This document shows, one piece after another, positions 1-64,000 of a stretch of 64,000 nt of DNA. A program made the position numbers and the translations under genes. The notes beneath the pieces were generated by a model. The model was not told the origin of the DNA, did not search any database, and saw only the letters and a list, made by a program, of their open reading frames with translations. How positions within the stretch are numbered: the stretch's first letter is position 1; each line of letters starts with the position of its first letter. Origin of the DNA: Bugula neritina (taxonomy: Eukaryota > Animalia > Bryozoa). The stretch is taken from NCBI GenBank assembly GCA_964035545.1, contig OZ037766.1, positions 24,544,126 through 24,608,125 on the forward strand, read 5' to 3'.

Positions 1-162
1 TTTTAATATATGTCAATATTTGTATTCATAATATTCAGCTATTGAATATTTAATATAGTTTGCTTAATTCTGTTTTATAGTGTTGTTTTGTTATATAAAT
101 TTTAAATGTAAAATTTGTTTTACAGAAATTGCAAGTGTTGAGCAACTTCACTAATTTATAAG

Positions 163-1210
163 ATGCCTAGTTCAGACGAGCAATTTATACCTCCTACACC
201 AGATGAAGTTCTGAGCATAAAATTTTTAAGCTCCAGTTGGTTTCAAGGAGCCTTGGCTGTAGGTGTTACCGGGTTAGTTTTCAGAAAAGCTAGGAGATGG
301 AACGTTACCAGGTAATACGTTAGTAATGAAAATGTATTAATTTTTATGACACCCTTATATAAGTTAATTATAGTTAGACAAAGAACCATGAGCCATTTAA
401 CATGGTTAATACGAAAGCGTTAACATGACTCCCATATTTCAAATGGCAGATTTTAGAGGCACTCCTAATACAGAAGCTTATGCCAACTGTGTCTGTACAA
501 TAGACTTCAGCGGTAATGAAGCTTTTAACCCCATCAACTTTAAGATCTATAAATAGGCATATCAACTCTGATATAGCTAAGGTAGCATACATTTTGGCCA
601 TGGAAATAGATGCTAATAGAAATGTTGATTTTAACCCCATATTATTTATTTTACCATTAAACTCGTTGAGGAAAATAAAAAAATGCATCTAATGATGTTT
701 TTCATATTTAATTTCATAGTAAAGTTACTTGCCACTAATAGTGGGATTGTAGGTGAAATTTTGGGGTACCCTAGAAATTTTTACTGTTTTGGTTTAACAT
801 GTAAGCAAATTTTACCTTTTATTTATTTTATGCAGCACCATGTTGATTTTAGATTTACTGTTTATTTTTCAATTGCAAGAGTGCTCCAATAATTACTGTT
901 GTTTATATTAATTGTAAATACTGATGTAAAAAAATACATATATCATCAAAAGATATTTTTATTGTCAATTGCTTCTAGTTGAACCACTCACTACCTCACT
1001 AATTCACTGCCATTTATTTTCAGTTTTGCTGCGTGCTGTGTATAGTGTATAGTATATGAGTTCTGATAGCTATAATAGGTTGATCACTTTCTTTGTTTCA
1101 GATATAATGCTGATGTAGAAACTGCAAGACGCCTGGCTGCTAGGCAGCTCTCTTTGCAGCGAAAAATTAACAAGGATGGGCTTGCAGCTGTCTCAAAGAA
1201 GCCATTGTAA
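163..1210 (+). CDS. Small 85-aa single-pass membrane protein (2 coding exons), weakly reminiscent of mitochondrial ATP synthase subunit e
   Basis: Exons 163-311 (acceptor tacag at 121-125, donor gtaata) and 1102-1210 (acceptor tttcag) splice in phase 2 to MPSSDEQFIPPTPDEVLSIKFLSSSWFQGALAVGVTGLVFRKARRWNVTRYNADVETARRLAARQLSLQRKINKDGLAAVSKKPL*. AATAAA at 1318-1323. Product identity uncertain. Confidence 0.7.
378..503 (+). mobile_element. Decayed Penelope-like element GIY-YIG endonuclease C-terminal fragment
   Basis: Reads TKNHEPFNMVNTKALT*LPYFKWQILEALLIQKLMPTVSVQ*, matching the H-x-F-x3-N-x-K-I-L ... ILEALLI-x4-P-x-L/I-N-x-Q pattern of PLE GIY-YIG domains. In-frame stop; intronic. Confidence 0.45.
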
Positions 1211-2121
1211 CATTACTGCAAACAATTATGTCGGCTTTGTTGAAGATTAAGAATCTGTTTATTAGTTATAAGTTACTGAAAGTGTAAATTCTTTGTTTGA
1301 AAAATTAGTCTATTTTGAATAAAAAGTGAATTTTGTGGTTTGCCAAGTTTTGATGATGAGTTTTACCAACTGTAATTTTATATTTTTATTTAGTGTACAG
1401 ATGATTATTATACATGCAGTATGTAGCAGCTTTCTTGTTTTTGCTAAAACTATGGGAATAAATTCAACAACAAAAATTTTTTTTAGGCTCGTTTGTCCAG
1501 CAAGCCATAAGCTGTGTTAAAATGCTCATTGAAATTGCTTTTATCTCAAAGTTGCTAGATTTAGCTGCACCTAGTGTTTCATAAATTGGTCACAATGTAT
1601 TGGTGAATCAACAAAATAATGTTCAGAAGTAGTGAATACCCTCAGTATTTTACAGCAATGTAATTTTCTTTCTAAATCCAATTTTAATAATAAGAGTCAT
1701 TTTCTGCTGATAAAAAACTTGAGGAAAATTTAGCTCACAAAACCTGCATCAATTTCTAAACTAAAAATAAAAAATATCTAGAAGTTGTAAGCTCCTGTAT
1801 ATGGATGGAGTTGTTATCTCAATAATGAACAACCTTGGTAACTGACCTAACAAGCGCTTAATGTGCGCTCCAGTATACTTTCTAGCTATTCTAATAATTA
1901 GCTCTAGTCAAGAAATCGATATTGAGACGTCAATGTGAACCTTGGTCGGATTTTACCCAATGTGTTGTTAGAGGTTAATTAGTTGCTTCAAAATAAATAC
2001 AAAGCTGAATGTATATGTAATACTTATTCACTCATTCATAGTTTGTGAACTAGAACTGCAGCTGAAAGGCCGATCGTTAAAACTTTGGCATGTCTTCAGA
2101 CCACTCGTATGGCTTTAAATG

Positions 2122-3020
2122 GTAATTTGGTGCAATTAACTTGAACTTGAAGCGTTTGAAAGTCATTGCATTAGCATGTCAAAAACAAATTAAAATTCAT
2201 GTTTGTATTAAACCGATTCATTATCAATTATGAATTATGATTATCATTATGATCATTATAATTATTATATTTTAATATATTGTAATTCAAATTGCTATTG
2301 TTATTATAATTATTACATTTAATTTTAATAATATTCAATTTAATATTATTAAATAATTAATATTCTTAATTTTATAGATCATTGAATAATATAAACAATA
2401 ACATAATAATAATAATAATATTAATGATATACTTCTATTTTACATTTGAACTTGAAAGTTGAAGCAATACTTTTACTTTTACTCGTACTCATAGAGATAG
2501 TGGTAGTCATCTGATTTTGGCATGTACCTACTTATAGCCGTACTGATACTGATACAGTGATAGTAGTAGAATAGTACAACTACATGCAACAGTAGAATTT
2601 ATATCAATTTAAATTTAAAACTATTACTAAGAGACAACAGTAATTTACTTTTAGTTTTACTTTTAGTAATGCTATTACTTATGCATTTATTTAATTCCAT
2701 TGCTATTGCCTATTAGACTTAGTTATAGTATTAGTATTACTATTAGTATTGCTACTAGTATTATAATAAATACAATAATTATAATTTATAAACAACTATT
2801 AGTATTATTGTTATTATTATTAGACTATTACTAGTAGTAGTACTATTAGTATCAGTAATACTAATAGTATTACTAATAAGTAGTAAATGTAAGTATCAGA
2901 ACAGTATCACTATGATGGTATACTTTTGTTATATTATGTTATCATTATGTTAATGTTATATGCTTATAAATGAAATTACTTGCTACAAATTATTATTATG
3001 GCTGTGTCATTTTCAAACAG
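2122..3020 (+). repeat. Putative ADCY9 5'UTR first intron filled with degenerate 6-bp-periodic sequence
   Basis: Donor G|GTAATT at 2122 and acceptor TTTCAAACAG at 3020. Interior examples: tttact tttagt tttact tttagt; agtatt agtatt actatt agtatt. Assignment to ADCY9 is inferred from position and strand. Confidence 0.6.
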
Positions 3021-6000
3021 AGTTTCACTACCAGTGTAATTCAGGTGGCCAGAGTCATGCTATCTCTATTTCTGTTAGAGCTAATGCTAAAATAAACATA
3101 ATAGATATCACAATTAAGGTTTGATTCAAGTCTGGTAAGCATTCAAAGTGACTGAGCCATAATTACATATTGGAACTGTAGCAGTACTAGTAATATATTA
3201 ATATTACCCTTATGACTCATGATTCTTTGCAGGGCTATAAAGCACCACCTGTCTATTACGTATGACTTTAATTGTTAATATTTTCACTGGCTATAACCTT
3301 TCTGTCCTTTGTGCACATACCAACTTATTTTTTGATTGTCAGTAGCCATGATTTCAGCTTTGATAAACTGACCTCTTAGAAACTGTGTTTTGCAAATATA
3401 ATTTAGTTTATTATGTCTTATAAAATCGGCTTATTAGATATATGTTTTTTTTTTCTAAAACTTGACACCTCATTGTATAAGAAATCTAATGCTCTTACCT
3501 GATTGTTTGGCTCCTAACTTGAAGTACAACTCACCTGTGCAACAGAGTATTTAAAAGATTTTTTTCACACAAATTTGAAGAGATTTATAAAAAATTTAAG
3601 TCAATAATTTCTATTGTTTTTTTCTCACAAAACGGTTAGTTTTGAAGTCAAAAGAATTTCTTGTTAAGTCTTTCTCCTAAGATTTTCCAATTTTTAAGCT
3701 TTGGATATGTTTTTGTAAGATTTTCTATGCTAGGGAACTATTATGTATTCATAACACTAAGTGCCTGCACCGTTGAAGTTCTGTCACTCCATTCTATATG
3801 AAGAGTATTTGATAGTATTCTAAGCCTAATAGTGGCTATTCAATAGGATGACGACTCTTGTGAAAACAACCGATCTTCTCTCATTTCCAAAATTGATATA
3901 AATTTGAGAAAGATAAAATGAAACTATAAGATGAAACTAAGGTGACTGAAATTAACTTCGAATCTATTACCTACATCAAGTCAAGTTAGTTGTTTTGCAG
4001 CTATTGCCAACAGCTTTTGTAAACTGTATAATAAACAATGTTGGTAAGTCTAAGTTGGGGTATTTCATTGTTTTTGTTTTGTCAAATTTGATGCATATTT
4101 CTAAAAAAAGCCAAACAAATTGTAGAGGGTTATACAGGTATTTTTACATCCTTGAGAAGCACATCCTAGTAGCTTAGGATGTGATTCATACTGTAAATTT
4201 CGTACACTCTCCAGTCTACTGTTTGCATCACTAATTAATACTCGGCCTATGAGTGTCTTAATTAAAATACTTCTCGAAGTAGAAATTGCAATTCCCACTT
4301 CAGTTCTTGTTGCATGATCTAAAACTGGCAACAGTTACCAGCTTCTATTCAACAAGCTTGCATTCGTTATTAAAAGTTATAAGTACTTTCAAAGCAGATA
4401 TGTTATGTCTGGTTTTCAGCATTTCAATTGGACAAGCGCAATGCTATGACACTTCAAAATCTGACAATATGACTGGCTCTAATTACTATTGATTTTATGT
4501 CGTATATTCTCCGTAGGAAGTTTTTCCAAGGTCTTAGCTGTAAATATGCACTAAAGTCATTATCTAACTACTTCCATGAGATTATCTGTGAATCATTCAT
4601 TGATGAAATTTCATTCAGTAATCATTTAGAAATCTATTTGAGTTCCTCCCTGGTGACTCATCACTGAGATTTTTCTCTAATATAATCATCTTAATTTTCT
4701 CTAGTTACTTATTGCACTCAATTTGATATATCCTGAAGTGTCGGGATGTATAAAAAGTTTTTCTGCCCTGCTTACATTCTATTAGGGATCTGGGCTATAT
4801 GTTCTGTTTTTTATGAACTGATTATGCATTGCTGGTATAAAATTTTATTTATGTACCTTCCTTCATGAAAGAATTCATTTTTCTATTTATATTTGTTGTC
4901 AGTCTGCTGGTTATATTGGTGCACAGCTTAGCCACGTACTATTCTTTATAGGGCTTCAGCTGCAGTGCTTCGGCTGCAAGCTGTAATAATTCATTACTAA
5001 ATGCAAGACAGCTGTGTACACGTTGGAGCTAGTATTTACTACTAGGTAACACTGGTCAGCTGCAGTGCTAAGCTAGACTCTGAAGGCGGACAACAGCAAG
5101 CTGTGCCTCAGTAATTGCTGTATATTTATAAATAGTTATTACTTTTTAAAGTCAATGAACTTCTACGCTAACAATTACCCAAGAATACACAAAGTACAGT
5201 TAATTGTTGTATTCAAGGTAACCCTGCAAGCTAAAATAACCAAATGTATTTCCCTTGAGCAAACTTTTTTTGGTTGTGAAGAGGACAAATAGAATTGCCT
5301 GAAGTCTACTGTAATAATTTTACCACTTGCAGGTTTATCAAGTATTACCCAGCATACACATAACTTATCTTGAAGATATTTAATGATGGCATAATATATT
5401 GACATTTTGATTACTCCAACATCAGTAATAATGTTATTATTGCATTACTGTAAACGAGCAAGGGACTTTTTCAGGCAACTTATCACTGATTTTATTAATA
5501 TTTTTATGCTTTATGTAGTGGTATATAGTTAATAAATAGTCCTCAAAAATTATTTTTTCAGTTTTAGATTTCTGATCTTATTAATTTTGATTACTAGCTT
5601 GAGTTTTGATTTATTTTACCTGTTTAAAATATGTGTGGGTGATATCTTTGAATGCCAACGTTTGCTAAAACAAGCAGGTTTTCTCCTACCTTCTTAAATC
5701 TTTCACATTTTTAATCATTCCCTTTTGTATTCATGCAAATGCAAATCTATAGAAGCTAATCTTCACATGTTTTGTAAAATTGTTACAGAAATCTCGAAAA
5801 ATTTCATGTGGTAATAATTTTTGTTGAAAAAAATAGATAAATTATTTGATTTTATAAACTGATTCCCAAATTTTTCATGTCGTTCTTATTCGATAATGTG
5901 TGGTGGTAATATACAGCTAGTTTGGTTGTAGATTCTGTTGCATGATTCCCTCACAAATTATAAAAAAGTAGTGAACATTTTCAATAGTATAACCTCTGAT

Positions 6001-6582
6001 AATGTGATAGTGAGGGGAGGTAAATCGTTATCACAATTTTTAAATAATGACAAAGCTGAAAAAGTATTTTTATAAAAATGTTGTTGATATGAACTTTTTC
6101 AGGTCATCCAGCTGCCAATTTTCTGGCAGCAGCAGTTTAGTAACAGCTGCAGCCTGAGAGATAGGTGTTGATAGCCTACATCAAGAGCAGTTCTACATGT
6201 TGCACACTAAAGCTATTATGGGCATAATAAATATAATTAACCGATTACACTAGCAATATTGCATTACTTATAGGGTGGTTACAGTGTAAGTAGTGCGAGG
6301 TTTTACTAGCAAAACTTTAATACTGAAGAATTATCAGGAGGCTTAGCTTAGTCTCCCGTTTATTATTCAAGCAAAACATTTCTCCGACTGCAGCTTTTGT
6401 ATTTTTCAATATAAATGGCAGTTTTCTGAGGCTGCCAGTAGTTTCCAAGTATTAAACTTACCACTATCCACCACTGACATGATCGGCTTAGTTCTGTTTA
6501 ATAGCCCCAGTTCTTTTATTTGAAAAAATCTCCCAACAACATAACTTTTCTCAACACAGGCTTTTCTCAATAACTGCACATA

Positions 6583-6744
6583 CAGTGCTCCCCCTGTAGC
6601 TCACGAAAATCTATAGGTCACGAGAAGGGCTTGGGGCTTGTGTGCGTGTGTGTGTATAGCGACAAAATGGCCAAATTTATATTATGTCACAAGTTGAGGT
6701 TTCAGCCCAGTGGCTTGGTGAGATACAGAGGGGGGGGGGTACTG
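6583..6744. mobile_element. Tc1/mariner(pogo)-type MITE, degenerate copy
   Basis: TA|CAGTGCTCCCCCTGTAGCTCA ... TGAGATACAGAGGGGGGGGGGTACTG terminal inverted repeats; internal similarity (GACAAAATGGCCAAATTTA) to the copy at 55916-56125. Confidence 0.75.
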
Positions 6745-6785
6745 TGGGGTTGTTCTGTAAGCTAGTTTAATCCATTTCAGGATGC

Positions 6786-6836
6786 ACATGTTACATGTTA
6801 CATGTTACATGTTACATGTTACATGTTACATGTTAC
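6786..6836. repeat. (ACATGTT)n heptanucleotide microsatellite, about 7 copies
   Basis: Direct inspection. Confidence 0.9.
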
Positions 6837-6852
6837 GTAAAATATTATATAT

Positions 6853-7130
6853 TGTTTGTTTGTTTGTTTGTTTGGTTTATTTCATCAAAGGTATTTAATA
6901 ACACAAGGACATTAGAAAATGCCAAGGAGGCGATGATGAGGCCCATTGCGCTATAGCCTAGCTAGTCATGCGCGGGCCAACACGAGCTGACAGCGACTCT
7001 ATCCAGAAAAATACAAAAAAATACAACTATTCTAACAGATAAAGCCTCAACTTCCTCCCAAATTCATTAGGGTTGCTAATTGACCGTAAAGGGATTGGCA
7101 GTTCATTCCATAGTGCCACCTCCATATAAT
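6853..7130 (-). mobile_element. 5'-truncated CR1/L2-group LINE 3' end
   Basis: Minus strand encodes VALWNELPIPLRSISNPNEFGRKLRLYLLE* (stop 7027-7029), the typical WNxLP...FKxxLK ORF2 C-terminus, followed by a 3'UTR, AATAAA and an (AAAC)n tail at 6853-6880. Confidence 0.75.
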
Positions 7131-7288
7131 ACTAATTACTAAGCAATTGCCTTACAATCCACATGTAAGTTCCAACTGAAATGCAAATATGGAAACCATA
7201 GTTGGCTGCATCCTTCATTATATTTTTTCTGTTTATCTAGATTTGGCAGCCTGAAGCATGAGTTCTTTGCAAACATACGCTCTCCACA

Positions 7289-10200
7289 ATGGAAGGAAAT
7301 AACAATAAATCCGGTGAGTCGAAATCTTTTGACCACTCCAGTCACAATGTGATTGAGATGCACGATAAACTGCAGCATATGGAACGAGAGATGGAAGTCA
7401 TGTATGAAGATGGTAAGACATCTAGAAGGATGCCCGTTCTCTTTGAAAGATCGGTCATGGGTTATCTCAATCCCAGATTCGACTCGGAAGATTTGGAGAG
7501 TCGGCTGAAAGAGAGGTTTTTTCCTCAAGACCAGAGAAAATTCCGTTCTGCTCTGGTGTACGTCATGCTGTCATGTCTGTGCTGGATAGTATTCTTTGTG
7601 ACTATGAGAACTTCGACCAATCACTGGGTTGCTCACACAGCAGGAGCTTCTGTCTTTATTTTTATAACTGTTTTAACTTTTATATTAACTTATTTGAAAA
7701 TCTATTCTAGACACTATTACCTCATACACTCGGTCTATGCCTTCTTGGTTTGCCTCTTCTCCTTGCTTCGGTTTCTTTTTGTGGGGAAGGAAGAAATTGG
7801 TTCTCAGATGCTGATGTCAAGTGTTGGTTCATTTTGTTCCGGAGTTGAAGTTATACTGCTAATCTACAATCTCATACCTCTGCCATTGTACGCTGCCTTT
7901 ACCTTATCTCTCTTGTTCACGGCCATCTTTAAAGGTTTGTTCTCTTGGAGGATGATTAGATCACCGAGTGTTGAGTTTATCATATGCGTCATTCTCTTGC
8001 TGGTTTGTGTACATGTGGTCTGTTTTTCCCTCCACCTCATGTCCACCATCAGAAAGCACTCCACTTTTCTCCGAATCTGTCAGTCTCATTTTGCGAGGAA
8101 GCAACTTCGAGATGAGAAGAAACTCAAAGAGGACATCATATACAGTCTCATGCCAGAGAAGGTTGCTAAGTGGGCTATGCAAAATAGAAATGCTGAAGAC
8201 CAAGAGGTGAGTCTATTGCATGTTCACTTCTGCAGCACTGATCATTTGTGTGTACTGTTATGTTGAGTAATGTAGCTATTAAAGTATTCAAAATAATTAT
8301 TAAAATAGTTATTTTTATTCACACAGTGGCAACGTTTCTATTTATAGCAAATTCTCTCTGTTCATATCTATATAATGTTATAAGAATTGGCACTATTTCA
8401 CAGATAGTTGAAATTCTAAATTGCCAGGAATATTGACTTGGTTGCCACCTGCGATTAAAATTGATTGAGTAGATAGAGTATTGTCAATAGTACATGTTCA
8501 GGTGACATGACAATAATCTTGTACTACAATAAGACGTGCTGTCATCAGCTGCCAATTAGATGCTGCCAAAAGGCACTGTGTGAGACTAGCCTCTAGAGTC
8601 TAGGTGTCTCAGGGTTACTAACCCGAAGCACATTAGCCTAGTTGGCGCTCAATACACTCTAGTCCTATTTTCAACCACCTGCGTGTAGTAAGCAGGTGGT
8701 TTGTAGCCAATAGCTATATTTATCATCAAATAATCTTGGCAATAAATCTATCTTTGCAACATTTTCCCATGGTGGTGATGATTAGCTGAATTGTTACTTA
8801 ATAAGCTAATTTTGTTGATTTTTTATGGGCTTAAGTGATCATTGCTTTCTCATCTTTTTATGATCAACATCTGTGTAATGCTTGACTAGATGGCTTTGGT
8901 TACAATTTTACCGATTTCATGGCTTTTCAATGTGTGAACAAGTTTTGCACAGAATTCGTGTTCAACCTTTTTCATACCTGCAACTATGTAGTATACCCCT
9001 TCACCCACCACTGACTACACACAACTAAATCTTTCTGGAACCAAATTTGTACAAAAAGAAACATTGCAAAGAGCTCTGTTTGGTTGCAATTTTTATCTTA
9101 TAAAATCATCATCGGTCAGATATACTAAGACACTTTGCAGTTCCAAACCTAACAGCTCTTGAAAACTATCAAATATTTGTAAGTTTAACATGTGCTAGTG
9201 ACTTGGCACTGCAATTTTGGTGTGGAAGTAATAATATTTCTCATACCCGCAGTTTTTAATGCTAGAAGCCAGCATGTTGAAAGGCATCCTTGAAAGTTTA
9301 AGTCAGAAGGAGTTGATTAAACTGTTGAAGCTAAGCCTTTGTCTTACCACCTTCTCCGTGAATCAGTGTATTGTTTCTCTAAAATGTCAATAATATTCTA
9401 ATGAAGCAGCCCTTGCCAGCTGGTAGCTATGTTTAGTGAGAGCAATCAAGGATAATGTGGTCTATGTTTGCTCTACTCAACAAAGAAGTTTATTATTTGC
9501 TCATTTTTTGCCTTAACTTTACTATTAATGAGCTTTTATGTAAAAACGCTACTTGCATGGGTGACTTTATTTATTTAGCCTCATTGTAAGACTCTAGTTT
9601 TCAGAGAGAGTCTTGGCTGTTGTCAGCTAAATTACACGTTTGAATGGGTGTTCTGAAAGGCTAAATTGCTGGGGTTTATTTATATTGTTTGCATACGAAT
9701 TTTACTATGTTAATTAAAGGATAAGTGATGTCTTAAATCAAAATATTTTCTTCTTAACGATAATTTCTTGTCCTACAAGGGGAGTTGTTTTCTCTCTATA
9801 TCACATGGTTTTCCAAACACCACTTCTAGTATCATCATCAATATCTCTAAATAGAGCGTGGATCTGCTGGGTTGTGTTTGCTGTCAATATCAAAATATAT
9901 TCGAATGTGAATGAATGTGAATGCAAAAGACACAACTCCGGTATAAGAAAGAGTTACCTGCAAAAGGCATATAATTTATGCTCCTTTGTTACAGTCTGCT
10001 AATATATGATCAGCTGTTGAACCTCCTGTCATTATTCATGTAATTTAGATATGTCATCAGTAACATCACCTCCTTTCGACTGATGATGTCTTGACAGATA
10101 TTCTCATTTATTCTAAACCAGTCCACTTTACATGTGTAGGTTTTGTTTTTTTATAGTTTTTGTTTTTAACTTTCTATGCCTTCTTACACTTAGCTACCAA

Positions 10201-13200
10201 CCATTGTAATATGGGCTAATCTAAAACTGAATGGGTTTTATGCAGGCGTTTTTATTTATTATGTATAACTATTTTTTAAAATCTGCTGATGTGCCACTTT
10301 TAAACTCATCTAAGCTCCAGGCTTAACTTCAAGAAAGCAATTTTTCTTCAGCTGTAATATTAGAAAGTTGTTAGGAGCTTGTTTTACACGTGAATGTCAT
10401 AAAATCCCTAAATGACTCTTCAAATTTGTCCAGAGTATCTGGTTACATCCCTACTGCGCTTAACCGAGGAAAAAGCCCTTTATACTAAGCCAAGATTGGC
10501 TAGATCTAGCTTAACAACTTCATTATTGGCTCCTCTTTTATAGCCCAGAATCGTTTTCCAGGTCTGCTAACCCTTGAGCTATTTATTTGTTTTATATAGA
10601 TAACCAAAAGTATGTTTTTTTTGTAACTGTTTTCATAAAACTCTAAAAAGCTAGTTGTATAGTTTTTAAATGTCTGCTCACGGAGCACGGTACCATAGCA
10701 AAGGTGTTGCATATTTTGCCATTATAAAAATAACTAAGTTTTAAGGGAACTTACTTTTTAATGTAATGATCAAACGCTACCTTAACTAATTTATTCTTGT
10801 GAATATCTAACAAAAGATGGACTATACAATTAATCAACTATTTTCAAAGAAACATATAATATGCTTTAGAGATATTATTAGATACGAGGAATTTTAAAAT
10901 TGAATTGAAGCGTGCAACATCGTGTTTTTGATACATAAAAGGATGAATACAGTGACACGAAGTGCTGTGATATTACATACATTTACATATCTAATGAAAT
11001 GTCTAAATAATGTCCCCCTTTCTAATAGAATGTTGCATCAGTTCCAGGTGCTTTCTAAAATTAGAAAGATAATTTGATTGATAGTTTACTCACTTGTGAA
11101 CGTCGGGATTCATGAGTTGTCAGGTCAGTGCCTTGTGTGAGAAGGGGTGATGGAAACCCACTGCAGTGACAAGACATGTCACATTAGCTTCCTAGACACC
11201 TGCTCCTATACGTGTGTTACAAGTTGTCTGCTCCTGTAATCACAGCTTAGTGATTAAGCTTTGCAAGTGCAGCAGTTAGCTATAATTAGTATAAGTTTTA
11301 TAGTAGCAGCAAATCCAAAGTCCACCAGAAATGTCATCTGCAGGTGATCAGAAACCCAAATCAATTCACACATGGCACACAAAATTCATTATAAAATAAA
11401 ATTGTGTAAGCATACTATTAACAGCATGTAGATGAACGATAGTATATATAAGAATATTTTAATACTGCATAAGTGAAGTGTGTCAGGAGTTCTTTAATGT
11501 ACATGTAGTTATATTTACTTTGTGGCTGGTTCCTTTACTTGGAAGAGTTAGCATGCAAAATTTTCTATGTCAGTTGTCTAAGCCTCTAAGGAAAATGGAG
11601 AACTGCTCAATAAGTTGTAATGCTGGGAATATTAAGGCGCCGGCTGTTTATACGGTATTTTAACTCCATTGCCGTTTTGCTGCTTGTAGTATAAGAGGAC
11701 TACACATTTATACTCTGAGCTTTTCCCCTCATAACTAAACTGGTTGATTTATCATCTCCAGGTTTAGTCCCTTTTTTATTTGCCAATATTGAGTAAAATT
11801 TAAAAATAAAATGTAGAAGTAATGCAATGTTTATGCAAATTTGTCCTGTTGACCGGACAACATGGCACAGTTATGGTCATACCTACTTAACAGATTTCCA
11901 CAAAAAACTTTTATAAAATTTGATGTTATGCAATTAATCACATCCTGGCTTTGATTTCACATTGAATCACTTTTTAAAACTTTTCCTTCTTTTTTGTTAC
12001 TGTAAAATTGGATACCTAAAATAATAATATATTTTTTCTCACCATGTATGGTCTATTATTCCGATGTATAGGATTTGTTTCCCTTACTTTGAACTTTAGA
12101 TTGTGAAAACATGTCCATTATTTACTATTATCTCAGTGTACCTGTGCTATACTTCCATCATTATACCTATGTATAACAAAATATTATATCAAATATACAC
12201 TACTTTTTATGATTAATGAAAGCTGGCTTAAGTTATTTAATTGTTTGCTGTGTGAGTAGATGTTGCATGTGACTGAAGCGTGCTCAAACATGTGTTTATT
12301 TGGTTACTATAGCAACAAGCAGATGGAGAATATGCCGGGTCTCAAGGTAATGGCTCAGGGGTGCAGAGGGGGCAGCTTATCTTCCGCCAGTTCACCATGG
12401 ATCGTATGTCGGACGTCAGCATCCTGTTTGCCGATATCGTTGGCTTCACAAAGATGTCTTCCAATAAATCGGCAGAACAACTTGTCAATCTACTCAATGA
12501 CCTCTTTGGGAGATTTGATGATCTCTGCGCTAAAAATAACTGTGAGAAAATCAGCACTTTAGGTAAGGCTATGGAAAACTTTTGGCACTCTTGCTATGTT
12601 ATGTTTTTATGTAGTTTATAAATATCTGCACCAAAAAATTTTAACACTTGAAGTTGTTTTTGAACTTGAATTTTAATTAGACTAAAAATAGCATCACCCA
12701 CGTTTCTAGCACGAAAACAAGTATGATAATCACTGATAAATATGTTTTAGCTATGCAATTCAAGCCTGAGTTTTAAATTCTGTTTTAGGAGACTGTTACT
12801 ATTGTGTGTCGGGTTGCCCCAAGCCCGACCCAAACCATGCGAAGAACTGTTTGAATTTAGGTCTAGACATGGTCACAGCTATTCAGCAGTTTGATGAAGA
12901 TCACAATGAAGAGGTCAGGCTACTTCCTCAAATCAAACTTGCTACTGTTTTTAAGATTTCCAGTAGTTGATTTTGTATCAGGGTTTAGGGTGGAACAGTT
13001 ATGGCTGATATCAACTGAAAACAAGCTTTTTTTCACCTGCCACTTTAAGTTGACTTTGTAAAACCTTTTAGTAATTAAAAGGTGCAAACAATTTTTTCAG
13101 CAATTAGGGGTATTTTTTTAGAACTGTGAGGTGAAAAGCTGTTATTAGCTACAGTTATATTTACTATATTGGGTTTTCTGTTTCCATATGAATTTTGGGT

Positions 13201-16200
13201 TGAGGCGTGCGCTGTAATATCACCCCCCCAAAATACTGTAATTCTTGGCTTAAACTTGAACAACGTTCCTGATGCTGTATCAATCATTCAAGTTTTGAAG
13301 ACAAAGTTTTACATGAACCACATTATTAACTTTCTTGTTGTCTCAGCTTTGTATTAATTGATAGAGTCACATTGCGTAGTGTAGAGTGTGCACAAATTAA
13401 CCTGTTAGCTAACACTAAACAATGTCTAGAGAAGTTATTTTTGCTGTATATGTTGAAAATCTCGAGTGGCATTATTGTATCATTTAGATGTAACTATATA
13501 GCAGGTAATGACTACATTGCAGGTAAACATGCGAGTGGGAATACACACCGGGACAGTACTGTGTGGAATTGTGGGAACACGGCGATTCAAGTTTGACGTG
13601 TGGTCACATGATGTGGACCTAGCCAACGTTATGGAGTCAACTGGTATAATATAGGCTGTAGATATGTGTCTAGGTTATAGTAGATGTATAGAAGGTGTCT
13701 ATAAAGACTTAATTTAGGCTATAGTATGATACCTATGATAAGCATCTACATACTCTCCCAGTCAGCTTATATCTGCTACTATAGAAAATGGTGAAACATT
13801 ATTTTATATTCCGTTTCTGCAAGTCATCCCTATTTTTTATCATTCAGTTTATCACGTTTCAAGTTATCAGTTTTCAATATGTATTCATCCCATTGGGAAC
13901 TGCTTTTATTCTCATAAATATAGTGACTTGTTTATTGATTTAGTGTCGCTATGGCCGTCTATTGTAGGTCAACCTGGACGAGTCCATATCTCTGAAGCTA
14001 CTAGCAAGTTCTTGGAGGATGAGTATGATATGGAACTCGGCGAGACAGTCGAAGGTATGTGCACAGTACTATAAGCATTAGTTGGTTTCAGTACACAGCA
14101 ATGTAAGCATTAGTTGGTTGTAGTACACAGCAATATAAGCATTGGTTGGTTGTAGTACACAGCAATGTAAACATTAGTTGGTTTTAGTACACAGCAATGT
14201 AAGCATTAGTTGGTTTTAGTACACAGCAATATAAGCATTAGTTGGCTTCAAAGTCTTTAATTAAATCAACCAACTAGTTGCACAAGCGTGGTGTTGCTGT
14301 AGTTAGTAGATTTCAAGACTAAACTGAGGTAGTAAGTCTTCAGAAATGATGGTTTAACTTTCAAGCTAGACTGTTGTTACTGCCTGTGATATTGAATTAC
14401 AATAGTAAATAGGGTAGAGCTGATATAATATTCACAAATTCTAACAAAGCAATTGATCATAAAAATATAATATTTCTGATTTCAATCAATATTGATCTAG
14501 TGTTACATAATATGAAGGCCTGCTTATACAAACGCTATAAAAATGTATGCATGGTGCAATTGATGCATGTGTGTTGAAATTATTTGGAAGTTGTGTTTAT
14601 ACACAACATTTACAAACCGAATTTCAGCAAAATATGAAATATAGTTGATGAAGCAAAACTGCATGCCAAAGTTTTAAATTTTTGTTTATACAAGTTAGTT
14701 GCCATAGATATCTCTAAACACTAACGGCTGAGTTTATTGGCTGTCTGCGACAGGTCAAGAGGTCAAACTGCCAAATTTTCCTATTTTCATATTCTGAGAA
14801 GAGTCGCTTCACCTTGCCATAACGTTGTACCCGTGTTCTTATAGACACCAGAAAAGTCCGGAATCTCACAGAGCAGTATGACCAAGCAACTTGCAAGTTT
14901 GGTGTACAGCAAGTGGAGTTGCAGGGAGGTGTGTATGTTAATACCAACTTGGTTGGTGTAATACCAGTGCTTTGTAGGAGTTGCGCTATCTGTTTAGTCT
15001 CGTTTATTATTAGATCAAATTTGATTGATTCAATTGTAAGTTTATAAAACATAATTTGAAGTTTTAAGCTAATTATTTTAGTTGTTAGATGTTATGTGAA
15101 CCAATTTTTAATATTACTGTTTGATGAGTAATTATGGTTTGTTGTACTTTTATTCTATGACTTGGTAAAGTAACTATGCTAATTTGGTTAGGGTAATTTT
15201 TGGCAGGAGTAGATAATTCTCTATATATGTCTAATTAACGCGTTGTAGTCACTGCAACCTATTTCATTCTTGGACCAAAACACAAAGATGACAAATCAGA
15301 ATCTCAAGCTCATTGTGATACTTATTCAGCCAGTCAAAAGTTATCTCCCCCTCTCGACGTCAACGGCGTCGCCGAACCAACCACGGTCAACATCACACCG
15401 GATATTACCGCCAGCTCTCTGAGCTCAAAGGTATAATTTTAATTGATTGGTTTTTTATTTAATTCAATTTTTTTACCATCTAGTAGGGAGTAAAATCATG
15501 CACTTTGCTTTTATCGTAGTGACTGGAAAATATTATGAAAAACCAATTTGAGTGATTTTTATATAATTTATTTTTCATAAATCTAATAGTACAAAGGAGC
15601 GCTTTTCTTTTCAAATTTAATAAGACTGGGAACTTGAATTGCTTTCTTGTATAATAATAGACTTAGCTTCTACTGAAAAGTTTCTTCATGTACGGTTAGC
15701 CATGACGTAAAGGCTAGGGTTTTATTATATTATATCTAGCCTTAGTGACTTGATTTCCACATCTAATTTAGGACGAGGAGAGGATTGATCTTATTGTATC
15801 TCACCAGGTAACATATAGCCCTAGAGTATAACCTTATATGTCTTTTAATTTCTATGTCACTGTTTGGTTGTTTTCAACAGTTTGCACTTTGTATAAGAGC
15901 AGGTGTAAAGTTTACTGGCAAATCACTTAGAGCTGATATCTACTAAAATTATCTTAACCAATTACTGTCCCTGGCTGTCAGGCAATATACAATTTTCATG
16001 AATTTGTTTGTCTATAAAGGTTTTTGGGAGTTGTTTTCTTTTTTCGGAGAAAAACACAAGCTTACAACAAAGATTGTGTTCCAAACACTACAGTCAGCAT
16101 GCTGAATGAAGCTGAACATTTGTTTTGGGTGATTAAATAACAATAACAATATCAGTTAAAGTTCCTGTATCAAGTTGTTTTAAAATTAAACTTTGTGAGT

Positions 16201-19200
16201 TTTAAATAATAATAATAAAAAAGATAATTAGAAATGATTTTTTTTATGTGACATAATTTTTACTGAAAAATGTTTTCATTTTGAACCTGTTTTTGAAAAA
16301 AAAGTTAAATAGTTGCATGCAAGAACTAAAAGGACAACTCCCAATAAAACTTTAGAACCCAAGTGTGTTTAATTTGTCTGTACATAATTTACTTGTACGT
16401 GTTTTTAGTTATACTTTGCTTTTGTTTTTGTCTGGGATTTAATCATCAAAGATTATGTTTAGTATTTTATCATTTGCTGTTTTATAGGGTGTACGTGTTT
16501 ATACATTTATTTTATAATGTTTTTTCACAAATTTTTCCGGGTAGTTGCTGGAGTTCTTTTTCAAACATTGTGTGAAGCCAGGGATTGTTTAGTTTGAGTA
16601 ATAATGCTTGCATATGGGTTCTGTTAACCACTAATTCCTATGCTATATGTTCATCTATTTCATTTCTTGGTGTAAGTTCAAATTTATTGTCAGCTTTGCT
16701 AAATTAATTTTTTTACTGGCTTGTTTCCTCATTTCACATTAGACTTTCTTTTTCTGCTTTTGAATTGTCATAATTCAGTAGAGTAGTGGGTGGGTCCCTG
16801 AATTGTTTCAACTGTAGATTGGTTGAAGGCTAAATCTAAAAACAAGAGCAATGTTCATAGTTATCTTTTATAACTGGTAAATGAAGAGTTGCTCAACATT
16901 GAAAAATGCAAATTTCGAACTGGACTACCTACATATTAATTCGTTCAAACTATCGTACAATATTTAGTATCGAATTCGCATCACATTCCCAGTACCTGGC
17001 TTATCGTAACAGCATCTATTGGATGTTGTGCACATTTTAGTTTCCAGTCTCTAACAACCTCACATTAGTTATCATTCATTGGTTAATTGTAGCCGATAGT
17101 TATTGACGAACTTAGCCTATCAATTGTAAGTCATATAAGTTGTCTTTATGTGTTGCTTATTTTGTTTGCTTGATCACAGGCTAATCTTGAATTTGTGTGC
17201 TCTTGTTTGTGAAACACCACGCGGCTTGTTTTATGGCTGAAGTTCAGAATAATAATTTTGGTATATTTAATTCTAAGTTGTTTCTGAAGGTATATTTCAA
17301 ACTTTTAAATATAATTTTTGGGTTCTTTCATTTTGGTACGATATTTTGTTTATTGTTGTTCCAATTCTGAACATGTGGCTGTGTAGAGTTGGTCACTGTT
17401 GTATTATTTGTATTCAATTTCACGGATTTATTCTTTTCATAAGTTGGAAACTTTGTTTTAGAGAAGACGATCTTCTAAAGTAGGCGTTGTAAAAGTTGCT
17501 GCATTGCAGGTATATCGTGTCGGCACAACTTCCATCTTGTGAAGCTAGTTGGAAAACTTCCAGTATTCACTTTAGCTGTTACCTATTAGTCTTGTATCAC
17601 TCACACACCCATTCACCATGCTTGGTGACCCCAATTCACCATGCTTGGTGATCCCCATTCACCATGCTTGGTGACCTCCATTCACCATACTTGGTGACCT
17701 CACATCTGTTTGCTTCTTCACGGATAATTTGCCTTCACTTCTCCGTAATCTCATGACGTTGTGTGAGCCCAGATTTTGCTTAGCTTCCAAGTGAACCTTG
17801 TAACCTGCTAGATTTCTATAGTGATTGTCTTAAAGTGCTACTGTGTGTTAGTTATTCAAGAGTGAAATTTAGCTTACATATCCGGGCTCCATTGTTTCAG
17901 CAAGTATTGAAGGTGTTTATTAACAAAAAATAATAAAGTTGCTTGCAGAGTAATTATTTTAGCAAGAATATTACTTAGCCATTTTATTTGTTGGAAGGGA
18001 TTTTGAAAAAATGTTCTACTTAAGCTTCCATAATAACCCCCAACTCGTGTGTATTACCTAATATTTCCAGTTTTGTGATGATAGAATAGGAAGATAGAAA
18101 TGGCTAGCAGATGCTAAAATAGTTTACCCTTGACCTTAATAGCACCACCTTCGCCTGGCCTGACGTTAGTGCTAGTGGGTCTAAGATTTCCATGCTATGC
18201 TTTGTACCCTGCTGGTTGAACCTCTGTTGTAGTTAAACAAACTTTGACTTTCTTTACTCCAATACTGAGTATGACATTTTATATGTCTGCCAGGACTACT
18301 GATTGGGCTTGGCACAGGATGTCAAGTTGATGGTATATTGCTGCTCATTGGCTAGAATTGCCTTCTCTCCAATCTTTCATTTACACTCTTCCATTCCATT
18401 CTTCTGTGCCATGCACACAGCAATGGCATGCCAGCACAGCTGATGAAAAAACTTTCAAATTCAAACCTCTCAAATCATAAATTTTGTGAACTAATCAGAA
18501 GCGCATACTTTGAGGAAATCTACGGGTATAATAACTAGAGATTGTCAGATCAGGTTCTATCACTCAGTATCGTCACAGTAAAGGTCTGTCCACATCGGAT
18601 AGTGTTTTTGCTAATAAATATCATTTCTTTCTTGGATCATTTTAGATAAAAGTTTATCAGTAGGTGCAGATTTGTTTCTTTAGGCTGTAGGTTTTGGTGC
18701 TAAATTTTCTTGTTCAAGCTAAAACTCGTCAAGGTTTATTTTATTTTATTCAACTTCTTTTGCTTTAACTATTAAACTGTGGGTGACGGATAGCTATTAA
18801 TGATTGCCTTTTGCTCTCTGTTTAACATTCGGCTTCATGCTCTGTATTACATGCAGTTACTTTTTAGCTTGTGCTGTACTACCAGGCATCGGCCAACACT
18901 TCACACTGTTGTATTCTCAATATATTCTGCTAAAGCTACTTCTTGCATCCTACAAGCTGTTATTTATTATATTTTTTATTTTATTTATTATTGTGTAATA
19001 ACTTTTAAAGCATTTTGTTTGACAAATGTTAAAGTTTCAGCAGTGTGAGTATTTCTTGATATTATCATGCCAATAACTATCAAAAATTCTTACATATTTA
19101 TCATTGCAGAAGTGAAGATGCTTGTAACAATGGTTCAATTTTTTACCCACAAAACCATTGAGCACATGTGATGCAGCACGCTCACTCTCTGTATTACCAC

Positions 19201-22200
19201 ATATTGCTAATTTCACTTGTATTCTGCCACTACTCTATTGCTATATGCCCCAAGATTTCAATTCTGCTTATATATCTTATTAAGAGGTCTTAGAAAGGTA
19301 GGCTTACACACCAGCTCTGTTTTGGCAGGCAGAAGAAGCTGAGAAGCAGCAGCAGCAGCAAATGAGAGCAAGTTTTTTCAGCAAGAAGACCGTCAGCGAC
19401 AATGTGCCTCCTGGTATGCTGGGTGATTATATGGATGTTGCTGATGGGCTGTTTTATAATCAATCTGTGTGTGACCAAGGAGTTATCTATACTCTATATT
19501 TAGCTTTCCATGATCACTCATTGTTATTCTTTAATCTACTTGTTGTGCTGAATACTGGCTAAATATGGATGTTCTCATTGGCATGCTGTTTTTGTAAGAT
19601 GATTGCTGATTAGTTTGCTATATTGTACTGATTGCTGATTGGCTGATTAAAGTTATATTCTACCCTCTGCTTTTATCTCTTCTATCCATAACATAAGCTT
19701 TGTTGAAAATGTCAAAATCGCTTTTTGTTAACAGGAAGTAAAGGGGATTTCACACAAGATGACTTGTTGATCAGGTTAGTTGTTCATCGGTTTTTGTAGG
19801 CAAAACATTTGCCATTTCTTGAATATATCTCCCTGTTATGAACCACAAACTGTAAATATTTCCTTATTAGGATTTCACTAATTATTATTTTAATCTAATA
19901 CCGTAGTTCCCATCAGCTTAAAACCAGACATTTTGACAACCGTCGCTCCTACATTTATATGCCGTAGAGTTTAGTTTGTATTGTAACTACTAAAAATGTA
20001 AGATTAAACAATTGAATGTTTTTAAAGAGCGGAAGTTTGGGCATTGAAACACTTTAATTTGGCAATATCTACTGAAACATAAAATATGTATATTAGGTTA
20101 TAAAAATAATAGCTTTTAAGTATGTTAACTTAGCAAAGGTTTGAGTTAATTAATTTTGTACAAATTACGCATCGTTGAATGTCAAAAAACTCTCTAACCA
20201 TATTCCTGTATTTCAACATATAAATATAATGTTTTAGTGTTTGGTGGAACAACTGGTATTAGTAATCAATAAATTTAAACTAATCCCAGTGCTGTTTACT
20301 CTAGAATATTCTGTAGGTTTCAGTAATTAATGAGCCATTTCAATGTTCTAGTGAGATGGACAAGGAAGAGGAAGATGACTCCAAAAACTATTTCTATGAG
20401 CCGCCCGTTAACACCTGCACCCTGAACTTCCATTCAGCTAATGATGAGACTTGCTTTAGAAATCAAACTAGTGTTAACTTCTTGTCACCTGAGATGCCTC
20501 AGGTAATCTGTTGAGATCATTCAGAGTGTTATCACCTACATAAAGTAGGCATCTTCCTGTGCGTGTATATGTGTATAATATAGATACATCTTAGCACGTG
20601 CATGTGTACAGCATAAGTATATCTCGGCTTCTTCTGTGTTGATTCAGATTTGTGTATATGCCTATATATGTGTATGTATGCTTATATATGCATACGTGTG
20701 TTTATGTATGCTTATAGATGCTTATGTACGTTTATGTATGCATATATTATATGCTTATGTATGCTTATATATGTTTATGTATGCTTATATATGCTGATAG
20801 ATGTTTATAGATGCTTATGTATGTTTTACTCAGAGCCATTACTGTAATATATTACACACTAGTTTTATTGTAGAATTAATTTCTCAATTGTTTACTGTTT
20901 GTAGACATTTGCCTCTCCGAGGTTCAACGTGTTTCTAGAGGTATGGGTGAGCACCATATACTTTGTTATACTAGAAATAGTGTTAGGAATTACTCTGGGA
21001 GGGAGTATCAAAGACAATCCTGTATGGCCTATCTATTTGGTGAGTCTAACCTCTGCTTGCATGTCGGTATTCGTGTATCCATTTGAGGGTTTAGTCAGCA
21101 ACTTTGACCATAGTTCTTGTCATTTTCTCTGTTTGAGCCATTGTTATTGTTATGATGTACCCAGTTACTTGGTACTTATAAATCATATTGTAACTTTGAA
21201 AAAATATCGTAGCTCTTATAAATTGTATGCATTACACCATTGATACTATAACTTGGGGGGTTGAAGAGTGCAAGAAAACAAGATTTATATATCTGTATTT
21301 TATTCTCTCTTCACATAAACCCTCAAATTTTTTATGTAATAATTACTAGTATAGCCTACTTGAACTGGTAAAGAAGTATCACCAGGTTTTCTCTTTTATA
21401 GCGCTTGTATGATGGAGTAGTTACACTGTGTTTATTGTACATGTTGATAAGTCCACTCACCACATAACTAACTCTCACATTGTTGCTTGCGCTAACAATA
21501 ATTATAGTTGAGGCATAAATTGTAAAAGGTTGAAGTGAGGGTGAAGTTATGCCCCTTGATTATATCTGCCACTGCTAAACATTGACTGGCTAAAGTGTGA
21601 ATTAAGCCACTCATTTATATCTGACATTCTGATTGGGTACTGGTCCTTATTCAGATTAGTATCTTTTCTCTAATTGGTTGTTTGGTTTTTGTAGGCTGTA
21701 TCCTCAATATTTATAGCATTCCACGCCATTGGCATCACTCTCAACGTGTTCCTCTCTCCTAGCAAGTTAAATTCAAGTTCTGCTGATGGCGATAAATCTG
21801 AGAAAAAACCTCTGTCACCTCTGGGAAAACTGTTTGGTATTTTCTTTCATTATTGCGTGAATGTAAATTTAATTTATAACAGAAAACCAGAACGGTTGTT
21901 CTACTTTTAAGGTTCCGTACACCTAAATAAAAGAAAGTAGTTACTTTTTATTTTAGTGGAAAGCTCATTCTAGAAAACACCTATTTCTATTTAGAGTGGA
22001 GTTTTGTATTTTCTATTCAAGCTACCAAACGAAAGAAAATTGAAATATGTTATGGCTAATTTAGCCATTGTATGTTAATAATAGTGACTTGATAGTAACT
22101 TCTCATGTGGGCATCACCATACTTCTCTGCATTTCATTTTTTCAGTATTTTCTGATACATCTTTTAATTGGAAATATATAGTTGGAACCCCTCAATTTGG

Positions 22201-25200
22201 TTTGAACTAAACGAAGTTGAGACATACTTGAATATTTCAATGTTACAACATTTTGGTCAACACCGTTGTTTATCTGAAGACTATGACTATATTACAGTTA
22301 GGTTAACAAAGGTGTACTAGATCACCGAAAGATGGTCATAGCTTTAGCTGAAATATATTTCTGATGAGATATTCCATTGTGTTTGAATAATTTAGTTTTT
22401 AACTTGGTATGATTGAAACCAATTTATTGACTTTAGTTTTATCTAGTTCCATTTTTGTTTGCAGGTATCTGGTATAGCTGGATAGTAGGTCATATTCTAG
22501 GTGGCCTACAACTGGCCTTACCCATCGGTGCCGTTTACTCGTACTACTTCTGTCTTAAATTGACCAATCAGAATAGAGAACTATTTTTCTCTTATGCTGT
22601 CATCACATCAATCGTTCATTCCATTAACTTGAACCTATTGAGCAACTGGCTGAAGTCTATTATTGGTAACTAATAGCTTTTAACTCTCATTAACTGTATT
22701 CTTTTGTATTGTTTACAGCTGCCTTTAACTGAGTAGTTACAGTATCATTTCATTATAATTATAAAGGAAGTAATACTCAACAGATCTGAAAAATGTTGAC
22801 TTCATTTCTAATGTGAATTCGATGACTTTTATTAATTTATATTATTTTTCTTTTACTTAATGTGATGCTCCGTATTCTTGTTTTATAGCCACTTTAGGAG
22901 GTGTAGCTTTAGTGTTGCTGAGCAACTTGAAAGCATGTAAAGGTGAAGGTGAAGTGATAATGGTGTTTGGTGGTAACCGTGACAACCTGGACTATGAAAT
23001 GATACTGGATGTCTTTCTCTTACTCATCTTGATATGGTTTCTGAACCGGGAGATTGAGTTGATGACCAGGATTGCATACAATGGAGATTTGCAGGCAACC
23101 AAAGTGCAGAAGTTAGTTTTACTTCTAGAGTGCTATATATCAGCTGGCCATACTCGAAGATTACTTTGAATAATTATATTACATTATTAGTATAAACGAG
23201 CAAGGGTCTGTCAATAATTGATTTATAACTACAATCGCTGTGAACATATAATTTCCTGTAATTTTGCTAGATTTTTATTTGAATATTTTTCATAATGAGA
23301 ATTTGAAGGTGCTGAAAGATGTAATGTTTTGTCAAAGTAATTGTGTAATATTTTGTTAAGTTCTGGTGTGCTGAGTAATGTCAAGGTAATGACACAAATT
23401 AAAGTATTCAAAGCTCTTCTATTGGTTATGAACGTAAAGCATGTGTGGCAGTAGTGATACGTATGCTGCTATGCCATTGCAGGAGTATAGTTAATTCTTC
23501 TATACTGAAACTGGGCACTCGGATTAAACATTTTGCTGTGTCAATGTCATACGTTTGTCCACTTACGTGATTATGAATACAAAACAGATATAAAAGTTTA
23601 ATACTTTGATTCGTTCATCGTTGTTATTGGTGATTTATAGACAGGCTGAAATAGAAAAGCAGTTAGCGGACTCGCTGTTACATGATATAATCCCGGTGCA
23701 TGTTGTGGACCAGATCAAAGGCAAGGGGGAGTATTCCCAGTCCCATAAGGATGTTGGAGTTGTCTTTATCAGCATCACTAATTTTGATGATTTTTACGAT
23801 GAATCTTTCGAAGGAGGTTTGTAGTTTATTACAGCAGAAACTTTGTTAAATATATTGTAACACTGCTTCACTTGATCCCACATCATAATACATAGCATGC
23901 AAGTATATGGGATTTGTATCAATACTGTGTTAGCTTATATTTTACGTTTTATGTAATAAGCAATAAACTATGTGTAATAGCATCTTATACTAAAATCTAT
24001 TATTATTGCAGGTAAAGAGTTTCTACGTGTCCTCAATGAGCTCTTTATGGATTATGAGGCACTTTTTGATAAGCCAGAGTATAAAGACATAGAAAAGATT
24101 AAGACAATTGGTTAGAAAATAACTTTAAAGTATTATTATTATTATCATTATTATTATTGTCAAAACTCATCATAAAACAGTATAGATGTGACAGTTTAAT
24201 TACCAAGTGTAGTTCTGTTCCACAGTGATAGTGAAAGTATGCTTGACTGATACCATCTATCAATAATTCCTTGTTACTAGCTTTTGTGTCCGTATAATAT
24301 TATAATATCATCATAGCAAATGTTGCTTATTCATTCCTCATATATGTGTTCATGACACCTATATATGTTTATAATACACTATATGTTTATAATACACTAT
24401 ATGTTTATAATACACCTATATATGTGATGTTGCAGGCAGCACGTTTATGGCAGCATCAGGTCTCAACCAATCATCACGGGACAAGAATGCTGACCCAAAG
24501 GACCACCTCTATGCTCTCATGGAGTTCTGTATAGCAGTGCTGGAAACTGTTAGCATCTTCAATGAAGGTAAATCATTAGCTACCGGCTTTCAGCAGGAGT
24601 ATGTATAGTAATAGTAATTGTGCTGTTGGTGTGAGTTTGAGGGGGAAATAGTCTCCATGTTCTCTAGTATAGGTCTGGCCACAGGATGTGCCTGAGGAAA
24701 TTGTTAGATATTATTTACACTAAGTGCTGTTTGTTGCCTATAACACAATACGGGAAATGATCAAATGATAGATGAAACCTCATCACATCACATCTCGTCA
24801 GACTTGAGATTATTTTAACTACTGGAGATTCTTAGGTTTTATTTGCAGAATTTGTTGCTTGCATGGCATTTGTATTCTGCTCATGTGGCTGGTGCTTGAA
24901 CAGACCTCCAATAAGTGTTTTTATGTTTTATTGTTACATTCTCTAAACAAGGAAAAGCAATTGTGATTGTGTTTTAACTAATCTCCCTGATTGCTATTTG
25001 GCTGTGTTGTCTTTTTCTATGCTACTTAGTTTCTATTGTTACATCACCTACTTTGACTGATTTTTTACAGGAATGTTTAATTTCAATTTTACACTGAAGA
25101 TAGGATATAATATCGGAGATATCGTTTCCGGAGTTATTGGCACTTCAAAGTTGCATTTCGATATCTGGGGTAATACGGTGAATGTATCTAGTCGCATGTA

Positions 25201-25749
25201 TAGCACAGGAGTCGAAGGTTAGTATAGTTTGTATTTAGAAAGTTAAATACATTAGAAAAATTAAAGTGGCTGATTTGTATGTTTTCTCTTTCTGAATCAC
25301 ATAATTTAAAATAGTTTTACAACTAATAATTTTACATTATTAATTATTTTTGGAGACCTGTTGCGATTTATAATTTTGTTTTATTTTTCTGACTGTATTA
25401 GAGATAAATAATTTAATACATTGTCTAGCATATTTCCGAGGAAGCACATGTTAGATTAAGTATAATATGATAATATATCACTTGACCTAACATGGCAGGT
25501 ATTGGTAGTATATATTTGATGATATGGTATTCAGAAGTACTTGTAGTGTCACGTTAGGACAGGTGCTTCTAGTTGCTCTGTTGTGTTATTTTAACAGGCA
25601 GAGTGCAGGTTACGGAAGAAACAGCTAAAATGTTAGAAGATAGATACGAGTTTGAGTACAGAGACACCATCAGTATTAAAGGCAAGGGCATGATGAGGAC
25701 ATACTTGCTTGTTAAAAAGAAAGTAGATATATTGGAGGATGTGTGCTGA
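7289..25749 (+). CDS. ADCY9: Adenylate cyclase type 9 (membrane-bound, 2 cyclase domains), about 1149 aa
   Basis: Exons 7289-8206, 12313-12562, 12789-12913, 13523-13643, 13968-14054, 15249-15430, 15772-15807, 17462-17509, 19329-19413, 19735-19774, 20352-20502, 20905-21039, 21695-21836, 22465-22665, 22889-23111, 23641-23816, 24012-24110, 24436-24567, 25071-25217, 25598-25749; all GT-AG, phases consistent, 3450 nt. Motifs [83 protein letters not shown] and KISTLGDCYY are AC9-type. The two microexons (15772, 17462) are less certain. Confidence 0.93.
14059..14250. repeat. 32-bp minisatellite x6
   Basis: Unit GTACACAGCAATRTAAGCATTAGTTGGTTKTA beginning directly after the donor at 14055. Confidence 0.9.
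17609..17702. repeat. 23-bp minisatellite x4, each unit a TCACCA-N4-TGGTGA palindrome
   Basis: ATTCACCATGCTTGGTGA starting at 17611, 17634, 17657 and 17680. Confidence 0.9.
20650..20825. repeat. Degenerate 10-bp (TATGCTTATR)-type simple repeat
   Basis: Direct inspection; gives rise to spurious ORF 20650-20847. Confidence 0.8.
24355..24425. repeat. 18-bp tandem repeat x3 (CACTATATGTTTATAATA)
   Basis: Direct inspection; lies just upstream of the acceptor at 24435. Confidence 0.8.
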
Positions 25750-27966
25750 GTTCCCACCCATTCGATAGACGTGTCTTTGGAGAACCAAGGCTAAATAGTT
25801 TTACTATACTACAGTGTAGCTTCCAAGTGACTAAGCTAGTATGTCACTACTCAAAACTATGCTACTGTTTTGCTACACTAACCTACCAAAAAATACTATG
25901 TTTTAGGGTTGTAGCAAGGTTGTTATTTTAGTACACGTGCTAAAGCTCATAGCAGTGCTACTATTATGCAAGCATTGTCAACTATGTTGTATTTTATAAT
26001 ATTTTGTTCTCGTAGATCAAGTGCGCCATGCAGGGTAATTCTATTGTAATATGTAATATTATTTAAGATATTTTTTGTTCTATCTTTACTAAAGTTATAT
26101 ATTTTATACATACAGCTCTCTTTCTGCTAACTTTTATTGTGATGTAATAACTGTTATTGCATAATCATGTTGACTTTTGTTACGAATGACCTAATTTAGA
26201 CTGTCTTTCTTGACCAGATGATGTAGGTGTCTCTCAACAATTTAGTCTCTTTTTAACCCGTTCTTTGTAACTACTTATTTATATTTTTGTAATCTTTTTT
26301 TCTATGTTTTTTTAGATATAATCATGTGTTGTACAAAGGCAATTTCAATGTTGTAAATTTTCTGTTAAAAAGTGTAACCTTTAATTTTTCCTGGCACTTA
26401 GATGGACAGCATGTGACTAGTGTTATAAGTAATAGCATGTTTACAAAAAATGTCGTCTATTGTTTGAACCTTACTACACCAAGTTTTCTAACCTTTGTCT
26501 ACTGACCATCAGCGTTAGACTGATTCTGCAGACTCTGCGTTGCAAATTTGGTGCTGTAAGATTCAAACTTTTAATTCAGACAAAAGTTTCACCAGTGTTA
26601 TGTCACTTGAATTGGTAATAAATAGGCATTGTTTTATCTCTAAGAAACATCACGATTCTGGGCTTGTGTTCAATAGTTTTTTGCAATAGATGGTGGAGCA
26701 CACACAAAAAATGTGGAAAGCCATGTTTTAGGAAAAAAGAATGAATGAGTGATTGTCATTTGTTGCTAGTTAGCCAAGTATTTTTTGTAGTTCTGGTGTT
26801 TTTGAAAATCAACTACACCCAATTATGGCCATACCGATAAACTGTTATAACCTACTTCATTGGCTCACAAATGGCACCATTTATTAGATAAAAATTAAAG
26901 CCCCTAAACTAATTTGCAATGCGATTAAATAATTTGCTGAGGTTGAATATGTAAGGAATGATTGAAGGAGTGAGGAATTCTCACTTTTGGCCCCCTTTAG
27001 CTTTGAGGGCTCACCCAACACTTCGCACGCTGACAAATAATGCCCATTTTTGTCTCATTTGATTTCGTAGACTAGGCTTTGGTGTGACATACAAGTTGAT
27101 TGTGTAAATACTAAGCATCACGAAAGCTGCATAACTCCCCACTTCATAATTTGACTCTAGGTCAAAGTGAAACTTTGTAAGAAATGATGCATAGTTCAAT
27201 ATTGCTTTTATTAATAAACATAAAATAGAAGAAATAACCAGATTGCACAAATGTAGTGTTTGGTGTACCATTGCGTTAGCAACAATGTGTTGAATTAGAC
27301 TACATAAAAAGGTTACAATTTCTTTCATCATTGGATAGGAAGAAAAAACACCAGCAGAAATACAACACAACATATTATAAGCTTGCATAACAGCTAGATA
27401 AAACACTAGCTTACTTTACCAGCATAAATATTATTTAGAAGACAACTACAAACTAAGGAGGAGTAATGAATCAACCTTAACATCAGTTTCATACTTTGCG
27501 TAGTAAAACTAGTTGATTATTAAACAAATTAAATAGAGTCAATATTAAATATAAAGAGATATCTGGTTACAGAAAATATTCTGAACAAAATGAGAAAGTG
27601 GCTGCACGATCTATTAAAAAATTACTTGAACTTCAAATGGTACAGCTCTATGCCACTAGTTTCTCACATTGAACAAAACATGCATTTTTACTGCTGCAAA
27701 TTTTAAGTAATACAAAATACATACAAAAATGATAAAATATGGAGTGTTGAGCACCTGCCCTTACTAAATAAGTAGAAAATACCTTAGAGTTAGGGCACAT
27801 GAATAAGGCTACAAGTAAAAGCACCTTGGGGTAAAAACAGTGCGCTGTTTGATTCACCAGTTAATCTTGTCATATGTTAGCAGGTTGTACACCGGTTGCT
27901 ATTGGTTACGACTATAATCCGGAACACATATATACTAGTTGCTTTTAAATATAGACGATGTATTAA

Positions 27967-30900
27967 TCAGCAGCCACATTTGTCTTTTCTGTCGTGCCCG
28001 CCAATGGCAGTGTAGCTTAGAACCTGAGGGTGGGTTGTGTGACTGTGAGCACCACTCATCTCATATCGTGAACCCATCATAGGCTTTGACTCCTGAGGGA
28101 AGTTAACAGTGACAGTTATTGAAGGTGAAAAATAAACCAATAGTTTAACATATGACTTATCTCAAACAGTGTCAGCAGGTGCAGGAATAATAACTGAGAA
28201 AGCCAGACCAAAAGAGAACAAACTTTTTTTACTCTTAATAAATTTGTTAGAACTTCAAGCTATAGACTCTTCTATTTTATCTAGCTCTTTCTAGCAAAAC
28301 ACATTAAAGATAACCAACCATTAAATTGAAAGTATTTGAAACTTCAAACTTTGACACTATAATATATTATTTGAAACCATTGAACATAGTGCAACATAAT
28401 TTATCAAATATTATTTCTAATAAACGACGCATTATAAAATGAAACACAAAAACTGTGCAAACCTTTAGTTTGTGAGCTATTGTCATGAATATAGAGTCAA
28501 CATGGTCTGCCTTGCTACTGTCTAGTGCACTAGTCTCAAACACCGGCATGTTGTATGAATCCGCAAACATCTGTGCCTCATTGCTAGAGACGGCAATCAG
28601 ACTGGACAAGTCACACTTGTTCCCTGAAATAGATTAGACAATATATTAGTAGTTGTCTTTTTCTTTTGACATTGCATATTGAGCATACAACTCCTAATTT
28701 CACCATAACTGGCACCAAAGGTCTGCTCTCAAATTAGCATTTTTTCACGAAAAGCAGTCATCAAAACTGAAATGGTAATGAAAGATGCAGAAGAGTAATT
28801 TTGTTAAATCACTGAGAAAATATGAGTATCCAATAAAATAATATCTGCCTTCACAGCTACTCTGTAAGGGAATGTGCTTGTCTATGAGGCTATTGATGTT
28901 GCCCAACATTCAAAACTTACTGCAGAAGTCCTTATCGCAGTCCACATAGAACTTACTACTTGAAAAAAATTGTCCAGATAAAATTTTTTAGCCCACTAAT
29001 ATAATTCATCTGAATTGAACATGGGTTCAAATATACGCAAATAAAAATATCCTGAATTACAAATGACCAAAAGCGAGCTATTGACGCTTCCGAACTTTCC
29101 AAAGGCGCAAGTTGCAATCATCATAGGACTTGAGATTGGAAAGTCAAACTTGCCTGAATAAAATATGCTAGCCCACTGGTAAAATTTGTCTAAAAATTAT
29201 TGAGAATTATGAGATTTTCAAATACAATACAGTCTCAAAACAACCTAAATGACAAATGAAAGCATTTTTATATTTTGCCCAATAAACACAACAACATAAC
29301 AGAATAGATGTCAAAAATAAATATAATCTTTCGATATATACCAATGTGTTTTGGACTATAGCTCTTTGATCCAGAAGACAGAAAGTGAAACTCACCTATG
29401 AGGACCCGAGGAACTTGATCATTGTTTAGACTATGTCGACTGTATTCAGTGAGCCAGCCCTTTAGACTGAGAAACGTCTCTCTATTAGTCATGTCATACA
29501 CATAGACAACTGCGTGTACGTTACGATAATAGTGGGGCACCTGAATGAGAACAGAAAACATGTGTGTATAGAGGAAGAGTATAGATGTATGCATATAAGC
29601 AGAGTATACAAGGTTAGTATGTGCAGTGCATATCAATTCAGAGTGACAAATTTATAGGAATTGCTATAGAAAACAAATTTCATCCTTGGGTTAACATTAA
29701 TGTACTATAGGTTAGTATGTAGCCCACAACTTTACTGAAAGAAGTCAAGCAGAATATTTCGAATATCTAATACATATTGACAGAAAGCTATGCTCAATAG
29801 ATATATGAGGAATAATATTATTTGCACTTGTTGATTTGTGGCTTGTGAGGAGTAAATGACAAAAATAAATGACAAAAAAATGACAAAAACACGTATTTAC
29901 TTTTACAATGCAATGTAAGCCTAACTCATGAAACATACAGTACAAGAACACTAAGTGTAAGTAGTACAGTGTGATGGCAAACTAAGACATATGTAACACA
30001 AGTAAACACAGTAGATATGTGCAAGAGCATAGTTACCATAGATCTTCTAAATCTCTCTTGTCCTGCAGTGTCCCATAACTGCAACTACAATGTTACAGTC
30101 AACTGGTCAATACAAAATTATTTATGATAGAAAATAAATCATTTTTCAATACTTCTATAGATGCCTGTCAAAATCACTACGACACGGTGTATTATGATGG
30201 TAGAGCTTTAAAAGATGTTGGTAGTTGTTTGAAGGCAGGTTATTAATAAGAACAATAAAACTAATCTGTTAACCATCAATATCAAACATCCTATAATATT
30301 CCCAGGCATTGATACTTTCAGTGTTCTAGTGGATTCTATCAATTTCTATTTGAATAATGGTCTCTATTAATATATAAATTTGTCCTTTAATAAAGGTGAT
30401 AAAAGTTTTAAGTGAAACATAGATTGTCATTTAAAATTGCAGTCATCTTGGCCCTCAGTAGGCTGGGCTTTGTACAAAATGCCAGGATACAATGACAAAA
30501 ATATTTGGTAAGCCTTTGCTAAACCAATGTGTAGCTATATTATCAAAGTTTCAAGTGAGAAAAGAACTGTGTTAATTTGTTAAAGTAACAACAAATAAGT
30601 CAGTCTAACTAATAACCTTGAAGCAAATGCTATTGCTGAGAAGAGATTAAAAAAAGTGACTCAATTCACTAAAGTTGATTTCAAAATAGCAATTTTCAAT
30701 AAAATATCACACATCAAGTTTGAATAATTCTACTGGTTGCAGTGGAAAAAGATTTACTATTTCACTATGATTGTTTTCAAAACCCTTTTCTTGCTTTCAA
30801 ATCACACAAAGAATGACAGCTCAATTGCAGATTCCTAGTCACAGTGAAAATTGGGTAACCACTATGATATATGATTTAATATCGAATTTTCTTTGTTTTA

Positions 30901-31793
30901 CCTGGAAAATATTAGTTGACGTATTTCACATTCTTATGTTACATGTTAATCACAAATCTTCATAAATAAAGACCCAGTAACAAATAATCTCAAATGAGAG
31001 CCAAGAAAGCATTAAGCCGAGGATTCTATTTGAGATAAAGTAATTTGGTAGACAAGCTCTGCCAATACTCTAAACACAATAGCTCAACTTTTACACTGGT
31101 AACCATGTATTTTACAGAAATTGCAAAAAATGAACCATGAACTTTCTTTATTGCTGATACTGAATGTAGATTAGATTTCATGTAGACAACAAAACCCTCC
31201 CTAATGAGAGATAGGCTGCATTGAATATGGAATCAGAGTATCTAATTCTGGTTTGATATGTAAAAAGCAGCTTGCCTAGCTTTACAGACAGACAAACAGC
31301 TTTTTGTTTACAGCTAGAGTTGTAAATATGAGCCAATCTCCAACAAATCTGTAACGCACCAAATCATATACCCTACCTTCAATTCCTCATCACCAATCTT
31401 TACGATTTTCTCCCTAAAGTCAACACCGATAGTTGCCTCCACTTTCCTTGGAAATTGCCCTTCACAGAACCTGTAGGTGAGACATGTCTTGCCCACATTA
31501 GAGTCTCCTATCACAATCACTTTGAATATACGAGGATCTTTCTTGGGATTTGTTCCAGTAGATTTACTTTGTGAGCTGCTGTTATCGGATGAGCTGTCCA
31601 TGCTGAATTTAGTGTCATTTGCCAAAGAGCTACTGGTAGTAGTGGAAGAGCTAGTAGTAGTAGTGGAAGAGTCACTGACAGTAACAGTTGCAGCTTTACT
31701 GGTAGTAACAGCGGTATTGTCAACAGAGTTTGTAGAATGTTCGGTTAATTTAGTGACACTTGTATCAAGTGCATCATCACTCACAGCAGTCAT
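27967..31793 (-). CDS. RAB33: Ras-related protein Rab33, 298 aa
   Basis: Exons 31793-31377, 30084-30037, 29540-29396, 28623-28463, 28092-27967. Motifs [68 protein letters not shown], and C-terminal CGC* prenylation motif. Non-coding exon 1 inferred upstream of the GTGAGT donor at 33389. Confidence 0.95.
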
Positions 31794-31851
31794 TACTTGC
31801 AGAGGGTCAACTGGCTATTCATTAAATAGTCTTTTTTACAAGCAGATTTCC

Positions 31852-33389
31852 CTAGAAAAAAATGAGAAAGTAAAAAGTTGAATGTGGACAAATTTAAAAT
31901 AGGAACAATTTGCAACACAATATATTTAGGCGATAACCTGTTAGAGTTTATATTAAGTTCAGTCAGATTTAATGAAAATTTATTTTATTTCATATTTTCA
32001 CATTTTAGTTTACTATCACCACCTGCAATTGTAAAGCTAAGCAAAAATTTCAGTTTCTGTAAGTGCCATTTTGATTTTGATTGCCATTCATTGCGATATC
32101 GATTGTCCAAGACTAATAATCATCACAATACGAATACCTCAAAGTTTAAGATGAAAAAGAATAAATAAGAACAAATTTCAACTAATACCCCTAGTTAAAT
32201 AAATAATAAAATACTACTAGTCTAGTACTAGTAGTAATACTAACCATTATACTTAGTCGGTACACTTACTCATTAGACTAATGATTAGATGGAAATGAAA
32301 ATCAAAAACTAAAAGTAAAAATTAAAATCATAAAAATGAAAATATTTGTAATGCTAATAGTAATACTAATAGTAATACTTATACAGTATAACTTACAGCT
32401 ATACTTACTATCACTATAAGTATAACATTAACATTAACTTTAAGTTTAACATAAACTATAACTATACCTTATACTATAAGTATAAGTATGACTAATAAAT
32501 TATTAGCATTACTAATACTAATAGTAACACTAATGTTAATACTACTAGTAATACTAAAGTTAAAGTTATACTTATACTTAATCATAATTGATATTAGTAA
32601 TACTAATGCCAATGGTGATAGTAATAAGTATTACTAATAGTAATAATAAAATTAAATATAATATTATTAATTATTATTATAAATATAATTATTATATTTA
32701 TTGATAGTAAATTCAATAAATACAATTTAATTATAATAATCATACTGATACTATTATCTAAAATATAAATTAACTATTATGTTTTAATTGATTGAATTTA
32801 TTTATTATTTAATAATTATAAAGTTAATCTAATTTAAATCTAATATGTAATAACTATGATTTAATTTTAATCATCAATTTAAAATTAATCATTAATCATA
32901 ATCGATTATCAATATCATAATGATAATCATAATTTTAAAGATATCAATAATCATAATGATTAGTCATAATCAAAATAATCATGATATTGATAATAATAAA
33001 TAATTATGATAAACATAATCATAATGTAAATGATAATGTAAATCCCAATTGAATGTATATTGTAATTGTATATTTTGAAAATGTGAGAATTTAAAACAAT
33101 ATGAATATTTCATTTGCAATATATTTGCACGATGCCTTCGTAGTTGTTATTTTGATTGTCTTACAGTTACTCATTGTCGTACCCATAGTCATTATGATTG
33201 CGGTAGTTACTTTGAAGTTTCAGTTTGATTATGATGGTGACTCAGCTAGCGTACACTCATACTTATAGTTATAAATACACGCAATCAGCAAAGCATGAAG
33301 TTGTTGTGATCACGTGGTTTTAAAAAAGCCATTTTTTTCAATAGCATAAACTTATTTGAATATTTTTAAAAAAATATTTATAAACTCAC
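31852..33389 (-). repeat. Rab33 5'UTR first intron with degenerate 6-bp-periodic sequence (about 32080-33280)
   Basis: Donor GTGAGT at 33389, acceptor TTTCTAG at 31852. Example from 32413: actata agtata acatta acatta acttta agttta acataa actata actata. Confidence 0.75.
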
Positions 33390-33583
33390 GCAAAATACAT
33401 TTATAATTATTGAGTTGAGGGAAAAATAAATTATCACCTCGAAATCTGCATCGCTCTTTAGCGTCAAAACGAGATTTTTATTGTAGAAGCTGCCATGTTC
33501 CTATAATTCATGCGGAGCAACTCTTCATTATTAGGTCAATCTTTCATAAATGTTCCCACATCGTGAATAGATTTTTTGCTACA
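33390..33583. promoter_or_regulatory. Compact bidirectional promoter and first exons shared by Rab33 and NAA15
   Basis: Only 194 bp separate the Rab33 exon-1 donor (33389) from the NAA15 ATG (33584). YY1-like GCTGCCATGTT at 33489-33499; CpG-richer than the flanks. Confidence 0.7.
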
Positions 33584-36500
33584 ATGCCTTCTAAAGATCC
33601 CCTGCCATCAAAAGAGAATACTCTTTTTAAGAAAATATTGGTAAGTTATGCGTAAATTCCTTGTATTTCACTATTTTCATTTTAATCACAATCAAATATA
33701 ATGATAATGAATATCATCAATGATAAATGGGCGAAGCCGAATGGCTATCCCGGAGAGTGAGCCCGAGGCTGATAAACTCTTGAAATTTAAGTCATTTACA
33801 ATTAATTCTAAATGTAAAACACTAACAGTAACACAGTCACTGATCAGGCTCAGCAATCACAATCACAATGGGCATGGCAATCTAAATCTAACGCAAAAAG
33901 AGATATTCATATTGAACGTAAAACTAAATAAAAATATCAATATGAATAATAAATTAATAATTTAAATTATTTACTGAATATCATTATTGATAAATTATCA
34001 ATATCATTATGATCATGGTTTGTTACCTGTCAATACCTGTCGATTTTATTTCCACACTGGACCTCCCTAGAGGGAAGAAGGGGTGTGCCTCATATAAAAA
34101 ACTAAGTTGTCAGTACTTGGACAGTAATCTAAAAAGTGTTAGCATTCTTGTGCAGATTAACTTAACAGGCTAACTAGCCTGTCTGTGTGTGATCAGTGCT
34201 GATCCTCATATCTCTTATTGTTCTTGGGAGAAAACTATAAAGATACCCATTCCTGTTCGCTCTCACTGATCTGGGAAATCCTGCAACCTGAGACCGAGTC
34301 TGTGCAGTGCTTGTGGTCCGCTGATCGGCATTATCATTATGATTATGATATTAATTATTATTATTTATTAATATGATTAATAAATTCAAATTGAAATTTC
34401 AAGAAATAAGGATAAGGAACAATTTTCAATTAACTGTTTAATAATTTAATTTTATATGAAATAAAAATAATTAATAGTATTAAATTTAATATTATTTATA
34501 AATATTGTCATAAAATTAAATGTCTGAGACTCATGTGGAACTAAAAGTAGATGCATAGCAGTATCATTATAATAGCCTAAATAGGTAATAAATTCTAGTG
34601 GTAATCATCATCATCATGTAAATTGCAATTATGAAATTGGATCATGGTCATTGTGATAGTTGTGTTTATAATGTTTATTATAATTAATATTATGAAAAAT
34701 AATTGCCCCCACTGGGAATCGAACCCGAGACCTCTGGCTTGCAAGCAAGTGTGCTAACCATTACACCACTGGGACCACTGGGTAAACTTATCACTACATC
34801 CCACCCAGTTCTCTGAACTCCACTGGCCTATCTACTACTCCTTCAGTCTTCAGGCTCTCCTGGCCTCTCAACCCCCTCAGTCTTCAGGCTCTCCTAGCCT
34901 CTCAACTCCCTCGGAGTACTACTACTGCTACACTTCACTACAGGCTGAAATAGCTTGAAAAATAATTGCCCCCACTAGGAATGGAACCCGCAACCTCTGG
35001 CTTGCAAGCAAGTGTGCTAACCATTACACCTTGGGGACCACTGGGTAAACTTATCACTACATATTATGCTAGTAAAAATAAAATTAATCATAATGATAAT
35101 GTATTTCTATTTGAAATTAATGACCGGTAGTGTTGGTCATACTCATATTGATAGTGACACTACTATTAGCACTACTACTGATAAGGGATAGACTGATGCT
35201 GATTGTGATAGTAATTAGTGATATTCATACTAAAAATAAAATTCTGGCAACTGCAATGAATACATAATATGATCTTAGAGTTACTGGTAGTGATACTGAT
35301 AGTGATAGCCTTAAGCATAGGGTTTAAAGTTAAAGTTAACCCAATACTAAAAATACTAATTCTAAGTGTAATGATAATATTAATAGTTATAGACAGAGTG
35401 AGAGTTGACCTGCTTATAATTATATTAATATGGTTATGTAATATGTATTAGATAGATCATTCATGTTTTGCATATTTTTTGTCAGTCTGCTATATATGTT
35501 TATTATAGAAATGTTATGAAGTCAAACAGTACAGGCAAGGCCTCAAACTAGCCAAACAAATTCTCTCTAATCCCAAGTTTGCTGAACATGGAGGTAGGCT
35601 GATGCCCTTTATTGACATTGGATTTAGTTTTGCATTATTTTGACACAACATATAGTTTTCAATTCACATATTTTGGTAATTCCTAAATCTTATGAGCAAG
35701 TAATATGTGAAAAGTTTATTAATCTGGTTTGATGCATATTTGTATTTTGTGTAAGCACAAAAACTAATGTATGAGGATTTATAAAATGAGTTCACACATG
35801 CTGGCGTAACATTGTAGCACAACATAGGTAATATAATGAAGTAGAACTAGCGTTACTTCAAACCCATAAATTTTATGAGATTGTTATTGTGTTTGTTATA
35901 TTTTTTACTTTGCTTTCAGAAACACTGGCTATGAAAGGCCTTATATTAAATTGTGTGTCGCGCAAGGAAGAGGCATATGATCACGTAAAAAGGGGGTTGA
36001 GAAACGACCTTACTAGCCATGTCTGCTGGCACGTGTTTGGGCTGCTCCAGAGGTCCGACCGAAAGTACGACGAGGCCATCAAAGCGTACAGGAATGCCCT
36101 GAGGTGGGACAAGGATAACCTGCAGATAATGAGGGACCTCTCCCTGCTGCAGATACAAATGAGAGACTATGACGGATATCGGGTAAGTTTACTGCTGGAC
36201 ATTCAACACTTAGTACCTGCCTTAGCAAGTCCCTAAAATAATTGAGAATCTAATTAACAGAGAGAATTGAAAATTATAACAGAATATCATATGCTGTCAT
36301 GCGCACTATTTAGTACTTTTCTTATACAGTTGAAATGTTGTCTGTTCATGTTATGTATGGCTCTGTGTGACTCTTTCAAGCCAGGCAACTCTTCTCAAAC
36401 TTACCTACTTCCTGTTTTATAGGAAACCAGACAGAGGTTGTTGGAGCTGAGACCGGGTCAAAGGGCGTCCTGGATTGGCTATGCAATATCATGGCATTTG

Positions 36501-39500
36501 CTGAAGGACTATGAAATGGCTTTAGCTGTCATAGAAGAATTCAGAAAGACGCTAAACGTATGACATTGCATTTCTAATTTGGTAAACTTTGATACAGTTA
36601 GTGTTGTGTATATTTTATCGGTAACTGTATATAACGTAGCAACAAAAATTTTACAGCTGCAATACATCGTTTAAATCAATATATTATGCAAATTATTATG
36701 TTTCTATGGAATGATTCAAATTTTAAAATATGCTAAAGCAGTTTTTATATAGTTATTTATTGTTTACTTACTTTTGAATTTTACTTACTGTTTCATTGTA
36801 CTTACTTTTATAATCTACTTACTGTTCTGTTCTTCTTGATGTTTATGGTTGATATATTGATTACAATAATGAGTATGTTTTACACAGCCCAAGCCGTATG
36901 ATTATGAGTACAGTGAACTCATTCTATACCAAAGTTCTATATTAGAAGAGGCATGCCGTTACCAAGACGCCATCAATCACCTGCAGAAGTACGAGAAAGA
37001 TATTGTAGACAAGCTGTTTCTAGAGGAGTCTCGTGCCAGGCTGTACCAACTCCTGGGCGACACCTCCAGCTCTGCTGCTGTATATAAAAGTATGCGTTCT
37101 CTCACTTTAGTCATCTCACTTTAGTCACATAAATCTGTCTTTAATGAGTAACACAGATCACCTCCTTCCCTCTTATATGTCTGCCAATGTGAAATCGGCC
37201 ACTGCTTTTATTTGCTGGTAACTAGAATTGTTAATTTGTTAAAAGGTTGTGTAAAATATTGTTTGATTGCCTTTTGCTAAGTTTCTCTTTATCCTAGTTT
37301 ATGACGTGTTCAGGTAGTCACCCAAACTCTTACCACTCAATTTGGAAAGGGCTTGTCAGTGTTTAGATAGCTTCTGGGCATCTGCTTTATTTATTATATT
37401 TGCTATATTATATTATATTTCATATTTTGTTTTAGACTTAATAGAGCGAAATCCTGAAAACTCATCATATTATAGAGGGCTAGAGAGCTGCTGTAATTTA
37501 GAGACAATCGAAGTTCGGCAAAAGATATATAGTGATGTTTTGGAACAGCAGCCTCGTGCATCTTTACCTAAAAAATTACCACTTACTTTTCTTACCGGTT
37601 AGTGCTTTTCCTTACCGGTTAGTGCTTTTACTTACTGGTTAGTGCGCTTTTCTTTAGTGGTTAGTGCTTTTCCTTACTCAAGGAGGCTTGTTTCTTCAGT
37701 TGCATTCCTATTTCCTTATCTCTTCTACCCCAGCATTTCTCTCCCCGTTAGCACTGTCTTGTTATTAATTTTTTTCTCTCTGCCTCTTCTTTCCTGAAAT
37801 TACTCCTATTTCACCCACTCTATGTCACAGAATACTATATTTGAGCATTTTCAGTGCTCCTTCTCTCACAATTTTTCTACCTTGGACACCTATTTGGTGC
37901 CTACCTAATAATTTTAGGTTTTTGTGTTTCAAAATCTTATCTTGAACTCATTTGTCTACCGTTATAGATCCTGAGTTTTGGCTTCTTTCAGATTGCATAT
38001 TTTTCCTTTGCAATTTCCACTTACATGAGGAATGTTTTGTGATGTTTCCATATATTACTGTATTCACAAAGTTTCTTACTATTTGATTATATACTTCTTT
38101 TGATATTCAAGTTCCAAACCCCTTTCTCTAAGGCACGATATGCTTTCAGGTGACATGTTCCGCGACCACGTAGACGAGTATCTAAGGCGGAGTCTGAGAA
38201 AAGGTGTGCCGTCTCTCTTCACGTCTCTCAAACCACTCTACACAGACAGCAGTAAAGTCAGCATGATTCAGCAGCTTACCACCACCTACTATAGAACTCT
38301 AATAGATAAACAGCTCTTTCATCCTGAAGGTAATAACAGCATATTTTATGAATATGTAAAAGTAAATCATGGCTGCTGTAGCTTCTGTTTCTATTTGTAA
38401 ATGTTTTGAAAAATAAAGTATTGAAAAAGGGAGTTTGTTGATGTGGAAGTGAACTATGCTGAATGAGATATTGCATCATCATTGTTATTAATCATTGGCA
38501 AGGTAAGTGCCTGACTGTGTTTGAGCCAACTTGAAATATTTGAGTTAAATCTTCCTCCAACTTGTATTGATCTTGATATCTGATCAACGCATGTTTCACT
38601 CCTATAAGCCAGATAAACAAGACTCTACTCTATTGAAGTCACTGTGTTTTACACAACATGCTTTACTGAGCTCCGATAACTCTCGCATTCTCTCATTACC
38701 AAGTATTATCAGCAGGTTTAAAACATTGACATTTTACTTTATGCTATATGTCATGGGGTCTCTACTGCTCTATCGTCTTTATATCTCTCAAGCAGCCCAC
38801 AACATTATTTCCATTGATGAATTGGCACTCGGTGGCATTCAACTTTGAATGCTGTGATGTAATGAAGATGTTTTCAAGTGCTGGCATAAATGACATTGCG
38901 TGGTGTTTGGGGTTTGCCTCCACGTGTAAAACATGGAGTTGTTTTATCTCTTCACGGTATTGTGCGTGAGTAGGGGCAGTTTTGTCTACATCCTAGCCCT
39001 ACTCTCTCTTTTAGCTGTAGCTCGGATTCTTCATTTTTAGACACTATAGAGAGCAATGACGGGGAGCTGGAGCCACCAACCACATTGCTGTGGACCCAGG
39101 CCTACCTTGCTCAGCACTATGATTATCTGGGGGACTTCAAGCAGGCATTTCACCATATCAATGAGGCTCTGGATGCAACGCCCACTCTCCCAGAACTCCA
39201 GATGATCAAGGGCAAGATTTTCAAGGTAACTCTTTACGGAGCAGCTTATTGATAGTGCACATGCTGTGATGCTCTATAAAGTTGCCATAAATAGAGAAAA
39301 ACAAAATATTCATTTTTTTTATCAGTTCTCACCTTTCCTTTGAGTCCAAAACTTTAGTTGGAAATTTCCCCAAACCACTCTTATGGTGTAAGCTGAAGAA
39401 AAACATTTTTTTAATTTTTTCTACAAGTTTATATTTGTAATATTTGATTGAAGTAGCAATGTAGTTTACTAGTTCATGCTAAGCACGTAGGTAACTGGTT

Positions 39501-42500
39501 TGTATGGCGTTGTGTAGCACGCAGGTAACATGCACCTGGCTGCCCAGCACCTAGACGAGGCCCAGGCTATGGACACAGCCGACAGGTACATTAACTGCGT
39601 CTGCGCCAAGTATATGCTGAGAAACAACCAGGTGAAGGAGGCTGAAGCAATGTGCCAGAACTTCACCCGCGAAGGGGCCTCCGCAGCTGACAATCTTAAC
39701 GAAATGCAGTGCATGTGGTTTCAGACAGAATGTGCGGCAGCGTACAGTCGTAGGCAGCAATGGGGTGACGCCCTCAGACACTGTCATCAAGTTGATAAGG
39801 CGAGTGTGAATTTTTTGTACTCTGCTCTTGGTCTGTAGATGAACTTTCCTAATATACTTTTCTGGTCGTTTCCTTTTATATATAATGGTATATCCTTTTA
39901 TTTATATATATATATATATATATCAATTTCTTGTCAACATGTTCTCTTTTGTCATCGAAGGCTTTGCGTACCTTTGTTCTGTTACATGTATGTTGATACT
40001 AGGCTTACTCTTCTCTCTGCAGCACTTCACTGAAATCACTGAGGATCAGTTTGACTTTCACACGTATTGCCTGAGAAAGTTTACTCTGCGCTCCTATGTG
40101 TCTCTTCTCAGACTAGAGGATGTCCTTCGCAACCATAGGTTTTACTTTAAGGCAGCTTCCATAGCTATAAAGATTTACCTCCACCTGCATAGTCACCCGG
40201 TGGGCGATGAGACTAGTCACAGTGAATCAAATCCTAGTGAGTACTTCCAGTTACGGCACTGTGGTGCTTGTAATGTTCACAGAGCTTTGAAAATATGTTC
40301 AACTCTGGCATTTTATGTCACTCAAAAGCTGGAGGTCTACTCAACTTAACCGTCATTATACTGCACATGCTGTAAAATGTATTCTATAAAGCCAATTGAT
40401 GTATAAATTTTTATTCAATGTTTGTAAGGCACTTTTGCTCTGCTAGATATTGGTATGATGCACATATCACCAGGCTGAGTTCTGTAAATCTTAGGCTTCC
40501 TAATGTAAGGTTGATGGGTTACAAAGACATTTAATAAACTGAAACTTGTTGTACAGTAATTGGTATCACTAACTACTGTAAATAGATATTATATTGTCTC
40601 TTGAATTTGCCATTACATTTACAGACTTTAATGTGTTAACTTGTACTCTGGTCTTGTGCTTTATCCACTGGACCAGAGTTTCATAGCATACCCCACTAGT
40701 GTCGTCCTCGCTTGTTATTGTTTAAATCACACATCTTGACAAGTATAAAGTTTTTATGCCCAAGGCACTCCTGCATTTTCTTTATCAGCGTATGCACACC
40801 TGTGTTATCAGCTCAAACTTACCTGTGCTAGGTAACCTATCTGCCAGCGAACTAAAGAAACTCAAGAACAAACAGAGAAAAGCCCAGAAGAAGGCAGCAG
40901 AAGAAAAGGCGGCAGCCGAAGAAGCAGCTAAGCGCCAGACGACTGCTGATAAGAGTAACAAAGCTTCTGGTGCTGATGCTGACAGTGAGGTCAGCAAAAA
41001 GGTGAGTTGGTTGTAGATGTGAGCTTCGGTGTTGGTTTCATCATACTTGATGCACTCTGTATGAAATAATATAGTCTGGAGATTAGTGTATGATCGTCTC
41101 TTTAAGGAACAGTTGGGAAATGGTAAAGTGTTTATCAATTACCCAATTGTTTTTGAGCAGATTTGACTAGTTACATTTAAGTTGTAATAAACTATCTAGA
41201 ATCTAGATATAACTTGGCTAAATACAGTTTCAGTGTTGTGTGTCCATACAGTTTGGTTTTCTAACTAATTTGGCGTCTTCCATTAATTCAAGATATCAGC
41301 TCACCTTTGACCCTAGCATTAGGGAATAAAGGCTAATTATTGCTAACATTTATTGCATGTTTTTTTTCTTAGCAGTGTGAAAACTAACTGCTAGGATCAT
41401 TTAAAACGTAGGCTATATATGCTGCTAAGTCAGAAAAGGAATATAGCTACTTTGCTAGACTTATCAAAAGTCAACTTTACTGCCTATTATAAGATGTTGG
41501 ACTTCAGAAATTGAAATAGCCATTTTCATCATGGTATGAAGACTAGTCATAATATCTGGCAGTAGCATAACTTGCCCTCACTCTGGGGAGTGGTGAAATA
41601 TTGATTCAACAAATATTTCTAATTCATTGATGTCTGTATGATTAACTAATATAACTATCAGCTACTAGTCACTCGCCTGGTCAAATTCAAATCGATTATA
41701 ATATAATGTGTAAAGTTATTGTTACATTTATTTCGTTTGATTCTACACTTCAATTGTCAAGCTTGTGTAATCATATTGCAAGTATAAAACTAAACGCGGA
41801 TTTTATTTAGCTTATTTTAAAGTTCAAACTATTCAATTTGAATATGCAAAATATGTTCAAAATCATTATTTATTTTAGTAATTAGCCACAATAAGAACTA
41901 ATAATGTGATTGTCATAATATTGACTGAGATATCAAAAATAATTGAAATTGAGTTTGCTAAACAAAAATTATTTGCATATGAGTGGTAGTCATTAATAAT
42001 TTTAATTTACCAAGTATGCCAACATTAACTGATAGTTATGGTCACCTTTGGTCACCTTTCACCACCGTGGTCCTGCGCGGTGGCGGGATTAACTGATAGT
42101 TATAGTAATGATAATTATTACCTCTATTTGTGGTGTAAGCTACGGTATGTTTACCTCAACAGTTAATTCTTCACCATACTGAATCTCACTATTGGGTTGC
42201 CCAAGCTCATGAATTAATTGAAGACATGTGTGGACAAAATATACTCGATTTTGTTGGGCATATAACTCCAAAGCTGTGTTTGAGGTTTAGCCAATATGTT
42301 TCTGCAGATCTTAATACTACATAAGTGTAGCTTGTCATCTCTTCTTTAATGTGGTAATAGAGCTCTACAAATGTTCTCACTCTAGAAAGAGTTTCTGTCT
42401 ATAACCGACTCTTTTTGTACGTTATTCAACAAATATGGTGGTGCTTCGTATTAGCTTACAAATTATTGCAGCAATTTATGGAGTATTATCGCGGTTTGCT

Positions 42501-44922
42501 TTGTAAGGATAAGAAAGTGATAGAATGTCTAAAAGGTAATGTTCACTGCTTGTTACAGAGCGACGAACTTCTGCCCAGTAAACTGGAGAGGTGTGCAGAC
42601 CCTCTGGAACAAGCCATCCGCTTTCTCGTTCCCCTCCAGACTCTCTGCTCTCATAAGATTGAGTCTCACATCTTTGCCTATGAAATCTACTCGAGGAGAG
42701 GTTGGTTACTGCCCCTTCTTCAAGTATCTGGTTATATGGAACTTGGTCTTGGGATTGTCATCAAGTAACTTCATGGCTCCACACCAACTAGCTACAGTGC
42801 TGCTAAACTGTAGGCCTTGTCATTTTTGAGCTATATACATTTTTCTACCTTAGACTAAATATAACAAAGGGAAAAAAAATCTTATTTTGAATAAGCAAGT
42901 TTTTGCTTGCTGGATTTCATTGCTGTACCAGTTAGCAGGGCTAGCTAACACTTCACTTTTCAATATATTTTCTGTCTCGTTTGGAGCCGTTGTAAGTTAG
43001 ATGTGTTTGTCAAGTATTTTATCTCTTGTATAACTTCCTTGACCCAATGTCTGCTGCATATTTAGTAAATAATGTAGTTTCCTGATGTGTGTTTATTTAG
43101 TATAATAACAGTCATGTGTTGTCTGGACTAGTTCTGTGTATTTTCAATACAGGCAAGCCACTGCTCATGCTCAAGGCTATTAAGGGTGGATACAACCTCC
43201 ATACTCGTGACCCTAGATTCCATGTCTGTATGGTGAAGTTCCTCATTTACGGTAAGCCCTGTGGTGACATAGTAGTGTACTTATGTAACCATACCATGTT
43301 GTTATTGGGTAGCATAGTTATTTACATCTATCTATATATATGCACCAATTTATTTTCTAAAACAAGACTGATTGAACATACAACCCTCAAACAGTCTGAA
43401 GATGATAGCTATGATATCTTAAAGTATTTTATTGCTGGATAAATGAAGTGTGTCGGGGATTCTTTATTATTTTGTAACCTCCTCGTAGTGAGAGCTGCGA
43501 GTAACCTGCCGGACTCTGTCAAGGAAGTGCTGGATAAAGAGATGTCATCAATTTACAACAACGTCACGCCCCAGTCTCTCAACAACAAATTCCTAGATGA
43601 TAATAAGTCTTCCCTTCCACATAGATTAGCTGGTGAGTTGTCTACTCTCCCTGTTGAGTATTCTAATGTCTGGTTGGGTGACTCCAATATGTCTAAGGTT
43701 TTATATTTTACACGAATTGAGAAGCAGAAATTACTTGTGAATATTTCTGGATCTTCAAGTAACTGATATCTAATGAGCTGCCACACGGTGTCTGTGTTAC
43801 AATGGATTTTTACAATTGCAAGAGAAATATAAAGTTTTTTGTTGGTGTTATTAGTGTAGTTTATTGATATTGCTGCCGATATCTCACACCACATACTCGT
43901 ACTCGTACCCCCTTCCCCTGATTGTCCTAGGGTGCCCATCATACCTTATCAAGTTATGTTCATGTTGTCACCAGTCTAGTTTATACACTTGACTGAGCAC
44001 CACTGAACACAAGTGGTTTGGTTTACTTTGTAGCTGCCCAAGCTATGTATTATATGGACCAATCATGTCAAACTGCTGCTCTGGAACTCGCTTGCTCATT
44101 GGATAATTCACTCTCTGGCATCACTATTGAGGTATGTTCTGTTTTCGCTTCAACTACTCTACTGGTAGAGACAGCAGCAGTAGTAGTAGCAGTAGTAGTA
44201 GTAGGGCGGTGATGGTGGTAGTACTACTCATGCCTCTGCTACTTTAAACATATTCATTTTAATTTTAAGTTAAATTTTATATTTAATTAAGAAATATTTT
44301 TGTAGGATTTCTTGCATATTTATTTCTGACCGTAGATTTTTTCTTCTTCAAACAAGTTAATTGCACATTCGAGTGTTTTATTCAAGAAAACAGCTTCATT
44401 GAAATAAAATATGCAGCCATTTGATTTTTGGTTATCATGAAACTTCATGGCATGCAACAAGTTAGCAATGTATTGTGAAGTGTCAGTCATCACTACCTCT
44501 ACCTGCATTCTTACACACATAGAACTAATTTTCTAGTTATAGTATTAGCTAAAATGTGCTGAAGTGGTTTGAAAGATAAATAGTACCTTCAACATGTTGG
44601 TCAAATTGTTTTGATTATGTATTTTTCATAACATTGTAATTTGGGTCAGCCTATCCTTCACTGGTTGTAGTCAGATTGTTCCACGACTGTAAAGTCATGC
44701 TCTATATTTTAGAATTGTTCTGAAGTTTATGCCTCTTTGACGAAGCAAGATTTTGGTGAATGTTCAGAGAAGATAGACTCTTACAAGAAGTCTTGTCACC
44801 AGCTGTTTCCATTCTCCTCGGTGTTCTCCCCAGAACCCATAGCGGAGAAACCTAGTGAGGAGGTGGTGTGCAACGGGGTGAACTCTGGCCACCATGACCC
44901 TCTCACCCAACATGAACAATAG
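33584..44922 (+). CDS. NAA15: N-alpha-acetyltransferase 15/16, NatA auxiliary subunit, 875 aa
   Basis: Exons 33584-33640, 35509-35593, 35920-36182, 36423-36557, 36888-37089, 37436-37597, 38150-38329, 39041-39225, 39518-39799, 40023-40236, 40832-41001, 42559-42700, 43153-43251, 43489-43632, 44034-44131, 44713-44922 (2628 nt). [87 protein letters not shown]. Confidence 0.96.
33641..35508 (+). repeat. NAA15 first intron with degenerate 6-bp-periodic sequence, interrupted by two insertions
   Basis: Examples: gcaatc acaatc acaatg ggcatg gcaatc taaatc (about 33852); ttactg gtagtg atactg atagtg atagcc (35281). Confidence 0.8.
34693..35061 (-). mobile_element. TRIM (miniature non-autonomous LTR retrotransposon) with tRNA-derived LTRs
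   Basis: Two 106-bp direct repeats (34693-34798, 34956-35061; 7 mismatches), each TG...CA; TSD TATTA at 34688-34692 and 35062-35066; 157-bp non-coding interior with a 2x34-bp repeat; minus-strand Pol III A box TGGTGTAATGG, B box GGTTCGATTCC and T5 terminator inside the LTR. Confidence 0.85.
37586..37677 (+). repeat. About 20-bp tandem repeat x4 containing the NAA15 exon-6 donor
   Basis: Units CTTTTC(C)TTACCGGTTAGTG; the true donor at 37598 lies in unit 1. Confidence 0.85.
42040..42087 (-). mobile_element. 48-bp retroposed 3' fragment (stem-loop plus tandem tail) with 16-bp target-site duplication
   Basis: ATTAACTGATAGTTAT at 42024-42039 and 42088-42103 flanks a GC-rich insert with a CCACCG...CGGTGG stem and (GGTCACCTTT)2. 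Confidence 0.65.
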
Positions 44923-45999
44923 GCTTCTACAACTTCACCTGTAGATTATTGCAACTCTTGGGTTGAAATGCCATTTGCATGCTTTTAGACAGAAAGTTGA
45001 TCTGTTGGTACAATAAGTTATTGGTAACTGGCGATGTTTGTAAATTGTTTTAACTATTTTGCTGTATACACTCTATGTTGAAAAATATTATATGGCTGGT
45101 ATAATGATTGGAATCCCCAAGTACTGTTGCATTTTTTGATTCACTTTTATTGTTAAAATAGAATTTTGTCAACTTCCAAGTGTTCAGTGCTTTTGTATGC
45201 CTGTGTGGCTAATCAACAGGAAATAAACAGCTTACCATTCTTGTAGATAACATAACTCCTTCTATGAAATAGTATGATGCTTTAATTATGGTTCTTGCAG
45301 TTTTACAATTTTAGTGACCAAATAATATTGACAGGATTTCCAGCAACATTAGTTATTAGGCGATGAGAGTTTTGGGTAATAAATGATGGGGCATTTCAAT
45401 CTTCAGTTACTTATAGCTGCTATCATTTATTCCCAAGTCATACAACTTTCAATCAAATATATAACAATTTCCTGATATTACAGAAGACACAACTTAACTT
45501 GTTGAATAAATTATGTCGCTTGCTATTAAAGAAATCTAATATTAACCACTAAAATTTTTCATTTCATCCTATCAAAGCAATTTAAACCATTAAATTCAAT
45601 TAACTCAATAATTTGTTACAATATTGATTGCTTCAAACTATTGCGTGTGTCTTGCACCATATTTATAACTAAGAATTGTAATTTGAAAGACCATTATTTA
45701 ACTGCACAGGTATATGAAAAAGGTACATGCAAGAACCAGTCTTAGAAGGAACAATGTGTTCCTCTTATAGGAGGTGGGGCGCATACTTTAGCTGGTCATT
45801 GTAAAACAGATAACCTGCTATGGGTGGTCGTACTATGTGGAATATAAGCATTTGATGCTGCTTTACACCATTTCAACTGAACTGTTGGTGGAGAGGTTAC
45901 ATATTGAAGTCAAACTGGATATCAGAAATACTGACCAACATGGCCGTAAGTGGCATAGTGTTTGATATTCTTGGTAATGGTCACTACTGCATACACAGC

Positions 46000-46103
46000 T
46001 GTAGTAATGAGATTACCCAGTTATAGTCTTGTGGTGCTTGCTTGCAAGCTGGAGGTCTTAGCTTCATTTAATATATAACAGCAAACAGTGAGATATTTTA
46101 CCA
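46000..46103 (+). mobile_element. Degenerate solo-LTR-like copy of the tRNA-LTR TRIM
   Basis: TGTAGTAATGAGATTACCCAGT vs LTR start TGTAGTGATAAGTTTACCCAGT; CTTGCTTGCAAGCTGGAGGTCT vs CTTGCTTGCAAGCCAGAGGTCT. Right end approximate. Confidence 0.6.
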
Positions 46104-46133
46104 TACAGTGCATACTTTGGTATGTATTTTTAT

Positions 46134-48168
46134 TCATTTCTTAGAATAGGTTACACTTCGAATAATTATGCCTGTGATGCCTGTGGCCATAGCTGTAAAC
46201 CATAGTATTCTGCTAGCCTGTAGTAATGACTTGATCAGCTTCTGCTCGTGGTTCCCTGAGGCTTTAAATTGTATAGCCTGAGCTACTGTGTTTATAAACC
46301 ACCCTCCTGTCATTAGCCAGTAGGACTACAAAAGCATGTAAAATCACAAAACATCATCACTAGCCAACCGTTAGAATGCAAGAGTATGTTATTTAATTGC
46401 CATGAAATAAAGCCTGAGATTGTACACACTCACCAAGGTTGGGGGCCGGAGTGGTATCACATCGCCAATAAGAGGCACTGCTATTATTGGAACAGCAAAC
46501 CATTGCTGTGCTGCATAAATAGTTTTAATCTTCTACATGAAACAATACATGGTATTTAGTATTTATCATATATATTTATAGACTGTCTGCGCCTAAGAAA
46601 TTTATTCTACAACTTCAGACGCAATGCAGATTATGTCATTAATTGGCGATTAACATTTTACTTGACTGTACGTTATTGTAAGAAACTTTGTGTCAATGCA
46701 TATCACCTAAAACATAACGAAATCTATCCTTATACAGGCTAGTAACTTCACTAAAAATAATAAAATGAGAAACGTTTTTTGTGTACTGCTCTATTTAATT
46801 ACATAAAGTAAATGTTTATATACCACTGCATCTATCTTCAGAGTTAATTGAAAGAAATTATAGGATTTTATTGGTGTGAGAAATATAAGTTTACATTATT
46901 GTTCACTTGATAAATTAAATAGTATAAACAAAAAAAAGTTTCTCGCTTATCAATTTTTAATACAAAATCTGTGTTGTTAGGCTTTGGAATAAATTTTTTA
47001 GTATAAAATATTCTTTCAATAGAAATAAAGACAATAATTAAAAGGCTAGCTAAGTTGAAGAGTTAAAAACTGAAATTGTATAAATGGAGATATGCGATAG
47101 TTAGAAAACTTACTCTGTATGTATTGCAAGAAATTTGTTTGCTGGCATGGGCACATCTTCCTATAATAATATCATGTGCGTGTGTAGGTATATGTGTCTG
47201 CATATGTGTATGTGTATGCATGTGTATATATGCAAAAAAATATGCATATGTATATTATGCCCATGTGTATGTGTATGTGTACGTGTACATGTACATGTAC
47301 GTGTACGTGTATGTGTATGTATACATCCCTCATTTAAAAATACAACGGCTCATTTTTGTTATAGGCTAATATATAGACGATTGTAGAGATTTTAATTGAG
47401 CTGTTACACTGAATGCATAGATCTTATTCATTTCAGTTTCCCAATTTTGATGGATCTGCGCAACAACTTTTAGAAAACAGTTTTAACTACTTAGGCCATA
47501 GTTAAACTATAATTATCATAATTCCAAAAATTCCTTAATTTTTTTCTCTTAGTTTATCAGTATAAATCCATCATGTCTCATCTTTTGATGGAGGATTTTG
47601 CAGAAGCTAGGTAATACTATAACCAAATAACCAAATATGTTATGTCTTACCTAATGATTTGACTCCATAACTTCCAGTAAACGCCACCCATGCAAATATT
47701 GCTGTGTTGTATTTTAGTCTATGCGAAGCTTCAGAAAAAAGAGATAAAACGGCGAAACCACAACAGTTTATATTTGGTGGTCGCTTGCTGCCCTCTTGTG
47801 ACAAACCATTCCCCTTGTGGACTATACCATGTGAGTTTGGTAACTTCTTAAAGCCTGATTGACATGAGTGCAACTTAAGTTTTTATTGAATTGGGGTTGA
47901 TATAAAATAACCTTACTATAAATGCTAGATATGGTAAAACTTAGAACTAGTTAATAACTTTAGTATAAATCGTTTATATAACTAAATTAAATAAAGCTGG
48001 TGCAAAAGCCATGTGTATTTGCAAAAAAGAAAGTTGCAATTAAGAAATGAATACTCAAAACACTATAATTTTACAAAATTATTAAGCAGCTTGTTGCTGT
48101 CATTCATTAACCAGTCTACCTGTATAATATGTTTATGTATACTCACCCTGATCACCAACTACTGGCAT
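46134..48168 (-). CDS. Uncharacterised multi-pass membrane protein, about 187 aa (5 coding exons)
   Basis: Exons 48168-48147, 47854-47651, 47160-47114, 46532-46434, 46325-46134; donors GTGAGT, GTAAGA, GTAAGT, GTGAGT; phases 1,1,0,0 give one open frame of 564 nt ending in TGA overlapped by AATAAA. Start codon uncertain. Confidence 0.72.
47175..47325. repeat. Alternating purine-pyrimidine (GTGTAT/ATGTAC)-type simple repeat
   Basis: Direct inspection; within an intron of the hidden gene. Confidence 0.85.
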
Positions 48169-49152
48169 TATTATAATATTATAATAAACCATGCATATTT
48201 ATTTTAGTAATTGCTATATTTTCACATAGCAGCAAAAATTTCTAACTATTTTCCAATTAATTCTATAAATGCTTTAGATTTTTTAAATTTTATTAAATTA
48301 TTTTATGCTATTTTAAGCATTATATTTTCATGACACTTGTAATCTAAAGTGGAATGTCAACATGTGGGTAGATTCTGGTTATTAAACCACTATTATAGCT
48401 AATAACATTAAAAACTTTGCTCTGTAAGCATGCTAGCTCTAGCAGTGCATGATTTAGTGCTCAATCTCATTTTGCTTGCTACTTTTAAACTGAAATTTGT
48501 CATTAAATGTTATATAATTATATTAATTCATTGGTACCGGCGTCTGCTCTCATGATTTAATTGTATGGTAATATGTTTCTGGTATCTCCTTTACATTTTT
48601 CAGATCTCCTTCCAGCTTTGAGTATTTCTCCATCTTTTCTCAGTCAAATTTTCTATTACTTATAGTAAAACATGCACTTGCTGTTATCTATTATTAATGT
48701 CTGCATTAGATCAGAGGTGAAAATGCTTGGTTGGAATTCGAAGCACTTCTTAGTGCACCAACGACTATACATACAACTATACATACAACTATACTAAGAG
48801 CATAATAATTCAACAGTTCGAATCAAAGTGCATTTTATTCTTTGACTTGGAAGAAAAAAGGTGACATTAACAATCCACAAGGATAAAATAATAATCCTGT
48901 CAATAATTGCAATTTACAAAAGAAAAAATACTTGACATGTAACTTAAACATTACATTGTACAGAAGTAAAAGGAACACATTTACACCAGCTAGCAAAAGT
49001 ACACTGCTAATTGTATATATAGTACCAATGTTAGTATTGAGCGGAATATAATATAATAGTACAGACTAGCTCGTCTTGTCACCAAATAGTAATCAGCTTA
49101 TTGGATAAAATTTCCTGATAGTTGATGCTGCAGCTCGAGCATAGCGTGATGT

Positions 49153-52100
49153 CTAATCCAGCTACAAGGAAAAACAATAAGACAAAACTAAAATAGTTGG
49201 GATACAAAACAGATAAAAAATTAATATTAAATCCCAGTCAACTAAATTATTGATAACATAAATGAACAATCAGCTGTTTTACACTGTAGACCCTTGATAA
49301 ATATAACAGTGGCTTCCCAAGATTTAAAAGCAGGAAGTTGCTTATACTTTGAATGCAAAACCTCGTAACCTCGTAGGCACTACTGTGTGTGCAGTGTGCG
49401 CGCGCATGTGTGTGTGCACGTATGTGCGCAGTGTGTGTGTGTGTGTGCGCAGTGTGTATGTGTGTGTGTGTGCAGTGTGTGTGTGTGTACAGTGTGTGTG
49501 TGTACAGTGTGTGTATTTGTGTAATGAAGTGTGCTGTTCACTTTTTATTCAGGCCTCGAAAGATATAATGGGTAGAACTTCATTCCAAAACAAAGCTTAT
49601 AATGTCAAAAGGAGAAAACTCCAAAAGCTGATTGTCCCTTGGTATAACACAATTCACAAAAAATGTCATTTAAGGCTTTACTCACATCATTGCTGGAGGC
49701 TGACGGACCACCAGGCGCTGACGGACCACCAGACGCTGACGGACCACCAGAGGATGGAGGGGCACCAGGGGCATCATCAGCATCAGGGGGGTTGTAGGCA
49801 CTGGCAAATTTAGCTTGTAACTTCTCTAGTACTTTCATAACCTGCAGAATATCACACCAGACTAGAATAAAACTATGTACTCATTTAATAGAAACAGGAC
49901 TTCAACCCCTGAACTATAAGATATTATAAATACAACTATTGTTACGTCAAATAAAATAGGGGAAAGCTAAGCCCAGTATCTTCCATTCTAATATAACAAA
50001 CGCTATGTGAATAAAAATACTTTCCTAGGTTATATACGTATAGAATACAACAAAATTTAATAGTAGTAGAGTCAGTTAGTATAAATGAACAAACAGTAGA
50101 AACGATTTAGTATAAGTAATATAAAAATACAAGTCTGATGCTACAAACCCGAGGATTGTCTTTATACTTAGCGGCAGCAGCGGGATTCTGACTGCATTCC
50201 ATGAAGGCAGCAGACACTTCGGGATCTTGGAAGGCCATCATTATCTCAGGGTCGTTGAATATTTCATTTATACCAGCTGGCATACCACCTCCTCCAGGCA
50301 TACCGCCGGCTCCAGGGAATCCTCCAGGCATACCACCAAATCCTGATCCTGATGCGGACTGCTTTTGTCTCTCCTCATACTCCCGCTGGGCCTCAGCTTT
50401 GCGTCTAGCTGCCTCCTTCTTCCTTCTCTTCAGCTCTCGCTCTTTCTCTCGCCTAGCCTTCTTGTTCTCGTGCTCCTGCACCTTGTGTACCTGCAATACA
50501 TCGTACTGCATAAAGGTTTGCTGAGACGGTCAGGGAAACTACCAGTTTCAACCCCAGATACAAGTCAATCTACAAGAAAAGTGCTATTAAAAGGAAACTT
50601 GTATGATATACCCATTCAACCAGTTACAGGTGATGGCACTTGGTAGCTGCTATATTTTTGTAGCAATTCTCTCAACATTAAACTATCATTCACATTCTCT
50701 AAGCAGCTACTACTGTTAAACAATATGGTATTAAATTACATACAGCAACATCTTTTAGAGTTGTCAACCCAAGCAGTGGGCATGCCGAGAGGGAGCATGA
50801 CTGATATACATGCGAGCCAGCAATCAATTGTTGTCTAAGCCAAGAAACTTGCACTAAAGTTTTAAAATGCTGCAAACTGTTGTTCAACTCAAAGTCATCT
50901 GATAACACATGTTCAAGTTCACTCACGAAAATATTCATTATATAAAAACTGTCACACGAGCATGAGAATGTGTTCGATGAACTTCCTTTATCGGGTCACA
51001 TAAAATGGTAAAATATGTTTCCAGAAAAACAGTTTTCAAAAAATCAAAATGAATTATATTGAATATTTTGAGTTGTCTCCTCACAGTTTAAATTACAACA
51101 TAAAGAAAAATGTTTCACAGCTACTAAACTCAGCAGTGAATAAAGATGATTTTGAAGGCTACAAACAATGCTCGTCTCTGAAGTAAGACTTTGCACAAGG
51201 CTACGGTGTCTTCAATCATAAAATATCATGATTGAAAAACATATTTTATGTGCTTGAATGGGTAAACTTCCCACCCCTGATTGGAGCTTTCACATCCATG
51301 TCAAGGGAAAGAGACTAATCGGACCCTGAATAATATGCTACTACATACTATACTGTCCTATAGTATATATAATATATAAGTTGTGTGCTCACGTCAGCTT
51401 TCAGACTTTTCTGTAGCTCATCCGTATCATCATCATAGTCAATACCCTGTCCTCTACCTAGGTCCTTGTAAGCTTGATCAATGTTACCCAGTAGTCTGAA
51501 ACAAGATGGCATAACTCCATATTACAAGCTAGAAGATAGTACCATAATTAGTACCACATTTATTGAACACTCTTAATCCCAGAAGTTTTAGGTTAGCTTG
51601 GAGAAAACTTGCAATGGATTAGAAACTAGCGCAATACAGTATATATATTTCTCATTCAGATTTTGTACTATACCCCAACAGTAGGAACAATAAATTGTGT
51701 TGGTGTATAAGTCTTTTTTCTTAGTTCCTAAGATTTCCACAAACATTTTTTCAAGGGATGGACAATTACTTAGTAGTACACATCACCCACAGAGACACAA
51801 ATTTGAGATTGATGATAGTATATTCACATTGATCAATTCAACATAATAATCCTTATATTATTAAACAAAAAACCATTGGCAATCTATACAAGTTTGAGAG
51901 AAGAAATAATGATTGCGATAAATGAAAAACTGAAAGTAAAAATGACATAATTTCACTGATTGAAGTTACAAATATTTTATTTATCATATTTAAGAGCAAA
52001 ATAGTTCAAGTTAATTCGCCCTTAGGAAATTGAAACATAAAACGTAACAACTTCCAGCTGAAATACTAAACTATGCTAGGAAAAGGATTCAAATTTCACT

Positions 52101-54663
52101 CTTAAGGCCCTATTTAGGTTATCTATCTACATACCATAAAACATAGAGATAAATCTAGGTGGGGACGATAACTTTTTGCGACTGTATTTGAAGCTACTGC
52201 TAATTTGAGGACCATTGCAACATCAGAAAAGTGTAACTACTATATACTTTTTTATGTTACAGTTCACAAACACTAGAATATATTTACTAATAATAAAATC
52301 AACCATTAACTTTGTGATACAGTTTACAGGAGTGTTGTTACATCTACCTACTAAAAAAGGGGGGGGGGCAGAAATTGGGATACTTTTTGAAATTATAGAG
52401 GTGTACCGTCTATGGCAAGTCGGGCACATACTTAAAAGGGATACTTCCATTACGATGAATGCAAAACAATACATTTTAAACTTAAATAAAATTTCAAACT
52501 CAACTAAAAACTTTTAAAGCCTGACAAATGTATCTAAATACTTCGTATTTTAGCTTTTTAAACAAAATTTGGCCAATCTTGCTCCCTATTAATTCTGAAA
52601 TAACTAAATTAAAAACCATCAAAGAACTAGTTCAAGACATGCATCTAACCTACCTGTGGGCACGTCCTCTCTGTTTATAGGCTAAGGCTGAGTTACTGTT
52701 CAGCTCCAAGGCTCGGTCACAGTCTTGAACGGCAGCCTTGGGTCTGGCCATTCTCAGGAGAAGCCTGTGTGACAGCAAGAACAGAGTGAGTTGACATTTG
52801 ACATGGAAGGGCAGGTGTATTATTGACAGATGTATCAATTATGAAGTGTGGAGGGATGACAGGACAGATGAATGGTATAACAAGTCACCTTTAGCACAGA
52901 TGTTTTTTTATGTGACAATCAAACTCAATGTATGTTCTTCAACATAGATTGTGGCACAACCTAGTTTAATTTCTAAATAAGAAGCAGAGGGAAACTGAAC
53001 ATGAACTAATGCTCCAAATCACAAATATAAAGATACTTTAAACATAAAAAACTAAAAGCAAGAATTTCACAGATTTTATAAAACTTTATAATTTTGCAAA
53101 TATTTCCAGAACATTACTCTTAATTCCTGCTGAAACTGCATATAAATCTCAACATTCTTACTTTGCCCGCTTAGCGTAGGAGACGGCTAAGGAAGGGTTC
53201 AACTCTATAGCCTGAGTGAACAGAGTGAGAGCTTTGTCAAGGTCACCATCAGACATGGCCATATTGGCTTCTCGGCCAGTCTCCATGGCTTTATCACAGT
53301 CTTCCTCACTCGCCTGAATATACACATGGCAATATGCACACAGAGCATAATATACAGCATAGCATTTAGTAAGATACAATATAGCACCTATAATACGTAG
53401 TGATATTATATAAGTTTTATTTATCTCTTGTGAGAACAAAAGTAATTGTAATTGTAATCAATTACTTACAAGTTCTGTATGCAATAGTTAACTTAGCATT
53501 GATTATTGAAAATATTTCTTATGCTTTTAGCACTCAATAATTTCATGACTTAATGCTATTTATGCTGAATCACGGAATAATGAAAAATCATCATCATTAT
53601 GATCATATGCAGCTTCAGTAGCTCAAAATCAAAGAAGCTATGACTACATATTTCATATAGCCTACCAGTTGGAACTATAAACAAAGTCCCACCTCTTTAT
53701 CAGTGTCAGGAAGGGAGGGCAACTCTGCACTCTCGGGTCCAGTGACAAAATCAAGGTTAAGTTCAAGGTCACTCTCAGAACTTGACTCATCGCTGCTTTC
53801 AGGCTGGGGAGGTGCGGGCTCAGATTTCTCAGAACTGGAGCTAGGCTATAGTTGTATATAACGCAGATTTGTAAATGATATAGAAAATAACTCATATTAG
53901 ATAGATAATGATATAGTCATAGTGTATGAAGATACAAACAAATGACAGCAGACAAATTTAAAAGAATGCAGTTTTGTAACATTTTGTAGGAGTTGGTTTC
54001 TTTTTCAGAAACTAAGAAAGTTACAGAATAGATTGACTAAATCAAGATATTTTACAACACCGAAAATTGTGCGATTCCACATCAATGATAATATTGATTA
54101 GGCGGCTCATAAAAACCTCCATTTTGCAATTTTTCAGTAACTGCCAGACAAAAATGACATTCGATTTGAATTAAAAATTAATTTAGAATATAATGAAGAT
54201 GAGATCCAGAATAGTGTTTCCAGACTACAATATCGGGTGATATTCTCACTCACCTCTGCGGTGGGTGTTGGTTCAGGTTTGGGGGCTTCCCATGCTGGTG
54301 CAGGGGGTATCTTGGCACCAAGGCTAAAATGAGTCAGTGAATATAGTTGCTCTATAATTAGCTCTGAATTGGGGATGACTGAGTGCAGTAGTTTGGGTTC
54401 CCGAGAACCCAAACTACTGCACCCAGTCACTCCCAACTCGGAGCTGCTTATAAAACAATTCCTGTGATTGGTTACAGTTCGTTAATTAAAAGCTGCTAAT
54501 AGGACTAAAAATTTATTAGAATCTTGAATTGAGACAACAGTCACTACCTTTCCATCCATTCTTTATAGAAGTCTAATTCAGGCGCATGAAGTATAGCTGG
54601 GTTAGCCTTGCATGCCCCTACAAACATCTTGAGCAAGTTTATTTGTTCTTTAGGTAGAGCCAT
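49153..54663 (-). CDS. ST13: Hsc70-interacting protein (HIP/ST13), 403 aa
   Basis: Exons 54663-54548, 54323-54254, 53845-53693, 53313-53162, 52764-52654, 51495-51393, 50490-50149, 49841-49686, 49161-49153 (1212 nt). N-terminal dimerisation domain (FVGACKANPAILHAPELDFYKEWMESLGAKIP), 3 TPRs, charged region, GGMP repeats, STI1/DP domain (NDPEIMMAFQDPEV). Confidence 0.94.
49385..49520. repeat. Imperfect (GT)n microsatellite
   Basis: Direct inspection; last intron of ST13. Confidence 0.9.
54360..54445. repeat. 41-bp inverted repeat with 4-nt loop (86-nt hairpin)
   Basis: Arms 54360-54400 and 54405-54445; 5 mismatches; inner 18 bp perfect. Confidence 0.9.
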
Positions 54664-54691
54664 TTTCCAAATCAAAAATAAGGTACCGGCG

Positions 54692-55372
54692 CTGCAAAAG
54701 ACACAAAAACAATTTTTAGCATATATAAATTGATAAGAACTGTATCTATTTCTGCTATCCTATTTACCATTCTTCCTTTCTCTATTAAACCTACAGTTGC
54801 TTCTAGGTCTCATTCATCCTTAGTTTTTTATAATTACAATTTAAACATCATTATTAAATTTTATTTATTGATGTTGAAATTATTTATAATAGTATATTGT
54901 TATAATTGCAATAAAATTATTATTAAAAAAAGTAAAACTAAAACTAAAAGTATTATAATTTCAATTTATAAAAAATATAGTGATAGAGCCAGAGGCCCAG
55001 TCCCAGGGTGAGGGTCCCAACAGATACTGATACGAATACTATTAGAAGCTTTTCAAAAGCCAAAAGTAAAAGAGAAGACAACAGTTCAGGGTGAAAGTCA
55101 AAATGAAAATACATCAAATTTAATTACAAATTAAAATTTGATCATAAAAATAAAACTAGAAACTTAAAGTCAAAGTGATTCGCCTTCGACTTCGTGTCTT
55201 TTCAACTTCAAGCCTCCTAAGCCCAGAAGACTAATAATACTAACATCAACATGCCTAAGTGCAAAATTTTAGACACTACTGTAAGACTTTAAAGTCACTT
55301 TTTTTACAATCGCAATAGATAAATCATTATAACGACATTGAGTATAGTCATCACTATCAATATTATACTTAC
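54692..55372 (-). repeat. ST13 5'UTR first intron with degenerate 6-bp-periodic sequence
   Basis: Donor GTAAGT at 55372, acceptor TTTGCAG at 54692. Examples on + strand: aaaagt aaaact aaaact aaaagt; gataga gccaga ggccca gtccca gggtga gggtcc. Confidence 0.75.
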
Positions 55373-55915
55373 TCCAACTGAAACTCTGTCTCAGTAAAAT
55401 TAAAAAGAGAAGTTTGAATTTTCTCCTATCTTCACGCTTGTTGCGAAAATAAAACTAGTTAATTAATGGAATCGCTGACTTTGCTTTTTCTAGAAAATAA
55501 TTTAGAATACTCTTAAACAAAACCAATTATAACCATTAAAGTGTAGCTACACATACATACTTTAAAATTTATAAACATGTAAATTATAGTTTAAAAGTTT
55601 TAGTTCAACAATTATAACAGCCACACTGCAATAAGCTTCACCGAAAGAAGACAACTTTGATTCGACATCCATAATGTGTTCCAAAGTTTCAAATCTTTTA
55701 TGGGTATTTGCTTAAAATTAATTTAAAATTTGCTTAAAAATAATAAAGCAAGTGTTATAATTTATAAACAGATGCAAGAAACACGAGTGCTTAGACTTAG
55801 TCAAAAGATGTGCTGGTATCATTTATGTTTGTATTAAACTTATTATAGTTTGTTCCTTGCATAAGTTTTCGTAAATACTTCACCATGCAAAGAGGTATTT
55901 AGGTATTCAAAAATA

Positions 55916-56125
55916 CAGTGCTTCCTCCATATCTCATTGTTCAATTTCTCACAAAACTTCATAGATCATGGAGAAGCGCTTGAACCTCGTTTTGTGGCTT
56001 ATGTATATGCGTATAGAGACAAAATAGCCAAATTTAACAAATCCGTGAGTTAAATATGGTATTCTACTATGTCATAAATTGAGACTTTGGGACCCCCAGC
56101 TCAGTGAGATACAGAGGGAGCACTG
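55916..56125. mobile_element. Tc1/mariner(pogo)-type MITE, 210 bp
   Basis: TA|CAGTGCTTCCTCCATATCTCATTG ... CAGTGAGATACAGAGGGAGCACTG|TA; TA target duplication; second copy at 6583-6744. Confidence 0.85.
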
Positions 56126-57988
56126 TAAGTATTATTGAACAAATTTTCAAACTTTCATGAGTGTCTAAAAATTTTACATGTCATCAGTGACAATCAATTT
56201 GGTAAATGTAGAAATAAGAGATGGAGTGAGTAGTTATAATATAACATTTTATTATCTAACTTTAAAGACTACTATAACAGAAGTTAAACTTATCATGCAA
56301 ATAATAAACAGTAGGTACTAGCTGGTATTTGTAATATGGAGAGGTATACAAATGTTGCTGTAGCTATGATAACACAGTATATAAATATGACATTTACTCT
56401 ATGTATAGTAAAATGTACAATTATATAAGTAATGATGAATCAGAATCGTAACGTCACCATAGTGAGTGAAAAGTCATCAACAAGCAATCTGAAATTTCAA
56501 ACCATTTCAAGATGATGTTTGCACAAAATAATTGTTTTAGTATAGAACTCTTAAAATACTTACAAGTCTATTCAATCACACCAAGTTGGCTGTCTAATAA
56601 AATGCTATAAACCACATTATACTTCAAACATAACTGGTTCATTATATGAAAAATCTTGTAAAACGTGTCGCAGGTTAGAATGATTGTTATTCGAGGCGTG
56701 AATGATTCTTAATAGATAGATTCAGCATCAGCTGTATAGTTGCTGATATGCGGATATTTCCGCTTGGTAGACAACTCCATAAAAAGAACAAACTATTCCA
56801 ACACATGGTATACTACAGGATAAATTTTGTAATTACACCCACATTTTACTGGCCATAGAGCAATTAACTAGACATAAATCAAGATTTGAGACGGATGGCT
56901 GAGCATCTGGTGATAGTAACAATGTTTATGTTTGTATGGTAGTAACACACATTTCCTAGTCATGCTTCTATGTTGTAACACACAGGCAACATGAGTTCAA
57001 TTTTTAAAAAAGATTTATTGCGTTCTAAACAGTGAGTAAATATATTATTTCAAGATACAATATAACGAATTTATGGAAATTATGCTTATATAGAATTAGT
57101 GATGCTAAAAGGTGATTAATATCTAAAACATAATATTTGAATGTTTTCAATCAATGTGTTTAACTGCTTTTTAACTACAAGCAATAAACTGAACATAGGA
57201 AATATATAATACTTCTATGAAATGCTGTTATAGACTTATAATCACTAATAAGTACTGTTTTGAGCTTTGTTGGCTAAACAATTAATACATTTCAAACTGA
57301 GTGTTTGCTAGTTCGGTTGTTAGCTATTAGGGTTGGATATCAGTATTTATGTTAGAATATTAATAATGGTCAAATGATTTTATATTCATATGTTCACTAT
57401 ATTATATGTCATTTTAGAATAAAATTAATTAAAATGTTTAAGTGAACAGTATTATTGGCTTCCTTCCATCAAAATAACTTAATACTCTTTGTACATTTTG
57501 AAAGTTTGCACAAAGTAGATATATTGTAAACATTTGCAACACAAGAGAGTTGTCAACATAAGATAATAAAATTTGATTTTAATATAAAAAACATGAGAAA
57601 AAACTGATAACTCTATACATATAAAGGTACTATTATGCATATGTGCTAACAAATACTAATTACTATTAGTAATAGCAATTAACACATTTTTCAACTGGGT
57701 GCTTGTTAGCTCATGTGTATACTTTTGTTAATTGTTATAATGCAATAACGATTTAGTTTGATCACCATTTATTTATATATGTTCACTACAACAGTACTTC
57801 ATGTCAAGATCAGGTATTAATCAGGTAATTTTGCTGACTTAACTCTTGCTGTGCACTATAAGATTAAAGGTTTTAGATATATACAATGTAATTTTAATTT
57901 TTTATGTAATTCTAATGAAGATTTCAAAAAATTTAAAAAAAAACAATGCATATCTGTTGCCAAAGTTACTAATTTGCATTTTTATAGA

Positions 57989-60900
57989 ATGGAAACTTCA
58001 TTCTCTCCTGAGGGTGCAAAGAAAAGAATAGCTCAACCCAGGAATATTGAAGAACAGGATCCTAACAATAAACACGGTCACATGCCTCAATGGAGTGAAA
58101 TGTTTAAATACAGAGTAAATTCTACTACCTTGGATGAGGTATTGTTTTAAAATGTTTATACTCACAAAGAAGGGTACAGCTTAAACCATCTACTAATTGA
58201 TGGTAGAGAATTATTTTAGATAGTAGCTTGCAGGTAGCAATTACTGAATTAGTGCACACAATTTTTTTCAATAATGATACACAATTCCTACTTTGTAATA
58301 TAATCTTATGTACTGTCAATTTAGATTCTTAAACAAACTCAAGCTATAAAAGTACCAATTCCCTTATAAACTTTGTGTATTATTTTTCACTGTATGCAAT
58401 ATATTTACTTTTATATTGACTTCATAAGTTCACTGCATATGATACTAACATAAATCCTGTGCATTTCTACTACTCATAAAAGAACAAAAATTGTTAATAA
58501 GCACTAAATGTTAATTGCATGTTGTGTATATGTACTGTAATATTAAAGCTAACATCTTATAGTTCATTGAGATGATAAATATACCCTTCCTCAGATATCT
58601 ATAATGCTTTAATATATTTTGATTCAGAATTTTGTTTTACTGTACATTTTGAGAGACTAAGTCTTGAGTGATATGCTTGCACTTAATGATTGCTAAGCAC
58701 AGCTGTTTAGTAGTCTACCGCTTACCAAGGTGTTATGGGTTAACTCTGTATAATTTAATGTATTGCTCGAAAAGTTAATATCTGATAAATTGATTTCCAG
58801 TAAAATATCGGCAATAATAATAAACTTCGTAAAGGGTGAGAAAACTTTGTTTTGAATGTAGATTTATCAATTATTTGTTAGTATTCATGCACAGTTGATG
58901 CTGTTATACTGCCTCTATAAAGACTATACTTTGCTGTATGATGGCAATGGCATAAATCAGTATAATTCTAACACATCTGCTCTCTAACCTTAATCAATGT
59001 TTCCACCTACATTGCTTGTTGGAATTTATTACCAACTCTTAAACTTTTTATCTGGTCACGTACAACCAAAACAGCTATCTAATATATAGTAATACTAATA
59101 ACCATGTTGTACACTGAAAATCTTTTTCCTTGATGTGTCAGATAAAATGCTAATAATAATTAATGAGGATAGTTCTAATGGCAATCTGGCTAAGGCTAAA
59201 TGGGCAGTGTATTGCGCAAATTCAAGTACACATTCACACCAAAAATCTTATGGAGAGATACAATATTTTAGTATTGAAGTATATTTGATAATTTAGTTTA
59301 TAAAACTTTATTAAACCACTACTGCAACTATAAACCTTTAAAGTTTAAACACAAGACTAAAGCAAATCAACTCTAATCTCAAAACTAGTACATTTATAAT
59401 AATTAGGTTAATACTGCATCTTAAAATACCTATGATGAGTGTTAGCTTGTAAAAAGTAAAAATTTGCATCACCAACTATAGTTGTTTGAGTTTTAACAGA
59501 AATTTTTTGACAAAAATGCTTTTAGTAAAAGAAATGAATTTGGAAATTTAAAGATAATTTTGAAAATGCTTAGTCAAATTGTTTTCTATTTTTTAAAAAT
59601 AAAATTTATAGGATGTTTGTTAATGTGTTGGAAAAATATAGCCCTTCAGCTGATTTAGTTCATATATAGCATACATACGTAATTTATTTTAAATCTGCTT
59701 TTAGATTCTCATTTAAAAAACTAAATTAATAATAGATAAATAAATTAAGGTAATTAATTCGTTTTTGCAATTTTGAAAAAGTCTTGTTATTGTTTTAAAA
59801 CATATGCATGTATGTCTTCACACAGTCTCGTATATATAAATTAAGTTAAACATTACATTTTAAGTCTTACAAGCATTTACAGTTTGCCAATCATTGATAT
59901 TACTCCTGGAGGCTATTTTACTCTGCAAATAAGCTCCTATTTTAAGTTATTTTAGATTCTTTCTGAAATTCAATTCTAATAAGATATATTATGTCTCTCT
60001 TTATTGAAAATATAAAAACTGTTTTAGTCTAAGAATTTGCTTTGTAAGAAAATGAAAAGATGATATATGTGTTCAGTGGTCAAAATATAAAGTCTGAAAA
60101 ATTTTAACTTGCTGACTACATTTGAGCAGTAGCTATATAGCCTAAAACTTAAACTCTGGTTCAGTTATTGCTACTCTGTTGAAATGGACCAATAAAAAGC
60201 TAGATATATAATTTTATTGTGAATTTTTAATTTAGCTTCAAGCCTCATTCTTGTAAAATACCTAAATGATGCCTTCGGGCTTAGAAGCTTTTGCCAACAT
60301 TTTTGTCATTCAAATGGTAAACTATTTATATATAATATTGAACAGTCAAATTACATAATTTATTAGCTACAGATTGTCACAAATTCACAGCTTATGGTAC
60401 ATCAATTCTTATACTGCAGCATTTTAGGATATCTGAATAAGAAAGTCTAAAAATTTTGATAAACACTGCTTATTATTATTTTTGAAATGCAAATCTATAT
60501 TGTATTGAACTTATTTAGTAAAATGTTGCTTTAAATAACATCATTACACAAAAACTCAATAAGGTTGATTGATATTTTTATAGCCAGTTGAAAAAGTAAG
60601 GGTAGCTGATGTAAGCAAAGACTTCTGTATCAGAACAACCTCTCAAGGAATAACACAAGTCTTCCAGGCACCACGTAAGTAAACAGTTTAAAATAAACAG
60701 GTGTTTAAATCTTTATTAAAAATTTAAAATATGATTCAAAATGTTGTTATGCATCACTGGCTAATTTATAGATAAAGTTACCACGTAAGCTGTTTTTAAA
60801 AACTTCCATTAATTTATGAAAATTATAGCTGATAATTTGACCTATAGTTGATAAGAAGAAGGCTATATATATATATATAACATAATTCATTAAAATAAAG

Positions 60901-63900
60901 CTGGTGACAAATATAAGACTGATAATATAATAGAGTGAAGCTACTGAAAGTGAAAGTATCTGCCTCACCGGGACCTCTAACATGCAAGCTGGCATGCAAA
61001 CCATTACACTGTAGGGGCTACAGTGACTAAATCAGAAGTAGCAAAATAATATATTGCTAGTCATATTTTAGCTAACTTTACGAACTGCTTGAAATTTATG
61101 ATATTATGGTTACAGGTGAAGAAAGTACCAAAAGATTAAAAAATATTTAGCCTAAGTTCTACATGATAAGAAAGGGCATATTTAGCTTTCCTTATATATT
61201 GATAAAACTATGATAAAGCATGCATTCTCTATAAAATATTTCAATATAAATACACTTTTTATATTAATATTATTTTCATATTTTTATCAAACTAAATATG
61301 ATTGTATTCAAATATTATAAGTTTACTTCTTTAACTTTGTATGTTACAGGAGGAGGCAAAAAGATATTTTGGTTTATTTTGACGATAGCAGCTCTGGGTT
61401 TGCTGATAGCACACCTATATTACCTCACTAACAATTTCCTGAAGTTTGAAACTTCAACAGAGGTTACAGTTGAACCAGCCAAAATTCTAGAGTTTCCAGG
61501 TAAAACAAAGCCTATGTTTACATCTGCATATACAGTTCAATAGTGATGTGGGTCTAAAAAAATAGTTGAGGTGAAAGCAAAAGCTGAAAATTTATAGTAT
61601 TAAAGGAAAAATATGAAAACCTGAAAATGAAACACCGAAGTTGACTATCTAGATTGCAATGAAGCCTGTATCATTGCATGACTCTCTATATTTAATTTTC
61701 TGTAAAATGATAGGAAATCTTTAAAAGGCTTTAATCTGTAAACCAAATTTTTCTTTTCACAGAAAATGCCGTGCTGGGGATTATGGCATTACGCGGTCTC
61801 TAATCTTTTTCTCACCCTTTCTAAAAAATTGTGGGTTATAAAAATAACTAAGTTTATAGTTTGACGGGAAAAAAGCTGTTTGCATCAATGTGAGCTTAAG
61901 TAATAATTCATCTAAAAACAGTATATAAAACCTTACATTTATAACTTATTAGTTTCCTCAAAACATGTTTAGGAATTTTGAATTTCATAACTCAGCTATA
62001 TAATATTCCGATGACGTATTTGACAAGATAATTATTTTCTAATTAGCAGTTTTTTTATGCTTTACTTAAAATTTGCTAACAAATCATAACAGGAAATATT
62101 AATGATTTAGTGCACCTGCACAACCTGCCTGCTATAGACTGAGAGTTGACAAAGTTAGCAAGTGACTTTTTACACTTGAGTTATTTTAATTTTATTGTAT
62201 ACACTCATGTAATCACTAATGATGTTGAACCATGTAGTCTGATGTTTTTGGGTAGGCTTGGCTTTTAGTGGTTGCATGTTGAACTTTGAAAAGGTATATG
62301 GATCGCCTATTTCGAAATAAAACCTGGCTCCCTGTGCTCTTTTAATTCTGTAGCTAATTGTTTAATTTTGGCATGTTTGATTGTATAATGTACTGTTTTA
62401 CATCTAGAGAGTCTTGTCTTGAGCCAAGCTGATAAATTTTAGTTTCATTGATGTAAATGGTTATTATACAACAATTTTGATTAAAGCACAAATTTCTACG
62501 TAGGCCTATTTATGTTTTGTTCCATTTTTTGCAATTGCACCTTATGCTCTTATGGCTTCAGAATGTTTCTATATTATGTAGTTTTCTTATCGTTGCTTCT
62601 CTACAACAAATATTTTTTCCAGAAGCTGATATGTAAAGAGTGAAGCATATAGCAGCAATAAAGATGTTAAATGTATTTTATCACTATATTACACTAAATT
62701 GGTCACTATATTACACATAATGACCAATTTCTATAGGTGTAAGCTAAACATGCATTAAAGTATCTATTAAGTTTTATGTTCATGCTGTCTTACTAAGTAA
62801 CTTCTAGCAAAAACCTGAGTTGTATAACTTTTACAGCAGTCACCATCTGTAACAACAACGGCATAAGGCGCCCACCTCCTCCTCCATTTCGAGGATCAGA
62901 CGGAGCAGTTGGACCAGGTTTCGCATTAGAAATCGATGAGCTCCCTGATTTATGTGAGTGTGTGATCTCTTTTTCACACCTACAACTCAAATAATTAAAT
63001 TACAACCATGAAATTGGTTCCTGCTACTCGAGGGATGATAAGTCAAATTCATTAAGTTTTTCCATTTCAATGTTTAGAACACTAGCTATTACACTATTTA
63101 CTATTAGTTAGATCTCGATCCAACTCGATTTGATTTTCATGAGTACGCTATGGTTTAATTGTAGTGGCAATAAATGATTCAAGCCGAGGTCACCAAAAAG
63201 AAGATCTAATAGTGAAAGCAATATTTGACAACCACTTTGTGAACGTTGATGAAGAATTTATTCTAATTATAAATGCAAGACACGGGAATTGCTACACTTT
63301 TAATATAGATGGAGCTAGAAAAACCAGAAGAGCAATGCCTGGGTATGGTAGGTCTTGCATCTGTTTCATTTTGCTATATTCTAATGACCAGAAGTATAAT
63401 GCTGTTCCACGTAAACTTTCTTAGACATATTGGATTTTTAACATAATATTTTAGTATAACTTGCAGCTTTTGAAACTTTTTAAAACCATTGCAATATGAA
63501 AGATGTTCAACAAAATCAGTGGCTATTTTGAGCAAGACCTTTCACTTATAACAAAATTAGTTGCAATGCAGCAACTTCTACCCTACCTACTTTGAGTTTC
63601 ACATTTAATCTGCACCTTTAAAAAAGTCAGTGGTCGTTCTAGCAACGACCACTAGAATGAGCTCATCACTGAACAAACACAGCGAGAGGGGGGAAGGGAT
63701 GGTTTAAATTAAGATAGCTGTGATATAACAAGCAATGAACATTTAACTTTTCCTTTAGTGTAAATGCGGTATTAGAATTGTAGTTGTGAACTTACCATTC
63801 GAAGCTGGAACCAATTGACTTAAGTTATGGTTTTCTGCAGGTTTAGAGTTGGAGCTGAACATAGAACACTATGCATATGATACGTACGAACTTAGCTATT

Positions 63901-64000
63901 ATGATGAGGGACCACTTTATAAACCAGTTGAATGGGTTGGAGCAGTAGTAGAAGTTCATGATATAGACATAGAGCCTACGCCACATGAAAGGGGCATACT
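57989..64000 (+). CDS. DEG/ENaC (ASIC/degenerin family) channel subunit, 5' part; runs off the window end
   Basis: Exons 57989-58138, 60584-60674, 61350-61499, 62837-62953, 63165-63347, 63841->64000, phases consistent. TM1 KKIFWFILTIAALGLLIAHLYYL, hallmark EFPAVTICN, GHQKEDLI, HGNCYTFN, GLELELNIEHYAY, GAVVEVHD. The first coding exon is less certain. Confidence 0.88.
60962..61022 (-). mobile_element. Diverged tRNA-like fragment related to the TRIM LTR
   Basis: Minus strand TGTAG...CAGTGTAATGGTTTGCATGCCAGCTTGCATGTTAGAGGTCCCGG aligns with LTR GGTGTAATGGTTAGCACACTTGCTTGCAAGCCAGAGGTCTCGG. Confidence 0.5.

Follow-up and report, generated by a model that had tools for sequence, protein, structure and literature searches.

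Six-base-pair tracts behind promoters of the bryozoan Bugula neritina as possible stacked footprints of hairpin-forming transposition

Background

What process could turn the DNA beside a promoter into a chain of hexamers, in which each unit resembles its neighbour while the motif drifts along the chain? The window analysed here, a stretch of 64,000 nucleotides from Bugula neritina (contig OZ037766.1), raises this question on both sides of the promoter shared by Rab33 and NAA15, and again in ADCY9 and ST13 (Table 1). A sequence-only reading had described these tracts as consensus-free and specific to first introns, and had offered two explanations: a mutational process tied to transcription starts that copies bases at a 6-nt offset, or a selected structural code comparable in role to the PATCs of Caenorhabditis.

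Table 1. Features of the window (footprint motifs are those that follow the insertion rule given in the text)
Feature	Position	Strand	Evidence
Rab33 first coding exon, ATG at 31793	31374..31814	-	Pfam Ras; Watersipora orthologue P0161
Tract, Rab33 side	32040..33290		lag-6 z +14.8; 38 motifs/kb; 48 observed vs 3.3 expected
Perfect palindrome, 11-bp arms, one-base centre	32679..32701		
Shared head-to-head promoter and 5' region, Rab33/NAA15	33291..33583		CpG o/e 1.18
NAA15 exon 1, coding part	33584..33640	+	sequence; matches orthologous first exons
Tract, NAA15 intron 1, first part	33645..34020		35 motifs/kb
Young repeat within NAA15 tract	34024..34326	-	0 footprint motifs
Tract, NAA15 intron 1, second part	34327..34690		38 motifs/kb
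Tandem pair of tRNA-like SINE copies in tract	34693..35064	-	5 motifs/kb
Tract, NAA15 intron 1, last part	35061..35460		lag-6 z +9.6; 28 motifs/kb
NAA15 exon 2	35509..35593	+	homology to exon 2 in loci L034, L039
Tract behind putative ADCY9 promoter	2100..3250		lag-6 z +11
Tract, ST13 intron 1 (minus-strand gene)	54800..55450		lag-6 z +9.4

Results and discussion

Reality and position of the tracts

Identity at lag 6 reaches 0.525 at 32080-33300, compared with 0.337 in dinucleotide shuffles (z +14.8), and is likewise high at 33640-34700 (z +8.9), 35070-35460 (z +9.6), 2100-3000 (z +11.0) and 54780-55400 (z +9.4). The periodicity seen in the sequence-only reading is thus borne out, in five intervals at z +9 to +15 over composition-matched shuffles, and so are the complementary swaps between neighbouring units, because G/C pairs at lag 6 have an O/E of 1.83 in tracts vs 0.99 in controls. 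Identity within tracts falls off across lags 12, 18 and 24, whereas control DNA is flat; lag 10 is flat or negative in the tracts. Tracts make up 3.4% of the 264 kb read, and a single 24-mer tract pattern has 8,995 matches genome-wide.

The description as consensus-free is only partly right, since the densest parts share (TAATA-S)n and its reverse complement, and the tract cores converge on S-TAWTA-S. Homology among tracts, described as not evident, takes the form of mutual matches of about 70% on both strands at 1,453 candidate places; these copies lack shared termini and colinear homology and match mostly in patches of about 65-80%, on both strands at once.

All seven tract clusters in the 264 kb adjoin CpG-rich, promoter-like windows (P about 7e-6). 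The tracts sit on the transcribed side of the promoter, within about 1-1.5 kb of it, and in long first introns they occupy only the initial 1-1.3 kb; that of ADCY9 likewise takes up only the beginning of a long intron. Restriction to first introns is better put as a distance limit: tracts track distance from the promoter and not intron rank. The Rab33 tract lies mostly in what would be intron 1 of this minus-strand gene, behind a putative non-coding exon 1; such non-coding first exons are also predicted for ADCY9 and ST13. The first coding exon of Rab33 encodes an N-terminal extension that is long and rich in Ser/Thr. Outside the window, immediately to its left at about -1700 to -650, there is a fifth tract behind another promoter.

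The sparing of exons is confirmed by the coding part of NAA15 exon 1, which contains 0 footprint motifs, and the downstream introns of this gene are, as had been claimed, at background (1.0 motif per kb over 36184-48000; gene bodies hold about 1 per kb). The shared promoter region is almost free of footprint motifs. It contains an E-box CACGTG at 33311-33316, and the same motif stands between the orthologues in loci L033, L034 and L037. Intron 1 of NAA15 spans 33641-35508 by homology with loci of other species, and the last part of its tract stops short of the acceptor at 35508. Rfam gave no match at 31000-34400 and ARAGORN found no tRNA.

LINE, SINE and LTR insertions occur within the tracts. 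The young repeat in the NAA15 tract has at least 40 genomic copies, with 18 others at 95-99% over about 300 bp; we read it as the probable 3' end of a 5'-truncated LINE, and not as a MITE. The SINE pair is flanked by an 8-bp direct repeat and has copies elsewhere at 80-94%.

A second species with the same gene order carries the tract signature, and the orthologous introns of Watersipora and another species are without tracts. This patchy distribution suits a mobile family.

The insertion rule

Counts over the tracts show that the elementary change is an insertion of +6 bp. With the prime denoting the complement, statistics likewise show that a 7-mer x1..x7 becomes x1..x5 [x2' x1' x2] x3..x7 or, as the mirror product, x1..x5 [x6 x7' x6'] x3..x7. 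Read along the strand, a unit consists of y1..y5, then comp(y2) comp(y1) y2, then y3 onwards, and its junction forms an odd palindrome with the complement of a flank base in the middle. The suggested process tied to transcription starts thus survives as a promoter-linked process that adds 6-bp units, but not as copying at a 6-nt offset: what is inserted is a duplicate of 4-5 bp plus inverted complementary junction bases.

Ordinary hexanucleotide slippage in AT-rich DNA (cryptic simplicity) shares with the tracts a short-period self-similarity and a drifting motif, Tandem Repeats Finder does call short period-6 arrays, and the chain data are compatible with 5-10% of perfect copies. However, runs of identity at lag 6 occur 16.1 times per kb at length 4, 16.5 times at length 5 and only 2.8 times at length 6, and such a cliff after 5 cannot come from plain duplication. 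Slippage predicts runs of 6 or more and 5-7% swaps, whereas the swapped share of neighbouring G/C positions is 64% (the footprint rule predicts 2/3), and perfect four-unit arrays make up only 2.8% (251/8,995) of the genome-wide matches to the 24-mer pattern, close to the 1.5-2.5% expected under that rule. In microsatellites most neighbouring units are perfect copies and the differences are mainly transitions; here neighbours differ by rule-bound complement swaps, and perfect arrays are depleted. Slippage as the main process is refuted by swaps, cliff and perfect arrays, and as an explanation of the tracts is scarcely credible.

Runs of 5 are bounded by complement swaps in 70% of cases vs 29% in controls, and their cores have complementary ends in 87% vs 30%; among S-N5-S pairs, 292 are swapped and 163 the same in tracts, compared with 33 and 958 in controls. 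After a core with a flipped G/C flank the next base is comp(y2) in 667 cases, y2 in 13 and another base in 17, and even where y6 is unrelated comp(y2) prevails (41 vs 4). The middle base is G/C above chance only where a flank is G/C; the W-flanked pattern occurs 2,313 times genome-wide vs 2,340 for its control. With G/C between A/T flanks at background, the junction bases are derived from the flank and not from an element. A random placement of G/C has a log-likelihood of -582 vs -550 for the footprint rule, which has no fitted parameter, and a random or element-derived G/C spacer is accordingly rejected by likelihood and junction data.

These results also bear on the selected structural or protein-binding code, a weak/strong lattice produced by ordinary mutation and selection. 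The consistent place behind CpG-rich promoters (7/7) and a G/C at every sixth base in AT-rich DNA speak for it, and like the PATCs the tracts are periodic, AT-rich and non-coding, and lie in introns of genes with broad expression. Yet PATCs have a period of about 10 and consist of A/T clusters, whereas the period of 6 is explained by the insertion rule. A weak/strong code predicts a random G or C, which the data reject; it leaves the comp(y2) rule unexplained, and neither the tractless orthologous introns nor the tolerated LINE, SINE and LTR insertions agree with it. A PATC-like code is thus not needed and seems very improbable.

A simulation of the footprint rule alone, with no target preference, yields the peaks at lags 6 and 12, the cliff between 5 and 6, the excess of complements at lags 2 and 4, and the complementary core ends. 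It over-predicts runs of 4 (24-42 vs 16 per kb) as well as strict alternation, and the lag-3 peak is absent from its output. One rule thus reproduces most statistics, where slippage and random-G/C models fail.

Origin of the tracts

On balance, if only just, we consider it probable that the tracts consist of footprints, one stacked on another, left by the excision of a hairpin-forming cut-and-paste transposon of hAT type. This transposon would duplicate 7 bp of its target and favour chromatin immediately downstream of active promoters. Insertion would duplicate x1..x7; on excision each flank would be closed into a hairpin, with the complement of the terminal base at its tip. The two hairpins would open alike, leaving 3-nt 3' overhangs that overlap and join, and the triplet of one strand would be inherited, so that the gain is always 7-1 = 6. 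Each product would itself be a good palindromic target (S-TA-W-TA-S), and events would therefore stack in phase into hexamer chains that drift and swap G/C. Less often, a hairpin would open far from its tip, which would produce a long palindrome with an odd centre and reverse the orientation of the chain. Purifying selection would keep exons, splice sites and core promoter clear, and hence scars would gather in the first neutral space, usually intron 1.

Cores of 4-5 bp recur at lag 6, as the remnant of a short target duplication. A duplication of 7 bp is the simplest geometry and is preferred only from the symmetry of the presumed target; 5 bp with unequal treatment of the two ends yields identical products. 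A 6-bp duplication with both ends flipped was rejected (13 cases fit only that class vs 88 only the one-sided one). Of the 16 tract palindromes with arms of at least 11 bp, 15 have a one-base centre; we read the one in the Rab33 tract as a hairpin opened far from its tip.

Known hAT footprints (Ac/Ds, TcBuster, Hermes) resemble the tracts in combining a duplication remnant with a palindromic junction that has the complement of a flank base at its centre, in having two main products that differ at the fusion, and in a bias of insertion to transcription starts. Ac/Ds footprints centre on the complement of the base beside the element, and their two main products have a one-base difference in fusion (PMC5873905); TcBuster favours transcription starts (PMC3499496). 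In contrast, known footprints are single scars of variable length from 8-bp TSDs, whereas the tracts consist of dozens of near-uniform +6 scars per locus, which stack in phase across about 1 kb; probably thousands of promoters carry them, a 7-bp duplication is implied and no element is left. Repbase contains hAT families labelled '7-bp TSD' (PMC4455052). The pattern expected from 8-bp-TSD hATs would fall at lag 7, where the same rule holds weakly (30 cases vs about 11 expected); the single hAT read, an intact Buster-type element with an 8-bp TSD, lies nearby. The claim that the tracts are not a transposon family holds for the tracts as such, although they are probably transposase products.

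Several observations go against excision footprints. TIR/TSD scans of 294 kb, among them 19 tract loci, found no element with a 7-bp TSD, and the single hAT read has one of 8 bp. The roughly 2x10^5 recognisable events need very many cycles of insertion and excision with no resident copy left, and known hAT footprints vary in length while +6 dominates here. The mismatches of the simulation and the equivalence of a 5-bp duplication, both given above, count on the same side.

Galileo, of the P superfamily, has a 7-bp TSD and the target GTANTAC, and the presumed tract target includes GTATTAC (PMC4168063). The process itself partly creates that consensus. Tract junctions hold only flank-derived bases and no element ends, whereas excision of the P type leaves the ends of the element behind and does not flip bases of the flank. 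Kat1 and RAG1/2 resemble the proposed process in making hairpin-capped breaks at host sites, and RAG is drawn to active promoter chromatin. RAG-type hairpins, however, give even-centred palindromes; these are not enriched in the tracts, and P nucleotides of this type were rejected. No gene for a domesticated transposase of this kind was found.

The same chemistry could act without cargo, in futile cut-hairpin cycles at active promoters. The agent would be a transposase that is domesticated or tethered by the host, as with Kat1, RAG or ZBED proteins, or else a transpososome that cuts the product of its own strand transfer again. The TIR/TSD scans found neither a TIR with TSD nor a resident element in any tract scanned. 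The product is very uniform and tightly limited to the transcribed side of promoters, the domesticated hAT Kat1 makes hairpin-capped breaks (PMC4763223), and the genome holds several single-copy hAT-type and P-type transposase loci. On the other side, a 7-bp duplication needs strand transfer, hence element ends. Among the 14 hAT dimerisation-domain matches in the genome some are multi-copy with open frames, and young families of this kind (three identically scoring frames of 563 aa, two of 528 aa) weigh against an origin without cargo, as does the patchy occurrence among species. DUF659 and DUF4371 searches were blank and uninformative. We regard this alternative as possible, if doubtful.

A template switch in replication or repair near promoters, with the polymerase copying two opposite-strand bases and resuming five bases back, needs no element and yields inverted junction bases, and promoter-proximal DNA is prone to breaks. 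But the strand would have to fold back around a loop of one base and gain 6 bp every time, whereas the known products of snap-back and template switching vary in length and have longer loops, and the trait is lineage-restricted though repair enzymes are shared. This route appears improbable.

Significance

A literature search that covered few subscription journals found no description of such tracts. They define a kind of repetitive DNA distinct from both satellites and transposons, which most likely consists of repair scars that have accumulated. If the 264 kb are typical, a rough extrapolation gives 5,000-6,000 promoters and 2x10^5 recognisable events genome-wide, which would be, to our knowledge, the largest natural record of how hairpin ends are repaired, and a direct case of sequence evolution driven by excision footprints, as was proposed long ago. 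It is unlikely, though conceivable, that a domesticated, promoter-tethered transposase is a standing germline mutator in Bugula and some relatives, which by cutting, hairpin formation and rejoining without cargo has mapped germline-active promoters into about 3% of the genome and possibly affects chromatin. The tracts would be a marker of germline-active promoters that is readable from sequence only, and they point to a transposase that targets promoters strongly and whose footprint is unusually uniform.

Placement of the tracts

In all four named tracts (both sides of the Rab33/NAA15 promoter, ST13 and ADCY9) the lag-6 peak expected by the sequence-only reading rises above dinucleotide shuffles with z of +9 to +15, and lag-6 identity falls off over lags 12-24; controls are flat. 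The unit described below reaches 28-38 motifs per kb in the tracts at 32040-35420, against 1-2 per kb in gene bodies and in the DEG/ENaC cluster, from which the tracts had rightly been reported missing. Across the assembly (216,009,554 bases, large contigs C1-C9; the published genome has 9 chromosomes and 216.00 Mb, PMC11480708), (TAATAS)4 has 8,995 matches versus 504 for its reversed control.

Tracts make up 3.4% of the 264 kb of contiguous sequence that we read. There, 7/7 clusters adjoin a 500-bp window with CpG o/e >= 0.74, a cut-off picked after the data were seen, for which the chance rate of 18% gives P of about 7e-6. With exons as we read them from the sequence in these 264 kb, every cluster is found on the side that is transcribed, no more than about 1.5 kb away. 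The tracts had been called first-intron-specific; their promoter-proximal position stands, and the rule of intron rank falls, because the ADCY9 tract is confined to the beginning of a long intron; what governs the tracts is distance, not rank.

Pfam-backed genes in the window are a Ras-family gene, adenylyl cyclase, NAA15, STI1/TPR and a DEG/ENaC channel, and the bryozoan Watersipora subatra supplied the closest named orthologue. Rab33 and NAA15 lie head-to-head in all orthologous loci fetched. The E-box between them is kept in three other species and, with those in the promoters of loci L025 and L028, makes three tract-flanked promoters carrying it.

Coordinates of features in the window and in fetched loci (L handles)
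Feature	Position	Remarks
Rab33 N-terminal extension	window 31560-31793	adds about 50 residues relative to Watersipora; Ser/Thr-rich; its DNA carries 2 footprint motifs and a local lag-6 signal
E-box CACGTG	window 33311-33316	
NAA15 exon 1	window 33584-33640	basis: orthologous Rab33/NAA15 loci
NAA15 intron 1	window 33641-35508	basis: orthologous Rab33/NAA15 loci
DEG/ENaC-like gene cluster	window 57000-64000 and L012-L015	duplicated segments; tract-free over about 45 kb
Palindrome, 407 bp	L008:1465-1871	91%; single-base centre; within tract
LTR retroelement, 5.9 kb	L015:8345 to L016:4268	LTRs 99.7% identical; one 1,696-codon frame; 5-bp TSD; sits in and splits a promoter-proximal tract
Buster/SPIN-type hAT	L021:2342-4934	apparently intact; 8-bp TSD; tRNA-like SINE within its intron; 92 kb right of window end
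Paralogous open frames, about 315 codons each	L018:2341-3297, L019:5982-6938, L021:5567-6496	no Pfam match in the one scanned
Open frame, 463 codons	L026:8349-9737 (-)	weak nucleotidyltransferase-fold matches (DUF294, SidM_N), in an animal genome
Lag-4 flip motifs	L034:1000-1560	NAA15 intron 1; 22 vs 6.7

Ras-family genes on many small contigs (C10 and above) read through TAA/TAG, which indicates that the assembly contains contaminants using a ciliate-like code.

The unit event

The pooled tract sample, compared with 238 kb of control, comprised 22 kb from 19 loci; nine of these are extreme cases, having been picked as best matches to the query tract. Lag-6 match runs of length 4, 5 and 6 occur at 16.1, 16.5 and 2.8 per kb; among 5-base runs, 70% have complement swaps at their boundaries and 87% have complementary first and last bases. 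The complementary swaps of neighbouring units proposed earlier are borne out: where G/C recurs six bases apart around the same core, 292 cases are swapped and 163 unchanged (control 33 and 958). At the middle position G/C exceeds chance only with a G/C flank, so the middle base is derived from a flank through complementation. Behind a flipped G/C, a recurring four-base core is followed by the complement of its own first base in 667/697 cases (both strands counted), and this persists where the original following base is unrelated (41 vs 4).

From these rules follows one event: y1..y5, then y2' y1' y2 (primes denote complements), and finally the sequence from y3 on, so that six bases are added and the joint forms an odd palindrome. 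The earlier proposal that bases are copied at a 6-nt offset thus does not hold. Undoing exact events strips 797 units from the 22 kb, compared with 257 when perfect duplications are undone and about 30 in shuffles.

A chain grown by this insertion rule is predicted to show swaps between two thirds of its neighbouring units and to contain 1.5% perfect quads (four-unit arrays), or 64% and 2.5% with 10% ordinary slippage added; we found 63.8% swapped locally, 65% in our tally of the first 100 genome-wide matches, and 2.8% perfect quads genome-wide. On 210 overlapping and non-independent quads, log-likelihoods were -549.9 for the rule without fitted parameter, -582.2 for random G/C and -539.0 for a saturated model. 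Simulated on ordinary intron DNA without target preference, the rule yields peaks at lags 6 and 12, the run-length-5 cliff, complementary core ends and a complement excess at lags 2 and 4, of which that at lag 4 was unanticipated. Its misfits are too many runs of 4, too strict an alternation and a missing lag-3 peak, which probably needs a TA-n-TA target preference. Neither slippage nor random-G/C insertion gave the lag, complement and run-length features in simulation.

A one-base centre is found in 15/16 long palindromes in tracts, and in one of them the arms span about 200 bp and match at 91%; part of this excess is a consequence of the lattice itself. The L008 palindrome may be a hairpin opened distant from its tip.

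Proposed mechanism

The unit event belongs to a kind already known. Hairpin resolution after Ac/Ds excision is recognised by palindromes whose central base complements the one adjoining the element; in Candida, a single base at the fusion distinguishes the two chief footprints (PMC5873905). The hairpin is placed on the flank by hAT, MULE and Transib/RAG enzymes (PMC5499845); hAT insertion near transcription starts (PMC3499496) and hAT families with 7-bp TSDs (PMC4455052) are on record. The insertion rule is demonstrated by the data; hairpin chemistry, a 7-bp stagger, promoter targeting and exon sparing by selection are inferred. A hairpin-forming enzyme would excise an element from a 7-bp target duplication; opening of both hairpins would leave three-base overhangs, which, overlapped and joined, would give exactly the two mirror products observed, the gain always being +6. 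The hAT nick lies one base into the flank. Because the deduced 7-mer target, S-TA-W-TA-S (W, A/T), is palindromic about its fourth base, 7 bp is preferred over a lopsided 5-bp scheme. By equal logic 8-bp hATs would give +7, a signature in small excess (30 vs about 11). The L021 hAT family is probably young, since two other loci share its 528-aa open frame.

Distribution and significance

No signal came from the corresponding introns of Watersipora, nor from those of a planktonic species that shares the gene order. In L034, a metagenome contig of the same gene order and probably bryozoan, NAA15 intron 1 holds 14 motifs vs 0.8 expected, with background downstream and a different, GC-richer vocabulary; L037, another orthologous locus, is weak (4 vs 1.0). 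The lag-4 flip motifs of L034 are possibly footprints of a 5-bp-TSD element. From these negative and positive cases, one locus per species, the tracts are lineage-restricted yet found beyond the B. neritina genome.

The sequence-only reading knew of no description of such tracts, and our literature search, of incomplete coverage, found no published one. The phenomenon is real, and its scale, uniformity, phase-locking and promoter confinement appear undescribed so far. As a gain of six stays in frame, footprints may also lengthen disordered N-termini.
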